This document shows, in pieces, positions 1-64,000 of a stretch of 64,000 nucleotides of DNA. A program made the translations under genes and the position numbers. The notes beneath the pieces were generated by a model. The model was given only the letters and a program-made list of their open reading frames with translations. It was not told the DNA's origin and did not search any database. Every line of letters starts with the position of its first letter. Position 1 is the first letter of the stretch. This stretch comes from Candidatus Saccharimonadota bacterium (GTDB lineage: Bacteria > Patescibacteriota > Saccharimonadia > CAILAD01 > BJGX01): assembly GCA_046350735.1 (NCBI GenBank), contig JAXLZU010000001.1, forward strand, positions 307,950-371,949. Reading direction: 5' to 3'.

Positions 1-1167
1 ATGTTTCTAACAGCCGGTGTGCCAACTACTGCAGCCAGTAAAATTCTAAAAAACTTTGTTCCCCCACACTCTGCGACGGTAATAGATAAGCTAAAATCGG
101 CTGGTGCGATAGTAATTGCAAAGGTTAATCAAGATGAATTTGCCCATGGTGGTAGTACCGAAAATTCTGCTTACAAAAAAACTGCTAACCCATGGAATAG
201 AAACCATGTACCAGGGGGTAGTAGTGGCGGGAGTGCTGCAGCGGTAGCGGCCGACTTTGGTATTTTTAGTCTGGGCACAGATACCGGTGGTTCTATCCGT
301 CAACCTGCTAGTTATTGTGGAGTAACAGGCCTCAAGCCCACTTATGGTCGAGTAAGTCGGTATGGCGTGGTAGCGATGGCTAGCAGTTTTGACTGTATTG
401 GCCCATTAGCACGCAGCGCAGAAGATGCAGAGATAGTACTCAAAGCAATAGAGGGCAGGGATGTAATGGACTCGACAACTATACCTCCTAATTTTAAGGC
501 CAATCATTCGGGTCAATACAAAGTTGGTATTGCAGCAGGGTATACAGACAATATTGTTATGGATGCAATTAGGCAGCATTATCCTAACACAGCAGAAGTA
601 GAATTACCAAGTGGTGAGCTTGCCTTGGCTGCATATTATGTACTTGTGCCTTCAGAAATTAGTAGTAATTTAGAACGATATGATGGTATTCGTTATGGCG
701 CACGCTCTAAAGCTACCAACCTAAATGATACCTATACCAAAACCCGGGATGAATTTTTTGGACCAGAAGTAAAGCGTCGAAATATGATTGGAACATATTC
801 ACTCTCGGCCGGGTATTATGACGCCTATTATGAGAAAGCTATGCGTGTACGAACAGTGTTGCGTGAGCAATTTAATACTGCCTTTGAAGCTTGTGATGTT
901 ATTGTTACACCTACCACACTAGGGCCGGCTTTTGCTTTTGGTGCCAAGGCAGACCCACTAAATATGTACAAAGAAGATATCTTAACAGTATCGAGTAACT
1001 TGGCTGGCCTACCTGCTATTAGCATACCGGCAGGTTTTGACGAGGCAACTAAGCTACCACTCGGCTTACAAATAATTGGTCGCCAGGGCGATGATGCAAC
1101 GGTGTTAGAAATTGCCAAACAAATTCAAGCCAAAACAGACTGGCACCAGAGGAGACCAAAACTATGA
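1..1167 (+). CDS. gatA: Glu-tRNA(Gln)/Asp-tRNA(Asn) amidotransferase subunit A (5' end truncated by window edge)
   Basis: Amidase-signature Gly/Ser-rich stretch GGSSGGSAAAVAA in the translation; ends in ATGA overlap with the next ORF; followed by gatB. Confidence 0.9.
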   Translation: MFLTAGVPTTAASKILKNFVPPHSATVIDKLKSAGAIVIAKVNQDEFAHGGSTENSAYKKTANPWNRNHVPGGSSGGSAAAVAADFGIFSLGTDTGGSIRQPASYCGVTGLKPTYGRVSRYGVVAMASSFDCIGPLARSAEDAEIVLKAIEGRDVMDSTTIPPNFKANHSGQYKVGIAAGYTDNIVMDAIRQHYPNTAEVELPSGELALAAYYVLVPSEISSNLERYDGIRYGARSKATNLNDTYTKTRDEFFGPEVKRRNMIGTYSLSAGYYDAYYEKAMRVRTVLREQFNTAFEACDVIVTPTTLGPAFAFGAKADPLNMYKEDILTVSSNLAGLPAISIPAGFDEATKLPLGLQIIGRQGDDATVLEIAKQIQAKTDWHQRRPKL

Positions 1168-1634
1168 GTTATATTTCGTTAATTATCGCGGTGATAGTAA
1201 TAAGCGTGCTTATTTATTTTCTTATGAAGAGTAAAGCGAGCGACAAACGAGTGTTTAACCCAGATAAAATGAACCGCACAAGCTCGCAAGACAATTCTGT
1301 AACTTCTGGAGTTAACGTTGAACTTGTAAAAACCAAGTGGAGCGAAATTAGTGCCATGCAAAACTCTGGCGCAGCCGGCTTAAAGAATGCACTAATAGAA
1401 GCCGATAAGTTGCTCGACTACGTAATGATACAAAAAGGCTTTAGTGGAGAGACCATGGGAGAGCGCCTAAAGAGTGGCGGCTCGGCATTTAGTAATCTTA
1501 ATGCTATTTGGGCAGCACATAAACTCCGCAACCAAATGGCTCATGAGATAGAGCACGATGTAGTAGCTACTCAGTTTAAGCAAGCTATTACTGATCTTGG
1601 GCAGGGTATACGAGATTTGGGAGTTAGTTTGTAG
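1164..1634 (+). CDS. hypothetical membrane-anchored protein (N-terminal TM helix) translationally coupled between gatA and gatB
   Basis: 156-aa ORF; ATGA overlap with gatA stop; its TAG stop overlaps the GTG start of gatB; hydrophobic N-terminus. Confidence 0.5.
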   Translation: MSYISLIIAVIVISVLIYFLMKSKASDKRVFNPDKMNRTSSQDNSVTSGVNVELVKTKWSEISAMQNSGAAGLKNALIEADKLLDYVMIQKGFSGETMGERLKSGGSAFSNLNAIWAAHKLRNQMAHEIEHDVVATQFKQAITDLGQGIRDLGVSL

Positions 1635-3073
1635 TGGCAAAACAGTATACGCCTACCATTGGTATAGAAATTCACGTACAGCTCGCTACCAAGACCAAAA
1701 TGTTTTGTGCGTGCGATAATAACAGTAGAAGTGCCAAGCCTAATACTAATGTTTGTCCGGTCTGTATGGCTTTTCCGGGTAGTTTGCCCGTAGTTAATAA
1801 AGGCGCTATAGAACTTGCAATAAAGCTAGGGTATGGACTAAATGCTGAGATAGCCAAGACTACTAGCTTTGATCGTAAAAATTATTTTTATCCAGATAGT
1901 CCAAAAGGTTACCAAATTACACAGATGAGAGAGCCAATAATTGGTGAGGGGCATATAGAAATTCTCGTTGATAACGAATTTAAGAAAATTGGTATTCATC
2001 ATGCACACCTAGAAGAAGATGCAGGTAAGTCTACACATCCGGCTGGCAAAGATTATAGCTTGGTAGATTTTAATCGTGCTGGAACACCACTAGTAGAGAT
2101 TGTTTCGGAGCCAGATATGCATAGCCCAACCGAGGCCAAACGTTACCTGCAAGAGGTATATGCCATTGCTACTACACTGGGTGTAAGCGATGGTGATATG
2201 GAGCATGGTAATTTTAAATTCGATCTTAATGTTTCGGTAAGTAACAGTAATGAGCTAGGTACACGCACCGAGCTGAAAAATCTTAACTCATTTAGGAATG
2301 CCGAACGTGCCCTAAACTATGAGATTGCAAGACAAATAGAAGTATTAGAGAGTGGTGAAAAAGTAGTACAAGAAACACGCGGCTGGAATGACGCCAAGGG
2401 CAAAACTGTTCCTCAACGCACAAAAGAAGAAGCTAATGACTATCGATACTTCCCCGAGCCAGATATTCCGCCTATTAATATAGACAAAGAGTTTATTAAT
2501 AGCATTCAAACAGAAGCAAAGAAAGAAGTGTTACCAATTACGGTTCGTCGCGAACTGCTAAATCTAGGTCTAAATACCGATGAGCAAGATATTTTGGTAG
2601 GGCAAACCAAAACCCGAACTATCTTTTATGATGCCAAAAATGTACTGAATAATAGCAAGCTAGAACGTAAGATTGTTAATTGGTTGGTTGGTGACTATCA
2701 GGCGTGGAAGAGCGAAAATAGCGAGGCCAACTCAAAACTGACCGGTCAACATTTGGCAGAGTTAATTTCTTTAATAGAAGAAGGCACTATTTCTTCTAAA
2801 ACAGCCAAAGAAATATTTGCTGATGTTATTGCTGGGCAAAAACCAGCAGAAATTATTCAAGCAAAAGGGCTTACCCAGATGAGTGACGACTCAGAGCTCG
2901 AATCAATTATTACTGGTATTATTGCTAAAAACCCCCAGGCTGTTGCAGATTATAAGTCGGGCAACGAAAAAGCTGCAGGATTTTTTGTGGGTCAGGTAAT
3001 GGCGGCTACAAAAGGTCAGGCAAATCCGGGCAAGGCCAATGCGCTTGTGCTAAAATTATTACAAGAGCAGTAA
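1634..3073 (+). CDS. gatB: Glu-tRNA(Gln)/Asp-tRNA(Asn) amidotransferase subunit B
   Basis: N-terminal IGIEIHVQL...CPVCMAFPGSLPVVNKGA motif typical of GatB; 479 aa; GTG start. Confidence 0.92.
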   Translation: MAKQYTPTIGIEIHVQLATKTKMFCACDNNSRSAKPNTNVCPVCMAFPGSLPVVNKGAIELAIKLGYGLNAEIAKTTSFDRKNYFYPDSPKGYQITQMREPIIGEGHIEILVDNEFKKIGIHHAHLEEDAGKSTHPAGKDYSLVDFNRAGTPLVEIVSEPDMHSPTEAKRYLQEVYAIATTLGVSDGDMEHGNFKFDLNVSVSNSNELGTRTELKNLNSFRNAERALNYEIARQIEVLESGEKVVQETRGWNDAKGKTVPQRTKEEANDYRYFPEPDIPPINIDKEFINSIQTEAKKEVLPITVRRELLNLGLNTDEQDILVGQTKTRTIFYDAKNVLNNSKLERKIVNWLVGDYQAWKSENSEANSKLTGQHLAELISLIEEGTISSKTAKEIFADVIAGQKPAEIIQAKGLTQMSDDSELESIITGIIAKNPQAVADYKSGNEKAAGFFVGQVMAATKGQANPGKANALVLKLLQEQ

Positions 3074-3089
3074 TAATTTCTTACCCCCA

Positions 3090-3716
3090 ATGAATGATTT
3101 TGTAGTAATTAATACCCAGAATGCCATGAACCAGCTTAACACTGGCTTTGTTACCTATGGGCCTCGAATTATTCGTGCAGTGTTGTTTGCTATTGTTGGT
3201 GTTATACTGATACGTTTACTTTCTTATTTATTTGAGAGGGTGTTGGGGTACGTTAAATTTTCTTTTGGTCTCAAAGAAATACTACAAATTATTATCCAGG
3301 GTATTTTGTGGGTATTGCTTGGCATTGGCACACTACAAATTCTTGGCCTAGGTAATATTGCCCTAACTGTAGGTGCTTTAGCGGCGGCATTTTCTTTTGG
3401 TATTTCACAAGGTATATCACCAACTGTTAAAGATTTAGTTTCTGGACTTCAACTAAGTAGCGACCATGACTTTAGGGTGGGAGATAAGGTTATTGTTGGT
3501 ACTAAAGACGAGCGGGCTGAAGGCTATATACTCGAGATGGATGTTAAAAAAACTCGTATTATCGATAAGCATGGCAATTTACATGTGGTACCCAACTCGG
3601 TTGTAGACGAGAATGAGTGGATTTTGCTTGAGCGTGATGAAGCAACATATGAGCATATGCAGAGGGCAGACGTCTTGCAGGCAATACATTACAAGATAAA
3701 TAAACATCATAAATAA
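3090..3716 (+). CDS. small MscS-like mechanosensitive channel family protein
   Basis: TM helices followed by a beta-domain motif resembling the MscS core (DKVIVGTKDERAEGYILEMDVKKTRIIDKHGNLHVVPNS); shorter than canonical MscS. Confidence 0.5.
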   Translation: MNDFVVINTQNAMNQLNTGFVTYGPRIIRAVLFAIVGVILIRLLSYLFERVLGYVKFSFGLKEILQIIIQGILWVLLGIGTLQILGLGNIALTVGALAAAFSFGISQGISPTVKDLVSGLQLSSDHDFRVGDKVIVGTKDERAEGYILEMDVKKTRIIDKHGNLHVVPNSVVDENEWILLERDEATYEHMQRADVLQAIHYKINKHHK

Positions 3717-3780
3717 TTTTTACATACTTCTTTACAAGTGGTAGTATAAAGATATACTTAACATTTGCGAGGAGCTTTTT

Positions 3781-4053
3781 ATGAACACACTACTTATTGT
3801 ATTGATTACGCTAGTTTCGGTGGCATTAATAATTCTTATTATTTATACTGTTGTATTCTTAGTACTGCTTGTTAAAGCACTTAAGCAAGTTCGTTTGGCT
3901 GCCAATAAGGTGCAAGAAAGTGCTGACCAAGCATCAGAATTGGTCGATGAAGTACGCAGAACAGTGGTTAACCCAGGAATTATTGCGATGATGATAGAAA
4001 AGTATTTACACAAGGCTAGTAAACGTTCGCGAAAGGGGAAAAGTGATGAGTAA
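3781..4053 (+). CDS. small hypothetical membrane protein
   Basis: 90-aa ORF with one hydrophobic helix and a basic C-terminus. Confidence 0.4.
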   Translation: MNTLLIVLITLVSVALIILIIYTVVFLVLLVKALKQVRLAANKVQESADQASELVDEVRRTVVNPGIIAMMIEKYLHKASKRSRKGKSDE

Positions 4054-4525
4054 AGAAAAAGGCTTTTTTAAGGGAGTAATTATTGGCGGCCTTGTCGCTG
4101 GTACGGCAGCATTATTGTTTGCCCCTAAGAGCGGTAAAGAAACTCGCGAAGACCTAAAGAAACGCTGCGAAGAGTCTCGCGCCGAATTGCAGGCCAAGAT
4201 TAATACTGCCAAAAAAACTGGCGATAAAGTTACCAAAGAAAAGATAGAGCAGGCCGAAAAACTTGCTGCCGAGCTTTCTCGCAAAAGCGCCGAACTCTCA
4301 AAGTCTTCTAAAAAGGTAGGTAAAGTTGCTGCTGAAGAGACCAAGGTGTTAACAAAGCAGGCAGCCGAGCTTGCACTAGAATTGGCAGAATCTTCTAAAA
4401 AAATTTATGCCACCGGTAAAAAAGAAGCTGCTCGTATGCAACGGGCAAGCGCGCGCGCAGCCGAAAAAAGCAAAGCCGAAATGGCCAAAGCTACTAAATC
4501 TGTCACTAAGTCTGCTAAGAAATAA
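4043..4525 (+). CDS. YtxH-domain (DUF948-like) protein
   Basis: N-terminal GxxIGGLVAGTAALLFAPKSGKETREDL motif characteristic of the YtxH family, followed by a Lys/Ala/Glu-rich coiled region. Confidence 0.55.
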   Translation: MMSKEKGFFKGVIIGGLVAGTAALLFAPKSGKETREDLKKRCEESRAELQAKINTAKKTGDKVTKEKIEQAEKLAAELSRKSAELSKSSKKVGKVAAEETKVLTKQAAELALELAESSKKIYATGKKEAARMQRASARAAEKSKAEMAKATKSVTKSAKK

Positions 4526-4530
4526 TTTAA

Positions 4531-4788
4531 GTGGTCAACAAACAGTCTCCTGATGCTAATAAAGAAATAATAGCTAGCTTGGGTCTCGAGCAAATTAACG
4601 AGTTGCTTGGTAACAAGAAAAAGTTATGGTGGCTGAATTTTCAGACCGGATTTGTACGTGGGTTTGCTGGCGTGCTCGGTGCAGCAGTAATAATTGTACT
4701 TATCGGGTTTTTGGTAACAGTCTTTGGCGGCCTACCATATATTGGCCATATCTTACAGCAAATTGGTGCTGCAACCCAAGCAAAATAA
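4531..4788 (+). CDS. small hypothetical membrane protein
   Basis: 85-aa ORF with a single TM helix. Confidence 0.4.
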   Translation: MVNKQSPDANKEIIASLGLEQINELLGNKKKLWWLNFQTGFVRGFAGVLGAAVIIVLIGFLVTVFGGLPYIGHILQQIGAATQAK

Positions 4789-4855
4789 TCTTTGCTATTC
4801 ATCCTCGTCACTGGTAAAAGCTATCGTGGTAAAATAGATATACAAATGGAGGGTA

Positions 4856-7800
4856 ATGGCAGACGCTATTAAAGTAGGTGAGAATGAAATAATTAACAAA
4901 GCTCGGTCTGAGAAGGGGTTTGTTGATTTTGTGCATTTACACACCCATACTCATTACAGCTTGCTCGATGGCTTACAAAAAGTACCAGACTTGGTTAATC
5001 ATATAGAAAGTCTTGGTCAGAATGCCTGTGCTATTACCGACCATGGTACGCTTTCTGGCGCAATTGAGTTTTATAAAGCCTGCAAAGAGAAGGGTATTAA
5101 ACCAATAATAGGTATCGAAACCTACGTTGCCCCTCGTACTCATTTAGACAAAAACAGTGCAGAAGATAGAACACCATTTCACCTTACGCTCTTAGCTGAG
5201 AATATGCAGGGCTATAAAAATCTAATGAAGCTAAGTACGATAGCCAATCTAGAAGGGTTTTATTACAAGCCCCGCATAGACCACGATCTGCTCGAGAAGT
5301 ATAAAGAAGGGCTTATTGTACTCTCTGGTTGTGCAGGTGGTGAGCTAGGCAGTAAGATACTCGATAATAATTATGCCGAAGCAAAAAAAACTGCCGAGTG
5401 GTACAAGCGTGTTTTTGGTAAAGAAAATTATTTCTTAGAGCTACAACCCCACACCGAAGAATTTCAACAAAAAGTTAATACTGGCATTAAGAAGATTGCA
5501 AAAGAGCTCGATCTCAAATTGGTAGCTACTGGCGACTCACACTATTCGATATCCGACCAACATTATGCTCACGATATTTTGCTTTGCGTGCAGACGGGCA
5601 GCACAGTGGATGATGTTAAGCGCATGAAACTAGAGATGGATCTTTCGGTAGCACCTGGTAGTCATTTTGCAGAGTTCTTTAAAGACGTGCCAGAAGCAGT
5701 AAGTAATACAGTAACAATTGCCGAGCGTTGCGAGATAGATATAGAGCTAGGGCAAATCTTAATTCCTCGATTCCCCGATGTACCAAAAGGGAAGACCGAA
5801 AAATCACTATTACGAGAAATGGTGTTTGCTGGTGCTGCCAAGCGCTATACTGATTTGCAAGGTGATAACCTTACAGAAGACAAGGTAAAGCCACATTTGC
5901 CGGCAGAGGTATTAGAGCGAATTGAGTTTGAGCTAAAAGTAATTGGCGATATGGGCTATGAGGGTTATATGCTAATTGTGTCAGACCTTATTAATTGGAG
6001 CAAAGACCAAGGTATTGTCTGTGGCCCCGGGCGTGGGTCGGCAGCCGGCAGCATTATTGCTTATGCTACAGCCATTACCGAGCTCGATCCACTAAAGTAC
6101 GATCTTCTATTTGAGCGATTCTTAAATCCCGACCGTATTAGTATGCCAGATATTGATATGGACTACGCCGATGATAGACGAGAAGAAGTAATTAATTATG
6201 CCACTGAAAAATATGGCCAAGAGCGGGTAGCCCAGATAATTACCTTTGGAGTAATGGCTGCCCGTAACGCAGTACGTGATACCGGTCGTGTGCTAGGCTT
6301 ACCGTATGGTGAGGTAGATGCAATTGCTAAAGTAATACCGGCTCCTATTCAGGGTAGGCATGTACCACTAAAAAAATCTATTGTCGACAACCCAGAGCTA
6401 AAGGCAGAGTACACCAATAATCCCAAGGCCAAAGAAGTAATAGATATTGCTATGCAGCTAGAGGGTACTATTCGTAATGCTGGTACTCACGCCGCTGGTG
6501 TCGTAATTGCACCAGAAAATTTAGTAGAATATGTACCGCTTACACGGGCAAGCAAGGGTGGTGTAGCTACTCAGTATTCTATGAACCCTATCGAAGAGCT
6601 AGGTCTACTTAAATTTGATTTTCTTGGCCTTTCTAACCTAACAATTATTAAGAATACACTGCGTATTATTAAGAAGGTGTATGGCAAAGACATCGATGTT
6701 AATGACATTCCTATAGACGATAAAAAGACCTACGAATTATTAAGTAGAGGCGATACCACTGGTGTATTTCAGTTAGAGTCGGCAGGTATGAAGCGCTACA
6801 TTCGAGACCTTAAGCCTGATAGGTTTGAAGATATTATTGCCATGGTGGCATTGTATCGTCCAGGACCAATGCAGTGGATAGAAGACTTTATTAATCGAAA
6901 GCACAACCCTGGCCTTATTACGTATGGTCACCCTAAGATGCAAGATGCTCTAGAGAATACTTATGGCATTATTGTGTATCAAGAACAAGTAATGCAAATT
7001 GCCAAAGATCTTAGTGGCTTTACGGGTGGCCAGGCCGATACGTTACGCAAAGGTATTGGTAAGAAAATTCCCGAAGTAATTGCTAAGATGAAGCAAGAAT
7101 TTGTCGAAGGTGCTATTAAGACCAGCAAGGTAGATGAAAAATTTATTAACGATCTCTGGAAGAGTATCGAAGACTTTGCGGCTTATTGTTTTAACAAAAG
7201 TCATGCTGCGTGTTATGCACTTATTAGTGTGCAGACAGCATACTTAAAGGCGCACTATCCATCAGCATTTATGGCCGCCCTGCTTACCTCAGACCATGAA
7301 AACTTAGACCGTATAGCGATAGAAGTAACAGAGTGTCGTAAGATGGGTATAGAACTATTGCCACCCGACATTAACGAAAGTTTTGCCGAGTTCGCTGTAG
7401 TACCAGAGACTGGCAATATTCGCTTTGGCTTAGGAGCAATAAAAAATGTCGGCTCGGCACCCATTGAGATAATTCTAGAAGCTCGCAAAGAGGGTGGTAA
7501 GTTTCAGAATCTCGAAGATTTTTGCAAGCGTGTAGATGCTAGTGCTATCAACAAAAAAGTAATGGAGTCACTTATAAAGTGTGGTGCCTTTGATGGTATG
7601 GGAGATAGAGATACCTTACTCGAAAGTGTGGAGGTTATTACTGGCTATGCCTCTAGATTGCAAAAAAATGCTCTCAGTGGGCAAATAGATATTTTTGGCT
7701 CAATGGGTAAGCCCGAAGAAACTCCGCCACTCCGCCTCGTACCGCCAAGTGGTAAGGTAGACCCCCGCACACATTTAATGTGGGAGAAAGAACTTATGGG

Positions 7801-8479
7801 CTTGTTTGTTAGTAGCCATCCATTGGATGATTTTCGTAATTATCTAACATCTAAGGCACAAAGTATAACTAAGTTTTCTAAAATGGATGATGGTGCAGAG
7901 ATTACCATTGGTGGAATTGTAACTGGATTACGCCAAATTTATACTCGCAATAACGATGCCATGGCATTTGTGCAGCTCGAAACGCTCGATAGTGATGTAG
8001 AAGTAGTGGTTTTTCCACGCGTTTGGGAAAAGAGTAAAGACCATCTGGCGGTTGATAGCGTAGTACTAATTACCGGCAAGATTAATGCCAAAGACAGAGA
8101 AGGTAAGTTGGTAGACGAGCTTAAAGTTTTGGCCGATAGCGTTAAGCCCACAGTAGCTGAGACAGCACGTATGTTTCCGCCACCAGAACAGACTATTGAG
8201 GGTGCAGTTGCACAAGAAGATTTGCCTAATGAAAATATTGAGAGTATTACTATTAGCTTGCAGTCTACTACAGAGGGCGAGAAACTCTTACTTATTAAGC
8301 GACACCTAGAAGCCCACAAAGGCAGTGTGCCAATTATGCTATATTTTGCAGCAACATCGCAAAACCTACGCTTGCCTGGCGGTATTGATGGGTCAGAGAG
8401 TTTAATTGCCGGGCTAATAGAGATAGTTGGTGAGAGTAATGTGGTTATCAAAAAGAAACCCACACCAGTGTCTTCTTAA
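4856..8479 (+). CDS. dnaE: DNA polymerase III alpha subunit
   Basis: PHP-domain start HLHTHTHYSLLDG; 1207 aa; polymerase core motifs; RBS GGAGGG upstream. Confidence 0.95.
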   Translation: MADAIKVGENEIINKARSEKGFVDFVHLHTHTHYSLLDGLQKVPDLVNHIESLGQNACAITDHGTLSGAIEFYKACKEKGIKPIIGIETYVAPRTHLDKNSAEDRTPFHLTLLAENMQGYKNLMKLSTIANLEGFYYKPRIDHDLLEKYKEGLIVLSGCAGGELGSKILDNNYAEAKKTAEWYKRVFGKENYFLELQPHTEEFQQKVNTGIKKIAKELDLKLVATGDSHYSISDQHYAHDILLCVQTGSTVDDVKRMKLEMDLSVAPGSHFAEFFKDVPEAVSNTVTIAERCEIDIELGQILIPRFPDVPKGKTEKSLLREMVFAGAAKRYTDLQGDNLTEDKVKPHLPAEVLERIEFELKVIGDMGYEGYMLIVSDLINWSKDQGIVCGPGRGSAAGSIIAYATAITELDPLKYDLLFERFLNPDRISMPDIDMDYADDRREEVINYATEKYGQERVAQIITFGVMAARNAVRDTGRVLGLPYGEVDAIAKVIPAPIQGRHVPLKKSIVDNPELKAEYTNNPKAKEVIDIAMQLEGTIRNAGTHAAGVVIAPENLVEYVPLTRASKGGVATQYSMNPIEELGLLKFDFLGLSNLTIIKNTLRIIKKVYGKDIDVNDIPIDDKKTYELLSRGDTTGVFQLESAGMKRYIRDLKPDRFEDIIAMVALYRPGPMQWIEDFINRKHNPGLITYGHPKMQDALENTYGIIVYQEQVMQIAKDLSGFTGGQADTLRKGIGKKIPEVIAKMKQEFVEGAIKTSKVDEKFINDLWKSIEDFAAYCFNKSHAACYALISVQTAYLKAHYPSAFMAALLTSDHENLDRIAIEVTECRKMGIELLPPDINESFAEFAVVPETGNIRFGLGAIKNVGSAPIEIILEARKEGGKFQNLEDFCKRVDASAINKKVMESLIKCGAFDGMGDRDTLLESVEVITGYASRLQKNALSGQIDIFGSMGKPEETPPLRLVPPSGKVDPRTHLMWEKELMGLFVSSHPLDDFRNYLTSKAQSITKFSKMDDGAEITIGGIVTGLRQIYTRNNDAMAFVQLETLDSDVEVVVFPRVWEKSKDHLAVDSVVLITGKINAKDREGKLVDELKVLADSVKPTVAETARMFPPPEQTIEGAVAQEDLPNENIESITISLQSTTEGEKLLLIKRHLEAHKGSVPIMLYFAATSQNLRLPGGIDGSESLIAGLIEIVGESNVVIKKKPTPVSS

Positions 8480-8481
8480 AT

Positions 8482-8513
8482 AAAAAAACCGAAGCATTAG
8501 CTTCGGTAAAAAC
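8482..8513. terminator. bidirectional intrinsic terminator (A-tract, CCGAAGC/GCTTCGG hairpin, T-tract on the minus strand)
   Basis: Perfect 7-bp GC-containing hairpin between dnaE (plus) and the convergent minus-strand gene ending at 8517. Confidence 0.7.
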
Positions 8514-8516
8514 AAA

Positions 8517-8951
8517 TTAGTATCTGATCAGACGAGTGCGCAAGGTGTGAGCATCTTTTTGCAAACGAGCAATCTTGGCTCGCAGTGCTTCGATTTCGGC
8601 TTCAGCCTTTTGCTTTCTAATTACATAAGATTCGATAGTAGAAGCGCTTAGGCTTTCGTCGCGGAGTTGATCGGCAAACTGACGGTGACGTGCATGTAAC
8701 AACTCGAAATCGTTCTGTGCTTGCACCAGATCGGCCTCGATGCGTGCAAGTGCACGCTGGCGCCTGGCTTGCTTGCCGCGGGTAAGAAGATGTGTTCTGT
8801 ATGCCGCAGCCTGTCTACCAAGATCGGGGTCGTCATTATCAACAAAGGCATATCTATCATGCGCGGCCATCGGTTGCTCCTTTGCGGATGCGAGGTGCTT
8901 GTCGGGGAGATCCCGCCACAAACTTCGATTCGCCAACTTGCGGACTATCAA
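8517..8951 (-). CDS. hypothetical coiled-coil protein (GC-rich gene)
   Basis: 144-aa ORF; heptad-like C-terminus IEALRAKIARLQKDAHTLRTRL; G+C much higher than neighbours; the true start may be an internal Met. Confidence 0.4.
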   Translation of the reverse strand: MIVRKLANRSLWRDLPDKHLASAKEQPMAAHDRYAFVDNDDPDLGRQAAAYRTHLLTRGKQARRQRALARIEADLVQAQNDFELLHARHRQFADQLRDESLSASTIESYVIRKQKAEAEIEALRAKIARLQKDAHTLRTRLIRY

Positions 8952-8999
8952 AATTTCTGGTGGTGCTGCGATGTATCCCTCGCAGCGGGGGGTAATAAA

Positions 9000-9419
9000 T
9001 TAAGCCACCTCAGGAACGAGACGCTCACCCTTCTGGATGAGATCCTTGTTGCTGAGAACACGACCGTCACCAAAGCGTGGAAGCCAGCCGAAGTAGGTAA
9101 TGGCATCTAGGCTGTTGCGAAACAGCCAGTACACCACCACGGTATCCGCTGCATCGGCCACATAGTGGGCGTTACGCTCGAGAGCATAACGCTTGGCATC
9201 GTCATCCACCTTGCGACTAATGACGCTGCAGTAGTAGCGCCACTCTCGGTCGCTGTCGCGCAGACGAAATGCGGCTTGTACCAAGATGATCTCACCCTGG
9301 TAAACGAAGATCATACCCGGCTTAAAGCGAAGCTTTGGTGGCTTTATCTTGCTCTCATCCACCCACATCATGGCGTTGTGGTGAGAGTGAGGAACAGCAA
9401 CTTGCTTTCCTTGGTTCAT
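9000..9419 (-). CDS. hypothetical protein (GC-rich gene)
   Basis: 139-aa ORF preceded by a GAGGAGAG RBS; no recognisable domain. Confidence 0.45.
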   Translation of the reverse strand: MNQGKQVAVPHSHHNAMMWVDESKIKPPKLRFKPGMIFVYQGEIILVQAAFRLRDSDREWRYYCSVISRKVDDDAKRYALERNAHYVADAADTVVVYWLFRNSLDAITYFGWLPRFGDGRVLSNKDLIQKGERLVPEVA

Positions 9420-9585
9420 CTCATACTCTCCTCAAGGGTGCGAACTGTCTTCTCGATTGAGAACCATAGTATTGTATCAGAAAAACACCAAAAAGTCAAT
9501 TATATTAAAACAATTTTTATGTTGCTGCGCTATGTGGGTAAATACTCTTGCCAGAGTTTACCAGATGTGCTACACTATTTGGGTT

Positions 9586-10266
9586 ATGAATCCTATCGCA
9601 ACCCTAGAAGCTAGCCAGAAGAAGGCCAAATTACCAGAAATTCATTCAGGTGATACTGTTAGAGTACACCAGAGAATTACTGAAGGTAAAAAGAGTCGTG
9701 TTCAGGTATTTGAAGGCCTGGTAATTCGTTACAGCAAGGCTGGCAGCTTGCAAGCTATTATTACTGTACGCAAGATAGCTTCTGGTGTAGGGGTAGAAAA
9801 GAGCTGGTTGGTACACAGTCCATCTGTAGAAAAGATTCAAGTTGTGAAACGTAGTAAGGTACGGAGAGCATTTCTTAGCTATATGCGAGATAGAAGTGGT
9901 AAATCGGCTAGATTGGCCGAAATGGGCTTCGATAAAGAAGCTACCAATGCTGCGGATAACCGCACTGCTACCCAAATAGCCGAAGAATCAAAGGCTGCAG
10001 AAGAGGAAGCAAAAATTGCTAAAGAAGAAGAAAAGCTCGACGGCGATAAAGCTGCTAAAAACGATGAAGCCCTCCAAGTAGAAGAAAGTACCGAAGATGT
10101 TGCTAAAGAAGAAGACAAAAAAGCCGCACAAGATGACGCTACTCCAGCCAGTGATAACGAGCCAAAAGATGCTCCAGCTGACGAAAAAGTAAATTCTGAC
10201 GGTAACGACGAGCAACAAGAAGCCGCCGAAGAATTTAAAGACGGCGTAGACAAAGCCGAGAAGTAA
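9586..10266 (+). CDS. rplS: 50S ribosomal protein L19 with a ~110-aa Lys/Glu/Ala/Asp-rich C-terminal extension
   Basis: Core GDTVRVHQRITEGKKSRVQVFEGLVIRYSKAG...TVRKIASGVGVEKSW...VKRSKVRRAFLSYMRDRSGKSARL matches L19; ATG at 9586 chosen over the upstream ORF-track start. Confidence 0.85.
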   Translation: MNPIATLEASQKKAKLPEIHSGDTVRVHQRITEGKKSRVQVFEGLVIRYSKAGSLQAIITVRKIASGVGVEKSWLVHSPSVEKIQVVKRSKVRRAFLSYMRDRSGKSARLAEMGFDKEATNAADNRTATQIAEESKAAEEEAKIAKEEEKLDGDKAAKNDEALQVEESTEDVAKEEDKKAAQDDATPASDNEPKDAPADEKVNSDGNDEQQEAAEEFKDGVDKAEK

Positions 10267-10361
10267 AAACATTATTTCTAAAAACATCCCCATAAGAGGA
10301 TGTTTTTAGTTATAAATAAAAAGCCCGAGTAAATAACTCGGGCAATAAGTAAGAGTAACAC

Positions 10362-10604
10362 TTAACGTGTAGCCAAGATGTGGCCAATATAGGTGCCTTC
10401 GAGACTCCAGACGCAGTGGTCGATAATCTCCCAACCACGCTGCTCAAACTGCTTGCGCATGTCATTCCAGCTGTCGAAATCTTCGAAATAATTACCATCT
10501 TCGTCATAGACCCTTACAGCAGGCTCTTTTAGAAGCTTACTTACAGGCTCTACAATAAAGTACCTTGTGGTAAATCGTGTCTTTACCTCGAGAAGTTCTT
10601 GCAA
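10362..10604 (-). CDS. hypothetical protein (GC-rich); in frame with the upstream gene across a single TAG
   Basis: 80-aa ORF with a TTG start; same reading frame as 10623-11009, separated only by TAG at 10623-10625 plus 6 codons. Confidence 0.35.
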   Translation of the reverse strand: MQELLEVKTRFTTRYFIVEPVSKLLKEPAVRVYDEDGNYFEDFDSWNDMRKQFEQRGWEIIDHCVWSLEGTYIGHILATR

Positions 10605-10622
10605 CTTAGCCCACCTCTCAGA

Positions 10623-11009
10623 CTAGACCGAGTTCTTCGGCTGGAATAGTGACGGTAATTTGAACACCATACTCAAAGTGGGGCTGAATTTTGCGAAGAT
10701 TTGGCAGTACATCTCTCGGAATTCGCTAGATAGATTGTCGAAACAGGTAAGAATGATGTCTCCAACTTTGCTGGTAACTTCATTCATTTCGCCAAAGCGC
10801 TTGCCGCAGAACGGGCAGTACAGCGCACCAAGAACAAGTGGGGTAAGGGGTGGCCGTAGCTCTTGTGGGTCTCCAAAGGAGTTATCCCAGAGAACGCCGG
10901 CACCATTTTGATGAGTAATTAGCATCCATTCGGGCTTCATCTCACAGGTGTGATCTTTGGCATCTGCAAGCAGTTCGCGATTTAACTGCAGTTCGGCAGC
11001 AGTTGGCAT
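10623..11009 (-). CDS. hypothetical protein with CxxC...HxC zinc-ribbon-like motif (GC-rich)
   Basis: ATG at 11009 chosen (MPTAAELQ...); contains CPFCGKRF and HTCEM; the track start (TTG 11183) would overlap the upstream gene. Confidence 0.4.
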   Translation of the reverse strand: MPTAAELQLNRELLADAKDHTCEMKPEWMLITHQNGAGVLWDNSFGDPQELRPPLTPLVLGALYCPFCGKRFGEMNEVTSKVGDIILTCFDNLSSEFREMYCQIFAKFSPTLSMVFKLPSLFQPKNSV

Positions 11010-11052
11010 TACGCGCTCCTCTCGAGCTTGTCGATGTTCTGGGTAATTTCTC

Positions 11053-11499
11053 TCAGCGAATGATCGCGCCAGGTATCCAGTTAATCGGTTTGGATACGCC
11101 AAGTTCTGAGAGCTCGCGCTCGAGTTCATCTTGATGATGACTGCAATATTCATCGACTTCACTTCTACTAAGTAGCTGGTCAACTCGTTCGAGCTGCTCT
11201 AACGTAACTTCTTCGCGGTGCCATATTAGATAATGCACTGCTAGTGAGTTGGTAGTCTCACCATTAGCAAGTTGATAGTCTACGTTAGAGCTAAGCGCCC
11301 CACATCGGCAGACATGCCGACCCCTTGTTGCTACTCCAGACCGAAATATTCCATCTCGAATACCCAAAACACCAGTCCGCCCACTAGATTTGGCCTCGTG
11401 CAGTGCACACAACATTTTTAGTGTAAATGTATCAATTACTGGTTCTGTCGACCTCCAACTAATTGGTTCGATATAGAGCAATGCATCTTCAGTGTACAT
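11053..11499 (-). CDS. hypothetical protein (GC-rich)
   Basis: ATG at 11499 (MYTEDALLYIEP...); overlaps the stop of the upstream gene by 11 nt. Confidence 0.4.
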   Translation of the reverse strand: MYTEDALLYIEPISWRSTEPVIDTFTLKMLCALHEAKSSGRTGVLGIRDGIFRSGVATRGRHVCRCGALSSNVDYQLANGETTNSLAVHYLIWHREEVTLEQLERVDQLLSRSEVDEYCSHHQDELERELSELGVSKPINWIPGAIIR

Positions 11500-11761
11500 G
11501 AGCACTCCTCTCGAGCAACATGTTGGCGTGGGCAAGCAAGGGTTGCATTTCTTCTGTAGGGCCATGGAATACAATATGCTTAGTAAATGGTTGATGCTGT
11601 TTTTTAAGTCTAAGCACAATGCAACTTCTATCGGTAGAAGCTACCTCATATCTGCTACGTGTATAGACCTGCAGAGAATGCAGACCAATACTAGCAGCTT
11701 CTTCTATGGGGCTTCGAACAACCGGGTCTTCAAGTGTGCTAACAAAGCCGATGGTGATCAT
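11489..11761 (-). CDS. hypothetical protein (GC-rich)
   Basis: 90-aa ORF directly abutting the stop of the upstream gene (11762). Confidence 0.4.
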   Translation of the reverse strand: MITIGFVSTLEDPVVRSPIEEAASIGLHSLQVYTRSRYEVASTDRSCIVLRLKKQHQPFTKHIVFHGPTEEMQPLLAHANMLLERSAHVH

Positions 11762-12139
11762 CTATTCCTGCTCCTCCTCTTCTGGCATATCCCACCACAT
11801 AGGGTCGGGTAATTCGCCAAATCGAGCGGAAAAATGTGGCTCGAGTATCTTAACAAGGTCTATGGCCTTATTATGACGCGAATGTACAAAGATACGGCGG
11901 ATAACAAGTGGGGTACGACTCTGTTGATTTTCAATAAGCCATTCGGCAAGCGCCATGGTGTTGGGCGAGCCAATACCATAATTACTGCTCATGTCATAAT
12001 CGAGCCAGAGCTCATCTATTACTTCAGCAGACTGCAAAAACGAAGTAAGTAGCTCAACAGCTACATCAGTGTTTCGGCAATGAAATGCTCGTGAATCTGC
12101 CGAAAGGCGAATATCGTCTACTACGACGATTTTTCCCAT
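11762..12139 (-). CDS. stand-alone receiver (CheY-like REC fold) domain protein
   Basis: MGKIVVVDD N-terminus (acidic pair), LWLDYDM at the phospho-acceptor position, conserved K near the C-terminus; strong RBS CAGGAGAGAAGG before ATG 12139. Confidence 0.5.
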   Translation of the reverse strand: MGKIVVVDDIRLSADSRAFHCRNTDVAVELLTSFLQSAEVIDELWLDYDMSSNYGIGSPNTMALAEWLIENQQSRTPLVIRRIFVHSRHNKAIDLVKILEPHFSARFGELPDPMWWDMPEEEEQE

Positions 12140-12272
12140 CCTTCTCTCCTGTAGGGTACTCGCTACCAGGGACGATTGCGAACTGGTAAATATTAGCATA
12201 AAAATAATGAATAGTCAATAGATCATAAACCGAGTAGCGGTGGTATAATTGCCCTATTCTTAAAGGAGGCGG

Positions 12273-12878
12273 ATGGTAGTAACAGCAAGCTCTACTCTAG
12301 AGCAAAAGCTATATAAAGAGGGTGTTTTGCTAGTAGCCGGAATAGACGAGGTTGGCAGAGGTGCGTTGGCGGGGCCACTGGTAGCTGGTTGTGTAATATT
12401 ACCACTAGATCATCGGCTCGGCCTGGCAGATTCTAAATTGATATCTGCAAAAAAGCGCACTAGTATAGCCGAGCAGATAAGAAGTAGTGCTGTTGGCTTT
12501 GGTCTTGGTTGGGTTAGCAACACAGAAATTGATGAATTTGGTTTAGCTTGGTGCTTGCAAGAAGCGTATCTAAGAGCTCTAGAAAATATGCACTTAGAGG
12601 TAAGCCATATTATCTTAGACGGCTCGGTAGACTATTTAAAAGAATTTGAAATTTGCCAAACTATGGTTAAGGCCGACCAGAAGGTAAATTGTGTGGCGGC
12701 GGCAAGCATTCTGGCCAAAGTAGCACGCGATAATTACATGCAAAGCCTGTGCGAGCAGTACCCAGAGTACTGTTACGATACCAATGTAGGGTATGGTACC
12801 AAAGCACACAGAGAAGCTCTTTCCAAGCATGGGCTAACAGATATTCATAGAAAAAGTTTTTGTAGACAATTCAAATAA
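12273..12878 (+). CDS. rnhB: ribonuclease HII
   Basis: N-terminal AGIDEVGRGALAGPLVAGCVIL RNase HII motif; 201 aa. Confidence 0.9.
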   Translation: MVVTASSTLEQKLYKEGVLLVAGIDEVGRGALAGPLVAGCVILPLDHRLGLADSKLISAKKRTSIAEQIRSSAVGFGLGWVSNTEIDEFGLAWCLQEAYLRALENMHLEVSHIILDGSVDYLKEFEICQTMVKADQKVNCVAAASILAKVARDNYMQSLCEQYPEYCYDTNVGYGTKAHREALSKHGLTDIHRKSFCRQFK

Positions 12879-12926
12879 AAAACCGACAACCACGTGTCGG
12901 TAAATAAGCTGGCACTGATCTGCAGG

Positions 12927-13235
12927 CTATTCAGCCATTTCTTCATGAAATATTCTCCAAGATCTTTTATCATATGTATGGGATAACTCACCAATAACAA
13001 TTGATAAATACAAACTTAAAAGCATGCCCCCACCAAAGCTTCCAGATAAGATAAGAAATAATGAATTACCTGAAAATAATAGCATTAGACTAAACAAACA
13101 AAAGAGTATTATACAAATCAGTAAGATGACATCAATCTTGCCTTCTAACTCAAACAACACATCAGCCTTAGCTTTACTGCTTATATATTGCTCATGTAAT
13201 TCCAGAAGATGTGATTCTGAAGTTTTTTTACCCAC
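12927..13235 (-). CDS. hypothetical small membrane protein
   Basis: 102 aa; two predicted TM helices; followed on the minus strand by the CCGACA..TGTCGG terminator hairpin at ~12884-12912. Confidence 0.4.
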   Translation of the reverse strand: MGKKTSESHLLELHEQYISSKAKADVLFELEGKIDVILLICIILFCLFSLMLLFSGNSLFLILSGSFGGGMLLSLYLSIVIGELSHTYDKRSWRIFHEEMAE

Positions 13236-13337
13236 TTTGCGACTCCATTTGTAGGGTGCGACTGCTGATTATTTTATTGAATATATTTTTTGAAGTCAAT
13301 TGCTTGCATATTTGCCGCAGTGTGCCACTATAATTAC

Positions 13338-13694
13338 ATGAAAAACACTACTTCTATTGGTAATCAATCAGAAACATTCGCGTGTCATTATCTAGTCGAC
13401 AAAGGTTATACAATAGTACAACGTAACTATAAAGACCGCTTTTGCGAGATAGATATTGTTGCTCGTAATAACACTACTATAGTCTTTGTAGAGGTTAAAT
13501 ATCGCAGACGCCGAGACTTTGGCGGCGCTATAGGGGCAGTTACACCAAATAAAGTTAAAAGAATGCAATACTCGGCCGAATTTTGGCTAAGCCAACACCA
13601 AGAATTGGCCAGACTGCAACCAAGACTAGACGTTATTACTGTTGTGGGTGATATCTCTACGCCCGAAGTAACTCATCTAGAAAATATTATGTAA
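13338..13694 (+). CDS. yraN: YraN/UPF0102 family endonuclease
   Basis: CEIDIVARNNTTIVFVEVKYRRRRDFGG motif; ATG 13338 gives the typical ~118-aa length; commonly follows rnhB. Confidence 0.75.
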   Translation: MKNTTSIGNQSETFACHYLVDKGYTIVQRNYKDRFCEIDIVARNNTTIVFVEVKYRRRRDFGGAIGAVTPNKVKRMQYSAEFWLSQHQELARLQPRLDVITVVGDISTPEVTHLENIM

Positions 13695-13867
13695 AAAACC
13701 TGTGTTAGCACTCTTGCATGCCGAGTGCCAATGTGCTATTATAGACACATAGTTTGAACACTTAGAAAGGAGTCGGAACTGTTTTAAAACAAAAAACAAC
13801 CGGCTCTTTATTGTTCAAACACCAACTACAACTGAATAACAATTGAATAGAAAAGGAAAAGTATACC

Positions 13868-15079
13868 ATGCAAAACCAATTTATATCAGCCATCGAACAA
13901 ATTTGTGAAGAAAAAGGCATTAGTAAAGAGTCTGTACTAGAGGCTATTGCTGCTGCTATGGCTGCTGCCTACAAAAAAGATTATGGCGATAAAGACCAAG
14001 AAGTGCGCGCCGAGCTAGATCCAAAGACTGGTGCAGCACGCATTTTTATTAGCAAAGAAGTGGTAAAGAAGATAGACGAAGGTTTTGAAGAATTACAAAT
14101 GACTCTCGAAGATGCCAAGAAGATTAACTCCGATATTAAGGTTGGCGAAATGGTAGAGTACGAAGAAAAAACTCACACCGATTTTGGTCGTGTAGCTGCA
14201 CAAACTGCCAAGCAAGTTATTATGCAGCGTATTCGCGAAGCCGAGCGAGAAGTAGTATTTAGTGAATTTTCTGATAAAGAAGGCCAAATTATTAACTCTA
14301 CTGTGCAACGCGTAGAGCGAGGTAATGTGTACATAGACCTTGGCCATGCTGTGGGTGTACTTTTTCCTAACGATCAGTTGCCTAACGAGCGCTATTATAC
14401 TGGTCAGCGCATTAAAGTATATGTTGTTCGTGTAGAACAGACACTAAAAGGTCCACAAATTGTGGTAAGCCGTACTCACCCAGAAATGATTCGCCAACTC
14501 TTCGAGATGGAAGTACCAGAAATCTCTGGTGGTAGTGTAGAAATAGTAAATATTGCTCGCGAAGCCGGTGCTCGCACTAAAATTGCCGTAAAAAGTAATA
14601 CCGAAGGTGTAGACCCTGTCGGTACGTTTGTTGGTGGACGTGGATCGCGTGTGCAAGCAGTAATGAACGAAATTGGTGATGAAAAGATAGATATTATTCC
14701 ATTTAGCGAAGACCCTAAGGAATATATTGCCTCAGCACTTAGCCCTACCAAAGTAATTGAAGTAAAGATAAACGAAGAAGAAAAGAAAGCTACAGTAAAA
14801 GTACCAGAAGATCAGCTAAGCTTGGCAATTGGCAAGTCTGGTCAGAATGTTCGTTTGGCTGCCAAGCTAACTGGCTGGAGTGTTGATATTGACGGAGCCG
14901 ATGAAGCCCATGTAGAAGAAACTGCAGATGCAGTTGACGAGCCAAAGACTATTAACACGAAAGACCTCGAAGACTCACTACTAAATGCAGCTAGTACAGA
15001 AGAAACTGCCAAAGAAGATAAAGAAGTAGTAAAAGAAGATCAGACAAAGACAGAAAGCGAACCGCAAGAAGATAAGTAA
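13868..15079 (+). CDS. nusA: transcription termination/antitermination factor NusA with acidic C-terminal tail
   Basis: N-terminal domain, S1 and two KH domains recognisable (e.g. GSRVQAVMNEIGDEKIDIIPFSEDP, IGKSGQNVRLAAKLTGW); 403 aa. Confidence 0.9.
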   Translation: MQNQFISAIEQICEEKGISKESVLEAIAAAMAAAYKKDYGDKDQEVRAELDPKTGAARIFISKEVVKKIDEGFEELQMTLEDAKKINSDIKVGEMVEYEEKTHTDFGRVAAQTAKQVIMQRIREAEREVVFSEFSDKEGQIINSTVQRVERGNVYIDLGHAVGVLFPNDQLPNERYYTGQRIKVYVVRVEQTLKGPQIVVSRTHPEMIRQLFEMEVPEISGGSVEIVNIAREAGARTKIAVKSNTEGVDPVGTFVGGRGSRVQAVMNEIGDEKIDIIPFSEDPKEYIASALSPTKVIEVKINEEEKKATVKVPEDQLSLAIGKSGQNVRLAAKLTGWSVDIDGADEAHVEETADAVDEPKTINTKDLEDSLLNAASTEETAKEDKEVVKEDQTKTESEPQEDK

Positions 15080-15099
15080 CTAAATAGAAGGAGGATGAT

Positions 15100-17568
15100 A
15101 TGGATACCGATTTTCCAGAAGTATTTGAAAGATTTACACAGAATGCAAAATTGGCTTTTCAGTTTGCTGGGCAATTGGCTCTGCAAACAGGAGCTAGCTA
15201 TGTCGGTACCGAACACCTTCTATTAGGAATTGTAAAAACCCAAAACTCTTTGGGTGCTCGCTTACTCTCTGAGGCCGGTGTAAGTCTCGAAAAAGTTAAC
15301 CCTGGCCTTCTTGCTCAACCTACTTCTACTCCTCAGGGTGTAGTAGACCTTTCTGAGACAGCGAAAAAGACTATTACGCTTGCATTGCGTATGGCACAAG
15401 AATATGGCCAAGCCTATGCTGGCACCGAGCATTTATTGTTTGCTATTCTTAGTCAAAAAAATTCGCGGGCGCAGACTATTCTGCACGATCTTAAGGTAGA
15501 CCCTACCAAACTGCGAGCAGATGTAGAGAACAGCCTGGCCAACCAGCCGCATACCTTTGCTCAACATAACGAGCCTAATGGAAAAGGTGGCAAAGCCTCA
15601 AAAACTCCGGCGCTCGATCACTTTAGTATAGATCTTACTCAGAAAGCCCGTGATGGCAAGTTAGACCCTATGGTTGGTCGAGCTGCACAGCTAGCACGTA
15701 TGATCTCTATTCTAAATCGCCGCACCAAAAATAACCCAGTACTTATTGGCGAGCCTGGAGTTGGTAAAACAGCCATAGTCGAAGGTTTGGCGAGTAAGGT
15801 GGTAGAAGAAGACGTACCAGAGCTACTGCTCGGCAAGCGTATTATGATGCTCGACATGGCATCGGTTATTGCCGGTACGAAGTTTCGTGGTGAGTTTGAA
15901 GAACGTCTAAAGAAGATTATTGACGAAGCCTCTGGTGCTGACGATGTAATACTATTTATCGATGAGTTACACAATGTAGTTGGGGCTGGTAGTGCCGAAG
16001 GTGCTATAGATGCTGCAAATATTTTAAAACCAGCTCTTGCACGAGGCGAAGTACAGACAATTGGCGCTACAACTTTAGAGGAATATCGCAAATATATTGA
16101 GAAAGATTCTGCCTTAGAGCGACGATTTCAACCTGTTCAAGTTCCAGAAGCTACAGTAGAAGAGACTATTGAAATTTTACAGGGTCTACGACCACGCTAC
16201 GAAGAGTTTCATCATGTTGCTATTTCTGACGAAGCTATCGAGCAAGCTGCCAAGCTAGCAAAACGCTACGTTAGTGATAGATTTATGCCCGATAAGGCTA
16301 TCGATCTTATCGACGAGGCTGCTGCACAAGCCAGAATTGCTCGTGGTGGTACCAGCAAGCCACAACGTACTCTACAAACCAAGCTAGAAGCACTTACTAC
16401 CAAGATAGATGATGCAGTGTATCATCAAGACTTCGAGCATGCTGCCAAGCTAAAGGCTGAGGCTAGCAGAATAGAAAAACAGATTGCCGAGCTCGACAAA
16501 AAACGCGGTAAGAAAAAAGAAATTAGTATTAGCGCCGAAGATATTGCAGTGGTTATTAATCAGACCACCGGTATTCCACTTACAAAACTCATTAAGATAG
16601 AAACCGAAGCACTCAAGAAGCTCGAAGCCAGCCTTAAGGCTAACGTAATTGGTCAAAACGAGGCTGTTAGTGCAGTGGCACGCGCCATTCGTCGCAGTCG
16701 TACGGGTATTGCTGATGAGAACCGGCCAATAGGATCGTTTATATTTTTAGGCCCAACCGGTGTAGGTAAGACCGAACTCGCTCGTGTACTTGCACAAGAG
16801 CTCTTTCATGATAAAGACGCAATGATAAAAGTTGATATGAGTGAGTTTATGGAGAAACATAATGTATCTCGTTTGGTTGGGGCACCGGCTGGCTATGTTG
16901 GCTTTGAAGAAGGCGGACAGTTAACTGAAAAAGTTAGACGCCGACCATACAGCCTGATACTCTTTGACGAAATAGAAAAAGCCCACCCAGATGTCTTTAA
17001 TATGCTCTTGCAAATCTTAGAAGATGGGCAACTTACCGATGCCAAAGGTCGCAAGGTAGATTTCCGTAACACTATAATTATTATGACGTCTAACGTTGGT
17101 GCGCGACAATTGCATGATGAAGCTGTAATTGGTTTTAACACGCATAACGAAAAAGATGAGGACAAACTAGAGCGTCATCACGAGCAGATGCAGAAGAACT
17201 TAAAAGGCGAACTTAAAAAAGTCTTTCGCCCAGAGTTTTTAAACCGAATTGACCATGTAGTAGTGTTTAGAGCGTTAGCTCCTGCAGATATCGAAAAGAT
17301 TATCGATCTTCAGCTGAAAGATTTAGCTCGCCGGCTAGAAGCTAAGGAAGTCAATCTAAAATTTGCCTCAGGTATTAAGAAGATATTACTTAAAGAAGGT
17401 TATGATGCTGACAATGGTGCTAGACCACTGCGCCGTGCTATTCAGCGTCTTATAGAAGACCCGCTAGCAAGTGAGATGATAGATGGCCGCATACATGCAG
17501 GTGATACGGTAAAGGTTAGTGTAGATAAAGATGATAAGATAGAACTCAAAGTCGCGCTTGGGGTATAA
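15100..17568 (+). CDS. clpC: ATP-dependent Clp protease ATP-binding subunit ClpC-like (Clp_N x2, two AAA+ modules)
   Basis: Two Clp N-repeats; Walker A GEPGVGKT and GPTGVGKT; 822 aa. Confidence 0.9.
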
Positions 17569-17614
17569 AAATTCCCATATAACTTATTGGTTATATGGGA
17601 ATAAGTATGGTTTA

Positions 17615-17953
17615 CTAGTCTGGCAATGCCTTAACTCTGCGTTTCAGCCATCCCAGAGCAAATTTTTCAATTTCTTTTACTCGGCCAAGATTCACATTCC
17701 ACCTATCTGCTAATTTATGTCGTCGGCTAGCAATGGTATCATTACCTGTAAACCTATAAAGATACTCGATCAAGTCGCGTGCTCGATCGTTTCTATTTTT
17801 ATATATATCCTCGATTCCGCCGTGCTTCTGAACAAGTCGCACATAAGAGTCGAGCGTTTCGGTGTCTCGAAGCGGGATTTTAAGTGAAATTCTCAACACT
17901 CGTCTTGTTGATGTTTCATCCCAGGTATTAAGCGTGCTAATACCAGTCATCAC
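17615..17953 (-). CDS. hypothetical protein
   Basis: 112-aa ORF convergent with clpC; no recognisable domain. Confidence 0.4.
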   Translation of the reverse strand: MMTGISTLNTWDETSTRRVLRISLKIPLRDTETLDSYVRLVQKHGGIEDIYKNRNDRARDLIEYLYRFTGNDTIASRRHKLADRWNVNLGRVKEIEKFALGWLKRRVKALPD

Positions 17954-18091
17954 TCACCTCCAGCAGGTACAAAAATATAATAACATCATAATAAGAAAAA
18001 GTAAATAAAATTAATCTAATATTTACTTTCGTTTTGTGTTCGTATTGTGTTACACTAAATATATAAGTAATTTTAGTGTGAACAAAATACT

Positions 18092-19429
18092 ATGCCAAAA
18101 GTAACCAGCCAATTTGTATGCCAAAACTGTGGCGCCACGTTTTCTAAGTGGGCCGGTAAGTGCATGCAATGTGGGGCTTGGGATAGTCTGGTAGAATCAG
18201 CCCCTATTACTACTGGCTCAAAATCTGCTTCTCATGCTGTTGCAGCTAAACCAGATAAACTATCGGCAATTCAGTCTGCCAAAACACCACGCATAACAAC
18301 TACTATCGGCGAGGTAGATACCGTACTGGGTGGCGGTATAGTGCCAGGTAGTTTAATCTTATTGGCTGGTGATCCTGGTATTGGTAAGAGTACATTAGTG
18401 TTGCAACTTGCAGGTATTCTCTCTGGCCAAAAACGCAAAGTACTTTATGTTAGTGGTGAAGAGTCGGCCAACCAAATTAAGTTGCGGGCCGAGCGCATTA
18501 CGGGCTTGAGTGAAGAGTTTGATTTTGCTGCCACAACAGACCTAGATAGTGTGCTGTCTTTGGTGGTTAGTGAAGATTACGACTTGGTAGTGGTAGATTC
18601 TATTCAGACTATGAGCTCTTCGGCATCGGCGTCGGCAGCTGGTACGGTAAGTCAAATTACCAACGGGGCCAATCAGCTAATGCAGTCTGCTAAGAGTACC
18701 AATACTGCCTTTATAATTATTGGCCACGTTACCAAAGAAGGTAATCTGGCTGGGCCACGTCTGCTCGAACATTTGGTAGATGTCGTGTTGTATTTAGAAG
18801 GTGATAAATATGGCATGGTAAAGTTTTTACGCGGCGTAAAAAATCGCTTTGGTGCTACTGACGAGGTAGGGGTGCTCGAGATGACAGACTCAGGCTTGCA
18901 GCCAGTGGTAAACCCTAGTGGATTATTACTAGAAGAACGTAGTCTGGCACCAGGCAGTGTGGTGTTTGCGGCTATGGAGGGTAGTCGGCCGCTACTAGTA
19001 GAAGTGCAAGCACTAGTTAGCCCTAGTGTATTTGGGTATCCCAAGCGTGCTGGTGTAGGGGTAGATCTTAACAGGCTAAATATGCTCTGTGCAGTACTGA
19101 CCAAACGGGGCGGCATTAATTTGAGTGCCTCAGACGTGTATGTTAATATTGTAGGTGGTCTAAAGATAAGTGAGCCAGCTATAGACCTTGCAATTATCTG
19201 TGCACTTGCAAGTGCACAAAAGAATGTTATTATCAACTCTCACTTAGTAGTATTTGGTGAGGTTGGCCTAAGTGGTGAAATTCGCACGGTAAATAGTACC
19301 GAGCGTCGACTACGCGAGGCAAAAAAACTTGGCTACAAATCTGCTCTTACGGCACCACACTCTAGCCTAAAGGGCTTAAGGCTTCCACATAACATTGCCG
19401 AAGCAGTAAAAATTATTACAAAAAAATAA
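18092..19429 (+). CDS. radA: DNA repair protein RadA/Sms
   Basis: N-terminal C4 zinc finger CQNCG...CMQCGAW, RecA-like Walker A GDPGIGKST, Lon-like C-terminal domain; 445 aa. Confidence 0.92.
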   Translation: MPKVTSQFVCQNCGATFSKWAGKCMQCGAWDSLVESAPITTGSKSASHAVAAKPDKLSAIQSAKTPRITTTIGEVDTVLGGGIVPGSLILLAGDPGIGKSTLVLQLAGILSGQKRKVLYVSGEESANQIKLRAERITGLSEEFDFAATTDLDSVLSLVVSEDYDLVVVDSIQTMSSSASASAAGTVSQITNGANQLMQSAKSTNTAFIIIGHVTKEGNLAGPRLLEHLVDVVLYLEGDKYGMVKFLRGVKNRFGATDEVGVLEMTDSGLQPVVNPSGLLLEERSLAPGSVVFAAMEGSRPLLVEVQALVSPSVFGYPKRAGVGVDLNRLNMLCAVLTKRGGINLSASDVYVNIVGGLKISEPAIDLAIICALASAQKNVIINSHLVVFGEVGLSGEIRTVNSTERRLREAKKLGYKSALTAPHSSLKGLRLPHNIAEAVKIITKK

Positions 19430-19449
19430 ACTTTTAAAAAGGAATAATA

Positions 19450-20238
19450 ATGTTAGAAATTATCTTAGTCGTTTTGGCGGCAACAGTAGCAGTTTTAGCT
19501 GTTGCGCTACTTACGCTCATTAACCAAAACAAAAAAAAACCAACGCCAGCTGCAACGAAAAAAGTAAGCAAAATATCAGAAAAATCACAAATTCTTGTAG
19601 ATACCAGTGCTATTATAGATGGACGTATTGCCGATATTGCCAAGAGTGGTTTTGTGCCTGGCAAACTATTAGTACCTCGCTTTGTACTAGCAGAATTGCA
19701 AAACATTGCTGATAGCGAAGATAGTATGCGCCGTAGTCGCGGCCGAAGAGGCTTAGAAATGCTCAATATTATTCGCGAGAACCCAGCCGTAGAGCTTGAT
19801 ATTATCGAAGAGAATCCAGAAGATGTAAAAGAAGTAGACCACAAGCTAGTGCGTATTGCCAGAGACTATGGGACCGACATTTTAACTACCGACTATAATC
19901 TTAATAGAGTGGCTACTATCGAGCAGGTAAAGGTGCTCAATATTAACGAGCTTGCCAATGCTATTAAGGCCGTTGTTATCCCCGGTGAAGAAATGAAGGT
20001 AAAGGTAGTACAGAAGGGCAAAGAAAAAAACCAAGGTCTAGCATATTTAGAAGACGGCACAATGATTGTGGTAGAGAGAGGCGATAAGTTACTGGGCAAA
20101 GAAGTGTCGGTAGAAGTAACCCGAATATTCCAGACAGTAGCCGGCAAGATGATTTTTGCGGTAGAGAAGGGAAGCAAACGACCAGTTCGTGCCAAATCTA
20201 CCAACCATCGTAAACCAGTGCAAAAGCCAAAGCGCTAA
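19450..20238 (+). CDS. PIN/TRAM-domain protein (YacL-like)
   Basis: N-terminal TM segment, PIN core VDTSAIIDGRI, C-terminal TRAM-like beta domain; conserved radA-yacL adjacency. Confidence 0.7.
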   Translation: MLEIILVVLAATVAVLAVALLTLINQNKKKPTPAATKKVSKISEKSQILVDTSAIIDGRIADIAKSGFVPGKLLVPRFVLAELQNIADSEDSMRRSRGRRGLEMLNIIRENPAVELDIIEENPEDVKEVDHKLVRIARDYGTDILTTDYNLNRVATIEQVKVLNINELANAIKAVVIPGEEMKVKVVQKGKEKNQGLAYLEDGTMIVVERGDKLLGKEVSVEVTRIFQTVAGKMIFAVEKGSKRPVRAKSTNHRKPVQKPKR

Positions 20239-20305
20239 GCTTGCAATAAGCAAAATTAATACGTAGAATATCTCTTGTCTTATCCGCGAGGTTAAGAGGT
20301 GCATA

Positions 20306-20875
20306 GTGCGTTTGGCAAAAACCGAAGAGGGAAAGATCGATCTAGCTATTAATCTGACTATCGGCATTTGGATTGTTCTATCAATAACAGCCGGTTTGAT
20401 TGTTATGATACATTTATGGCAAGAGCAATCGCAGAAAGAATCGGATTATTGGGCGCTTGGTTGGAAAACTGTGCAAGCAGATGTTACAGATCTAGGTAAC
20501 ATCAATGGCGACTTTAAACCTATTAGTCAGACAGCTAATCTGCAATATCGTTATAATAGTGAAGAACAAATCACTACTCAGCAGCAAATCGGCCTTGGTT
20601 ACCATGTAGGTGACAACGTGTCGCTATTTGCAAATAAAAACGGTGAAGTGGTGATAAAAAATGTACCAAATGGTTCTCGGATTCCATATGACCCGACAAT
20701 AAAAAGTTTTGGTGGTGACTATTTAGGTTGTATTGTTGCAGGTATATTTGCAAGTATTTTTGCTGCACTTGGTTTACTAGTAGGTGGTGTGATTCTTGTA
20801 TTGATTTTTGCGGGAATTGTAATGCTATATGAAGCAATATTTAAATCAAACAAAAAACCTCAAACTGCCTCCTGA
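20306..20875 (+). CDS. hypothetical membrane protein
   Basis: 189 aa with N- and C-terminal TM helices; the stop codon lies inside the terminator hairpin. Confidence 0.45.
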   Translation: MRLAKTEEGKIDLAINLTIGIWIVLSITAGLIVMIHLWQEQSQKESDYWALGWKTVQADVTDLGNINGDFKPISQTANLQYRYNSEEQITTQQQIGLGYHVGDNVSLFANKNGEVVIKNVPNGSRIPYDPTIKSFGGDYLGCIVAGIFASIFAALGLLVGGVILVLIFAGIVMLYEAIFKSNKKPQTAS

Positions 20876-20892
20876 ATTTCAGGAGGTTTTTT
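20868..20892 (+). terminator. rho-independent terminator (CCTCCTGAA-T-TTCAGGAGG + T6)
   Basis: Perfect 9-bp palindromic hairpin followed by TTTTTT. Confidence 0.8.
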
Positions 20893-20930
20893 ATTACCCG
20901 CTGAATCAGCATACCTGATATAATAACCAT

Positions 20931-21683
20931 ATGCGGTATTCGCACAAAATTCATCAGGCCAACCAGCAAAAATCTCCAGCTATTCAGCGTAGGCAACGTG
21001 TTACCAGCTTTGTATTAATAGGCGCCGTTATATTAAGCTTACTAGTCTTCGCTCAAACTAAGACATTAGACTGGTGGGAGTTTTATCGTTTCTTTTTATC
21101 AAGTCTAGTTAGTGTAATAATTGCCTATGCAATAGCTGCAGTCTTAGCACTTATTCTTGCCCTTGGGGCTACCAAAAACAGATGGCTAGAAAATATTTTA
21201 TTGCCTATTCTCGACGTTGCTCAGAGCTTCCCAACCTTCGCCTTAATACCTGTATTATTGGCGATATTTGGTACAAGTCGCTGGGTGGTTATCTTGTTCT
21301 TGGTAGTTACTATTATCTGGCCAATCGTATTTACACTTATCACTGCCCTAAAAGGCGAACGTGAAGATCTTGGCCAAGCAGCAACTATCTATGATGCCCA
21401 TGGCATAAAGAGATTATGGTATTTTCGCTTGCCTTCGGTGTTCCCGGCCTTTATCTCAGGTTCTATTATTGGCTGGGGAGAAGCCTGGGAGGCATTAATA
21501 GGTGCCGAAATTATTGCCAAAGTATTAGGTATTGGGTCTTATCTTGGCAAACTGGGTGAAAGTGGAAGTGTTTTGCAGTTGGTACTTGGTATTGCAATGT
21601 ATCTATTTCTTATTTTTATTCTCAATCAGATAATTTGGATTCCACTACTTAACTTTTCTTCTAGGTATCAAAATGAATCCTAA
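20931..21683 (+). CDS. ABC transporter permease (binding-protein-dependent inner-membrane component, Ssu/Tau/Nrt-like)
   Basis: 6 TM helices with the conserved EAA-like loop region; 250 aa. Confidence 0.75.
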   Translation: MRYSHKIHQANQQKSPAIQRRQRVTSFVLIGAVILSLLVFAQTKTLDWWEFYRFFLSSLVSVIIAYAIAAVLALILALGATKNRWLENILLPILDVAQSFPTFALIPVLLAIFGTSRWVVILFLVVTIIWPIVFTLITALKGEREDLGQAATIYDAHGIKRLWYFRLPSVFPAFISGSIIGWGEAWEALIGAEIIAKVLGIGSYLGKLGESGSVLQLVLGIAMYLFLIFILNQIIWIPLLNFSSRYQNES

Positions 21684-22401
21684 AAACAAAATTATTAAGA
21701 TAAGAAGGGTTAGTCTAAGCTACAAAGAAAATGGCGGGAAGTTTCCTGTACTAGATGATATAAGTTTTGATGTTGTACCTGGTGAATTTATTTGTATAGT
21801 TGGCTCGAGCGGTGGAGGTAAAAGTACACTACTGAGAATATTGGCAAGCTTGCAACAACAAACTGAAGGAAAAATCATTAACATGCCAGAGCAACTTGGC
21901 TTTGTGTTTCAGAATTTTGCACTTTTTCCGTGGCTAGACGTCGAAAGTAATGTGAGTTTTGGTCTGCGTATGCAGGGACTTAGTAAAAACCAAATTCATA
22001 AACGCGTAAGAGAAGAGATAGCTCGTATTGGTTTAGAGGGTTTCGAAAAAAGCCACCCCAAAGAACTTTCTGGGGGTATGAAACAGAGAGTAGGGATTGC
22101 CCGTGCCTTGGCTGTGCATCCAAAAGTATTGTTACTCGACGAGCCGTTTTCTGCACTCGATGAGATTACTGCCAAGGGCTTGCGTCACGACTTATTGCGC
22201 ATCCATCAACAAACCAAAGAAACGATTATTATGGTAACTCACTTAGTAGAAGAAGCAGTAGAGCTGGCCGATAGAATTATTGTTATGAGCCCGCGCCCTG
22301 GTAGAGTTCGTAAGATTATTGCTAACGATATGCCGCGACCACGCAATACACGCAGTAGAGAATTCTTTAGGCTAGTAGACGAGATAGAATCGCTACTATA
22401 A
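21673..22401 (+). CDS. ABC transporter ATP-binding protein
   Basis: Walker A GSSGGGKST, signature LSGGMKQRV, Walker B LLLDEPFSALD; overlaps the permease by 11 nt. Confidence 0.85.
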   Translation: MNPKNKIIKIRRVSLSYKENGGKFPVLDDISFDVVPGEFICIVGSSGGGKSTLLRILASLQQQTEGKIINMPEQLGFVFQNFALFPWLDVESNVSFGLRMQGLSKNQIHKRVREEIARIGLEGFEKSHPKELSGGMKQRVGIARALAVHPKVLLLDEPFSALDEITAKGLRHDLLRIHQQTKETIIMVTHLVEEAVELADRIIVMSPRPGRVRKIIANDMPRPRNTRSREFFRLVDEIESLL

Positions 22402-22402
22402 T

Positions 22403-25273
22403 CTATGGATAAACTGTATCGCTACCTGCGTTGACACGAACGTTGCTACCGGCGCCACTAATACCATTCCATGCAGGGCCCGCCCAGCCACTCCAAGCAT
22501 ATGGGCTAGTAGAGTCTGGATAAGAACCGCCTCCACTAACTATCAGAGTTGCTGTACCACTAGAAAATCCAGATAAAGTACATGTTTTTGGAACAATACA
22601 ATTCAACGACAAGCTTCCGCCTCCACCAACATTTACGCTTACGCTATTACTTTGTGCACTATAATATCCACTATCGTAGACTTTGGCATAATAACTATGC
22701 GTACCACTACCCGGTGTGTCGGTAATAGTGCCACCACCTCCGGTAGAACTAATTAGGGTATTATCTCGAAAGACATCGACGTGCGATATAGGGAATCGCC
22801 CACCGGTAACTGTGGTAGTAACTGTTACAGTGCCGCCTGGGTTAGCAGTTGCTGCAATGGTTGCAGATGGCTGAGCATCGCCGCATTGGTGTACATCATC
22901 GTTCTGAGTAGGAATAGAACCACCCGCGCCATAACCCAAACTTGCTGCTAATGCCTGAACAGGAGGATTCCAGCGAGGATAGGCAATGTCGGTAGGTGGA
23001 ATCTCAGCAGTAATGAGCGCACCGGTAATATCACGTCTGGCATCTTGTGGCGTACAGGCAGTGGCGAGTTTGCCAGATACTACATCAATAGTAGCGGCCT
23101 GATTGCCCGATGCAGAAGGTAGCTGGTACCAAGAGGCAAAGATGTCGGTTCTGGTTTTCGAACCATTTACAGGGGCCTTGCCGGTATTGGCATCTAGAGT
23201 AACTTGCTTAATTCCACTTGGCTGCTTAAACTGCTCTACCGGTGCATCTTTGAGAGCATTTTTCATATAGGTATTCCATATTGGGGCCGATACAATACTA
23301 GCAGCTTGAGTCATTGGCTTATTATTGTTGTTGCCCGCCCAAACTACTGCTACTAGCTGTGGAGTATAACCAACTGTCCAGGCATCTTTATAATCTTCGG
23401 TGGTACCGGTCTTGGCAGCAACAGGCCTGCCAGACAAAGTAAGGGGGTTATTGCAGGTAAATACACCCAAGCTACAACGGGCACTATTGTCAGAGAGTAT
23501 ACTGCTAATTTCGTAGGCAATTTGTGGGTCAATTACTTGCTTGCCCTTGTTATTTTTATCGGTTGTTTCGTCTATTACTTTGCCATTTGCGTCGGTAATT
23601 TTTAACCAATAGACTTGGTCGTGCTTTATGCCCTGGTCTGCTAAGACAGAAAATGCATTTGCCATATCTATCATTTTTACTTCGCCAGAACCAAGAGCTA
23701 GCGAGAGACCATAGTCAGCAGTGGTTTTATCAAACGTTGTAATACCCATCTCTTTTGCGGTTTTAATAAATTCTTCCTGACCTCCAATATAAAGTGCTTT
23801 TACTGCCGGAATGTTAAGTGAGCTAGAGAGTGCAGTACGTACCGACTGAACGCCATAAAACCTATTGGTATAGTTTTTGGGCGAGTACCCACCACCAAAG
23901 TCAGTTTTTACATCATACATTGTGCTGCCCGGGCCCCAGTTCTTCTTAAAGAGATTCGAGTATACTAGTGGCTTAATTGAGCTACCTGGCTGGCGATTGG
24001 CCGATGCAAGATTGTAGCTACCAAATTCTGGTTGGTTATAATCATAACTACCTACCATAGCCAAAACCTCGCCGTTTTTAGGATCGGCAGAAACCAGGGC
24101 AGCATTACTACCACCAAACTTGCGTACATTATCTATACCAGATACCACAGCTTCTTCAGCTAACTTCTGTTTGTCGACGTCTAAAGTAGTTATTACTTTT
24201 AAACCACCCTGGTTGACAGTCTTAACGCCATATTTTTCTTCGAGTTGCTCGCGAACATACTGAACATAATGAGGGGCGGTAACATTAGCATACGGATTGT
24301 ATGGTTTTAGTTGGGCTAAAACATCTACTTCTTTTGCGGCATTTGCTTGTTCTTGGGTAATCTTCTTTTGTTCTGCCATAAGATCGAGAACACGATTCTT
24401 CTTAGTAATTAGCTCTGCCGTGTGCGTGCCGTATGGTGAGTAATAGGTGGGTGCTTGAGGCAGGCTAGCAAGCAGAGCACATTGGGATAGCGTGAGGTCT
24501 TTGGCATCCACACCAAAGAATTGCTTTGAAGCTGCCTGAACACCATAGGCGGTGCTGCCATAGGGAATTTCATTAAGATAAAGTTTTAAAATATCATCTT
24601 TTTTATACAGCTGTTCTATCTCTATTGCTAAAATCAGCTCTTTAATCTTGCGTGAATAACTTCTCTCATTGGTTAAAAGAGCGTTCTTTACATACTGTTG
24701 AGTAATAGTACTACCGCCACCTCGGCTTGAGTCTTTAAAGATAATACCGGTAAATGCCCTGGCAATACCTTTAGGACTAAATGCTCCCTGACTATAAAAA
24801 TCTTTGTCTTCTAGTGCCACAGTAGAATCTTTAATGCATTGTGGCATTTGGTTAAACTCTATAATACTGCGATTTTTATCACCATAAATTTCGACCAATA
24901 GATGTTGGCCGGTTCTATCGTACAGTTTGGTGGTCTGAGCACTGGTAATAGAGTTAATTTTATTTGGGCTAGGTAAGTCTTTAGCAAACCAAGCAAATAC
25001 TGCTGCTACTACCAAAAAGCCAGTTAGGGCTGCAATGGCATATAGCTTTAGAGCTTTTTTAGAAGTAAGAACCTGGTAAACGTGTTTGGGGTAGAGCTTG
25101 CGAATACCCTTCTCTCGAGGTACGGCCGGAGTAACAAGCCAAGTAAGAATGTTTTTCTTCTTGGTAGATGCGGCAGTAGTAGCAGCGGCTACTTTTTTTG
25201 CAGACGAAGAAGAACCGCGACGAATAACGCGGCGTTTGCTAATAACATTACGTTTGTTGGATTTTTTAGCCAT
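22403..25273 (-). CDS. class A penicillin-binding protein (transglycosylase + transpeptidase) with long basic N-terminal tail and ~230-aa Gly/Thr/Ser-rich C-terminal extension
   Basis: GT51 motifs (ALEDKDFY, GGSTITQQ) and transpeptidase motifs (SxxK region, KTGT); 956 aa. Confidence 0.85.
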   Translation of the reverse strand: MAKKSNKRNVISKRRVIRRGSSSSAKKVAAATTAASTKKKNILTWLVTPAVPREKGIRKLYPKHVYQVLTSKKALKLYAIAALTGFLVVAAVFAWFAKDLPSPNKINSITSAQTTKLYDRTGQHLLVEIYGDKNRSIIEFNQMPQCIKDSTVALEDKDFYSQGAFSPKGIARAFTGIIFKDSSRGGGSTITQQYVKNALLTNERSYSRKIKELILAIEIEQLYKKDDILKLYLNEIPYGSTAYGVQAASKQFFGVDAKDLTLSQCALLASLPQAPTYYSPYGTHTAELITKKNRVLDLMAEQKKITQEQANAAKEVDVLAQLKPYNPYANVTAPHYVQYVREQLEEKYGVKTVNQGGLKVITTLDVDKQKLAEEAVVSGIDNVRKFGGSNAALVSADPKNGEVLAMVGSYDYNQPEFGSYNLASANRQPGSSIKPLVYSNLFKKNWGPGSTMYDVKTDFGGGYSPKNYTNRFYGVQSVRTALSSSLNIPAVKALYIGGQEEFIKTAKEMGITTFDKTTADYGLSLALGSGEVKMIDMANAFSVLADQGIKHDQVYWLKITDANGKVIDETTDKNNKGKQVIDPQIAYEISSILSDNSARCSLGVFTCNNPLTLSGRPVAAKTGTTEDYKDAWTVGYTPQLVAVVWAGNNNNKPMTQAASIVSAPIWNTYMKNALKDAPVEQFKQPSGIKQVTLDANTGKAPVNGSKTRTDIFASWYQLPSASGNQAATIDVVSGKLATACTPQDARRDITGALITAEIPPTDIAYPRWNPPVQALAASLGYGAGGSIPTQNDDVHQCGDAQPSATIAATANPGGTVTVTTTVTGGRFPISHVDVFRDNTLISSTGGGGTITDTPGSGTHSYYAKVYDSGYYSAQSNSVSVNVGGGGSLSLNCIVPKTCTLSGFSSGTATLIVSGGGSYPDSTSPYAWSGWAGPAWNGISGAGSNVRVNAGSDTVYP

Positions 25274-25340
25274 AAGGGTTTTAGTCTATTGAATTGATTA
25301 TACCAAAAAAAACGCTTTGTCTGCTATAATGTGACACAGA

Positions 25341-26561
25341 ATGACTGTAGATAAAGCCAAATTAGAAGAGTTACTTACCCGAGGCGTCGAAGACGTTATT
25401 GTTAGGGCTGACTTAGAGAAGAAGCTACAGAGTGGCAAAAAGTTACGTATTAAGCTTGGTATAGACCCAACTAACCCGCAAATTCATATTGGTAGAGCAG
25501 CTGCATTGTGGAAGTTGCGAGCTTTTCAAGACCTAGGTCATCAAATCACCTTGGTAATTGGTACATTTACCGGTGTTATTGGTGATGCTAGCGATAAAGA
25601 CAGCGAGCGCCCACTAGTAGAACGCAAGACAATAGAAGAAAACATGCAGACGTACGCCAAACAAATTGGCAAGATCTTAGATATGAATAAGGTAGAGCTT
25701 TACTACAATGGTGATTGGTTTGACAAAATGCCCCTGCAAAAATTTTTTGCGCTAACTCAACTCTTTACAATTCAGCAAATGACAGAGCGAGAAAATTTTG
25801 CCAAGCGTATAGAAGCAGGTAAGCCTGTTGGTATACACGAGACTCTCTACCCAATGTTGCAAGGCTATGACAGTGTAGAAATGAAGACCGATGTAGAGAT
25901 TGGTGGCACTGATCAACTCTTTAATATGCTTGCTGGCCGAGAAGTACAAAAAGCCTACAATATGCCAGAGCAAAATGTTATGACGCTTCATTTGCTAGAG
26001 GGTACTGATGGCAGAAAGATGAGTAGCAGCTGGGGAAATTGTATATATATTAATGACGACCCAATTGATATGTATGGCAAGGTAATGACAGTGCGCGACG
26101 AATTAATTCCGGTGTATTTTAAGCTCTGCACCGACGTTCCACTAGGCCAAGTTACCGCACTCGAGCAAGCAATGGCTGGTGCCTTAGTAGAAGACGGTAT
26201 GATGACAGTGTTTGGTGACCCCGCCAACCCACGTGATACTAAGGCGAGTTTGGCACATACTATTGTGGCTCGTTACTATGGCGATAAAGCCGCCCAAGAG
26301 GCAGAAGAAGCTTGGAATGCACAGTTTCAGAAAGGCGAAAAACCCAAAAATATCGCTACCAAAAAAACCAAAGCCGGCACAGTATTAGATGTTGTGTCTG
26401 ATGCTTTTGGTATTAGTAAATCAGAAGTTCGTCGGCTTGTAGCTCAAAAAGGTATTAAGATAGATGACAAGGTAGTAGAAGATGTTGAGCAAAAAATTAG
26501 CAAAGATTGTCTTATACAAGTAGGCAAGCGACGGTTTATTCAGCTTAAGCTGTCTAAGTAA
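25341..26561 (+). CDS. tyrS: tyrosine--tRNA ligase (class I aaRS; KMSSS-type signature, C-terminal S4-like domain)
   Basis: HIGH-region PQIHIGRAAAL, LVIGTFTGVIGD, KMSSS motif, C-terminal S4-like RRLVAQKGIKIDDKVV; TATAAT 10 nt upstream suggests a very short leader. Confidence 0.65.
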   Translation: MTVDKAKLEELLTRGVEDVIVRADLEKKLQSGKKLRIKLGIDPTNPQIHIGRAAALWKLRAFQDLGHQITLVIGTFTGVIGDASDKDSERPLVERKTIEENMQTYAKQIGKILDMNKVELYYNGDWFDKMPLQKFFALTQLFTIQQMTERENFAKRIEAGKPVGIHETLYPMLQGYDSVEMKTDVEIGGTDQLFNMLAGREVQKAYNMPEQNVMTLHLLEGTDGRKMSSSWGNCIYINDDPIDMYGKVMTVRDELIPVYFKLCTDVPLGQVTALEQAMAGALVEDGMMTVFGDPANPRDTKASLAHTIVARYYGDKAAQEAEEAWNAQFQKGEKPKNIATKKTKAGTVLDVVSDAFGISKSEVRRLVAQKGIKIDDKVVEDVEQKISKDCLIQVGKRRFIQLKLSK

Positions 26562-26596
26562 CGTATTTCGTCTTTTGTTCGTGCTAGAATGATGTA

Positions 26597-28630
26597 ATGG
26601 ATCTCAACTCTCCAGTAGCAAGTTTAAAGGGCGTGGGGCCGGTAGTAAAAAGGGGCCTCGAACGGTTAAAAATAAAAACCGTTGGTGATTTGCTATGGCA
26701 CACCCCAAGGCGCTGGGAAGACTACTGCCAAATAACCAAAATACGCAATATTAAGCCAGGCAAAGTAGCGATAGTTGCTAGTATTGAGGCTATTAATGTG
26801 CGCCGTAGTGCTCGTCAGAAACGACTTACTATTACCGAGGCGATACTTAGCGATGGTAGTGGCACAATTAAGGCAGTGTGGTTTAACCAACCATACCTTA
26901 CAACTGCTCTCAAAAAAGACCAAAACTATCTCTTTGCCGGTAACTTTGAGTTTAAGAATAATTACCTTAGTCTAAATACCCCAAGTTTTGAGCCCGCTAA
27001 CGAAGCCAACTTTAAAGGCGCAATTTATCCTATATACCCAGAAACAGCAACTATTTCTTCTAAAATATTACAAAAACTTATAAGCCAGTGTATTGATGCA
27101 ACGCTGCAGATGCAAGATGATTTGCCTAGTAAAGTACGAGCTGATGCTGGAGTAGTTGGTTTGGGTGAGGCTTTGCGATTACTGCACCAGCCTAAAGACT
27201 TAAGTGATGTCGAGCGAGGTAAAGACAGACTTGGTTTTGAGGAATTATTTTGGCTAATGCTGACAGGACTGGTATTAAAGGCCGACATTCAGACCGAAGA
27301 TGCTTACCAGATACCATTTAATCTTTCGGTTGTAGAATCTGTTTTAAACCAACTTAACTTCGAGCTAACCGATGCACAGCGCAAATCTGCTTGGACAATA
27401 TTTAAAGATATAGAACAGAGCAGGCCTATGAATCGTTTACTTGAAGGTGATGTAGGAAGCGGTAAAACGTTGGTAGCACTTCTGGCACTTGCTATGACAG
27501 TCAAAGCTGGTTACCAAGCGGCGTTAATGGTGCCCACCGAAATTCTCGCTCGGCAGCATATGGTAACTCTTACAAAACTTGTTAAGTCACTTGGTATTAA
27601 GACAAGCCTGTTAATCTCGGCTCTACCGGCGGCTGAGAAAAAACTTGTGCAGCAAAACATTAGCAAAGGTAAAACAGATATAGTTATTGGTACTCATGCG
27701 TTATTGAGTGAAGGTGTAGAGTTTAATAATGTAGCATTAGTTGTTATAGACGAGCAGCACCGTTTTGGGGTAAATCAGCGTCGCATGCTAAAAACAAAAG
27801 CCCAGGCCATGCCACACGTACTAACAATGACCGCCACACCTATTCCGCGGAGTTTGGCATTGGTAGTATATGGCGATTTAGATGTGTCTATTATTGATAG
27901 CTTGCCACCCGGGCGTAGCCCAGTAACTACAAAAGTTGCACGCGAGATAGACAGAAGTACTATCTACTTTATGGTAGATTCGCTTATTGGCCAGGGCCAA
28001 CAGGTATATATTGTTTGTCCAGCCATAGAAGAAAACGATCTTACAGGGCTAAAATCTGTAGAGGCAGAGTATAAGAAGCTACAAAAAAGTGTATTTTCGC
28101 ATCGGCGTATTGCAATGCTACATGGCAAAATGAAGCCAGCAGAAAAAGCCGAAATAATGGAAGACTTTCGGGCTAAGAAATACGATATTTTACTTGCTAC
28201 TACTGTAATAGAGGTGGGTGTCGATGTGCCTAATGCCACCGTCTTAATTGTAGAAAATGCCGAACGGTTTGGTTTGGCAGCACTGCATCAGTTGCGCGGT
28301 CGAGTAGGACGAAGTAATTTACAGAGCTACTGTTATCTCTTTTCTGAAAGCCAAAGTCCAATGGCCTACAAACGGCTTAGTGCAATGGAGAAAACTACTG
28401 ATGGTTTTAGATTGGCCCAGATAGATCTAGAATTGCGCGGGCCAGGTGAGATATATGGCACAGCCCAGGCGGGTATACTCGACTTACGTTTTGCCAATCT
28501 GTTTGATGCTACTAGGCTAGCGAAAGCTAAGGATATAGCTAATAATTTCTTAGAGTCGGGCAAAATGGTACAATATAAGCCTGTACTAGAGCGAGTCAAT
28601 CACCTCAAAAAATTAACCTCACTCGATTAA
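26597..28630 (+). CDS. recG: ATP-dependent DNA helicase RecG
   Basis: Wedge domain followed by SF2 helicase motifs GDVGSGKT, DEQHRFG, TATPIPR; 677 aa. Confidence 0.9.
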   Translation: MDLNSPVASLKGVGPVVKRGLERLKIKTVGDLLWHTPRRWEDYCQITKIRNIKPGKVAIVASIEAINVRRSARQKRLTITEAILSDGSGTIKAVWFNQPYLTTALKKDQNYLFAGNFEFKNNYLSLNTPSFEPANEANFKGAIYPIYPETATISSKILQKLISQCIDATLQMQDDLPSKVRADAGVVGLGEALRLLHQPKDLSDVERGKDRLGFEELFWLMLTGLVLKADIQTEDAYQIPFNLSVVESVLNQLNFELTDAQRKSAWTIFKDIEQSRPMNRLLEGDVGSGKTLVALLALAMTVKAGYQAALMVPTEILARQHMVTLTKLVKSLGIKTSLLISALPAAEKKLVQQNISKGKTDIVIGTHALLSEGVEFNNVALVVIDEQHRFGVNQRRMLKTKAQAMPHVLTMTATPIPRSLALVVYGDLDVSIIDSLPPGRSPVTTKVAREIDRSTIYFMVDSLIGQGQQVYIVCPAIEENDLTGLKSVEAEYKKLQKSVFSHRRIAMLHGKMKPAEKAEIMEDFRAKKYDILLATTVIEVGVDVPNATVLIVENAERFGLAALHQLRGRVGRSNLQSYCYLFSESQSPMAYKRLSAMEKTTDGFRLAQIDLELRGPGEIYGTAQAGILDLRFANLFDATRLAKAKDIANNFLESGKMVQYKPVLERVNHLKKLTSLD

Positions 28631-28633
28631 ACT

Positions 28634-29422
28634 ATGAATTCAGGATTTGTTACATATTTTACTAAAGGTAAAGTTTTAAATAATATTGGTACTCACCAAA
28701 AATTCGATAAAGTTGCCTATCGACTTATTCGGCCACGCATTGATGTAAATAAATTCCCACAGCAACGGCAAATATTAAAATTTGAAGGTATGGGTGGCCC
28801 AGATGGTTTAAAGATGAAAAGCAAAAACTATCGGGCAGACCATCTTTGGGACCCAGTTAATAAGATTGGCCATTTACCTACCTGGGTAGAAATTCATTAT
28901 AAGAATGCAGTAGAAGCACTAAAAGTAGGTGATAGTGTAAAAGCGAGTTTCGAGCTAGGCTTTATGGCGCACTACCTTACCGACAGTCTTACCCCGGCGC
29001 ATCATACGAATCACAAGCTTATTACCGCACAGTACGAGGACGCCAATAAATTGCAAAAAAACTGGGTAGTTTGGGGTAGAAAGGGTTTAGTTAGTTCACA
29101 CGTTATGTTTGAAAGTGGCGTCTCAACTGCCATTGCTTTTAACCGTTTGCGAGTTAAATTTGATGAGGCATTATTTAATCGAATTTTAGAAGAGGGTATA
29201 AAAGTGGTGGTAGAAGATGAGTCACTACGTATTGCCAAACTCGATCTGTTTGATAGATATCTCAAAAAAGGCTGGACTGTTGATTTGGCAAAGACTGTGA
29301 AGACAGTGGTAGTAAAACGAATTCCTCAGTTATTGGCTGCAGCTTGGTTAGCTGCATATAGCGAGGCTGGGTACAAAGTAAAACCTCTGCAAGCTAAAAC
29401 GAGCAAATCAAAAATACACTAA
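28634..29422 (+). CDS. hypothetical protein, possibly zinc-dependent phospholipase C / P1-nuclease superfamily
   Basis: His/Asp-rich motif GFMAHYLTDSLTPAHH resembling the metal-binding helix of that superfamily; weak. Confidence 0.35.
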   Translation: MNSGFVTYFTKGKVLNNIGTHQKFDKVAYRLIRPRIDVNKFPQQRQILKFEGMGGPDGLKMKSKNYRADHLWDPVNKIGHLPTWVEIHYKNAVEALKVGDSVKASFELGFMAHYLTDSLTPAHHTNHKLITAQYEDANKLQKNWVVWGRKGLVSSHVMFESGVSTAIAFNRLRVKFDEALFNRILEEGIKVVVEDESLRIAKLDLFDRYLKKGWTVDLAKTVKTVVVKRIPQLLAAAWLAAYSEAGYKVKPLQAKTSKSKIH

Positions 29423-30852
29423 ACAGTAACTTCGGTATCATTTGTAGCTACTTGCGGTAATGGCTGTTCTACCTTTTGTACCTCAGTAGCTCGTTCTAAA
29501 AGATCTATTGGATAATCTCCAGAAAAACATGCAGTGCAGAGTTTATCTTCTGGCAAACCAATTGCTTCTATCATTCCGTTATAACTTAAAAACCCTAGAC
29601 TATCGGCTTTGACATGGTCTTTCATCTGGCTGATAGACATTTTTGATGCCAACAGTTGGGCTTGGTTTGGTGTGTCTATACCATAAAAATCTGGGTATTT
29701 AACAGGTGGTGAGCTAACTCTAATATGTACTTCACGAGCACCGGCATTCTTAAGCATTTTTACAATCTGCTGAGTGGTAGTGCCTCTTACAATAGAGTCG
29801 TCTATTAAGACCACGCTTTTGTCGGCGAGATGCTCGGGCAGAGGGTTAAGCTTCATCTGTACGGCTCGGCTACGCATCTCTTGAGTCGGCTCTATAAATG
29901 TACGGTGAATATATCGGTTCTTAATAAGTCCGTGGTCAAACTCTATACCTAGAGTGTTGGCATACCCAAGTGCTGCCGGAATAGCAGAGTCTGGCACCGG
30001 TATAACTACATCGGCTTTTACTGGCTCTTCGTGTGCTAGTTGTACACCGAGCTGACGTCGCACCTCATTAACTAATTTGCCTGCCAAAATACTGTCTGGA
30101 CGTGCAAAATAAATAAACTCAAAAACTTCTAGCTTAAGATCTGGCTCTTCTATTTGCCAACTCGTAACTCCCTTTGCATCTATGCGCACCAACTCGCCAG
30201 GCTTAATATCGCGCACCAATTTGGCGCCTATCATATCAAACGCACAGGTTTCTGAGGCTACCACATAGCCATCTTTAATTTTTCCAAGTGAGAGCGGCCG
30301 AATGCCGTGCTTGTCGCGAAATGCATACAGACCCTTATGATTAAGTAACACACAACTAAATGCACCAGTAAAGAGTGGCCACGCAGACTGAATAGCATCT
30401 GAGACTGATTGGCCTTGGTACATATAATAGCGAATAGCATCGGTCATCATCTCGCTATCGTTACTACCGCGCTTGAGCAATTTTTTATCTTTTAAAAACT
30501 CCTTGAGTGCGGTAGTGCTAGGTAGGTTGCCGTTATGTGCGAGCGAGATAACATCATCACCGCGATGTACTGGCTGCATATGACGATCGTGCTTGCCACC
30601 CGAGGTAGCATAGCGATTGTGCCCGATAGCCATGTGGCCTTCTAGCTTTTGCAAATCATCTTCTGTATAGACTTGTGCTACTAGGCCGGCCCCGTGGTGT
30701 GAGATAAACCCTTCACCATCGCCACTTACAATTCCCGAGCTTTCTTGGCCTCGATGTTGAAGTGCTGAGAGACCAAAATAGGTAAGTCGTGCAGCCGGTT
30801 GGGTTTTAGTATATACCGCCATTACTGCACACTTTTCTTTTAATTCAGACAA
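29419..30852 (-). CDS. purF: amidophosphoribosyltransferase
   Basis: Short propeptide then nucleophilic Cys (MSELKEKCAV), Ntn glutaminase domain, PRTase motif VVLIDDSIVRGTT, C-terminal Cys cluster; 477 aa. Confidence 0.88.
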   Translation of the reverse strand: MSELKEKCAVMAVYTKTQPAARLTYFGLSALQHRGQESSGIVSGDGEGFISHHGAGLVAQVYTEDDLQKLEGHMAIGHNRYATSGGKHDRHMQPVHRGDDVISLAHNGNLPSTTALKEFLKDKKLLKRGSNDSEMMTDAIRYYMYQGQSVSDAIQSAWPLFTGAFSCVLLNHKGLYAFRDKHGIRPLSLGKIKDGYVVASETCAFDMIGAKLVRDIKPGELVRIDAKGVTSWQIEEPDLKLEVFEFIYFARPDSILAGKLVNEVRRQLGVQLAHEEPVKADVVIPVPDSAIPAALGYANTLGIEFDHGLIKNRYIHRTFIEPTQEMRSRAVQMKLNPLPEHLADKSVVLIDDSIVRGTTTQQIVKMLKNAGAREVHIRVSSPPVKYPDFYGIDTPNQAQLLASKMSISQMKDHVKADSLGFLSYNGMIEAIGLPEDKLCTACFSGDYPIDLLERATEVQKVEQPLPQVATNDTEVTV

Positions 30853-30905
30853 AACTAACCCCTCCTATTTACTTTTATAATTAATTTCATTGTATCATAG
30901 TCCAT

Positions 30906-31445
30906 ATGCTAAAAATTACTTCTGGTACATATGGAGGGCGTAAGTTGGTACAACCAAAAACCGATAAAACTCGTCCGGTAATGGAACGCACTCGCCATGC
31001 GATATTTCAGGTGTTAGGAGATGTATTTGGGATGGTTGTATTGGACTTGTATGCTGGATCTGGTGCATTAGGCCTGGAGGCACTAAGTAATGGTGCGGTT
31101 AGTGCAACTTTTGTTGACTCCTCTCGATTGGCTCAAATGAGTATTGCAGAGAATGTTAATAACCTTGAGGTTCGTGATCAGTCAATTGTCAAACCGATAA
31201 AGGTAGAAAGTTTTTTTGAACAAAATACAGCTAAGTATGATTTAATTTTTCTAGATCCACCATATGCCGAATTTAAGCTTGAAATTCTCGAAGCCGCGAG
31301 CAGTTGTTTGAATGATACTGGCATAATTGTGGTGAGTTGTTCTATGCAAACCAAATTGCCTGAAGAAATCGGCTTAACTAATCTCGTAAAAATAAAAAGA
31401 TATGGTGATACCCAGATTGCTTACTTTAGATATACAAGTCTATAA
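30906..31445 (+). CDS. rsmD: 16S rRNA (guanine966-N2)-methyltransferase RsmD
   Basis: SAM-binding LDLYAGSGALGLEALS and DPPY motif; 179 aa. Confidence 0.85.
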   Translation: MLKITSGTYGGRKLVQPKTDKTRPVMERTRHAIFQVLGDVFGMVVLDLYAGSGALGLEALSNGAVSATFVDSSRLAQMSIAENVNNLEVRDQSIVKPIKVESFFEQNTAKYDLIFLDPPYAEFKLEILEAASSCLNDTGIIVVSCSMQTKLPEEIGLTNLVKIKRYGDTQIAYFRYTSL

Positions 31446-31456
31446 TTACCCTAATA

Positions 31457-32773
31457 ATGAAGAATAATAACAACACTCTTATTATCGAAGGTGGCAAAAA
31501 ACTTTCTGGCACTATAAAAGTACGCGGTGCTAAAAATGCTGTTACAAAGATTATGGTGGCAGCACTACTCAGCGAGCAGCCTAGTGTTATCTCTAATGTA
31601 CCCGATATAGAAGATGTTAGGGTGGTAAGCGAGATGATCCACGAAGTTAGTGGTAGAGTAGAGAATCTTAAAGACGGTGTAATAAAAATAACCCCTGCTT
31701 CATTGCATCAACCCAACACGTCAGCTCTCCATAAGATTGCCGGTACCAGCCGTATACCTATCTTGTTTGCCGGCCCTCTCTTGCACCGTCTGGGTGAGGC
31801 AAAACTGCCAACTCTGGGTGGATGCGAGATTGGCCCTCGACCAGTTGATTTTCATCTTACATCACTCCAAAGTATGGGAGCCGAGGTAGAAGAAGGAGAA
31901 AAAGCACTTGTTATTACTACTCAGAGCCTTAAAGGTGCCAAAATTGAATTAACCTATCCAAGTGTTGGCGCAACCGAGCAAGTATTGCTAAGTTCTGTAC
32001 TCGCCAAGGGGGTTACAGAGTTACGTAACGCTGCTGTAGAACCAGAAATTATCGACCTAATTTGTGTCTTGCAAAAGATGGGTGCAATTATAGAAGTTGG
32101 TACAAATAGGGTTATTACTGTGCAAGGAGTAGAGAAGCTACAAGGCTTTGAACATAGTGTGTTGACTGATCGAATAGAAGTAGCGAGTTGGGCTTGCGTA
32201 GCAGCCGCAACAGATGGCAAGATTTTTATTAAGGGTGCTCAGCAAGAACCAATGATGACGTTTTTGAATACCTTTCGGCGAGTGGGTGGAGAATTTGCAG
32301 TGAAAGGCGATGGTATAGAGTTTTGGCGTGGCCGAGACCTTACCAGTATTACTCTAGAGACCGATGTGCATCCGGGATTTATGACCGACTGGCAGCAGCC
32401 CTTTGTGGTGCTCTTAACCCAGGCAGATGGCAGTAGTACTATTCATGAGACAGTATACGAAGAGCGGTTTGGGTTTACCCAGGCTCTTAATAAAATGGGT
32501 GCACGTATTCAGCTCTACCAAGAATGTCTTGGTGGTACGCATTGTCGGTTTGAAAACAGTAATTATTTACATAGTGCTATTATTAACGGCCCATCAAAAT
32601 TACAGGGTGCTGAAATAGATGTACCAGATTTACGAGCCGGTTTTAGCTATGTAGTGGCAGCCCTTGTTGCACAGGGCAAAACAACAATTAACGGCATAAA
32701 GACAATAGAGCGTGGCTATGAAAAGTTTGAAGACAAATTACGTGCTATTGGTACGGTGATTATTTCAGAATAA
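31457..32773 (+). CDS. murA: UDP-N-acetylglucosamine 1-carboxyvinyltransferase
   Basis: N-terminus LIIEGGKKLSGTIKVRGAKNA; active-site Cys in GGCEIGPRPVD; 438 aa. Confidence 0.92.
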   Translation: MKNNNNTLIIEGGKKLSGTIKVRGAKNAVTKIMVAALLSEQPSVISNVPDIEDVRVVSEMIHEVSGRVENLKDGVIKITPASLHQPNTSALHKIAGTSRIPILFAGPLLHRLGEAKLPTLGGCEIGPRPVDFHLTSLQSMGAEVEEGEKALVITTQSLKGAKIELTYPSVGATEQVLLSSVLAKGVTELRNAAVEPEIIDLICVLQKMGAIIEVGTNRVITVQGVEKLQGFEHSVLTDRIEVASWACVAAATDGKIFIKGAQQEPMMTFLNTFRRVGGEFAVKGDGIEFWRGRDLTSITLETDVHPGFMTDWQQPFVVLLTQADGSSTIHETVYEERFGFTQALNKMGARIQLYQECLGGTHCRFENSNYLHSAIINGPSKLQGAEIDVPDLRAGFSYVVAALVAQGKTTINGIKTIERGYEKFEDKLRAIGTVIISE

Positions 32774-32793
32774 TCTGGTATAATACTTTTTAC

Positions 32794-32880
32794 GCCGCGG
32801 TGGTGGAATTGGTAGACACGCCAGCCTTAGGAGCTGGTGAGGTAACACTCGTGGAGGTTCAAGTCCTCTCCGCGGTACCA
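32794..32880 (+). tRNA. tRNA-Leu (anticodon UAG), class II tRNA with long variable arm, CCA encoded
   Basis: Acceptor GCCGCGG/CCGCGGT, D-arm with AATTGGTAGAC, anticodon stem CCAGC/GCTGG with loop CTTAGGA, T-loop GGTTCAAGTCC, terminal ACCA. Confidence 0.8.
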
Positions 32881-32896
32881 TCATTTGATATCTAGT

Positions 32897-33367
32897 ATGA
32901 AAAAAAATATTACTCAGGCAGAATACAATTTTTTACAAGATCGTTTGAGTAAATTAGATGCTACTGACGCACGCCTAAAACAAGATCTCAAGCATGCGTT
33001 AAATGTAGGAAGTGAGACTTGGCATGACAATGATATGTTTGATACTGCAAAGAATCAAAAGCTTCATGCCGATATAGAACGTGAAGAAATCAATCAAATA
33101 TTACGACAGAGTGAGGTAATAAAAAAAATTCACTCAAATCGTGTAGGTATAGGTACTCTAGTAGAAATACAAGATGAGGACGATAATGTATTAACATTGA
33201 AAATTGGCGGTGATGTAGCCCCTCGTCTAGGTAACAACTGGGTTAGTACAAATGCCCCTTTGCCAAAACTACTCCTCAATAAAAAAGCAGGAGAAATTGT
33301 AACTGGAAAAATTTCAGACGAGAATAGAAAGTATAAAATACTTTCTATATCAATTATCGAACAGTAA
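32897..33367 (+). CDS. greA: transcription elongation factor GreA
   Basis: N-terminal coiled coil with WHDNDMFDTAK-type motif (GreA ...DNAEYDAAK...), C-terminal FKBP-like domain; ~157 aa from ATG 32897. Confidence 0.8.
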   Translation: MKKNITQAEYNFLQDRLSKLDATDARLKQDLKHALNVGSETWHDNDMFDTAKNQKLHADIEREEINQILRQSEVIKKIHSNRVGIGTLVEIQDEDDNVLTLKIGGDVAPRLGNNWVSTNAPLPKLLLNKKAGEIVTGKISDENRKYKILSISIIEQ

Positions 33368-33410
33368 CACGTTATATATTTGGTAATTTTAAAATAAAAA
33401 AACCGAATCA

Positions 33411-33932
33411 TTATGATTCGGTAGTACTACCAATTAGGCCCATTTCTAGAGTTATCTCTGTTAGGGTTAAAGCACCATTTTCTTCAACTTCAATTTCTTC
33501 ATTACAATACATATACACTATCCAAAATCCTGCTATAACTGTAGGAGTAATATTTTCTGGAGAAAAAATTGCTTCATGTGTGACAGACGTAAAGAGATCC
33601 TCAATAGTGATTGGTGAATCTGATTGATAAATCATTCTCAGAATAAATTGGTGTTGCTCTTCTGTCAGCAACGTCCATATCCCAGGTTTATATACCTCGT
33701 ATATTTTACGCAGAGAATCTCGGGGCAATGCAAGATCCCAAACTTTCCTCAGATTTAGCGCATCTTGTGCGGTAAGCCTGGTAAGATTACAATGCTCGAT
33801 AGAACAACTGCGGGGTATTGAACCATCAAGCAAAGAAATACCGCTCGCATCATCCTCGTCTGATTCCGTACAGAGCACTGGATGATGATCACAATCTCTA
33901 TATATGTCACCCGGTAAGAGTTGTATTGTCAT
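33411..33932 (-). CDS. hypothetical protein
   Basis: 173-aa ORF; followed on the minus strand by a CCGAATCAT..ATGATTCGG terminator hairpin at ~33395-33425. Confidence 0.45.
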   Translation of the reverse strand: MTIQLLPGDIYRDCDHHPVLCTESDEDDASGISLLDGSIPRSCSIEHCNLTRLTAQDALNLRKVWDLALPRDSLRKIYEVYKPGIWTLLTEEQHQFILRMIYQSDSPITIEDLFTSVTHEAIFSPENITPTVIAGFWIVYMYCNEEIEVEENGALTLTEITLEMGLIGSTTES

Positions 33933-34014
33933 GGGTACGCCCTTCGTTGGCGAGGAGTCGAAGTTATTCTACATATTTATTAATTATTAGTCAAGAAAAT
34001 AGTAGTTTTGACTA

Positions 34015-34043
34015 TTGACACACTACATTTGTTTTGCTACAAT
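34015..34043 (+). promoter_or_regulatory. near-consensus sigma70 promoter (TTGACA-17 nt-TACAAT) driving the large non-coding transcript
   Basis: -35 TTGACA at 34015-34020, 17-nt spacer, -10 TACAAT at 34038-34043. Confidence 0.75.
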
Positions 34044-34848
34044 CGTAATCACGTTTTTGAACCTTACATTTGCTGCTAAAGAGTAATCTTATGCAGCGAT
34101 AACCAGCTTTTTCTAGAGTATCTGCTTAGCGCGGGTGCACGGTTTGATTCGCCTCATAAAGAATCTGGTTATCGCTGCAGTTTGCAGCAACAGAAGTGTC
34201 ACCGCAGTGTTCTGCGCCTCGCGAGTAATCGCGCTCTGCCCACAGGGGATCGGTGGAGTTGTCGTGTGCCCCAGAACCACACGTTTGCAGCTCTGCCTTA
34301 ATGGTCGGGTATGGGTTAAACTACCAGGCTGCGGTGACACGCCAATCGCTAGCTCGTCATGGATGGCCACGACGTTGGCCGTGAGCTCTCCTGAGCTTGA
34401 AATACGAGCTGGCAGTGATGTGCGGGTTATCTCATGGGTGACCGAACCGAAGTGCGCGCAAGGGAAGACCGATAACCTTGTTCGCTCGGACGATCCTGTG
34501 AGTCGGCAGTAGGCTTCGGTCTCGCCCTCACATCACATGCTCGCGTTCCATCTTGCTTAGTGGGCAGGAATTACCCACCAGGGTGGAACGCACCAATCAG
34601 TGCCGGCTCGCGGAAGCGGGCGAGTACTAGCGGAATCGCCTGTAAAACGGGGGTCTTCGCGAGCCGGCACGTTTTTCCGCGCGCTAGTCTCGCCAGCTGA
34701 GCCATCTCCGGGTGGGGCCAATGCGAGCGGATGCGCCTGAGAGACCGAAGCTGTTGCCAACGGCTGAGGAGCAGTAATTGAGTGCCTACTCCAAAACCAC
34801 TCTTGCCCCGGTCTCTCGGGCGAAATCGAAACAGGTAACTGTTTTGAA

Positions 34849-34917
34849 GGGGACGAAGTTCTTGTGGAAGAACACCTGCCCATCGGCAGGAGGTGTGGTT
34901 CGACTCCACCGTCTCCA
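34849..34917 (+). ncRNA. tRNA-like element inside the large ncRNA (7-bp acceptor, 4-bp D-stem, hairpin with 6-nt loop in place of anticodon arm, tmRNA/tRNA-type T-loop GGTTCGACTCC)
   Basis: GGGGACG...CGTCTCC-A acceptor pairing; GTTC/GAAC D-stem; CCTGC/GCAGG stem with 6-nt loop; the 3' half GTGGTTCGACTCCACCGTCTCCA closely resembles the 3' end of Bacillus-type tmRNA; no encoded CCA. Confidence 0.5.
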
Positions 34918-35237
34918 CTGGTAGTACAATCTCGACGGCGGGCCCTTCCTGTCACCGGCGGAAAGATTGTGCTCCATCCCGGCTTCGGGTCGGGTTGCAC
35001 TAAGGTGTGATGTTCGCTACTAGCGCCTTACGTGTAACTCGGCTCGTCGCCGGACCACCCCCTTGCCTCAATACTAATGTATTGGGGCTTTTCTTATGCA
35101 AACAGGTTGAGTTAAACAAGGTATTATGATATATTTATAAGTATGAATACAGTTAAAACAGCTTGGTTTTATTTTACAAACTCTGTGTCTCGCCGAGGTG
35201 TTTTGCGTTAAAGTCTAAATAGTATGTAATTAATTGT

Positions 35238-35267
35238 AAGCCTCGGCTAAAGCCGAGGCTTTTTTTG
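35238..35267 (+). terminator. rho-independent terminator (AGCCTCGGC-TAAA-GCCGAGGCT + T8)
   Basis: Perfect 9-bp GC-rich hairpin followed by TTTTTTTT. Confidence 0.85.
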
Positions 35268-35335
35268 TTGGTATTACTGTGATTCGCTACAACTTAGAGA
35301 ATCACATCTGTACCTTCAACGCAAAGGAGAAGTAG

Positions 35336-35662
35336 GTGAACAATGTGGTAGTTATGCGGCAATGTACTAACCCATTGGCATACGAATTTGCTGCTCAACT
35401 ACAATTGAGTAACTACCAAAATACAATGTTTTTTACCCAACGGAATATTGAATATTGCCAAAGAGAGCTTGGCAGAGTTGGTATTATGGCCGAACAGATT
35501 GTCCGCCAAGTACTAGCTTTTTACGAAATTCGTACGGTTTTTGTGAGTGATACGCGAATAATGGTGGTGCTAAAAACTGGCAAACAGTGGCAGACACTGC
35601 CTGACCAAATAATGCGTATTGTCGAAAAGGCGCTAGACGAGTACGGAGAACTCCATGAGTGA
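35336..35662 (+). CDS. hypothetical protein
   Basis: 108 aa; GTG start preceded by AAAGGAGA RBS; no recognisable domain. Confidence 0.5.
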   Translation: MNNVVVMRQCTNPLAYEFAAQLQLSNYQNTMFFTQRNIEYCQRELGRVGIMAEQIVRQVLAFYEIRTVFVSDTRIMVVLKTGKQWQTLPDQIMRIVEKALDEYGELHE

Positions 35663-35879
35663 AATAAGCGACGAAAAATTCTTTAAAGCTCTCGACAAAG
35701 ATCTTTACGAAAAATTTCTTTCTCGTGGTGAAGAATACTTCGACGATGCCATGATGCGCTGGGCTTACTTACGAATTCAGGCAGCAAGAGAAGCTAAAAA
35801 ACGTGCCGAATTAGCCAGGCTAGAAAATACCAGAATACAATCTGAGAGTATAAAACTTCGCCGCCCGTACTTTTCTTAA
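35655..35879 (+). CDS. hypothetical small charged protein
   Basis: 74 aa; ATGA overlap with the upstream ORF; the stop codon lies inside the terminator hairpin at 35864-35892. Confidence 0.5.
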   Translation: MSEISDEKFFKALDKDLYEKFLSRGEEYFDDAMMRWAYLRIQAAREAKKRAELARLENTRIQSESIKLRRPYFS

Positions 35880-35892
35880 GTACGGGTTTTTT
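35864..35892 (+). terminator. rho-independent terminator (CCCGTACTT..AAGTACGGG + T6)
   Basis: 9-bp hairpin followed by TTTTTT. Confidence 0.8.
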
Positions 35893-35937
35893 ATTACCCT
35901 AGAAATAGTTTCTGTTTTCTGATAGAATACAACGATT

Positions 35938-37215
35938 ATGATAAAAGTTACAACCAAAAAAGCCCCAAGCCAAGTTATATTAACTATTTCTATAGATGAG
36001 CAATTTATCGCTCCATACAAGCAAGCCGTGCTAAAGCGCCTTAAAAAAGACCTTAAAGTAGCTGGTTTTCGCCCAGGTATGGCACCAGATAATTTAGCCG
36101 AAAAAGAACTAGGCGAAGCTCGCGTGCAAGCTGACGTGTTAGATGAAGTTATTATGCATGCCTATTCTCGAGCAGTGCGCGATGAAAAACTCGAAACCAT
36201 AGCCAGCCCCAAAATTACCTTAAAGAAATTTGTACCATATACCGATTTAGAATTTGAGGCAGAAGCACCAATAATGCCCAAAATTAGTTTTGATCTCACA
36301 AAACTTAAGATTAAACCAATTGAAGCTAAGGTAGACAAAAAAGAAGTCGAAGAAACCCTGCAGGCAATGCAAAAACAAGCCGCTAAAAAGAGCGAAAAGA
36401 AAGGTGCCATTGCTAATGGCGATGAGGTAACATTCGATTTTAGCGGTGTCCGCGAAGGAAAACCAGTAGAAGGCGCTACAGCAACTAACCATGTGTTAGT
36501 AATTGGCAGTAAGCAATTTATTCCTGGTTTTGAAGACAACTTGGTTGGGCTAAAAAAGGGTGATAGTAAAAAATTTACGGTTACGTTTCCTAAAGAATAT
36601 CATGCCAAAGATCTGGCAGGTAAAGATGTAGAGTTTTCGGTAACCATACACAAGATAGAACAAATAGAGCTACCAAATATGGATGATGCATGGGCAAAAA
36701 CTATGGGGCCAGTAAAGAACCTCGCTGAGTTAAAAAAAGATATCGAGAAAACATTACTTACACAAAAACAAACAGAGAGCACTAAGGCCTATGAAAACCA
36801 AGTACTCGAGGCAGCGGTAACTCAGACCAAGTTTGAGGCACCGGCTAGTTTAGTAGAAGAACAAGCCAATCATCTGCGCTCTGAGACAGAAGAGAACCTA
36901 AAAAATTCTGGCTTAGACCTCGACAAATACTTAGAAATTCAAAAACGTAGTCGTGATGATTTTGAGAAAGAACTCAAAACAGAATCTGAAAAGCGTGTTA
37001 AGCTTGGGCTCTTACTTCGACAATTAATTGCAGATGAAAAAATCGTTGTTAGCGATGCCGAAATAGATGGTGAAATTCAAATAATGAAAGAACAATATAG
37101 CGACCCACAAATGCTTGAGCACATAGAGCACGATCATTTTCGTGATGACGTACGCAACCATCTCTTAACCACTAAAGCCGTAAATGTTTTGGTAGAAGCA
37201 GCCGCAAAAAAATAA
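35938..37215 (+). CDS. tig: trigger factor
   Basis: N-terminal ribosome-binding domain, central FKBP-type PPIase segment (GDEVTFDFSGVREGKPVEG...IPGFEDNLVGLKKGD), C-terminal arm; 425 aa. Confidence 0.88.
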   Translation: MIKVTTKKAPSQVILTISIDEQFIAPYKQAVLKRLKKDLKVAGFRPGMAPDNLAEKELGEARVQADVLDEVIMHAYSRAVRDEKLETIASPKITLKKFVPYTDLEFEAEAPIMPKISFDLTKLKIKPIEAKVDKKEVEETLQAMQKQAAKKSEKKGAIANGDEVTFDFSGVREGKPVEGATATNHVLVIGSKQFIPGFEDNLVGLKKGDSKKFTVTFPKEYHAKDLAGKDVEFSVTIHKIEQIELPNMDDAWAKTMGPVKNLAELKKDIEKTLLTQKQTESTKAYENQVLEAAVTQTKFEAPASLVEEQANHLRSETEENLKNSGLDLDKYLEIQKRSRDDFEKELKTESEKRVKLGLLLRQLIADEKIVVSDAEIDGEIQIMKEQYSDPQMLEHIEHDHFRDDVRNHLLTTKAVNVLVEAAAKK

Positions 37216-37254
37216 GCACCAAGCACTATAAGCCAATATTGTGAGTGTGATAAA

Positions 37255-37881
37255 ATGAATGCTATGAAAGAGCGTGGCGAATACAATAATTCTATTTTGG
37301 TCCCCACTGTTGTCGAGAAGACAGCCGGCGGTGAGCGGGCCTATGATATTTACTCGAGGCTCTTAAAAGAGCGCATAATCTTCTTAGGTAGTGAGGTAAA
37401 CGATCAGGTCGCCAATCTAGTGATTGCTCAGTTGTTATTCTTAGAATCTGAAGACAAAACTGCAGATATTAAGCTTTACATAAATAGTCCTGGTGGTAGT
37501 GTATACGCTGGCCTTGCCATGCTCGATACAATGAACCTAATCACTCCAGATGTTAGTACAATATGTGTTGGTATGGCGGCGAGTATGGGGGCGGTACTCC
37601 TTAGCTCTGGCGCTAAAGGCAAACGCTTTGCCTTGCCTAACTCTAAGATAATGATTCACCAAGGTTCGGCCGGATTTTCTGGTACACCTAGCGATATCGA
37701 AATAACTGCCAGAGAAGTACTAAAGAGTAGACAAAAGCTAGATGAGATATTGGCCGAGAATACTGGTAAGAGTATAGATCAAGTACATAAAGATACCGAC
37801 AGAGATTATTGGATGAGCGCTGCAGAAGCTAAAACATATGGGGTAATAGATAGCGTTGTTGCCAAGCGCGACAAAAAATAA
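37255..37881 (+). CDS. clpP: ATP-dependent Clp protease proteolytic subunit
   Basis: Active-site Ser context [11 protein letters not shown], His in MIHQ; 208 aa. Confidence 0.92.
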
Positions 37882-37895
37882 CGAGCAAATAAGCT

Positions 37896-39140
37896 ATGTA
37901 TGCTCAGCTACTAAAAAATCGTAATTTTTTAAAGATATGGTCGGCTCAACTCGTCAGTCAAATTGCTTCCAATCTTCTCAACTTTGCTCTTATTATTCGT
38001 ATTTTCGACCTTGCTTCAAAAACACAATTCGCTAATATCTCAGTAAGTCTGCTTATTCTAAGCTTTGGTATACCGTCTATTATTTTTGCAGTATTGGCGG
38101 GGGCATATGTAGACCATCTCGACCGACGTAAAGTACTTATTGTTACCAATATTGCCAGAGCAGTACTGGTGTTGCTTTTCTTGGTTTTCGAAAATAATAT
38201 CTTTGTGGTTTATGGGCTGGTCTTTTGTATTTCTACTCTCAGCCAATTCTTTACACCTGCAGAAGGTGCGGCACTACCAAAGTTAGTAAAACCCAATCAA
38301 TTCTTAGCAGCCAATAGCTTGTTCTTATTTACGTTGTATTCGAGCTTTGTTATTGGCTATAGTCTGGCCGGTCCGGTTATAGCTACATTTGGTGGCCCAG
38401 CAGTGTATTACTTGGTAGCCGTCTCGTTTGTTTTGGCTGCACTGCTTAGCTGGGGCTTGCCCAAGCTACGCCCAGCAGAGACTGGTATTAACTTTGCTGC
38501 CATTAACAAACAAGTATTCTCAACAATTCGGTCGAGTATGCACCAAATATTTACGTCGCATAACCTTATATTCCCAATTATCAATCTCACCATTGGTCAG
38601 ATGATGATAAATGTTATCGCTGTATTAGCACCGGGCTTGGCGCTTATGCTGTTTAATCAAAGTCTTGCAGTGGTAAGTGTTAAGCTTATTGTGCCTGCAG
38701 CTATCGGAATGATAGCCGGGGCTGTCGTGGTTGGACAGTTTTTAAAGAATACCAAAAAAACCCAAATAATTACCCTGGGAATTGCACTAGCTGCGGTAAT
38801 GCTTGTAAGTATTAGCGGCTTGTATCATCTGCGCGGTATGGCTTATTTTAGCTATCTAGTTGTTGGTTTTTCTGTAGGGCTCGGTTTTGCTAATGGTCTG
38901 GTAAGTGTTTCGGCTCAAACGTTACTTCAGCTTAATTCTACCGACGAACAGCGCGGTAAAATCTTTGGTACATTAAATATGATGATGAATATTGCTGCTT
39001 CTGTGCCGGTTCTCTTGGCTGGTATAACTGCCGATCTAGTCAGCCCAGTAACTGTACTGAGTGGAGCGGGGGTTTTAATAGCAATCTATGGTATTTATCA
39101 GTACAGAGTATTTTCTAATGTTCAGCTAAAAAACAGCTAA
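37896..39140 (+). CDS. MFS transporter
   Basis: ~12 TM helices with the MFS loop motif DHLDRRKVL between TM2 and TM3; 414 aa. Confidence 0.8.
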   Translation: MYAQLLKNRNFLKIWSAQLVSQIASNLLNFALIIRIFDLASKTQFANISVSLLILSFGIPSIIFAVLAGAYVDHLDRRKVLIVTNIARAVLVLLFLVFENNIFVVYGLVFCISTLSQFFTPAEGAALPKLVKPNQFLAANSLFLFTLYSSFVIGYSLAGPVIATFGGPAVYYLVAVSFVLAALLSWGLPKLRPAETGINFAAINKQVFSTIRSSMHQIFTSHNLIFPIINLTIGQMMINVIAVLAPGLALMLFNQSLAVVSVKLIVPAAIGMIAGAVVVGQFLKNTKKTQIITLGIALAAVMLVSISGLYHLRGMAYFSYLVVGFSVGLGFANGLVSVSAQTLLQLNSTDEQRGKIFGTLNMMMNIAASVPVLLAGITADLVSPVTVLSGAGVLIAIYGIYQYRVFSNVQLKNS

Positions 39141-39147
39141 AAAACAC

Positions 39148-39177
39148 TTGACCCAATAGATATAACTAGGGTACAAT
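39148..39177 (+). promoter_or_regulatory. candidate sigma70 promoter for rpoBC (TTGACC-18 nt-TACAAT) followed by a ~240-nt leader
   Basis: -35 TTGACC at 39148-39153, -10 TACAAT at 39172-39177; the leader contains an AACCGG..CCGGTT stem followed by T6 at ~39216-39262. Confidence 0.5.
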
Positions 39178-39414
39178 ATTGCTATTAAGAAGGACGCTTA
39201 AACGAAAACAACCGGTTTATTGTAACCTAAGAAATTGGGATACGCCGGTTTTTTGTCGGTTTAGAAACACCTCCTTTCATTTAAAACAAAAGGGCAATCA
39301 GATTAGTAAAAGTAGTTAGCAGCTATACGTCTTTGGCTCTTATCTACTTACCACTAGTCTTGGTGCTCACCAGCTTCATAAACGTCGTCTAATTTAGGAA
39401 GGTATTATAATAAT

Positions 39415-42400
39415 ATGGCCAAAACCCCAGCTCCTTTGCGTATCTATGCAAACGAAACCAAAAAAGATATTCTGCCCTTACCAAATTTAATTAAAATTCA
39501 GCGCGATTCATACCAGTGGTTTGTCGATGAAGGACTAAAAGAACTTTTTGAAGAAGTTTCTCCTATCGAAGACTTTACCGGCAAAAAGTATTCCTTAACC
39601 CTTAAGGACTATCATTATGAAGCACCAAAGGCTTCAGAATCTTTGGCCAAAGAAAAAAATCTCAGCTACGAAGCCTCTCTAAAAGCTAATGTAGAGCTTC
39701 TCAATAAAGAAACCGGCGAAGTCAAAACGCAAGAAATTTTCTTGGGTGATTATCCAATTATGACAGACCGTGGTACTTTTATTATTAATGGCGTAGAACG
39801 TGTAGTAGTAAGCCAGTTGGTGCGTAGCCCTGGCGTTTTCTTTACTCGTGAAGCTGGTGCCGACTATTTTGGTGCCAAAATTATTCCTTCTCGTGGTGCC
39901 TGGCTCGAAATCGAAACTGGCCAAAACGGGGTAATGAGCGTAAAGATAGATCGCAAGCGTAAGATTGCTGTTACTGCACTATTGCGTGCCTTCGGTTATG
40001 GTACCGATAAAGAGCTCACCGAAATGTTTGCAGACGTTGATACTGGTGAGGTTAAATTTATTCAAGAAACTATCGCCAAAGATCCATCTCACTCAACTGC
40101 CGAAGCTCTAATGGAAGTCTATCGACGTATACGTCCAGGAGATATGGCTACCGTTGAGAACTCTAAGAGTCTAATAGATGGTATGTTCTTCGACTTTAAG
40201 CGTTACGATTTTTCTAAAGTGGGTCGATACAAGATGAACAAGCGTCTAGGCTTAGAATGCAAGAATATTCCAGAAAACCGCATTCTTCGTCGCGAAGACT
40301 TTGTGGCAATTATTAAAGAAGTAATTCGTATGAGCAACACGAATGCTCCAACCGAAGATATTGATCACCTAGGTAATCGCCGTCTTAAGATGGTTGGTGA
40401 GCTTATGCAGCAGCGCTTTAGAGTTGGTATTCTTCGTACCGAACGAATTGTAAAAGACCGTATGGGTATTGCTGATCCAGAAACTATCATGCCAGCCCAG
40501 CTAGTAAATGTTCGTCCAATTGTTGCTTCGGTTAAGGAATTCTTTGCTTCTCACCAACTAAGTCAGTTTATGGATCAAGTTAATCCACTGGCAGAAATTG
40601 TTCACAAGCGCCGATTAAATGCTATGGGTCCAGGTGGTTTGTCTCGAGAACGTGCTGGTTTTGAAGTTCGTGACGTGCACCGTACTCACTATGGCCGTAT
40701 TTGTCCTATTGAAACCCCAGAAGGACCAAACATTGGCTTGGTATCTACACTTGCTACCTATGCTCGGGTAAATGAGTATGGCTTTATAGAAAGCCCATAT
40801 CTAAAGGTTATTAATACTGCAGCTCCTGCTAAAGCTGTAGGAGAAATTCTTAGTCGTCAAGTAAAAGACAGCAAAGGTACTGTACTAGCAAAAGCACAAG
40901 AAAAAGTTACTGCTGCCTTGGCTAAGAAGTTAGAAAAAGCCGGTATCGAAGAAGTTCCATTAAAAGCCCGTCTTACCTCAGAAGTAGTTTATCTCGATGC
41001 CTCTGACGAAGAGAAAGCAGTGATTGCACAGGCTAATACACCAACCAATGAGCAAGGCTATTTTATAGAAAGTCGTGTATCGGTACGTGGTATTGGTGGT
41101 GAAGCTGACGAAGAAGATGTAAATAATGTAAGCTATATGGATGTTACTAGTAAGCAAACTGTTGGCGTATCTGCCAGTCTTATTCCATTCTTAGAACACG
41201 ATGATGCCAAACGTGCTCTCATGGGTGCAAACATGCAACGCCAAGCAGTAGCACTGGTACGACCAGACTCTCCAGTAGTTGGTACTGGTATAGAAGATAC
41301 TGTAGCAGTTGACTCTGGCCAAGTAATTGTTGCCGAAGAAGATGGTGAAGTTGTAAGCGCCACAGCTTCAGAAATTACCGTTAAATACAAAAAACTTGGT
41401 ACCAAAACATACGAGCTGATTACGTTTGTTCGTTCTAACCAGGCCAGCTGTATTCATCAGCGAACCGTTGCTCATGCCGGACAAAAAGTTAAAAAAGGTG
41501 ATATCCTTGCCGATGGTATGAGTACCCAAAATGGCGAGCTTGCCCTTGGGCAGAACGTAGTAGTAGCCTTTATGCCATTTGATGGTCTTAACTTTGAGGA
41601 TGCAATTGTACTTTCTCAACGACTCGTGCAAGACGATCGCTACACAAGCATCCATATCGAAACCCATCAAATTGATGTGCGCGATACCAAGCTAGGTCCA
41701 GAAGTTGTTACTCGCGATATTCCAAATGTATCAGAAGAAAGTCTTAAAGACCTCGATGACGAAGGTATTGTTCGTATCGGTGCCGAAGTAACTGCTGGTG
41801 ATATCTTGGTTGGTAAGATTACTCCAAAAGGCGAAACAGAACTCACCTCAGAAGAACGTTTATTGCGCGCTATCTTTGGCGAAAAGGCACGTGATGTAAA
41901 AGATACAAGTTTACGTATGCCAAACGGTGCTTCTGGTAAGGTAGTGGATGTTAAGATTTTGAGCCGCGAAGCTGGTGATGACTTGCCCGCTGGATGTATG
42001 ACACAGATCTATGTTGCTATTGCCGAACTTCGTAAGATTCAAGTAGGTGATAAAATGGCTGGTCGACATGGTGATAAGGGTGTTATTTCAAAAATTATGC
42101 CTATCGAAGATATGCCATACCTAGAAGATGGTACGCCTGTAGATATCGTACTAAACACTTTAGGTGTAGGTACTCGTATGAACCTCGGTCAGATACTCGA
42201 AACCCATCTTGGTTGGGCTGCTCAGGCACTTGGCTATAAGATTGCTAGCCCAGTCTTTAATGGAGTAAAAATTGACCAAATTAAAGCAGAACTTAAGAAG
42301 GCTGGTTTGCCAGAAGATGGTAAGGCCCAGCTTTACGACGGTTTTACTGGTGAGCCACTCACGCACAAAACTACCGTTGGGGTTAAATACATGCTGAAGC

Positions 42401-42933
42401 TACAGCATATGGTAGATGATAAGATTCATGCTCGCTCAACTGGTCCATACGCTATGGTTACCCAGCAGCCACTTGGTGGTAAAGCCCAAATGGGTGGACA
42501 GCGATTTGGTGAAATGGAAGTATGGGCACTTGAAGCTTATGGCGCAGCCAATACACTACAAGAAATTCTTACTATTAAGTCTGACGATGTTATTGGACGC
42601 TCAAAGGCATATGAATCAATCATTAAAGGTGAAGAGATTAAAGGCCCACGGGTACCAGAAAGCTTTAATGTGTTAGTTAAAGAATTGCAAAGTCTTGGTT
42701 TGGCAGTAGACCTCGAGCGTAGTAAGTTGGCTACAAGCATTGATGCCGAAGAAGTTTTGGCTGCCCAGACTGACGCCGAAGTAAAAGAATTAGCCGACGA
42801 AGAATTGTTGGTGGGAGAATCGGCAGCCGAAGGTGAGGCTATAGTTGACCTAACTGATGCTGGAGGCGGAGACGACTTTGCTGCATTGGCAGAAGCAGAA
42901 TTAACCAAAGATATAGAATCGGAAGAGGTATAA
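39415..42933 (+). CDS. rpoB: DNA-directed RNA polymerase subunit beta
   Basis: 1172 aa; conserved rifampicin-cluster and catalytic regions (e.g. [25 protein letters not shown]). Confidence 0.97.
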
Positions 42934-42935
42934 AA

Positions 42936-45900
42936 ATGGATAGAGACACACTTATTCACGAACAACAAATTATCGATTTCGATGGTATTCGCCTTGGCGT
43001 AGCCAGCTCAGATCATATTCTCGACTGGTCGCATGGTGAAGTGGTAAAACCAGAAACCATCAATTATCGTACACAAAAGCCAGAAAAAGATGGGTTATTC
43101 TGCGAAAAAATCTTCGGCCCTACTAAAGATTGGCAGTGTTACTGTGGTAAATATAAAGGCATTCGTTACAAAGGTATAGTTTGTGACAAATGTGGAGTTT
43201 TGGTAACTCGTGCGATTGTACGACGCGAACGAATGGGACATATTGGTCTATCTGTTCCAGTAGCTCACATCTGGTTCTTACGTGGTACACCAAGCCCAAT
43301 TAGTCTGGTACTTAATGTCGGTATTCGCGACCTAGAACGAGTTGTGTATTTTGCTAACTTTATCGTTACCGATGTCGATGAGAAGCTAAAGACCGAGGCC
43401 CTAGAAGAACTCGATCGCGACTTTAATACAAAACGCAAAGATATTTTGCAGAAGCATCAAATAAAAGATGCAAAAAATGCCGAGATTTCAGAAGAAGCCA
43501 CCAAAGAGCTAACTGACCTCGAGACTAACTATACGAATGCCAAGACCGATCTAAGTAATTTGGCTAAATACCAATTGCTTCCAGAAGGTCGTTACCGCGA
43601 GCTTAATATGAAGTTTGGGCAGGTATTTAAAGCTGGTATTGGTGCCGAAGCACTTCAATTGCTTTTGGAAGAAATCGATCTTAAAAAACTTGTAAAAGAT
43701 CTTCGTAAAGAGTCAGAAGAAGCACAGGGACAAAAGAAGAAAAAAGCTCTTAAGCGCCTTAAGCTAATTGAAGGCATGGAGCAAGCTGGTATTCGTCCAG
43801 AATCGATGATAATGACTAATGTACCTGTTATTCCACCAGATTTGCGACCAATGGTACAGCTCGACGGTGGTCGTTTTGCAGCATCAGATCTTAACGATTT
43901 GTATCGTCGTGTAATTAATCGTAATAACCGACTTAAGAAGCTCTATAACCTACAAGCCCCAGAAGTAATTTGCCGCAACGAAAAGCGAATGCTACAAGAA
44001 GCTGTGGATGCACTTATCGATAACAATGCTCGACGTGATCGTGCCGTTTCTGCAGCTGGTAGTCGTAAAAAGCTAAAGAGCTTAACAGACTTGCTCAAAG
44101 GTAAGCAGGGACGATTTAGACAGAACTTGCTTGGTAAGCGCGTAGATTATTCTGGTCGATCAGTAATTGTTATTGGTCCGCATCTTAAGCTAGACCAGTG
44201 TGGTCTACCTAAGATGATGGCGCTCGAGCTCTTTAAGCCATTTGTTATTGGCCAGTTAATAGAAAAAGGCATTGCTCATAATGTAAAAAGTGCTAGTAGA
44301 ATGATAGAGCGAGCACGTACAGAAGTTTGGGATACACTAGAAGAAGTTATTTCTGGCAAATACGTGTTACTTAACCGTGCGCCTACCTTGCACCGTCTTG
44401 GTATTCAGGCTTTTAAACCAGTCTTAATTGAAGGTAAAGCTATTCAGCTTCACCCAATGGTATGTACTGCCTTTAATGCCGACTTCGATGGTGACCAAAT
44501 GGCTGTACACGTTCCACTGTCTGAAGCTGCACAGGCCGAAGCCCGAGAAATAATGCTTTCTAAGATTAACTTGCTTAAGCCAAGTAGTGGTGAGCCAGTT
44601 GTTAACCCAAGCCAAGATATTGTGTTAGGCTGCTACTTCTTAACCAGCGAAATTACTGAAGGTTTGGGTGCTGGTAAGGTATTTAGTAATACCGATGAAG
44701 CAATTATGGCTTTCCAAGAAAAATGTGTAGATTTGCGAGCAAAAATTAAAGTCCGCCTCGAGAGTGGTATTATCGAAACTACTCCTGGCCGTCTACTCTT
44801 TAATGAAATCCTGCCACCAGAAATTGATTTTGTTAACGAGACAGTAACTAAGAGCAAGCTAAAACGCATTATGGCACAAGTCTTTACTATAAAAGGCCAA
44901 GAAGCCACAGCAGACCTAGCTGATGCTATTAAGAACCTTGGTTTCCGCTATGCTACTAGCTCTGGTATCTCAATTGGTATGGATGACCTAGTTATTCCTG
45001 CCAACCGCGATAAATTAGTAGCTGCCGCCGAAGCAAAGACTATCGAGTATATTAATCAGTACCAACAAGGTCTTATTACTAACGAAGAACGTCGTGCTCA
45101 CACCGTAGATGTATGGAAGAAGACTGGTGAAGAGGTAGAAGCAGAACTAGAAAATACTCTTCTCGAATCTGACTCTACACTGTATGACGATTTGCAGTCA
45201 GGTGCACGTGCTAGTATTGGTCAGATAAATAAGATGAGCGGTATGCTTGGTCTAATGCTTTCTCCTTCGGGACGTATTATTGAGCTACCGGTAAAATCTA
45301 ACTATAAAGATGGTTTGGGAGTGCTTGAATACTTTATCTCTACGCATGGTGCCCGTAAGGGTCTTACCGACACGGCTTTGCGAACTTCAGAGTCTGGATA
45401 TCTTACCCGTCGTCTGGTTGATGTTGCTCAGGACGTTGTAATTACCGAACCAGATTGTGGCGACAAAGAAGGCTACATTATGACTCGCAGCGAAGCTTTG
45501 GCTACTGGTGAAGAAGGCTTGAGTGCCTGGATAGCTGGCCGTACTGCGATGAAGAAAGTTGTTCATCCAAAGACCAACGAAGTAATTGTAAAAGCCGGAG
45601 CTACAATTGGTGATGATGCTGCAAAGCTTATCGACCAACTCGAAATAGAAGCTGTGCATATCCGCTCTATTCTCAAGTGTAAAAGCACTTGGGGTCTATG
45701 CCAGCGCTGTTACGGTCTCGATTTGGCTAAAGGCACACCTATCGAAATGGGAGAAGCTGTTGGTATTGTAGCCGCCCAAAGTATTGGTGAGCCAGGTACC
45801 CAGCTAACCATGAACACCAAACACTCTACTGGTATTGGTGGTGATATTACTCAAGGTTTACCGCGTGTTGAAGAAATTTTTGAAGCTCGCGCACCAAAGG

Positions 45901-46727
45901 GCCAAGCTATCTTGGCCGACATTGAGGGTACTGTTAAGATTACCAAAAAAGATAATAAGCAGCTTATTACAGTAATTCCGCTAAATCAAAAAGTTACCGA
46001 ATACGAGCTAAAAGACATGAAGCCATCTGTTAAAACTGGTGATACTGTAAAAAGAAGTGCTGTAATGGCCAAGTCAGCTGACGGTAAGAAGACTATTAAA
46101 GCTGGTGGTAACGGTACTGTAAAAGTTACCAAAGATGGTATTACTCTTGTACATGAAGGCGGCAACTTGCGCGAGTATACTGTGAGTGAATATACCACTC
46201 TCGAAGTAAAGAATGGCGATACAGTCTCTATTGGCCAACGTCTTACTGAGGGATCGGTTAACTTACAAGACATGCTCTTGCTTAGTGGTGAAGAAGCTGT
46301 ACAGCGTTATATTATTGACGAAGTACAAGCTATCTACTTAAGTCAGGGCCAAACAATTGCTGCCAAGCACATTGAGGTGATTATTCGTCAGATGTTTAGT
46401 CGTGTACGTATTGAAGAACCAAACGATACAGATTTTATTTCTGGTGATATTGTTTCTACTACTGCACTCAACGAAGAAAATATGCGTGCAAAAGACAATA
46501 AGGGCAAACCAGCTACTTATGAGAAGCTATTAATGCCAATTACTAAGATTTCTACTAGTTCTGATAGCTGGCTCTCTGCTGCTAGCTTCCAAGAAACCAC
46601 CAAGGTGCTTATTTCTGGAGCCATGCGTGGCAAGGTAGACAAGCTTCATGGTCTAAAAGAAAACGTTATTATCGGTCGGTTAATTCCTGTCGGTACTGGT
46701 TTTCGTGATGATGAAGATAATGCTTGA
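42936..46727 (+). CDS. rpoC: DNA-directed RNA polymerase subunit beta'
   Basis: 1263 aa; zinc-binding [20 protein letters not shown], catalytic NADFDGD motif. Confidence 0.97.
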
Positions 46728-46761
46728 TTAACAGATAAGAATCTGATAGAATACTTTTGTT

Positions 46762-47187
46762 ATGCCAACAATCAACCAACTAATTCGCAAACCACGTGTT
46801 CGTAAAGTAAAGAAAACCAAGGCTCCAGCCCTGGGGAAGAGCTTTAACGCACTTAAAGTCCGCTCTACTAGCATGAACTCACCACTAAAACGTGGGGTTT
46901 GTACAAAAGTGTTTACCCAAACACCTAAGAAGCCAAACTCGGCGCTTCGTAAGGTTGCCCGTGTACGCCTTACAAACGGTATGGAAGTAACTGCCTATAT
47001 TGGTGGTGAAGGTCACAACCTGCAAGAACACTCTGTTGTGCTGATTCGTGGTGGCCGTGTAAAAGACTTACCTGGTGTGCGTTATCACGTGGTACGTGGT
47101 GCGCTCGACACCGGTGGGGTATCAGATCGCAAACAAGGTCGTAGCAAATATGGTACCAAGCTAGAAAAGGGCGGAAAGAGCGAATAA
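46762..47187 (+). CDS. rpsL: 30S ribosomal protein S12
   Basis: [12 protein letters not shown]...KKPNSALRK; 141 aa. Confidence 0.97.
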
Positions 47188-47663
47188 TGCCAAGAAAAAC
47201 TACCAAATCTCTCAAACGAGTTATTCCAGCAGATACTAAGTATCAGAATGTTTTGGTGCAAAAAACCATCAATAAGGTAATGAAAGACGGCAAAAAACGT
47301 CTTGCCGAGAACTTGGTTTATTCTGCAATAGAATCTGCTGCTGCCAAGAGCAAGAAAGAACCTGTAGAAATTCTCGAGCTAGCGGTAAAGAATGTTAGCC
47401 CAGCGGTAATGGTAAAGAGCAAGCGTATTGGCGGTGCTAACTATCAGGTACCTATGGAAGTTAGAGGCGATAGAAAAACCCACTATGCACTTACCTGGAT
47501 ATTGGATAGTGCTCGTAACAAGTCTGGTAAGAGTTTCGACAAAAAACTCTCTGCCGAGCTATTAGCTGCAGCCAATAACGAAGGTGATGCCATTAAGAAA
47601 AAACAGGATGCTCACCAAATGGCCGAGGCTAACAAGGCCTTTGCTCACTTTGCCAGATACTAA
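47187..47663 (+). CDS. rpsG: 30S ribosomal protein S7
   Basis: 158 aa with the typical S7 core; start overlaps the rpsL stop. Confidence 0.95.
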   Translation: MPRKTTKSLKRVIPADTKYQNVLVQKTINKVMKDGKKRLAENLVYSAIESAAAKSKKEPVEILELAVKNVSPAVMVKSKRIGGANYQVPMEVRGDRKTHYALTWILDSARNKSGKSFDKKLSAELLAAANNEGDAIKKKQDAHQMAEANKAFAHFARY

Positions 47664-47678
47664 GCAAATATCAAAAAA

Positions 47679-47701
47679 CCACCTGAAAATGGTGGTTTTT
47701 T
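47679..47701 (+). terminator. rho-independent terminator after rpsG (CCACC-TGAAAAT-GGTGG + T6)
   Basis: Hairpin followed by TTTTTT immediately after the rpsG stop; in most bacteria fusA follows rpsG without a break. Confidence 0.7.
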
Positions 47702-47718
47702 GATATATAAAAACCCAA

Positions 47719-48108
47719 TCATTGCCGATTGGGTATATTTGCACGTTGATTCTTGACTCTCTGATAAATCTTTATCCCGGGCCAGCTTAGTAGCCAGATA
47801 GTAAAGATTGGCCAGCAAAGAATTGCTAAAACTATTTTTGGCTGAGTATCTACCTGGATCTTGCTCCAGCCTCGAAACCCATAGCAATACTTCTGAGAAA
47901 TCCTTTTTGATAGTGAGAAGGTATTGTTAAGCCAGGCTGGCGTTCCACTGAATAGTACGATTAGTACACGTATGGTAAAGTCGGGATTAACAGATATAAC
48001 CAGAATTAATGTAAAGAAGAAGAGGTAGCAAATATAGGCTTTTACTACAGCAAAGGCAAACTCACCATATGGCGCATTTCTCCTGCTAACGAGCTCTTCT
48101 GTCTCCAT
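47719..48108 (-). CDS. hypothetical membrane protein
   Basis: 129 aa with 3 TM helices; minus-strand terminator hairpin CCCAATC..GATTGGG at 47711-47738. Confidence 0.45.
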   Translation of the reverse strand: METEELVSRRNAPYGEFAFAVVKAYICYLFFFTLILVISVNPDFTIRVLIVLFSGTPAWLNNTFSLSKRISQKYCYGFRGWSKIQVDTQPKIVLAILCWPIFTIWLLSWPGIKIYQRVKNQRANIPNRQ

Positions 48109-48186
48109 GTCGCTCCATGGCCTAGAGGTTCAAAGCTAGAATATAATACCACAAATTATTAATTATTACAATAAAAAACCCAAACT

Positions 48187-48591
48187 CTAAAGTTCGGGTA
48201 GTGCAGCTAAAAGTGCTGCATACATCTCATCGATGATTTTCTGTAGCTCATCGATTTCAAACATCTGACATTCTTCAGAAAACTGGCTATATACAGCGAT
48301 GTACTTTTCTCTTAACTCGTAACTGTCAATCTCACCAAATCGATTTTGTTCGAAAGCATGCTTGAAGGCTTCCTCTGCTTCTTTCAATATTCTCTGCTTG
48401 AGCGTTGCTTTGTATTTGAGTAATTCAATCTTATTGGCAGAATTTTCTTCTAATTCATGGAGATATTTTGCTTGGTAGCTTCTTTTTTGTAGCAGAGCTA
48501 CGACTATATTGGTAATAACTTCAAGAACCTTTGTAATACTGAGAAAGATAACAAGAGCAAAGATGACATTGATTTCATCGGCTGTTGTCAC
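48187..48591 (-). CDS. hypothetical protein with N-terminal TM helix
   Basis: 134-aa ORF. Confidence 0.45.
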   Translation of the reverse strand: MTTADEINVIFALVIFLSITKVLEVITNIVVALLQKRSYQAKYLHELEENSANKIELLKYKATLKQRILKEAEEAFKHAFEQNRFGEIDSYELREKYIAVYSQFSEECQMFEIDELQKIIDEMYAALLAALPEL

Positions 48592-48666
48592 CCGTAACCA
48601 CCTCCTGGTACAAGACTACGATATATTATCATAATATTAGTATTTAGTAAATAAAAAACCCAATCA

Positions 48667-49212
48667 TTACTGATTGGGAAGTATTTTGGCCAGAACTTGG
48701 CTGAGACGTGGTTCGGCCAGGCCGGTGCCATAGTTCCACATTAACCCTTTATAGTGACGGCGACCATAGCTACCCAGCTCAATGCCGGTGTAGTGTTCTA
48801 CTATATCGGTTTGTTCATACGGAAAGTATTGGTACTTTGTCTTGCAGTAACCCGTAAAGAACCCTAATGCAATATATGCAAGCTCCATAAAACTAGTTGG
48901 TTGATTCGTAATCTCGATAAGCTCGACTTTGTAGAAGTAGGGGAGGTGTAGCTCGTCGTATGCTTCATCTCGAAAACAAGGTGTAGTGCACTGATATCTA
49001 CCCTCAGAGAGCTCATTATTGAGTATTAAGTGCAAAAAACTTTGCTCGCCGCTGGCTGGCAAAAACCCGCCAAGTGTAAAGAATGGAAAAGATCCTTCAG
49101 GAAAAGTTGCTTCGTATGCTTCTCGACAAACCACCCAAGGAACATCAATTTTTTTAAACCCCGCTGCTTCATAATAGGCTTCGGCAGCAGCAATTTTGGT
49201 GTGATCAATCAT
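48667..49212 (-). CDS. minimal class II aminoacyl-tRNA-synthetase-like catalytic-core protein (AspRS/AsnA-type motif 2)
   Basis: 181 aa carrying all three class II motifs in compact form: motif 1-like AGFKKIDVPWVV, motif 2 CFRDE(x9)YFYKVELIEI (compare E. coli AspRS CFRDEDLRADRQPEFTQID), motif 3-like GTGLAEPRL. Confidence 0.5.
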   Translation of the reverse strand: MIDHTKIAAAEAYYEAAGFKKIDVPWVVCREAYEATFPEGSFPFFTLGGFLPASGEQSFLHLILNNELSEGRYQCTTPCFRDEAYDELHLPYFYKVELIEITNQPTSFMELAYIALGFFTGYCKTKYQYFPYEQTDIVEHYTGIELGSYGRRHYKGLMWNYGTGLAEPRLSQVLAKILPNQ

Positions 49213-49472
49213 TTTCTTGCTCCGTTCTGGAATGCGCGAGCAGTGATATTACTCATAACAATCAGGTCATTCAGACTAATCGAAGGATGTTCTTCTTGTA
49301 GATAGAGACGAATGGCACCGATGAGATCACTCAACTCTTGCAGAGCCATCAGACTACATTCTTGTTCGAGTGCATCCTCAAACTCCTCAAGTTCCTCTCG
49401 TATCTTACCGGCGCTCCCTGTAGGTTGTTTTGCAATATCTGCTAGGTGGTAACCTGGTTTTTTTACCGGCAT
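49209..49472 (-). CDS. MazG-like all-alpha NTP pyrophosphohydrolase domain protein
   Basis: 87 aa; IREELEEFEDA...ELSDLIGAI...LNDLIV pattern typical of MazG/EE-x2-E all-alpha NTP-PPase; ATGA overlap with the downstream gene. Confidence 0.45.
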   Translation of the reverse strand: MPVKKPGYHLADIAKQPTGSAGKIREELEEFEDALEQECSLMALQELSDLIGAIRLYLQEEHPSISLNDLIVMSNITARAFQNGARK

Positions 49473-50119
49473 ATTGCCCCTCCTTTGGTCGTAGTAATAA
49501 TTAGCTCATGAACTTGTGCAATCTTTTCTTCGAGTGGAATTATAGAGCTAATACAATGGAAATTATTTCTTAGTTTCCAAACGTCAAAAGTGAGTTGGTT
49601 TACTCGCTTTGCATCCCCCAGGGATTCATATCGGTGCTCATTACCGATTTTGCCAAACAGATCGGGTTTGCCTACTGCGAGAGATTCTAGAAAAATAACT
49701 AGGTTATAACGACGTTGTAGCGTGTTTATAGTTATATCGAATTGGGATGTGAAGCCAGAAGTATTCTCGGGATGATAAGCAGCGATGTCAATCATTCCTC
49801 TGTCGCAGATCATTAAACTTTTTCTTTCAAGTCTAGCTTCTGCAACTGCTAAATCTTCTAGTGCTAACTGTGTATGATAGACTGCACTCTGAAAATGTCG
49901 CATCCAGCTATTAAATTGTTCATTACCAAGAAACCTTTGTGCTGGGGGTGGTGGAAACCCACCACTAAGAATAAGTGTGGCACATTCTGGTACAAAAACT
50001 GCTTCTTCATTCAATCTATCTTTTAATGCATTTACCACGGTAGTTTTACCTGCACATGGACCGCCAGTAATCACTATTTTTTTCATTTGTCTCCTTCGGT
50101 TGTTAAGGTACTTTTCCAC
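49463..50119 (-). CDS. P-loop NTPase / small-molecule kinase-like protein (AAA_28, NadR-RNK-like)
   Basis: Walker A ITGGPCAGKTT immediately at the N-terminus; 218 aa; no second AAA+ features. Confidence 0.5.
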   Translation of the reverse strand: MEKYLNNRRRQMKKIVITGGPCAGKTTVVNALKDRLNEEAVFVPECATLILSGGFPPPPAQRFLGNEQFNSWMRHFQSAVYHTQLALEDLAVAEARLERKSLMICDRGMIDIAAYHPENTSGFTSQFDITINTLQRRYNLVIFLESLAVGKPDLFGKIGNEHRYESLGDAKRVNQLTFDVWKLRNNFHCISSIIPLEEKIAQVHELIITTTKGGAICR

Positions 50120-50225
50120 ATTATATTTACCTCAAAATTTTATCTAGTCTAGAGATTTTTACTCAAAATTATTTAACCAATCAATAAATTGACTCAAATA
50201 ATCTGTGGATATATAGTACTTAGTA

Positions 50226-50894
50226 ATGACACATCACATCCAGAAACAGATTTTAGCCAAACTTATTTCACATCCGTATTTGCGGTTTAGCAGGCTAAAG
50301 CCAAGCAATATTGAGAGTAACCACTTTATGTACCATCTTAAATCTCTTATGCGAGAGGGTTTGGTAGTAAAAAACGACGAGGGTTTGTATTTACTTAGTG
50401 CCGAGGGTAAACAGTTTGCCGATAACTTAAGTCTCGATACATACAAACCTCGCAAACAGCCTAATATTGTCACACTGGTCACTTGTCAGAACGAAAAAGG
50501 GCAATGGCTGGTATACAAACGAGCTCGCCAACCATTAATTAACCAAGTGGGGTTTGTATATGGCAAAGTTCATTTGGGCGAAACAGTCTCAGAAGCTGCT
50601 CATAGAGAGTTAAAAGAAAAGACTGGCTTACAATGCGAGCTTACCCACAAGGGCGATGGCTACATTACTATTTACGAAAGTAATGAGCCTGTAAGTCAGA
50701 TACTGTTTCATATGTTTTATGGAAGAAATCCGTATGGAGAAATTAAGCCAACCAAAAAGCCGGGTACGGCCTCGTGGGCATGGCAAGAAGAATTTGGCCA
50801 CCCGCCTTATATGGCAAGCATGCCAGAGCTAGCCCGACTCGCTAAAGAACCAGGTGAGAGATTCTTTGTAGAACTAACATATAAACCAGGTTAG
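50226..50894 (+). CDS. winged-HTH + NUDIX hydrolase fusion protein
   Basis: N-terminal wHTH-like region; Nudix box GKVHLGETVSEAAHRELKEKTGL (Gx5Ex7REUxEExGU); 222 aa. Confidence 0.6.
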   Translation: MTHHIQKQILAKLISHPYLRFSRLKPSNIESNHFMYHLKSLMREGLVVKNDEGLYLLSAEGKQFADNLSLDTYKPRKQPNIVTLVTCQNEKGQWLVYKRARQPLINQVGFVYGKVHLGETVSEAAHRELKEKTGLQCELTHKGDGYITIYESNEPVSQILFHMFYGRNPYGEIKPTKKPGTASWAWQEEFGHPPYMASMPELARLAKEPGERFFVELTYKPG

Positions 50895-50945
50895 AGATAT
50901 AAAAAATTGGCCTTATCTCTAATAAGGTAAATAAAAACCCCAACC

Positions 50946-51527
50946 TTAGTTGGGGGTAGTGGTGAGTTTTTGGATGACAAATTTGTCTCTGTCTCGATCA
51001 AAAATCTGCTTCATCCGAAATTCGATTTCGGAGAGCAATTTGTCTAGATCAAAACCCATTAGCCTATATTGTGACATGAGAGAATTCAAAATAGGGTAAG
51101 GAATTTCTTGCAAGAAGAAGCAACGATCATACGGAATTCTAACCATATCATTTGGATCATAATCGTCCCAAAATGACCACTCTACATATATTACTTCAGA
51201 ATCAGTATTATTCAATTTATTTGCAGCAATCATGCAAAGTGCATACACCAAATATTGTACACGATTCATGCCCTCAGTGATTTTTTGGTTTAGTTCGTTT
51301 CGCAGGGTTTCTGTACTGAGATCGAGAATCTGATCGTAGGTAAGACCAAGCTTCTCACAGTGCTCTACTACAACTGCAGAACTTTCTGGCTCGGAGAATC
51401 CATCTACTACGGCAATCTCCCAGAAGACACTGGCAATAGATTCTACAGCAAACACCGAATCTGGAAATTCCTTCTTTTTGGCAATTTCGAGTAGTATTGG
51501 GAGGGCTGCAACGAGTTTCTCGTCCAC
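50946..51527 (-). CDS. hypothetical protein
   Basis: 193-aa ORF preceded by a CCCCAAC..GTTGGGG terminator hairpin at 50934-50960. Confidence 0.4.
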   Translation of the reverse strand: MDEKLVAALPILLEIAKKKEFPDSVFAVESIASVFWEIAVVDGFSEPESSAVVVEHCEKLGLTYDQILDLSTETLRNELNQKITEGMNRVQYLVYALCMIAANKLNNTDSEVIYVEWSFWDDYDPNDMVRIPYDRCFFLQEIPYPILNSLMSQYRLMGFDLDKLLSEIEFRMKQIFDRDRDKFVIQKLTTTPN

Positions 51528-51607
51528 TTCTGGGCCTTTCGAGGTACGAATAGGTATGTATAAACATATACTTCATAGGTGTATTTGTCAAGTAAAAAGC
51601 CCCGGTG

Positions 51608-51844
51608 TTAACCAGGGCGAAGAGAATAGAGGGAATACGCTATCATTAACGCTGCAGATGTCCAAAATACAAACAAGACCCCTAGTAGTGCATTTCTATC
51701 GCTTCTGCGTAGATACTTGGCCATCTCAGCCGAGCTTGCGCCTTCGTAATTACTTGGCGATTTACGCCAGCCATAAATAAAGACAAAGCCAAGAGCAATC
51801 AATACAACTGATAGAAAAAGCAAAAAACCTATCCCGATACTCAT
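51608..51844 (-). CDS. small hypothetical membrane protein (2 TM)
   Basis: 78 aa. Confidence 0.4.
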   Translation of the reverse strand: MSIGIGFLLFLSVVLIALGFVFIYGWRKSPSNYEGASSAEMAKYLRRSDRNALLGVLFVFWTSAALMIAYSLYSLRPG

Positions 51845-52275
51845 CGTCGGTGCTTGTTTCGGTATCTGCGTGCACGGGCATTATTGGCTTTCTCTGAAGC
51901 TTCAGATGAGTCGATTACCTTAATTTCTGTTAGTTTGGGTAAAACACATTCCTGCACACAGTTAAAGTGCAAGTGGCAATGCTGCCATCTTTTCGACATT
52001 TGAATACGCCTCATAATGACGTGGTCAGCACCAATCGGAATCTCGAGTTGACAACAGTAACAACGATATGGCTTCTTTGCAAAAGACTGGGCGAGAAAGA
52101 TAGTGATGTAATTACTATCTTTTGCGCGTAATGCCTGTCGCTTATTTGGTAAATCAATAAACTTTTGCAAATCCTCTTCGGATGGTGGACTTGAAAGGCC
52201 CAAGGTATTCACCCCATTTCTCGAAGGTACTGATTTAACAGAAGTTATAATACATATATTTATACATATTGTCAA
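51841..52275 (-). CDS. hypothetical Cys/His-rich protein (start uncertain)
   Basis: YRCYCCQ...HCHLHFNCVQEC motif; the track start is TTG; the true start may be an internal ATG. Confidence 0.3.
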   Translation of the reverse strand: MTICINICIITSVKSVPSRNGVNTLGLSSPPSEEDLQKFIDLPNKRQALRAKDSNYITIFLAQSFAKKPYRCYCCQLEIPIGADHVIMRRIQMSKRWQHCHLHFNCVQECVLPKLTEIKVIDSSEASEKANNARARRYRNKHRR

Positions 52276-52306
52276 TAATATAATGTTATTGATAGTCTGG
52301 TTATTA

Positions 52307-52335
52307 TTGCCACATTTATAACAATCTGCTACAAT
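52307..52335 (+). promoter_or_regulatory. candidate sigma70 promoter for fusA (TTGCCA-17 nt-TACAAT)
   Basis: -35 at 52307-52312, -10 at 52330-52335; ~70 nt upstream of the fusA ATG. Confidence 0.55.
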
Positions 52336-52407
52336 TATTCAGAAATAGCCATTATTTGGCGCTTTTTCATTTTTGCAATAATTATAGAAGGAGAGAATAC
52401 AAACCCC

Positions 52408-54534
52408 ATGGCGCGCGATTATAGCTTAGAAGACACCAGAAATATTGGTATTATTGCCCATATTGATGCTGGTAAAACTACCGTTACCGAAGGTGTACTA
52501 TACCGAACAGGTAAGGTGCATAAAATTGGTGAAGTTCACGAAGGTGAAGCCACCATGGACTGGATGGAACAAGAACGTGAACGTGGCATTACTATTACCT
52601 CTGCTGCTACCACATGTTTCTGGAACAACAAGCGCATTAATATTATTGATACTCCTGGTCATATCGACTTTACTGTAGAAGTAGAGCGCTCTCTTCGTGT
52701 GCTTGATGGTGCGGTTACTGTATTCGACGGCAAAATGGGTGTGGAGCCGCAAAGTGAAACTGTGTGGCGTCAAGCTGATAAATATGGTGTACCACGCATT
52801 TGTTTTATTAACAAAATTAACCAAACCGGTGGTGACTTTTATAAATCGTTAGAATCTATTCACGAACGACTTACTAAGCACGCGTATCCCATTCACTTGC
52901 CAATTGGTTTCGAGCAGCAAATAAATGGTGTAGTAGACCTTATTAGTATGAAGGCATACACCTATAAAGACTACACTGACAAAGAACTTATTGAGGGTGA
53001 AATTCCTGCAGATATGAAAGAAAAGGCTGAAAAATATCGTCAGCACCTAATAGAAGCTGCAGTAGAAGCTGATGATGCAGTTATGGAGAAATATCTAGAA
53101 GGTACCGAGCTAAGTGATGAAGAAATAAAGACCGTTATTCGCAAGTCGGTACTACGTGGAGACTTCTTTATTGTTTCTGGTGGTGATGGCCGTGGTGTAA
53201 TTGTAGAGAAATTACTCGACATTATTACCGACTACCTACCAAACCCACTCGAGGTAACTCCACCGCTTTCTATCGATACCAAGACAGGCGAAGAAAAAGT
53301 ACTAGAAGTGAGCGATGACGCACCTTTTGCTGCGTTGGCCTTTAAGATTGCTACCGATCCATTTGTGGGTAAACTAGCTTTCTTTAGGGTGTATGCAGGT
53401 ACGGTAAAGACTGGTAGCTATGTGCTCAATAGCAGTACTGGCGAAAAAGAACGTATTGGTCGTATTGTACGAATGCATGCCAATAACCGCGAAGAAGTAG
53501 ATGAAGTATATGCTGGCGAAATTGCAGCAGCAGTAGGTCTAAAAGCAACAATTACCGGTAACACCTTGTGTGATCCGGGTGGAAACATTGTTCTTGAGAG
53601 TATTACCTTCCCAGAACCTGTTATTAGTATTGCTATCGAGCCAAAAACTAAGGCCGACCAAGAAAAGATGAGTATAGCACTTGGTCGCTTGGCCGAAGAA
53701 GACCCTACCTTTAGGGTGCACACCGACGAAGATAGTGGCCAAACCATTATTGACGGTATGGGCGAGCTTCATCTCGAGGTGATTGTTGATAGAATGAAGC
53801 GCGAATTTAAAGTAGAAGCTAACGTTGGCCGACCACAGGTAGCCTTTAGAGAAACCATTAAAGGTACCACGCAGATAGAAGGTAAGTTTGTTAGACAATC
53901 TGGCGGACGTGGTCAGTTTGGTCATGTTTGGCTCGAGCTTAGTCCGTTAGTAAAAACCGAAGATGACGAAAAAGGTAAGATCTTTGAGTTTGAAAATGCC
54001 ATTGTTGGTGGTGCGGTACCAAAAGAATACATTAAGCCAGTAGAGCAAGGTATTATTGAGGCTATGAGTAACGGTGTTATTGCTGGTTACCCTGTAGTGG
54101 ATATTCATGCCAAGCTTTACGATGGTAGTTATCACGAGGTAGATAGTAGTGAGGTGGCCTTTAAAATTGCTGCTTCTATGGCCTTGCAAGAAGGTGTCAA
54201 AAAAGCCCAGCCAGTTATTATGGAACCTATTATGAAGGTAGAAATTACTACCCCAGAAGAATCGATGGGTGATGTTATAGGTGATATTAATGCCAAACGT
54301 GGACGAATAGATGAGATGGAAGACCGAAGTGGCGCCAAGGTTATTCGATGTTTTGTTCCACTTGCTGAAATGTTTGGTTATGCCACAAGTCTTCGTAGTC
54401 TTACTCAGGGTCGCGCCAGTTATGCTATGGAGTTTGACCACTACGCCGAAGTGCCTGGTAATGTAGCCGAAGAACTCAAAGGCAAATACACTGCCGCTAG
54501 AGAATCTGGCGACGCCTCGGCTCGCGCTAGCTAA
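52408..54534 (+). CDS. fusA: elongation factor G
   Basis: 708 aa; GTPase motifs [18 protein letters not shown]. Confidence 0.97.
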
Positions 54535-54669
54535 TATATTGTTCGAGGTAATTCTAGGGCTATAGTTCTTACTTTGTTCGAACAATAAGACAATCTCAAA
54601 AAAAGACTCGTTCCCTGGGTCTTTTTTTGTAATAAAAAATCCCAGTTTTTCACTGGGAAATAGTACTCA

Positions 54670-55218
54670 TTATCCTGGGACAGGTGGAGGTAAGGCATTA
54701 GGAGAAGGTACTTTAATATTCTTGACAGCTTTTGCCAAGGTTTCGGCTTTTTGTCGAATCCAACCCTTTCCTCGCGGTATTGTATCGGCTGCAAAATAGA
54801 TAGAAACCGAATATAGCAGCCAACTCAGATCAACAAGAGCGTGAAATTTATCGCTATTCAACAGATCAGTAATTAGGAAAAAGAGATTAATAGTACCTAG
54901 ACCTAGCCTGATAACAATCCATCCATCCCCATTAAACTCACTTTTTAGCTTGGCATCAGAACCAGACTCAAGGTTCTGTTGGTCTTTGCGAAATAGCAAA
55001 ATTAGCATAATAAAAGCCATAAAGATAGCTAGCCATACTAACCCATCTAATGCATCAAACTTACCAATTGAGTACTTATAAAAGTAATAAAGTGTCGTAA
55101 CTAATTCAGAAAAAATTACGACTGCTATGGCAAAAAAATAGTTCGATCTACCAGTTAGCTTACACAAGAAGCTTAATGGCACATGCAAAATGCTTGCAAT
55201 AAATTGGTCAATTTTCAT
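54670..55218 (-). CDS. hypothetical integral membrane protein
   Basis: ATG at 55218 with GGGAGG RBS chosen over the longer track ORF; ~5 TM helices. Confidence 0.45.
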   Translation of the reverse strand: MKIDQFIASILHVPLSFLCKLTGRSNYFFAIAVVIFSELVTTLYYFYKYSIGKFDALDGLVWLAIFMAFIMLILLFRKDQQNLESGSDAKLKSEFNGDGWIVIRLGLGTINLFFLITDLLNSDKFHALVDLSWLLYSVSIYFAADTIPRGKGWIRQKAETLAKAVKNIKVPSPNALPPPVPG

Positions 55219-55445
55219 ACATCCAGCCTCCCTAGAAAGGTGCGAAAGTATCAAATACTATAGCATCTAAATATAGTTATTACAATAAAAATTATTATGC
55301 TTGCAAAATAGCACAAAAAGCGTATTGTTGTTCTTGCCTTCCTGGGTTGGTGCAACCTCGTAAAATCGCTACAGCGACTAGCGGGGGAGTGAAGCGGGCG
55401 GAGTAACCCACTTTTCAGCCACCGGCGAGTAGCAAGGAGATTAGT

Positions 55446-55718
55446 ATGAGCGATGAGCCGGATCAGGAAGAAGTAAGGCAAGTTAATGACGATGATTGGC
55501 GTTCTCGTCCACTAACGCGACGACAAAAGCCAGCTCCAAAAGAACCTGATGTACCTGTAACAAGTGCAGAAGAACTCGCCGCAGAGCAGCGAGAGATACA
55601 AACATTTTTGCAGGCCAGCCAGCAGGCCGGGGTAGACCCTAGTGTCTTAACCGAGCGTCTTGGAAAAGTAGCCGAGCGCCTTGCTAAAGAAGACGATAGC
55701 ACTAACTCTTTGGAGTAG
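55446..55718 (+). CDS. hypothetical acidic protein (GC-rich gene with GC-rich 5' leader)
   Basis: AAGGAG RBS; 90 aa, low-complexity acidic; followed by a CTCCTACC..GGTAGGAG + T6 terminator at 55727-55757. Confidence 0.4.
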   Translation: MSDEPDQEEVRQVNDDDWRSRPLTRRQKPAPKEPDVPVTSAEELAAEQREIQTFLQASQQAGVDPSVLTERLGKVAERLAKEDDSTNSLE

Positions 55719-55865
55719 TTTAGTCACTCCTACCACAACCGGGTAGGAGATTTTTTATCCTACTAAAAAAGAATAGGTGAGCCTCTCTTGTATAATGATT
55801 TATGCAGAAGAGCAATCTTATGATAGAATATGGTCTGTCCTCAAACCCTTCCATCAGGAGGCTAA

Positions 55866-56138
55866 ATGGACGGAATGTACCTCGACGAACCTTTAGAACG
55901 ACTCAAGTTTGCATTGTTTGTTGTGGCTATTACGCTTTTCTCAATAATTATCTGTGTAGGCTTTGTGGCCTGGATATTCACCGGTGATATCGATATTCTG
56001 GCACGTACTTTGCTAGTGTTTGTTATTGCAACCCTCATGGTCCGTTTCTTTTTTGGCTATGAAGCTGAGGGGTATCGACCATCTCCTCCAGATAGTTCTC
56101 ATCCTGATATGGACGTTTGGACAGAAGATGAGCTCTAA
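55866..56138 (+). CDS. small hypothetical membrane protein (2 TM)
   Basis: 90 aa; followed by a terminator at 56142-56169. Confidence 0.4.
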   Translation: MDGMYLDEPLERLKFALFVVAITLFSIIICVGFVAWIFTGDIDILARTLLVFVIATLMVRFFFGYEAEGYRPSPPDSSHPDMDVWTEDEL

Positions 56139-56141
56139 GTA

Positions 56142-56169
56142 TAGACCTTTGTTTGCAAGGGTCTTTTTT
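56142..56169 (+). terminator. rho-independent terminator (AGACCTTTG..CAAGGGTCT + T6)
   Basis: 9-bp hairpin with one GU pair, followed by TTTTTT. Confidence 0.7.
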
Positions 56170-56183
56170 CATAATAAAAGCCT

Positions 56184-56212
56184 TTACAAATCGAGAGAGA
56201 TTAGCTATACTA
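56184..56212 (+). promoter_or_regulatory. candidate sigma70 promoter for tuf-rpsJ (TTTACA-17 nt-TATACT)
   Basis: -35 at 56184-56189, -10 at 56207-56212. Confidence 0.5.
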
Positions 56213-56287
56213 AATACAAGCTATTCCAAGGCGATTTTTTATTGTCTAAAATAATATATTAATAACCCAAAATAATAAGGAGAAATA

Positions 56288-57469
56288 ATGGCAGATTTTA
56301 AGCGCGACAAACCACACGTTAATGTAGGTACTATGGGTCACGTCGACCACGGTAAAACTACCTTAACTGCAGCTATCACTCACGTTTTGGCAAAGAAATT
56401 GCCTAGTGATGTAAACAAACCAATTAAGTACGACGAAATCGATAAGGCTCCAGAAGAAAAAGAACGCGGTATTACTATCGCTACTTCTCACCAAGAGTAC
56501 GAAAGCGAAAAGCGTCACTATGCTCACGTTGATATGCCTGGTCATGCCGACTACGTTAAGAACATGATTACCGGTGCTGCACAGGTAGATGGTGCTATCT
56601 TGGTAGTAAGTGCAGCTGATGGTCCTATGCCACAAACTCGCGAGCACGTATTGCTTGCTAAGCAAGTTGGTGTGCCAAAAATCTTAGTTTTCATGAACAA
56701 GATGGATATGGCCGACCCAGAACTTGCCGAACTCGTTGAAGTAGAAATTCGCGAACTCTTAGAAAAATACGATTTCGACAAAGATGCTCCAATTGTTAAG
56801 GGTTCTGCTCTTAAAGCTCTAGAAGGCGACGCTGCATCAGAAGATGCCATTATGGAGCTCGTAAAGGCTATGGATGAATACATTCCAGAACCAAAGCGCG
56901 ATCTCGACAAGCCATTCCTTATGCCAATCGAAGACGTATTCTCTATTAAGGGTCGTGGTACTGTTGCTACCGGTCGTATCGAACAAGGTAAAGTTAATAT
57001 TAACGACGAAGTTGAAATTGTTGGTATTAAAGACACTTCTAAAACCGTAGTAACCGGTGTAGAAATGTTTAAGAAAATGCTCGACGAAGGTCAAGCTGGT
57101 GATAACGTAGGTATCTTGCTTCGTGGTATTGAACGCGATGATATCGAACGTGGTCAGGTACTTGCCAAACCAGGCAGCATTACTCCACACACCGAATTTG
57201 AATGTGAAGTATATGTTCTTAAAAAAGAAGAAGGCGGACGTCACACCCCATTCTTTAAAGGCTACAAGCCACAATTTTACTTCCGTACTACCGACGTTAC
57301 TGGCGAAGTAGAGCTTCCAGAAGGTACCGAAATGGTAATGCCTGGCGATAATATCTCTGTTAAGGTAAAACTCCTTGCTCCAATCGCTATGGAAGACGGC
57401 TTACGCTTTGCTATCCGCGAAGGTGGTAAGACTGTTGGCGCTGGTGTTGTAACTAAGATTATCAAGTAG
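56288..57469 (+). CDS. tuf: elongation factor Tu
   Basis: 393 aa; [18 protein letters not shown] motifs. Confidence 0.97.
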
Positions 57470-57484
57470 TAGAATACAAATACC

Positions 57485-57805
57485 ATGCCAGACGCACCAA
57501 CCAAGCAACGTATCCGCATTAAGCTAAAAGCTTATGACAATAAAGTAATGGATCAGTCGACTAAGCAAATTATCGATACCGCTATTCGTACTGGTGCGAA
57601 TGTAGCCGGGCCTATTCCTCTACCTACCGATAAGAAGAAGTACACTGTTAACAAGAGCCCACACATCTATAAGACCTCACGAGAGCAGTTTGAAATGCGT
57701 ACTCACAAACGTCTTATCGATATTACCGAGCCAACACCTAAGACGATTGATAATCTCATGAATCTTAGCTTGCCAGCCGGTGTAGACATCGAAATTAAAA
57801 TGTAA
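57485..57805 (+). CDS. rpsJ: 30S ribosomal protein S10
   Basis: [11 protein letters not shown]...PLPT...[21 protein letters not shown]; 106 aa. Confidence 0.95.
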
Positions 57806-57821
57806 AACATACAATCTAAAA

Positions 57822-57845
57822 GGGCTCCTCTAGAGGAGCCCTTTT
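57822..57845 (+). terminator. rho-independent terminator directly after rpsJ (GGGCTCCTC-TA-GAGGAGCCC + T4)
   Basis: Perfect 9-bp palindromic hairpin; its position is unusual because rplC normally follows rpsJ. Confidence 0.7.
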
Positions 57846-57942
57846 AGATTACTAATAAATTGATGATAGTACTAATGACTAATATAAATAACCTAACAAC
57901 TTCTTAGCATATAAAAAACCCCAGATTTCTCTGGGGTATAAA

Positions 57943-59355
57943 TTACTCTTTGTCAGTTTCTGCTTTTTCTATCATAGTACGAATATCTCGCTGCATACGA
58001 GCCTTAATAAAACGTGGAAGCTTATAGTAGCCTTCAATACTTGGTGAAATATGGGGTCGTACAAAGGTAAAACCTGGTTTGATATAACGAATTACTCTCA
58101 AGCCTGTTGTTTTTTCAAACTCTTCTAGCTCAATACGGTGCTTCGCGCTCATGTTCTTTCCATCGGGCAAACGTCGCAAGTGCCCAGTTACGTGGTGTGG
58201 CTCACGGGTAATTGCGTTCAAGATGGGTTTACGTGGCTCGACTTCTTGCTGGCGTCCAGCTTTGTCGACATAAGTACGGCGTATGTATAAGAAATGTTCT
58301 GACGAATCAGAATCTGAGTATGGTTGTCCCGACTTCGGCTCATGATCTGTCGAGGGTTCAACAACGATCGTGTCCGCTGTCACCAGATCGTGATAGACTG
58401 AGCAAATCAGAAATACAACATTTTTAAAAATATTTGAATCATTGGATCCTAACTTGATTTCATCATCAAGATCTGTGTCCGTCAGAAAAGCCTCTTCGTT
58501 AATAAAGTAAGTTGCCTTTTTGCCACTGCTATCCACAAGGAATACCTGAAACTGCAAGTAGTCATCAAACGTGGGAAGTACTAAGAGCTGTAGTTCTACA
58601 ATCGCACCATAACCAGAAAGTCTTACCCGTACACCTCGCTCGTGCACAAGATATCGTTGATTGTAGTATGCGTCTTCCAGAAATTTTCTTGACTCTATCA
58701 AGATATCTGAGTTAGGTTCTTGTTCTAAAATATGTGAATTTTGAACCCAAAGGTTAATGTCACGGGGGTCGGGGTAAAAATCAATAGCACTCTCTGAAAC
58801 CGTACACATATCAATTGAGTATCCTACAAGCTTTCGTAGTACATCAAATATATCGTCAGCGGTATTGAGCCTGGTTTTGTATTTCTTATAGATGAGCTGC
58901 CCAGTACTACGGTTCTTGCCTAGCAAAAATTGCTTTTCGTTACCGATAAGTATACGAATGGTGGCAAAATACAGCATTAACACATTCCCAAGAGTATTTT
59001 CGTATGTGCCTGACTCTGTTTGGCCAAGGGTAATGTGTGCAATTTGAATTAAGATGTTTAATTCATTGACGTTATCCGCAAAATATTCGGGCACCCCAGA
59101 AAAAAGTTGTGCAATATTGTGGTAATATTGTCTCTCAGCTTCATTGGTCTGCATACCGTTCCGCACATTTTGCTTGCATGCCTCGATGATTAATAGCAGT
59201 TCATGGACAACGGTTTCAAGATATTTATGTCCCCTGGCAAAAACTTCATCCTCACTAACAAATGGGTATTTTTGCATGTGTGTATCGACATCACTAAAGA
59301 GACTAACGCAAGTTTCTGCGAACACGTTGGTAACTAGGCGGGGTTTACGCCACAT
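57943..59355 (-). CDS. large hypothetical protein (471 aa), no recognisable domain
   Basis: ATG at 59355 with GGGGTGG RBS (the track start TTG 59373 is slightly longer); own minus-strand terminator CCCCAGA..TCTGGGG at 57914-57940. Confidence 0.5.
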   Translation of the reverse strand: MWRKPRLVTNVFAETCVSLFSDVDTHMQKYPFVSEDEVFARGHKYLETVVHELLLIIEACKQNVRNGMQTNEAERQYYHNIAQLFSGVPEYFADNVNELNILIQIAHITLGQTESGTYENTLGNVLMLYFATIRILIGNEKQFLLGKNRSTGQLIYKKYKTRLNTADDIFDVLRKLVGYSIDMCTVSESAIDFYPDPRDINLWVQNSHILEQEPNSDILIESRKFLEDAYYNQRYLVHERGVRVRLSGYGAIVELQLLVLPTFDDYLQFQVFLVDSSGKKATYFINEEAFLTDTDLDDEIKLGSNDSNIFKNVVFLICSVYHDLVTADTIVVEPSTDHEPKSGQPYSDSDSSEHFLYIRRTYVDKAGRQQEVEPRKPILNAITREPHHVTGHLRRLPDGKNMSAKHRIELEEFEKTTGLRVIRYIKPGFTFVRPHISPSIEGYYKLPRFIKARMQRDIRTMIEKAETDKE

Positions 59356-59433
59356 GATACCACCCCATGTCAAGGTCCTGGACTGAGCTTATATTAACAT
59401 AAATATAATAATTTGTAAATAAAAACCCTAGAG

Positions 59434-59913
59434 CTATCTAGGGAGAGGCTGGAGCAAATCAACTATGTAGCGTTCATTTAGACCAGCTGTAAAGAGTAAA
59501 TTTACCACTTTGTATGGGTCTTCATCTCTAATGCGAGCCATATCAATCTCGAGCGAGTAGGGCCGCAAAAAACTCGGTAGAGTAGGCTGTGCCAAAAAAG
59601 TAATTACTCTCTTAAGCAGTTCATCGCTACTGCATTCCGGCTCGCGAAATCGTGTTTCTGATATAGGAATACGAGGAGCGTGAAAATGCAGGGTGTTATT
59701 AAACTTCCTCACCGCCCGTGGCGAAGACAGCACAATTAAGAATGGTTCTTCTTGCCAGGTCCAATCGCCAAGGCCACGCGTGGCGGCAATGGCCCAAGCA
59801 ATGTCTGAATTTCGCAAGCACTTCATTAACTGAATATAGGTGACCTGATCGATTCTACCAGTAATTACTTCGAGACGGCCAATATCTGGGTCGTTCGGAA
59901 AAGGATGATCCAC
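59434..59913 (-). CDS. hypothetical protein
   Basis: 159 aa; GTG start with AGAAAGG RBS; candidate TTGCAC-17-TACAAT promoter upstream on the minus strand at ~59945-59975; terminator hairpin CCCTAGA..TCTAGGG at 59422-59445. Confidence 0.4.
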   Translation of the reverse strand: MDHPFPNDPDIGRLEVITGRIDQVTYIQLMKCLRNSDIAWAIAATRGLGDWTWQEEPFLIVLSSPRAVRKFNNTLHFHAPRIPISETRFREPECSSDELLKRVITFLAQPTLPSFLRPYSLEIDMARIRDEDPYKVVNLLFTAGLNERYIVDLLQPLPR

Positions 59914-60072
59914 CTGGAATGACCTTTCTGGTTGGAGAGAGCAGAGGTACGGCGAAATAGGATTGTATCAAGCAAATTGGCTGCGTGCAAGTAGTGAGAC
60001 AAAATAAAAACCCCGTCTGCTGATGCAAACGAGGAATGTCGAGCTCCAATCTCGACAGCGAACTTGTGGGGG

Positions 60073-60525
60073 TTAGCTGCTACGGTCGGTAACGAGCTGT
60101 AGTGAGGCGGATCTAGCGGTAAGCCGGTCGTACAGGTGAGGAAGCTGCTTCTCGAAAAAGCTTCGCAACGCAGAGGCAGAAGATCCGCTAAGGCGCTGCC
60201 GCTTCAACTGGCTTGGCATGATGTTGCGATACCTAGCGACAGAATCGAAGATGGCTGAGATCTGCCCCTCGACAAACTTCTCGTCAGGAACGATGGCCAC
60301 CACGGTGTTGCTGAGCCGAATAACCGTGATGCCATTCCGGTCGAGATAGCCTTCGATGGTATCTCCAAACCCGCTCTTGGTCTTCTCGCACATCGGCATG
60401 CTAATCAGCATTACCGTGCGACGTCTTTTGGTATTACCTACTTTCTGTGTTGGGTAGAACATGGCATACTCAGCTACCAAGCAACTACCCTCTTCTGAAG
60501 ACGGGGGTTTTTGATCTTGTGTCAC
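60073..60525 (-). CDS. hypothetical protein (GC-rich gene)
   Basis: 150 aa; GTG start with AGAGGGAGAGAGA RBS; a central segment VMLISMPMCEK...GITVIRLSNTVVAIVPDEKFVEGQISAIFDSV has a Rossmann-like alternation. Confidence 0.4.
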   Translation of the reverse strand: MTQDQKPPSSEEGSCLVAEYAMFYPTQKVGNTKRRRTVMLISMPMCEKTKSGFGDTIEGYLDRNGITVIRLSNTVVAIVPDEKFVEGQISAIFDSVARYRNIMPSQLKRQRLSGSSASALRSFFEKQLPHLYDRLTARSASLQLVTDRSS

Positions 60526-60729
60526 TCTCTCTCCCTCTGTGATTGATGAGCGACTGCGGATAGGTACTTTTGCATCGTTGCGAGATTGCAGCGATAAATT
60601 TTATAGTAGCCCTAATAATATAATACTGTCAATATATTTTGTGAAGCATACTACAAAAGCTTGCGCTTTATTCTTAAGCTGTATTACAATGTGTTTAAGT
60701 TAAAAAATGCTATTAAAAAAGGAGATAAA

Positions 60730-61095
60730 ATGCCAGAAGATAAAAAACCAGCAACAACAAGTAATGATTCAAATGATACCCTGATGGGTGTATTGGCGTA
60801 TTTAGGAATTCTATGTCTTATACCTTTTCTTGCAGCAAAAGACTCTAAATTTGCTCAATACCACGCTAAGCAAGGTCTTACACTATTCATTTGCGAAGTT
60901 GGTGTAACTGTATTGTGGTGGGTAATTATGTTTATTAGCGCATTTGGCGGATTAGGCTTCTTAGGTCTACTTGGTCTATTAGTATGGCTTGTTCAGATTG
61001 GTTTCTTTGTACTATCTATACTCGGTATTGTTAATGTTGTTAACAAGAAGATGGTTCCACTACCAATTATTGGTGGTCTCAATATCATCAAGTAA
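60730..61095 (+). CDS. DUF4870-like small membrane protein
   Basis: ATG at 60730 with AAAGGAGA RBS; motif LAYLGILCLIPFLAAKDSKFAQYHAKQG typical of the DUF4870/YhaH-like family; 121 aa. Confidence 0.5.
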   Translation: MPEDKKPATTSNDSNDTLMGVLAYLGILCLIPFLAAKDSKFAQYHAKQGLTLFICEVGVTVLWWVIMFISAFGGLGFLGLLGLLVWLVQIGFFVLSILGIVNVVNKKMVPLPIIGGLNIIK

Positions 61096-61139
61096 TTGCC
61101 AATCTTTAAACAGGCTTGCCTGTATATAAAAAATCCCCC

Positions 61140-61628
61140 ATGCCAAAACGTAAACAAAATAGCAAAGCCTATAGCTGGAATAGTAAGAACTCCACGGGAG
61201 TAATGTCTGCTCTAGATAAGGTCTTTGGAGAAAAAGGTCCACTTCAGCTGCCCAATTCTGTAAAAGATTGGGTGGCGGAGTGGGTTTGGGTGTTTGCACT
61301 TATTGGTGTAGTTATTCGTGGATTTGGCCTGCTAACTCTACTTGGGCTTGGTGCAGTATTTTCTGGAGTAGCAGCATCTACTGGCACATTTAGCTTCTTC
61401 TCGACTATTGGGTTTGGGATAGTATTTTTGGCTGCCGAGGGAATTTTGCTCCTTATATCTATTCCGGGCTTAAAACACAAAAGGCTACTTGGGTGGGACT
61501 TTGCCTTTTATGCCGAAGTAGTGGCCATTGTAGGTAATTTACTTAATCTAAATATAATTGGGGCAATCATCTCGGCGATTATTGGGTTTTATTTCTTGTT
61601 TCAGATTAGATCTCGATTTAGAAAATGA
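61140..61628 (+). CDS. hypothetical membrane protein (4 TM)
   Basis: ATG 61140 chosen over TTG 61116; hydrophobic helices throughout. Confidence 0.4.
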   Translation: MPKRKQNSKAYSWNSKNSTGVMSALDKVFGEKGPLQLPNSVKDWVAEWVWVFALIGVVIRGFGLLTLLGLGAVFSGVAASTGTFSFFSTIGFGIVFLAAEGILLLISIPGLKHKRLLGWDFAFYAEVVAIVGNLLNLNIIGAIISAIIGFYFLFQIRSRFRK

Positions 61629-61876
61629 GCACAAAAAAACCAAAACGCTCCATTGCTCGAGACTTTGTCTTTTTGGTAAAAGCAGCTCTTTATCTTCTTT
61701 TGGGCACAATTTGGATTAGTTTTGGCGGCCATCGTTTGTTACCTGTGGGTCTAGTGCTGGGGTTTGGCTTCTCTCAGCTAGATTTTTTACGGATAGATAG
61801 AAAAATCGAATATGCATTATTGGTGGTTGGCGCACTTCTGGGTCTGTATGGCCTAGGCATTACAATTCAGCTATAG
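61625..61876 (+). CDS. small hypothetical membrane protein
   Basis: 83 aa; ATGA overlap with the upstream gene. Confidence 0.4.
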   Translation: MSTKKPKRSIARDFVFLVKAALYLLLGTIWISFGGHRLLPVGLVLGFGFSQLDFLRIDRKIEYALLVVGALLGLYGLGITIQL

Positions 61877-61884
61877 TTTTAGGG

Positions 61885-61914
61885 TTGACATTTCAGGTAA
61901 GTTTCTGATACACT
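61885..61914 (+). promoter_or_regulatory. candidate sigma70 promoter for the rplC-rplD-rplW-rplB operon (TTGACA-18 nt-TACACT) followed by a structured ~130-nt leader
   Basis: -35 TTGACA at 61885-61890, -10 at 61909-61914; the leader carries a CTGAACA...TGTTCAG stem (61976-62024) enclosing TCGGT-AAAA-ACCGA, followed by a T-rich run. Confidence 0.5.
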
Positions 61915-62045
61915 ACTAGGCGACTAAAGAAATCTTCTAGATAGTGAAGTTTTACTTCTCAAAAGTCACCCCAGCTGAACATAGGAAAGGTCGGTAAAAA
62001 CCGAAACCATCAAGTGTTCAGATATTATTTTTTAAATTTGTTTTT

Positions 62046-62657
62046 ATGAAAGCTTTAATCGCCCAAAAGATTGGTATGACTCAAGTGTTCTCGGAAAAGG
62101 GAACAGTTATTCCTGTTACATTACTTTTGGCAGGCCCATGTGTGGTGACTCAAGTTAAGACTGACGAGACTGATGGTTATAGTGCTGTTCAGCTTGGTTA
62201 TGGTGAAGCCAAAAAGTTGGCCAAACCACAGGTTGGCCATGTCAAAAAAAGTGGTGCTACCCCAAAGACTCTCAGCGAATTTAGAATTGAAGGTGAAGAC
62301 GATATGCCGAAAGTTGGTGATAGCATTACTGCCGAAGTTTTCTCTGTTGGTGACACTATAACCGTAAGTGGTGTTTCTAAAGGAAAAGGCTTTGCCGGAA
62401 CAATTAAGCGTCATAATTTTGCTCGTGGTCCAAAAACTCATGGTAGTCACAATTATCGGGCTCCAGGTTCGATAGGTGCTGGTTATCCACAGCATGTTTT
62501 TAAGGGTCAAAAAATGGCTGGTCATATGGGTAATGCACAGGTTACAACCAAGAATCTTACTGTGGCGCATGTAGATGCTAAAAACAACATTATTGGTATT
62601 AAAGGTGCCATTCCTGGACCTAAAAAATCAATTGTACGAATATGGGGGATCGCATAA
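62046..62657 (+). CDS. rplC: 50S ribosomal protein L3
   Basis: [25 protein letters not shown]...; 203 aa. Confidence 0.96.
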
Positions 62658-63313
62658 TGAAGGCTGCTACCTTTTCTAAGAATGGTACAAAAGCTGCCGA
62701 AACGGTATTACCAAAAGCAGTTTTTGAGGCAGAAGTAACCGAGGTTACCCTGCAACAAGCAGTAGTGCGTGCCAATGCTAATTTGCGTCACGCAAACGCC
62801 AAAACACTTACCCGTGCTGAAGTTCGGGGCGGTGGTCGTAAGCCATGGCGACAGAAAGGTACTGGTCGAGCTCGTTTTGGTTCGACACGCGTTCCTATCT
62901 GGCGAAGTGGTGGTGTTGCGCATGGCCCTCATGGAGAGCAAAACTACACCAAAGATATGCCCAAAAATATGGTTCACGCTAGTGTTCGTATGGCTCTTAC
63001 CACTCAAGCCAATACTGTTATTGTAGTCGAAAAGTTTGAAGTAAAAGAGCCAAAAACTCGCCTGGCAATAGATCTTATTGATAAGTTAAATGCCGAAGGT
63101 AATGTAATTATTATTTCATCAGCTCTAAGCGAGCCTACACTACTTGCACTTGCTAACGTGCCAGGTGTTATGGCAATTCGCCCAACCCAGTTACGGGCAT
63201 ACGATGTTATGATTGCCGATACTATTATTATCGAAAAGCCAGCTTTGAGCGACCTTGAAAAGCAGTATGGCAAAGCCACAAAACAACCGGCAGCTATGAA
63301 AGGTAGCAAATGA
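62657..63313 (+). CDS. rplD: 50S ribosomal protein L4
   Basis: ATG overlapping the rplC stop (TAATG); [10 protein letters not shown]...[17 protein letters not shown]. Confidence 0.93.
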
Positions 63314-63597
63314 AAACAGTAGGTTTACGACCAATTATTAGCGAGAAGAGCATGAATATGGCCGCCACAGGTGTATATATGTTTGAAGCTAATAAAGCAG
63401 CCAATAAGATGGAAATTGCTAGCGAAGTAGCCAAGCTCTTTAAGGTAAATGTAGTCGCTGTACGTACTACCATCCTAAAAGGCAAAGTAAAGCGCTTTAA
63501 GGGAGTTACAGGTACACGCAAAGATACCAAACGTGCCTTTGTACAGCTTAAAGAAGGTCAAAAGATTACTATTTTTGACGCCGAGGAGAAGAAATAA
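63310..63597 (+). CDS. rplW: 50S ribosomal protein L23
   Basis: 95 aa; the L23 core is recognisable; ATGA overlaps with both neighbours. Confidence 0.92.
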
Positions 63598-64000
63598 TGG
63601 CTACTCGAACCGTCAAACCAAATACTGGTGCTCGTCGCAACATGAGTTTTGCTGACTTCTCAAAACTTACTCGTAAAAAACCAGAAAAATCATTACTTAT
63701 TAGCAAGAAGCAAAAAGCTGGTCGTAACAACACAGGGAAGATAACAATACGTCATCGTGGCGGTGGTGCTAAAAAACATATACGAATAGTTGATTTTCGT
63801 CTCGATAGTGTTGAAGATGCAAAAATCTTGGCGTTCGAATACGACCCAAATCGTAGCGCTCGTCTGGCTCTCTTGCAACTAAGTGACAATAGTAAAGCGT
63901 ATATCTTGGCTACAACTGGTATGAAGATTGGTCAGACTATTAGTGCTGGTAAAGAAGTTGAAATCCGTTCTGGTAACCGACTCAAATTACGAGATATCCC
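63597..64000 (+). CDS. rplB: 50S ribosomal protein L2 (3' end truncated by window edge)
   Basis: Translation [23 protein letters not shown]...IRHRGGGAKKHIRIVDF matches the L2 N-terminus; this ORF is not in the supplied track because it runs off the window. Confidence 0.9.
   Translation, partial: MATRTVKPNTGARRNMSFADFSKLTRKKPEKSLLISKKQKAGRNNTGKITIRHRGGGAKKHIRIVDFRLDSVEDAKILAFEYDPNRSARLALLQLSDNSKAYILATTGMKIGQTISAGKEVEIRSGNRLKLRDI

Follow-up and report, generated by a model that had tools for sequence, protein, structure and literature searches.

Gene organization at the locus

The window, i.e., the whole 64 kb stretch of DNA that was analysed, contains a three-gene operon on the minus strand and a fourth, divergently transcribed gene. 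All four open reading frames and both gene overlaps which a sequence-only reading had described were recovered. The features are:

48659..48678, minus strand: intrinsic terminator hairpin CCCAATCAGTAATGATTGGG, followed by a T-run
48667..49212, minus strand: gene for a mini class II aaRS core, 181 aa
49209..49472, minus strand: gene for a MazG/HisE-like all-alpha pyrophosphohydrolase, 87 aa
49463..50086, minus strand: gene for an AAA_28 P-loop kinase-like protein, 207 aa from ATG 50086
50120..50225, no strand assigned: divergent control region with TTGAsTCAA boxes and a CTAGTCTAG element
50226..50894, plus strand: gene for a winged-helix (wHTH) plus Nudix-fold protein, 222 aa, divergent from the other three

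The operon begins with the kinase gene, which shares 10 nt (49463-49472) with the MazG-like gene. The stop codon of the latter and the start codon of the aaRS gene share 4 nt, ATGA (49209-49212), and the operon ends at the terminator hairpin (48659-48678), which overlaps the aaRS stop codon. The kinase frame is open up to GTG 50119, corresponding to the 218 aa assigned previously (49463-50119). This length has to be revised: the start is most likely ATG 50086 behind the Shine-Dalgarno sequence AAGGAG (50092-50097), which yields 207 aa. Kinase orthologues begin with MKKIVITGG.

The control region between the divergent genes carries three TTGAsTCAA boxes at 31 bp spacing, an exact one at 50189, one with a single mismatch at 50158 and one with two mismatches at 50127. 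The CTAGTCTAG element is located at 50141-50153. The box at 50189 is the sole exact copy within the 64 kb; equivalent boxes are present at four other loci (L004, L008, L011, L018). In a promoter scan, putative -35 hexamers of each of the two divergent promoters coincide in part with the boxes, so the latter are perhaps promoter elements and not operators. The intergenic region of the window contains no long inverted repeat, and no riboswitch or ncRNA match at the locus reached the Rfam gathering score. An anti-phage defence system was considered and rejected as PADLOC returned no meaningful matches.

The 181-aa protein is a minimal class II core of SerRS type

Motifs 1, 2 (fRxE) and 3 (GxGxGxxR) of class II aminoacyl-tRNA synthetases are all present in the 181-aa protein. 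Invariant in the family are the Arg and Glu of motif 2, GTGxAEPR in motif 3, E145 and an S-G-E loop; neither the catalytic residues in motifs 2 and 3 nor the acids that bind metal vary over about 1,500 clusters. The catalytic core spans the entire protein (176-178 residues aligned) and leaves no room for a further domain. The initial description as a minimal stand-alone class II core, with genes for an all-alpha NTP-PPase-like protein, an AAA_28 kinase and a wHTH-Nudix protein alongside, stands. That the protein is a fragment or pseudogene of a larger synthetase is excluded by the size of the family, with >1,400 homologues that are each about 180 aa long, and by the invariance of its catalytic motifs. 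Class II cores of less than 200 aa had been called rare; 1,481 representative clusters (counted at E<=1e-10) and 274 phage records contradict this.

When the mini-aaRS is used in profile searches SerRS ranks first. In HMMER and hhalign comparisons with SerRS the typical signatures align, i.e., the TxE loop, H..F.KVE, IE(L/V)GS and N.T...R. The equivalences at the C-terminus are based on a pairwise alignment with the canonical SerRS of one genome (L016); a profile of the C-terminal part alone had no match in the PDB. The residues concerned presumably have the serine-binding roles described in the literature on T. thermophilus SerRS. Judged by these signatures, the amino acid bound and activated is most likely serine. 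Against this, SerRS-like amino acid:carrier-protein ligases have altered specificity.

Everything which a synthetase uses to recognize tRNA is missing. The mini-aaRS begins about 12 residues ahead of motif 1, without the N-terminal coiled-coil tRNA arm, and possesses no anticodon-binding or other tRNA-binding domain. Compared with a bacterial SerRS, which has a catalytic domain of about 300 aa in an enzyme of about 430 aa, the core is reduced to about 180 aa and always comes with a MazG-like partner. Its motif-2 loop is 7-8 residues shorter than that of the canonical SerRS of L016, and genes for canonical SerRS are present beside the mini-aaRS in the same genomes (L016, L019). From these sequence features we infer that the mini-SerRS is not a tRNA charger. 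The median net charges of the mini-aaRS (-7) and of the MazG-like subunit (-4.5) are acidic, a weak argument against tRNA charging because many bacterial aaRSs are likewise acidic.

The sequence-only reading had placed the protein with AspRS and AsnA, and class IIb was tried as its closest relationship. The core is SerRS-like, and this placement was given up. That the locus encodes a small-molecule pathway of four enzymes, with an amidating or ligating enzyme akin to AsnA/AspRS and an active Nudix sanitiser, is very improbable. This reading could invoke FRDE in motif 2 and a weak match to Pfam tRNA-synt_2, yet at 16.2 bits this match remains below the gathering score of 25 and SerRS is found first; further, the Nudix box is degenerate and, of the four genes, only two stay together from locus to locus (see below).

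The MazG/HisE-like subunit and its probable relation to Atd1

The 87-aa protein matches phrog_6408 at 5e-34. Invariant in its family are GYH, K23, E26, E27, E30, D33, E46, D49, R79 and R86. Most of these form a MazG-type motif, K23-x2-E26-E27-x2-E30-x2-D33 ... E46-x2-D49, i.e., the EExxE...D and ExxD metal-binding motifs of the MazG/HisE superfamily on an all-helical domain. Among 24 family members 17 weakly match PRA-PH (best 4.6e-4) and nine match the HisE model TIGR03188. The protein of the window scores 14.9 bits on PRA-PH at a cut-off of 21.3, and no member of the family reaches a Pfam gathering score. A PDB profile search with the small protein returned nothing significant, and hhalign comparisons with E. 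coli MazG and HisIE were not significant either. The MazG-type assignment proposed earlier is therefore retained on account of the invariant motif and the PRA-PH and HisE matches, at a level which Pfam thresholds do not endorse.

A truncated SerRS next to a gene for a small helical protein brings to mind the Bll0957 family of amino acid:carrier-protein ligases. The known enzymes are truncated SerRS homologues which do not charge tRNA and are encoded beside genes for carrier proteins of about 80 aa. They differ in having a methanogen-type SerRS origin, a length of about 300 aa and a phosphopantetheinylated carrier as partner. That the 87-aa protein is such a carrier is hardly credible. Its ELSDL sequence could be read as a carrier motif, yet several members (L002, L003, L019, L026) have Ala or Thr in place of Ser48, and on this ground a carrier-protein partner was rejected. 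In addition, E46, D49 and EExxE..D are invariant and match MazG/HisE, and the mini-aaRS is nearer to bacterial SerRS than to Bll0957.

A biochemical clue comes from phages. The 87-aa protein shares 51% identity with QQG33500.1 of phage PcCB7V, which sits two genes from an RlaP NTase and within the span of roughly +/-4 genes around NTases used for the Atd1 library. In that screen about 8 flanking ORFs of <200 aa were taken per NTase; according to the preprint, Atd1 hydrolyses ppGpp (Km about 50 uM), though not rNTPs or c-di-GMP, is active alone without an aaRS partner, and protected against TIR-STING and retron-TIR (Ho et al., 10.1101/2022.06.09.495361). The text searched makes no mention of an aaRS-like neighbour (Ho et al., 10.1101/2022.06.09.495361). 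Being the MazG/HisE-like ORF two genes from the NTase of PcCB7V, QQG33500.1 is probably Atd1 itself; the identity is indirect because PcCB7V carries a true MazG-domain gene elsewhere (QQG33552.1) and the preprint lists no accession. Unlike the phage gene Atd1, the gene of the window is chromosomal in a bacterium and in an operon with a kinase.

The two genes form an obligate pair

Among 33 loci from cells and phages, 29 have the MazG-like gene directly beside the mini-aaRS gene. In viral loci the two genes are neighbours on the same strand in all 80 cases, within 200 bp in 59 of them, and both gene orders occur. The pair is adjacent in about 260 sequenced phages, where the annotations read 'histidyl/seryl tRNA synthetase' and 'hypothetical'. 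DPANN archaea and several CPR bacteria encode both proteins as a single polypeptide; these natural fusions are 259-283 aa long (P0041, P0053, P0057, P0078, P0089, P0108, L019, L020). A model of the fusion has a pLDDT of 93.3 with a MazG-like domain of three long helices, and a pTM of 0.77 at which the domain orientation is uncertain. The pair is common to large phages, CPR bacteria and DPANN archaea, and its phages fall into many unrelated lineages. The other two genes are restricted: apart from Saccharibacteria, only two lineages have a kinase near the pair, and the wHTH-Nudix gene is confined to Saccharibacteria-like genomes. Thus, the aaRS and MazG-like genes are the universal unit, and the AAA_28 kinase and the wHTH-Nudix protein are lineage-specific additions. 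The neighbourhoods of homologues, the examination of which had been recommended, show a constant MazG-like partner and replace the original picture of four equal partners.

Stoichiometric pairing and fusion would also be consistent with a regulatory subunit. By analogy with HisZ and HisG, the mini-SerRS might sense serine plus ATP, or Ser-AMP, and gate the pyrophosphohydrolase without any transfer, and the best profile matches of its partner are indeed to HisE. We consider this improbable. Catalytically dead paralogues such as HisZ let motif 2, motif 3 and metal-binding residues drift; in the mini-aaRS, different from the HisZ-HisG/HisE system, they are retained throughout the clusters. HisZ identity proper was rejected for want of a HisG association: no HisG-like cluster was seen in a survey of the recurrent neighbours in the 33 cellular/phage and 80 viral loci.

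In phages the pair is surrounded by genes for RNA ligase, RlaP, CCA-adding enzyme, Pth, NADAR, NadV, NadM-Nudix and ARH. Its neighbours in cells are AAA_28, AAA_28-CYTH, NrdR, radical SAM proteins, wHTH regulators and a CYTH-like domain fused to PRK (EXEXK motif identified by eye, no Pfam match). NrdR and ribonucleotide reductase genes are near the pair in several loci, and radical SAM genes adjoin it in DPANN and CPR loci. The earlier view of a nucleotide-centred cluster which is linked to conflict systems and does not belong to housekeeping is supported.

The RNA-repair genes among the phage neighbours (CCA-adding enzyme, Pth, RlaP, RNA ligases) would suit a rescue of tRNA 3'-ends. The MazG-like subunit would strip the 3'-pyrophosphate which toxic small alarmone synthetases (toxSAS: CapRel, FaRel2, PhRel) add to the CCA end of tRNA, and the class II core would keep hold of this end for re-acylation or protection. 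The usual site of action of a class II core is the 3'-OH of A76, toxSAS function in antiphage defence, and the (p)ppGpp hydrolases SAH and MESH1 reverse tRNA CCA pyrophosphorylation. Such a role would account for the need to have a pyrophosphatase together with, or fused to, an aaRS core, and it agrees with the reported hydrolysis of ppGpp, not rNTPs, by the probable homologue Atd1 (Ho et al., 10.1101/2022.06.09.495361). Nevertheless it is unlikely. The tRNA-binding arm is missing, the motif-2 loop is short and both subunits are acidic; serylating tRNAs indiscriminately would be harmful, and regulated chromosomal CPR/DPANN operons with kinases are left unexplained.

The kinase-like protein

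The assignment of the first gene of the operon as an AAA_28-type P-loop kinase is confirmed (69.2 bits at a cut-off of 27, 6.5e-19; Walker A GGPCAGKTT). Identity as a NadR ribosylnicotinamide kinase was discarded: there is no equivalog-level match (TIGR01526, E 0.043, residues 8-48 only) and no NMNAT domain. A PDB phmmer search with the kinase had no NadR among its matches. The protein weakly resembles thymidylate kinases. Its link to the pair may be loose because no phage homologues were found, the gene is missing from some Saccharibacteria (L011), and in the neighbourhoods of its homologues the family occurs with CYTH or solitary, without the aaRS pair.

An NTP-PPase, an amino-acid-activating ligase and an NMP- or nucleoside-kinase-like protein in one coupled operon could point to a modification of nucleotides prior to assembly, following the logic of MazZ-PurZ or puromycin. 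In Z-genome phages, MazZ-PurZ combines a MazG-type pyrophosphatase and an amino-acid-ligating enzyme on one nucleotide pool, yet PurZ is an adenylosuccinate-synthetase homologue whereas the partner here is an aaRS core. A (d)NTP would be cleaved to the (d)NMP, an amino acid added and the product re-phosphorylated by the kinase. As uses of such a product, incorporation or a function as metabolite or inhibitor come to mind. The faint likeness to thymidylate kinases, the NrdR/ribonucleotide reductase genes and the adjacent radical SAM genes would fit. We regard this as rather improbable: the probable homologue does not hydrolyse rNTPs according to the preprint (Ho et al., 10.1101/2022.06.09.495361), the kinase is absent from phages, and the phages with the pair are of many unrelated lineages. 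To our knowledge, no DNA modification is common to them.

The wHTH-Nudix protein

The fourth protein has a Nudix domain (PF00293, 45.6 bits at a cut-off of 21.1, 9e-12). The N-terminal winged helix, postulated earlier together with the Nudix domain, is indicated by several weak matches only (HTH_45 0.011, DUF7347 0.005, PADLOC WH_III-A 0.0016). The Nudix box GKVHLGETVSEAAHRELKEKTGL departs from an intact GX5EX7REUXEEXGU in that RELKEK is in place of REUXEE; all six orthologues have Lys instead of the last Glu (RE.xEK conserved). Best matches of the domain are MutT, MTH1 and NUDT18, and ADPR pyrophosphatases are more distant from it than MutT/MTH1. No phage homologues of the gene were found.

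The degenerate box makes a ligand-sensing regulator more likely than the Nudix 'sanitiser' originally envisaged, and divergent transcription across the conserved promoter/box region fits this. Probably the protein is a nucleotide-sensing transcription regulator. It resembles NrtR in combining a winged helix and a Nudix fold whose box is impaired, and in being encoded beside presumed target genes. As had been seen correctly, the order of the domains is opposite: the wHTH precedes Nudix, whereas NrtR has an N-terminal Nudix domain, a C-terminal wHTH and an ADPR-type ligand. Membership in NrtR was dismissed on the basis of the reversed order and the MutT/MTH1-like Nudix domain.

Kinase and regulator together could suggest that the pair takes part in a salvage or regeneration of NAD+ or ADP-ribose after NADase attack, with a NadR-family kinase and an NrtR-like Nudix regulator. 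The AAA_28 family includes NadR and Ttd14, a Nudix plus wHTH regulator is present, NADAR, NadV, NadM-Nudix and ADP-ribosylglycohydrolase are among the phage neighbours, and Atd1 is reported to protect against TIR NADases (Ho et al., 10.1101/2022.06.09.495361). This is quite improbable, considering that the NadR kinase equivalog is matched at the N-terminus only, that the Nudix domain is less close to ADPR pyrophosphatases than to MutT/MTH1 and follows the wHTH, and that a serine-activating core has no plausible chemistry toward NAD. The phage islands concerned are general counter-defence regions.

A proposed two-subunit enzyme

Tentatively, we favour an enzyme of two subunits in which an amino acid, probably serine, is activated and the target is a pyrophosphate-bearing nucleotide, not tRNA. 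Subunit A, the pared-down SerRS catalytic domain, would bind ATP and an α-amino acid and form the aminoacyl-adenylate; with all tRNA-recognition parts lost the acceptor presumably is not a tRNA. Subunit B would be a minimal metal-dependent pyrophosphohydrolase of MazG/HisE type, probably of the Atd1 family. The data on its probable homologue suggest an alarmone-type, ribose-pyrophosphorylated nucleotide (ppGpp) as its substrate. The 64 kb, too short a stretch to speak for the whole genome, contain no RelA/SpoT homologue. Both active sites would act on one small nucleotide. Subunit B may bind or hydrolyse (p)ppGpp/(p)ppApp-like or other pyrophosphate-bearing nucleotides, and the adenylate of subunit A may acylate or adenylylate the same nucleotide, or sensing of serine and ATP may gate subunit B. 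As a result, nucleotides generated by stress or defence would be cleared or recycled. In phages this could serve counter-defence or host takeover within an RNA-repair/NAD-ADPr island. In the Saccharibacterium, co-transcription and translational coupling tie the pair to the kinase, which may re-phosphorylate the product, and the divergent wHTH-Nudix protein may switch the operon, its degenerate Nudix domain sensing a nucleoside di- or triphosphate-type ligand.

In a wider formulation a SerRS core of almost 'urzyme' size and a MazG-type subunit would acylate, adenylylate or repair a pyrophosphorylated nucleotide or an RNA 3' end. The pair would then be an enzyme of a kind not recognized before, its natural SerRS core being released from translation. 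This is possible and still doubtful. Candidate targets would be (p)ppGpp/(p)ppApp or toxSAS-modified tRNA.

Implications

The aaRS-paralogue system is new. We found no literature on the aaRS-MazG pair, and surveys of jumbo phages and of NAD-ADPr mention MazG genes without an aaRS partner. If our reading is correct, a further class II aaRS paralogue with a non-translational job joins AsnA, HisZ, EpmA and the amino acid:carrier-protein ligases. It would be the smallest natural one and would bear on ideas about a minimal aaRS core. Atd1 would gain a partner and a far wider phylogenetic setting; the physiological counterpart was perhaps missing when it was studied. In host-dependent CPR and DPANN organisms the module is chromosomal and regulated, which suggests a nucleotide-processing activity useful to parasitic cells and phages alike. 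If acylation or repair is indeed the reaction, it would constitute a new mechanism of alarmone control and anti-defence in large phages, CPR bacteria and DPANN archaea.

Locus and operon structure

The source genome belongs to Candidatus Saccharibacteria (TM7), and the 181-aa class II aminoacyl-tRNA-synthetase-like protein (mini-aaRS) is 100% identical to NCBI U0516_01905, a hypothetical protein. Its gene belongs to a four-gene locus which interrupts the str operon (46762-54534), as a rule contiguous. The features are:

46762-47663, plus strand: rpsL-rpsG, one flank of the four-gene locus
48667-49212, minus strand: mini-aaRS
48678-48659, minus strand: hairpin with T-run, overlapping the aaRS stop codon
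49209-49472, minus strand: 87-aa MazG-like protein
from ATG 50086, minus strand: kinase
106-bp divergent intergenic region: three TTGAsTCAA boxes with 31-bp spacing, the exact box at 50189
106-bp divergent intergenic region: CTAGTCTAG element
50226-50894, plus strand: wHTH-Nudix protein
52408-54534, plus strand: fusA, the other flank

The four ORFs and both overlaps, first claimed from the sequence alone, are confirmed. The kinase, MazG-like and aaRS genes are a single operon with overlaps of 10 nt (kinase/MazG-like) and 4 nt (MazG-like/aaRS). An AAGGAG Shine-Dalgarno sequence lies 5 nt upstream of the kinase ATG at 50086, and kinase orthologues begin with MKKIVITGG in agreement with this start; GTG 50119 is probably unused. 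The four-gene arrangement beside rpsG is kept in Saccharibacteria in which the mini-aaRS is only 47-73% identical. The arrangement is ancient in this lineage and has been maintained.

The gap between rpsL-rpsG and fusA measures 4.7 kb (47719-52275), with genes mostly on the opposite strand, and also holds small membrane-like ORFs of 129, 134, 193, 78 and 144 aa. Other Saccharibacteria have an insertion at the identical point beside rpsG. Elsewhere in the window ARAGORN reports a tRNA-like gene (34849-34918) with an anticodon given as two bases ('at').

The mini-aaRS

A 90%-clustered database contains over 1,484 homologues with lengths of about 175-200 aa. An HMMER scan of 1.84 billion representatives returned 1,481 clusters at E<=1e-10 and only 1,647 at E<=1e-3. 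By these counts the family is large and separated by a sharp gap from canonical synthetases, which rules out that the 181-aa protein is a fragment of a full-length aaRS. It matches PHROG 4806 over its full length (1e-35; label 'histidyl tRNA synthetase'). Invariant are P25/W26 in motif 1, C79-F-R81-x-E83 ... F93-x-K95-x-E97 in motif 2, E145-x-G-S148-Y-G150-x-R152, and G162-T163-G-x-A-E-P-R169 in motif 3.

The best 50 Foldseek matches of the AlphaFold2 model (pLDDT 94.4, pTM 0.90) are all class II synthetases (PylRS, PheRS-alpha, SepRS, SerRS; E ~1e-8). In a profile search against PDB sequences SerRS ranks first (6.5e-5), and the S54-G-E56 loop aligns opposite the SerRS T-x-E loop. Hhalign with the canonical SerRS of a Nanoarchaeota locus (L016) equates residues 14-122 with SerRS 192-319, with a deletion of 7-8 residues in the motif-2 loop of the mini-aaRS, and the C-terminal signatures align as well (IELGS/IEVGS, YGTGLAEPR/NNTAIATSR). 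On these alignments, the 181-aa protein is the catalytic core of a SerRS, reduced to a minimum. The AspRS/AsnA affinity assigned by the sequence-only reading gives way to SerRS, and its AsnA-type pathway belongs to the weakest rival explanations of the system.

In structures of Thermus thermophilus SerRS with seryl-adenylate, the KVE glutamate and the threonine preceding motif 3 bind the serine hydroxyl. Their counterparts, E97 and T163, are both invariant in the mini-aaRS, and serine is therefore our best guess for its substrate. Canonical SerRS genes also occur close to mini-aaRS genes: a 431-aa SerRS lies one gene from a mini-SerRS::MazG fusion in the Nanoarchaeota MAG (L016:3798-5093 and L016:5977-6792), another about 5 kb from the fusion gene in a Woesebacteria MAG (L019:11795-12525).

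The MazG/HisE-like partner

The 87-aa protein matches PHROG 6408 (5e-34), a family without assigned function. Its invariant residues, G7-Y-H9, K23, E26, E27, E30, D33, Q37, E46, D49, R79 and R86, contain what by motif is the MazG/HisE pattern K-x2-E-E-x2-E-x2-D ... E-x2-D. PRA-PH is matched by 17 of 24 family members (best 4.6e-4) and MazG by 3, weakly but consistently; 9/24 weakly match HisE NCBIfam models. Searches against PDB sequences, E. coli MazG and E. coli HisIE gave no significant match for the 87-aa protein. The MazG-like part of a natural fusion is modelled by AlphaFold as three long helices. A MazZ-PurZ-like nucleotide-modification route is a rival explanation of the system.

Ser48 of the ELSDL motif was considered as a phosphopantetheine attachment site. 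It is replaced by Ala or Thr in several members, which excludes a carrier role for the 87-aa protein, and a carrier-protein system likewise ranks among the weakest rivals.

An unannotated domain of about 210 aa without a real Pfam match (HFFGLGFIQIKL...HDHRYDF; L031:3965-4762, L014:6579-7214) forms a C-terminal extension of the MazG-like protein in one MAG; in a Saccharibacteria MAG it has a gene of its own behind the pair.

An obligate pair

In sequenced phages the mini-aaRS occurs in 274 records and the MazG-like protein in 258, in the same genera. Carriers are Phapecoctavirus, Justusliebigvirus, Vequintavirinae and Acinetobacter myoviruses, further phiCbK-like Caulobacter/Brevundimonas phages and Vibrio and metagenomic jumbo phages; the two genes adjoin and frequently overlap. 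The partner adjoins the aaRS, in either order, in 29 of the 33 cellular or phage loci having a full aaRS gene. In IMG/VR it is on the same strand in 80/80 loci: within 200 bp in 59 (28 upstream, 28 downstream, 3 fused), within 1 kb in 18 and beyond in 3. A single ORF (259-298 aa, aaRS part N-terminal) encodes both proteins among DPANN archaea (Woesearchaeota, Nanoarchaeota) and in several lineages of CPR bacteria (Woesebacteria, WWE3, Spechtbacterales, one Saccharibacterium); about 9% of the 150 top-scoring representatives are of this length. The model of fusion P0078 reached a pLDDT of 93.3 and a pTM of 0.77. Their obligate co-occurrence, their translational coupling and their repeated fusion speak strongly for a complex of the two proteins, physical as well as functional.

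GTDB contigs with one genome per species place the family in Saccharibacteria, other CPR bacteria and DPANN archaea, and also in Bdellovibrionota/Bacteriovoracaceae, Obscuribacterales and a few other MAGs. Including the large phages, the carriers are mostly organisms which live off another cell. Throughout the neighbourhoods of homologues the aaRS/MazG-like pairing stood, whereas the kinase and wHTH-Nudix genes, initially taken as parts of one four-gene nucleotide module, are lineage-limited.

In DPANN and CPR loci (L017, L019, L021, L024, L033; ~5200-7500 each) the immediate neighbour of the fusion gene codes for a small radical SAM protein (221-256 aa); the DPANN loci among them also carry a divergent wHTH protein of 279-290 aa. 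NrdR is nearby in four loci (L014, L019, L021, L031).

Kinase and wHTH-Nudix protein

The kinase belongs firmly to AAA_28 (6.5e-19), without an equivalog-level match to NadR RNK. An AAA_28 gene flanks the pair also in the Woesearchaeote L017, and MAG L031 has a kinase-CYTH fusion. At locus L018 a PRK/uridine-kinase-family protein takes its place; Pfam reports only the PRK domain, and a CYTH-like EXEXK motif was read by eye in the N-terminal part. The kinase is missing at one Saccharibacteria locus (L011), was not found in sequenced phages and is present in 2/80 viral loci. Elsewhere in CPR, where the aaRS pair is missing, the kinase family has CYTH and a divergently encoded TrmB-type regulator as neighbours. 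AAA_28 and CYTH look like a separate conserved kinase-triphosphatase module. In one such CPR genome (L116:4084-6184) the AAA_28 homologue overlaps the CYTH gene and faces the TrmB-type regulator; AAA_28-CYTH fusions have about 362 aa (P0246, L031).

The wHTH-Nudix gene is restricted to Saccharibacteria-like genomes. Its Nudix part is closer to MutT, MTH1 and NUDT18 than to ADPR pyrophosphatases. In the box G-x5-E-x7-R-E-L-K-E-K-x-G the last catalytic Glu is Lys in 6/6 orthologues, which speaks against the Nudix 'sanitiser' of the sequence-only reading. The box at 50189 is the sole exact TTGAsTCAA copy within 64 kb, and orthologous intergenic regions carry similar boxes. The three boxes of the window fall on -35-like hexamers of the two promoters, and could act as promoter elements, as operators or as both. 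Given the degenerate Nudix box and the divergent boxed intergenic region, we take the protein, by analogy, to be a nucleotide-sensing regulator of the NrtR type, from which it differs by a reversed domain order. Within 50189-50226 its gene has a near-consensus promoter, TTGACT-17-TATAGT, whose end is just 8 nt from the ATG, a sign that the mRNA is leaderless.

Atd1 and the phage context

Pectobacterium phage PcCB7V encodes an 86-aa family member, QQG33500.1, 51% identical to the 87-aa protein and annotated 'phosphoribosyl-ATP pyrophosphatase'. Two genes upstream of it is the RlaP-family nucleotidyltransferase (NTase) QQG33502.1, and three genes further downstream follows the phage mini-aaRS QQG33497.1 ('seryl-tRNA synthetase'). 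Ho et al. (bioRxiv 10.1101/2022.06.09.495361) screened uncharacterised ORFs <200 aa flanking phage NTases, about 8 per NTase. According to the accessible text of this preprint, the anti-TIR-defence protein Atd1 hydrolyses ppGpp (Km ~50 uM), does not hydrolyse rNTPs and c-di-GMP, and protects E. coli against TIR-STING and retron-TIR; an aaRS-like neighbour is not mentioned there. A further gene of PcCB7V encodes a canonical MazG domain (QQG33552.1, PF03819 1.4e-8, L125:21184-21546); no NTase was detected near it. Atd1 is very probably QQG33500.1.

The phage pair is surrounded by RNA-repair and NAD/ADP-ribose genes. Pfam confirmed RNA ligase, RlaP NTase and NADAR; NadV, NadM-Nudix, ADP-ribosylglycohydrolase, a 2H-like and a Pth2-like protein were recognised by motif. 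In PcCB7V a CCA-adding enzyme and a peptidyl-tRNA hydrolase are neighbours. RlaP is reported to append nucleotides to cleaved tRNA ends. NAD/ADPr salvage is among the rival explanations. Surveys of RNA-repair/NAD-ADPr islands mention MazG genes, not the aaRS partnership.

PcCB7V QQG33411.1 (L124:17532-18773) is annotated 'GTP pyrophosphokinase', with only a weak HD_4 match in Pfam; the phage may carry more (p)ppGpp-related functions. In Phapecoctavirus vB_EcoM_ESCO37 (L001:5495-6841) the gene of a 448-aa protein that matches no family overlaps the mini-aaRS gene at its end; the Phapecoctavirus pair comes after a UvrD-type helicase gene and before genes for anaerobic ribonucleotide reductase.

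Proposed function

Judged by its conserved residues, the mini-aaRS has an ATP- and amino-acid-binding SerRS-type active site under strong purifying selection, without a tRNA-recognition apparatus, and in the collected loci the MazG/HisE-type subunit is inseparable from it. Both subunits are acidic (median net charges -7 and -4.5). Together with the short motif-2 loop these features point to a nucleotide acceptor other than tRNA. The mini-aaRS would form an aminoacyl-adenylate, probably seryl-AMP, to be used on a small nucleotide handled by the MazG-like partner. A HisZ-like regulatory role of the mini-aaRS is a rival to such catalysis. Because of the Atd1 data the substrate class would most likely be a pyrophosphate-bearing 'alarmone-type' nucleotide. 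Synthetases transfer AMP from an aminoacyl-adenylate to alarmone-type acceptors, yielding Ap4A and ApppGpp. Kinase and Nudix-type sensor would serve product recycling and operon regulation. As a whole, this model is put forward tentatively.

The most attractive alternative is that the pair repairs tRNAs whose CCA ends have been pyrophosphorylated by defence toxins of the toxSAS type. This reaction is known for ppGpp hydrolases of another fold; for the pair we consider it unlikely.

The superfamilies to which the components belong are known, and one component is probably Atd1, which has been published. No description of the obligate mini-SerRS/MazG pair and its fusions, of its chromosomal occurrence in CPR/DPANN or of its regulated operon form was found in the searchable literature. 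We class the pair as a non-translational class II aaRS paralogue system.

Follow-up and report, generated by a model that had tools for sequence, protein, structure and literature searches.

An undescribed protein family encoded by a strain-variable single-gene cassette between rpsJ and rplC in Saccharibacteria

We report a gene between the ribosomal-protein genes rpsJ and rplC of a Candidatus Saccharimonadota bacterium that is present in one strain, absent from a 99.8%-identical sister strain, and encodes a 470-aa protein of a family that has not been described before. The DNA analysed is a continuous stretch of 64,000 nucleotides (GCA_046350735.1 JAXLZU010000001.1:307950-371949), called the window throughout, and positions are counted from its first nucleotide. 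The occupied and empty sites in near-identical strains offer a precise case of how accessory genes enter the operon cluster that is the most conserved in a minimal genome with natural competence, and this holds even without a function for the protein. As to that function, our tentative preference is for a DNA-acting protein that belongs to the mobile gene pool, would work alone and would help its own cassette to spread or to be retained, with a defence effector and an accessory factor of mobile elements as close rivals. The newness of the protein rests on exclusion, in that no known family or solved fold matches it, and since uncharacterised metagenomic families are common we regard the finding as moderately, not highly, surprising.

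The gene and its signals

The interval between rpsJ (57485-57805) and rplC (62046-62657) holds, besides the 470-aa gene, two further minus-strand ORFs of 159 and 150 aa and three plus-strand membrane ORFs. The 470-aa gene is opposite in strand to the ribosomal operon, and rpsJ is convergent with it. An earlier note, made from the sequence alone, had described an ORF here, and the ORF listing of the window duly contains an uninterrupted one on the minus strand (57943..59373, TTG start, 476 aa). All CPR homologs share the N-terminus MW(K/R)xP when aligned, and we therefore place the start at the ATG at 59355, which gives 470 aa plus stop. An exact-sequence look-up identifies the product as NCBI MFO0862463.1, 'hypothetical protein U0516_01970', of a Candidatus Saccharibacteria MAG, where the window lies on a contig of 797,647 bp; five contigs carry the protein, and the gene can be taken as firmly real. 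The gene and the signals around it are as follows.

57943..59355, minus strand: coding sequence of the 470-aa protein (ORF listing, homologs, conserved MWKxP N-terminus, exact-sequence look-up)
57943-57945, minus strand: stop codon of the 470-aa gene
59391..59419, minus strand: sigma-70-like promoter candidate, TTTACA-17-TAATAT with TG (promoter scan, consensus match only)
57918..57937, minus strand: terminator-like hairpin and T-run of the 470-aa gene (terminator scan, consensus match only)
59426..59443, minus strand: terminator-like hairpin of the 159-aa gene, CCCTAGA-GCTA-TCTAGGG, the right copy of a bracketing repeat (terminator scan, pattern search)

The promoter candidate stands 36 nt upstream of the ATG, and the right junction of the strain-specific segment described below (59411/59412) cuts across it; the count of promoter-like sites in the region is not above that in shuffled sequence. 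The stem-loop of the gene's terminator-like hairpin, CCCCAGA-TTTC-TCTGGGG at 57919-57936, is at the same time the left copy of the bracketing repeat. All three minus-strand genes are followed by such a hairpin, in each case by consensus matching only. A promoter and a terminator of the gene's own, as claimed in the earlier note, are thus found as flanking candidates (59419-59391 and 57937-57918) at the level of consensus matches.

Codon usage had been described as resembling the host. This holds for base composition, the GC content of 0.413 being host-like, and fails for codon choice, for which the leave-one-out RSCU correlation is 0.48 against 0.75-0.86 in eight other window ORFs of 400-480 codons, the least host-like usage among window genes of similar size. 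Such usage agrees with a foreign origin of the 470-aa gene. The 150-aa neighbour, with a GC3 of 0.62 against about 0.33, is plainly foreign.

A strain-variable segment

Sister loci were found through relatives of the 159-aa protein, at 90% identity or more, on other contigs: a 298-kb contig of MAG GCA_964570715.1 (L043) and three shorter ones (L044-L046). All four share the order rplC, membrane ORFs, 150-aa gene, 159-aa gene, rpsJ, tuf, and their gene maps lack the 470-aa gene in four cases out of four. Alignment of the window with these loci delimits the difference between the strains.

52000-57805: 99.78% identity with L043, ending exactly at the rpsJ stop (blastn)
59412-61875: 97.8% identity with L043 (blastn)
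61881-64000: 99.86% identity with L043 (blastn)
57806..59411, no strand: strain-specific segment of 1,606 bp (blastn against L043-L046)
57813..57850, no strand: perfect palindrome of 38 nt (repeat search, terminator scan)

Where the window has the 1,606 bp of 57806-59411, the sister strain has 28 bp. The segment comprises, in order, the palindrome, a spacer, the terminator hairpin, the 470-aa gene, which is its sole gene, and the start of the promoter-like region. Being present in one strain and absent from its near-identical sister, it is a strain-variable single-gene cassette, and both the presence/absence polymorphism and its mapped junctions are firm. The same str cluster carries other, unrelated insertions as well.

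The sister loci also bear on a proposal of the earlier note, in which the 470-aa gene is a candidate effector of a stand-alone accessory system, taken here as one formed with the adjacent 159-aa gene. The two genes do lie side by side in the same orientation and have similar terminators, but the 159-aa and 150-aa genes occur in L043-L046 without the 470-aa gene, neither has a homolog near other family members (tblastn, 25 loci), and our scans place one terminator and a separate promoter candidate between the 159-aa and 470-aa genes. The 470-aa gene is firmly independent of the 159-aa gene, the sister-strain locus effectively excludes a two-gene system, and we give that reading very little credence. 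What survives of the proposal is a self-contained accessory gene, absent in the sister strain, with signals of its own and atypical codons; the suggested co-occurrence with the 159-aa gene does not hold. We also rejected a type II toxin-antitoxin pair, since the 159-aa gene is separately terminated and is found at loci where the 470-aa gene is missing.

The 38-nt palindrome begins 8 nt past the rpsJ stop, is the longest hairpin in the window and unique there. It has the appearance of a bidirectional terminator, shared by rpsJ and the 470-aa gene that converges on it; at its position the sister strain has a shorter, different hairpin. The repeat that brackets the cassette follows the pattern CCCYAGA-N4-TCTRGGG, with two copies in the 64 kb where 0.01 would be expected by chance. 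These copies differ by a compensatory stem change, C-G to T-A, and their flanks are similar over about 65 nt (score 43, against 22 +/- 4 in shuffles). The empty site in the sister strain has one copy only, the right one. In a comparison with integron attC sites, the hairpins 3' of the 470-aa and 159-aa genes proved related to each other and resemble ordinary T-run terminators. At the mapped junction there is an AT-rich match of 9/10, seen by eye, and no clean target-site duplication. A DDE insertion sequence was accordingly rejected, there being no terminal inverted repeats around the gene at six loci and in the window, and no clear target-site duplication at this junction; the several Thermoflexus copies described below are no more than suggestive of one.

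Beside the right junction, mismatches between the strains number 5-9 per 100 bp; over a distance of roughly 1 kb this density drops to about 1. This gradient suggests an arrival by homologous recombination, in which a diverged donor supplied the segment together with part of its flanks. Natural competence is a property of Saccharibacteria (PMC10633639).

An undescribed family

The best Pfam match of the 470-aa protein has an E-value of 0.44 (11 bits, against a cut-off of 27) and the best match among PDB sequences one of 0.38, while NCBIfam, PHROGs and PADLOC returned none. PDB sequences searched with three family profiles likewise gave no match, and the 159-aa and 150-aa neighbours matched nothing in Pfam, NCBIfam, PHROGs, PADLOC or PDB sequences. 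The statement of the earlier note that no known family signature is present is therefore borne out, and when a match to a characterised housekeeping enzyme family was looked for, none was found. Its word 'orphan' has to be given up. A search of 5.8 billion proteins brought up 35 homologs, each 430-480 aa long and for the most part aligned in full (E 2e-37 to 4e-16, identity 22-33%), and no Pfam domain occurs in any of them. With a profile built from this set, 180 clusters (at 50% identity) emerged from 1.84 billion representatives, nearly all with lengths of 430-520 aa. No Pfam match is common to 33 family members, and neither the longer members (513-601 aa) nor the phage-branch proteins match Pfam or PHROGs. 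Genome matches fall in Saccharibacteria, Berkelbacteria and Daviesbacteria MAGs; a few family-bearing MAGs are labelled Gammaproteobacteria, which we suspect to be mis-binning. INPHARED phages and PLSDB plasmids, searched by tblastn, contain no match, and the family is not named in any report that we found on CPR mobile elements or ribosomal-operon insertions. We conclude with confidence that the family is undescribed and matches no known domain or solved fold.

Given the family alignment, AlphaFold2 produced a confident model of the protein (pLDDT 84.5, pTM 0.84), and a second model, of residues 138-470, reached equal confidence (pLDDT 84.4, pTM 0.83). Together with conservation, the models divide the protein as follows.

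58945..59355, minus strand: residues 1-137, N-terminal all-helical domain (AF2 DSSP, 78% H, 0% E)
58336..58944, minus strand: residues 138-340, middle alpha/beta domain (AF2, 35% H, 25% E)
57946..58308, minus strand: residues 350-470, basic C-terminal region (pI and conservation)
58051..58200, minus strand: residues 386-435, core module PHHVTGHLRR...helix...GFTFVRPH (hhalign, alignment)

The N-terminal domain is acidic (pI 5.3) and has few conserved columns besides MW(K/R)xP. In the middle domain a five-strand meander is flanked by two helices, and two motifs stand out, LLEDAYYNQRY (E227) and IYHDLVTA (Y321-H322-D323); the earlier description of the N-terminal two-thirds as mostly alpha-helical thus fits residues 1-137 and not the mixed alpha/beta part that follows. 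Residues 341-470 are modelled as beta-rich, with a single helix in the module and a long terminal one, so that the C-terminal region runs from beta strands through the conserved module to the helix LPRFIRxRIQ. Its 121 residues have a pI of 9.9 in the window protein (family median 10.1, net charge about +7), in contrast to the acidic N-terminal and middle parts. Basic this region certainly is, as had been noted, but with 6 His in 121 residues the label His-rich is weak.

Across the family the C-terminal module takes the form IPR...HxVxGHxR...helix...GYTFVRPH, and its core (386-435) is the only part common to all branches; short proteins of about 100 aa contain it as well. Among 123 full-length members Y321 is conserved at 98%, R360 at 97% and D323 at 89%; R360, R375, H387, V389, R394 and T430 all fall within 85-98%, and E227 and E414 are at about 75%. 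Judged by its charge and conservation, the C-terminal module is plausibly a nucleic-acid-binding or nuclease-like part. A domain-fusion search with this module returned short proteins only and no fusion to a known domain, and at least some of these short proteins are gene fragments or split copies. For two short matches (P0177 and P0181) the preceding ORF aligns with the upstream part of the family at both loci, which makes at least one of them a split copy.

Several more specific assignments were tried. The protein has no sequence or fold similarity to recombinases, transposases or homing endonucleases, no recognisable nuclease, NTPase, TIR or Sir2 effector fold, and no primase, helicase or Rep motif or fold. 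An HNH or His-Me finger was rejected because the candidate Asn (replaced by Lys, Ser or Pro) and the second His (replaced by Gln) after GHxR are not conserved; HNH also gave no HMM and no structural match. For PD-(D/E)xK, the strands at residues 242-286 are without conserved acidic or Lys residues and have no structural match, and the window protein reads LQLLVL at the position of the LKVK consensus. A HUH reading fails on column conservation. Tyrosine recombinases offer a closer likeness, with a conserved Tyr together with clustered Arg and His residues in a basic region that resembles a DNA-binding one; in our family, however, the Tyr lies N-terminal to the Arg/His residues, there is no Phage_integrase HMM or structural match, and true tyrosine and serine recombinases are separately encoded in the same elements.

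Relatives and genomic contexts

Beyond the CPR, the C-terminal module occurs in Chloroflexi proteins of about 360-570 aa, among them those of a Thermoflexus MAG and an Anaerolineaceae MAG, the Thermoflexus protein matching the family module in hhalign at 96.2%. Profiles of the CPR and Chloroflexi/phage branches align over the middle and C-terminal domains (hhalign 96.9%, E 2e-10), with IWRDACVV as the phage-branch counterpart of IYHDLVTA; the helical N-terminal domain is unalignable between the CPR and phage branches. The Thermoflexus MAG has at least three diverged copies, of about 90% nucleotide identity, at contig ends. Their homology ends at the 3' end of the ORF in one comparison and in another extends into a tyrosine recombinase gene, which lies directly 3' of the family gene. 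Other relatives are found in viral contigs with terminase, portal, MuF, capsid and ParB genes. On a Bacillota contig a full-length relative, broken by an in-frame stop, adjoins ParB_N and HNH genes, and on a further contig (L041) a split family copy has a tyrosine integrase 1.3 kb downstream. Small ORFs that appear HTH- or RHH-like by eye stand just upstream of the gene in L023, L024 and L042 only, in a distant branch; in the Chloroflexi branch such an ORF, with an excisionase-type HTH by eye, overlaps the start of the family gene, an arrangement shared with xis-int modules, and its L024 copy has no Pfam match. It is firmly established that members of the family turn up repeatedly in integrative elements and phages of three phyla.

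At three CPR loci the family gene belongs to an integrative element that also encodes large serine recombinases. One (L005) combines the family gene with an FtsK/TrwB-like ATPase, a Replic_Relax protein, AbiEii and Mrr, another (L002) contains a restriction-modification (RM) system, and the third (L003) has SocA/Panacea and two tandem family paralogs that are 40% identical; apart from this pair, each CPR locus examined has one copy. A methylase lies near the family gene in L006, and phage methyltransferases in L039 and L048. Most other CPR copies are solitary among housekeeping genes, with no recombinase or element genes within 8-10 kb, as at the following loci.

L012 (Berkelbacteria): lone family gene between rplO and secY in the spc operon
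L035: lone family gene upstream of mltG-rpoB-rpoC
L011: lone family gene between rpmA/rplS and dnaE
Other CPR loci: lone family genes beside secA/serS, mreB and rnc

All-versus-all clustering of the neighbours at 38 loci found no partner gene conserved across lineages except the serine recombinases, which are several kb away. In two lineages, whose proteins are 54% identical, the family gene adjoins a type IV pilus operon. Syntenic orthologs have a dN/dS of about 0.4, a weak estimate because dS is saturated. Direct repeats bracket the lone gene in L036 (24 nt, perfect) and in L032 (about 90 nt, imperfect), and an exact flanking direct repeat was present at 1 of 18 loci.

The frequency of conserved genes among these neighbours raises the question of a housekeeping or translation-linked factor, for which the position in ribosomal-protein clusters (S10|L3 in the window, L15|SecY in Berkelbacteria) and in or beside rpoB, secY, secA and dnaE at several loci might speak. 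In genomes as small and as rich in housekeeping genes as those of CPR bacteria, adjacency to such genes is expected. A factor of this kind would hardly be missing from a 99.8%-identical strain, be as rare as 180 clusters among 1.84 billion, run opposite in strand to the operon in the window, or turn up in phages and integrative elements, and the str cluster has its other, unrelated insertions besides. The sister-strain locus effectively excludes this role too, and we rate it the least probable of all the readings.

An accessory factor of integrative elements or phages is a more serious candidate, whether as replication initiator, regulator, directionality factor or partner of a recombinase; the window copy would then be the stranded survivor of a decayed element. 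The large serine recombinase of L002, L003 and L005 is the only recurrent neighbour across lineages, recombinases follow the gene in Thermoflexus and L041, small HTH- or RHH-like ORFs (by eye) precede it in L023, L024 and L042, and homologs lie in phage contigs with terminase, portal and ParB genes. In L005 the gene is set by an FtsK-like translocase, a Replic_Relax protein and recombinases, a layout that we take to resemble actinomycete integrative elements. The RepSA-like replication initiators of elements of that type, at about 450 aa similar in size, are presumably a lead for the family, although its members have no rolling-circle HUH or Y motifs and no Rep match, nor a primase or helicase motif or fold. 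It also tells against an accessory factor that most CPR copies are intact and solitary, without element genes within 8-10 kb, and that the window segment consists of the 470-aa gene alone. A stranded factor should decay, yet the motifs are kept and dN/dS is about 0.4, with dS saturated. On balance we find such a role doubtful.

Much the same contexts can be read in terms of defence. A single-gene anti-phage or anti-mobile-element effector of the abortive-infection type, whose N-terminal domain senses the invader and whose C-terminal domain attacks nucleic acid, would spread by transformation and homologous recombination and be kept for its benefit to the host. The distribution is sporadic and strain-variable, as in the single-protein Abi and defence effectors catalogued in PADLOC and DefenseFinder, which are likewise stand-alone, pair a variable N-terminal with a conserved C-terminal domain, sit on phages and mobile elements and sometimes lie by RM, Abi and toxin-antitoxin genes. 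Promoter-like and terminator-like signals of the gene's own, its atypical codon usage, and neighbours such as the RM system (L002), AbiEii and Mrr (L005), SocA/Panacea (L003), the methylase (L006) and phage methyltransferases (L039, L048) all suit an effector. So do the retention of the gene at one locus in lineages with proteins only 54% identical and, through the natural competence of the host (PMC10633639), the recombination-like gradient of divergence. Set against this, the family matches no PADLOC model and has no known effector domain or recognisable nuclease, NTPase, TIR or Sir2 fold, its neighbourhoods are mostly housekeeping genes and not defence islands, and the association with defence genes extends to only about 4-5 of roughly 20 independent loci. 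A defence effector is possible, and we rank it directly after the reading to which we now turn.

A possible function

We hypothesize that the 470-aa gene travels as cargo on a strain-variable single-gene cassette of 1.6 kb, which moves horizontally and lies between the rpsJ stop and the terminator of the 159-aa gene. Its product represents an undescribed superfamily composed of an acidic and variable helical N-terminal domain, an alpha/beta middle with a near-invariant Tyr-His-Asp helix, and a basic C-terminal module. The protein may act alone on DNA, with the basic module binding nucleic acid, the variable N-terminal domain setting specificity, and Y321, D323, R360, R375, H387 and R394 forming a site for phosphoryl transfer or tight binding. 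Such an activity, that of a site-specific recombinase or a homing-type enzyme, would serve the spread or retention of the protein's own cassette, and neither ribosome function nor a two-gene system. DNA binding, catalysis and self-mobility are properties that we infer for the protein, and we offer this reading as our tentative preference, short of an even chance.

Several observations favour a self-mobile cassette. It differs between strains as a single-gene indel, hairpins bracket it in the window, repeats bracket lone genes in L036 and L032, and lone insertions recur by conserved genes. Several copies exist in Thermoflexus, no partner is conserved, and the gene rides in recombinase-bearing elements and phages. 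The small xis-int-like ORF in Chloroflexi, the atypical codons, the basic C-terminal module and the near-invariant Tyr, Arg and His residues point the same way. Arguing against self-mobility are the lack of similarity to any recombinase, transposase or homing enzyme, the lack of terminal inverted repeats, the single exact repeat in 18 loci and the single copies. The type IV pilus locus, kept in 54%-identical lineages, resembles the long vertical retention of a useful gene; the gradient of divergence in the window fits import by homologous recombination from a diverged donor and not fresh transposition; and the several copies by RM, AbiEii, Mrr and SocA genes suit defence equally.

Among known systems, insertion sequences of the IS110/IS1111 and IS200/IS605 types and free-standing homing-endonuclease genes come nearest to what we propose. 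They too are units of 1.5-1.7 kb with one gene of about 450 aa and no terminal inverted repeats, settle in intergenic DNA by hairpins and conserved genes, vary in presence between near-identical strains, hitch-hike in phages and other elements, and may reach several copies in one genome, as here in the Thermoflexus MAG. Our family differs in having no DEDD, HUH, LAGLIDADG, GIY-YIG or HNH match by HMM or fold, one copy per CPR locus, an exact repeat at one locus and no conserved element ends that we could identify. It is tempting to speculate that the family is a new-fold class of recombinases or homing enzymes, each member moving its own cassette of about 1.6 kb into hairpin-bearing intergenic sites by conserved genes, and that these cassettes are minimal autonomous elements of ultra-small (CPR) bacteria and of Chloroflexi and Bacillota phages; we think this bolder version unlikely. 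Should the protein act on DNA alone, the small set of enzymes that move or defend genes would gain a new fold. At 470 aa and with no partner gene it would be a compact addition, and it would come from organisms in which very few functions in mobile elements or defence are known.

With regard to non-coding features, Rfam recovered only tRNAs and one LOOT RNA in the window and eight loci. Absent from Rfam, from viral contigs and from the window, a non-coding motif of 27 nt stands beside four of the family loci.

Motifs and repeats beside the family genes

A 27-nt DNA motif, GCTCCGAATCGTGGAGGAAGTTAGAAC, lies no more than ~150 nt from genes of the undescribed family represented by the window's 470-aa protein in four independent loci of the CPR (the ultra-small bacteria that include Saccharibacteria). 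The motif is 85-96% identical between its sites near family genes, while the proteins of these four loci share a mutual identity of just 27-40%.

L002 9825-9851, minus strand: 27-nt motif site
L003 9871-9897, plus strand: 27-nt motif site
L027 5295-5321, minus strand: 27-nt motif site
L031 1223-1249 / L032 10810-10836, plus strand: 27-nt motif site

Both orientations relative to the family gene are found, no consistent open reading frame runs through the motif, and Rfam returned no match for it. No further copy was detected in the window or the other examined loci with up to five substitutions tolerated, and the viral contigs, which carry the phage-branch relatives, are devoid of it. The motif might serve for binding or for recombination.

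A different repeat accompanies the lone family gene of locus L036 (175-1647), which sits between two perfect copies of a 24-nt direct repeat, TACTTCGGCATCCCCCCGACGGAG; the left half of the repeat recurs as partial tandem copies immediately ahead of the right copy.

L036 82-105: 24-nt direct repeat, left copy
L036 1761-1784: 24-nt direct repeat, right copy

Other members of the family lie in elements that also encode large serine recombinases. The element in L003 encodes one together with a tandem pair of family paralogs (8479-9789 and 10001-11389, 40% identity), and a serine-recombinase element in L002 that bears a family member also contains a LOOT RNA (5114-5244; Rfam RF03000, 63.8 bits). 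The Bacillota relative (L042 1668-3050) is split by one in-frame stop directly ahead of the (S)YWYVPR motif. The stop may mark a pseudogene, arise from an error in sequencing or be recoded. Upstream of this relative is a 140-aa ORF that appears RHH-like by eye.

The rpsJ-rplC island and its surroundings

Within the rpsJ-rplC island that houses the 470-aa gene, the 150-aa ORF is clearly foreign, with a GC content of 0.525 and GC3 of 0.62 (genome ~0.43 and ~0.33, respectively) and an RSCU correlation of ~0. It matched no family; several related contigs conserve it with identities of at least 90%. Between rplC and the last membrane ORF, the sister-strain locus L043 (MAG GCA_964570715.1) is longer than the window by ~440 bp, including a 92-aa ORF, so that both edges of the island carry indels.

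Window 60073-60525, minus strand: 150-aa ORF
Window 61876-62045, versus L043 5432-6036: right-edge indel

The str cluster of the window is broken at further places (47719-52275 and 54670-56138). Of the seven ORFs that occupy the rpsG-fusA interval, one encodes an AAA_28 kinase-like protein and another a NUDIX protein. The fusA-tuf interval holds three small ORFs; the layout of fusA-tuf and past fusA is similar in the sister strain. Separately, window positions 34001-35000, where Rfam found no match, have a GC content of 0.555 (~0.42 elsewhere), and ARAGORN reports an odd tRNA of undetermined anticodon at 34849-34918.
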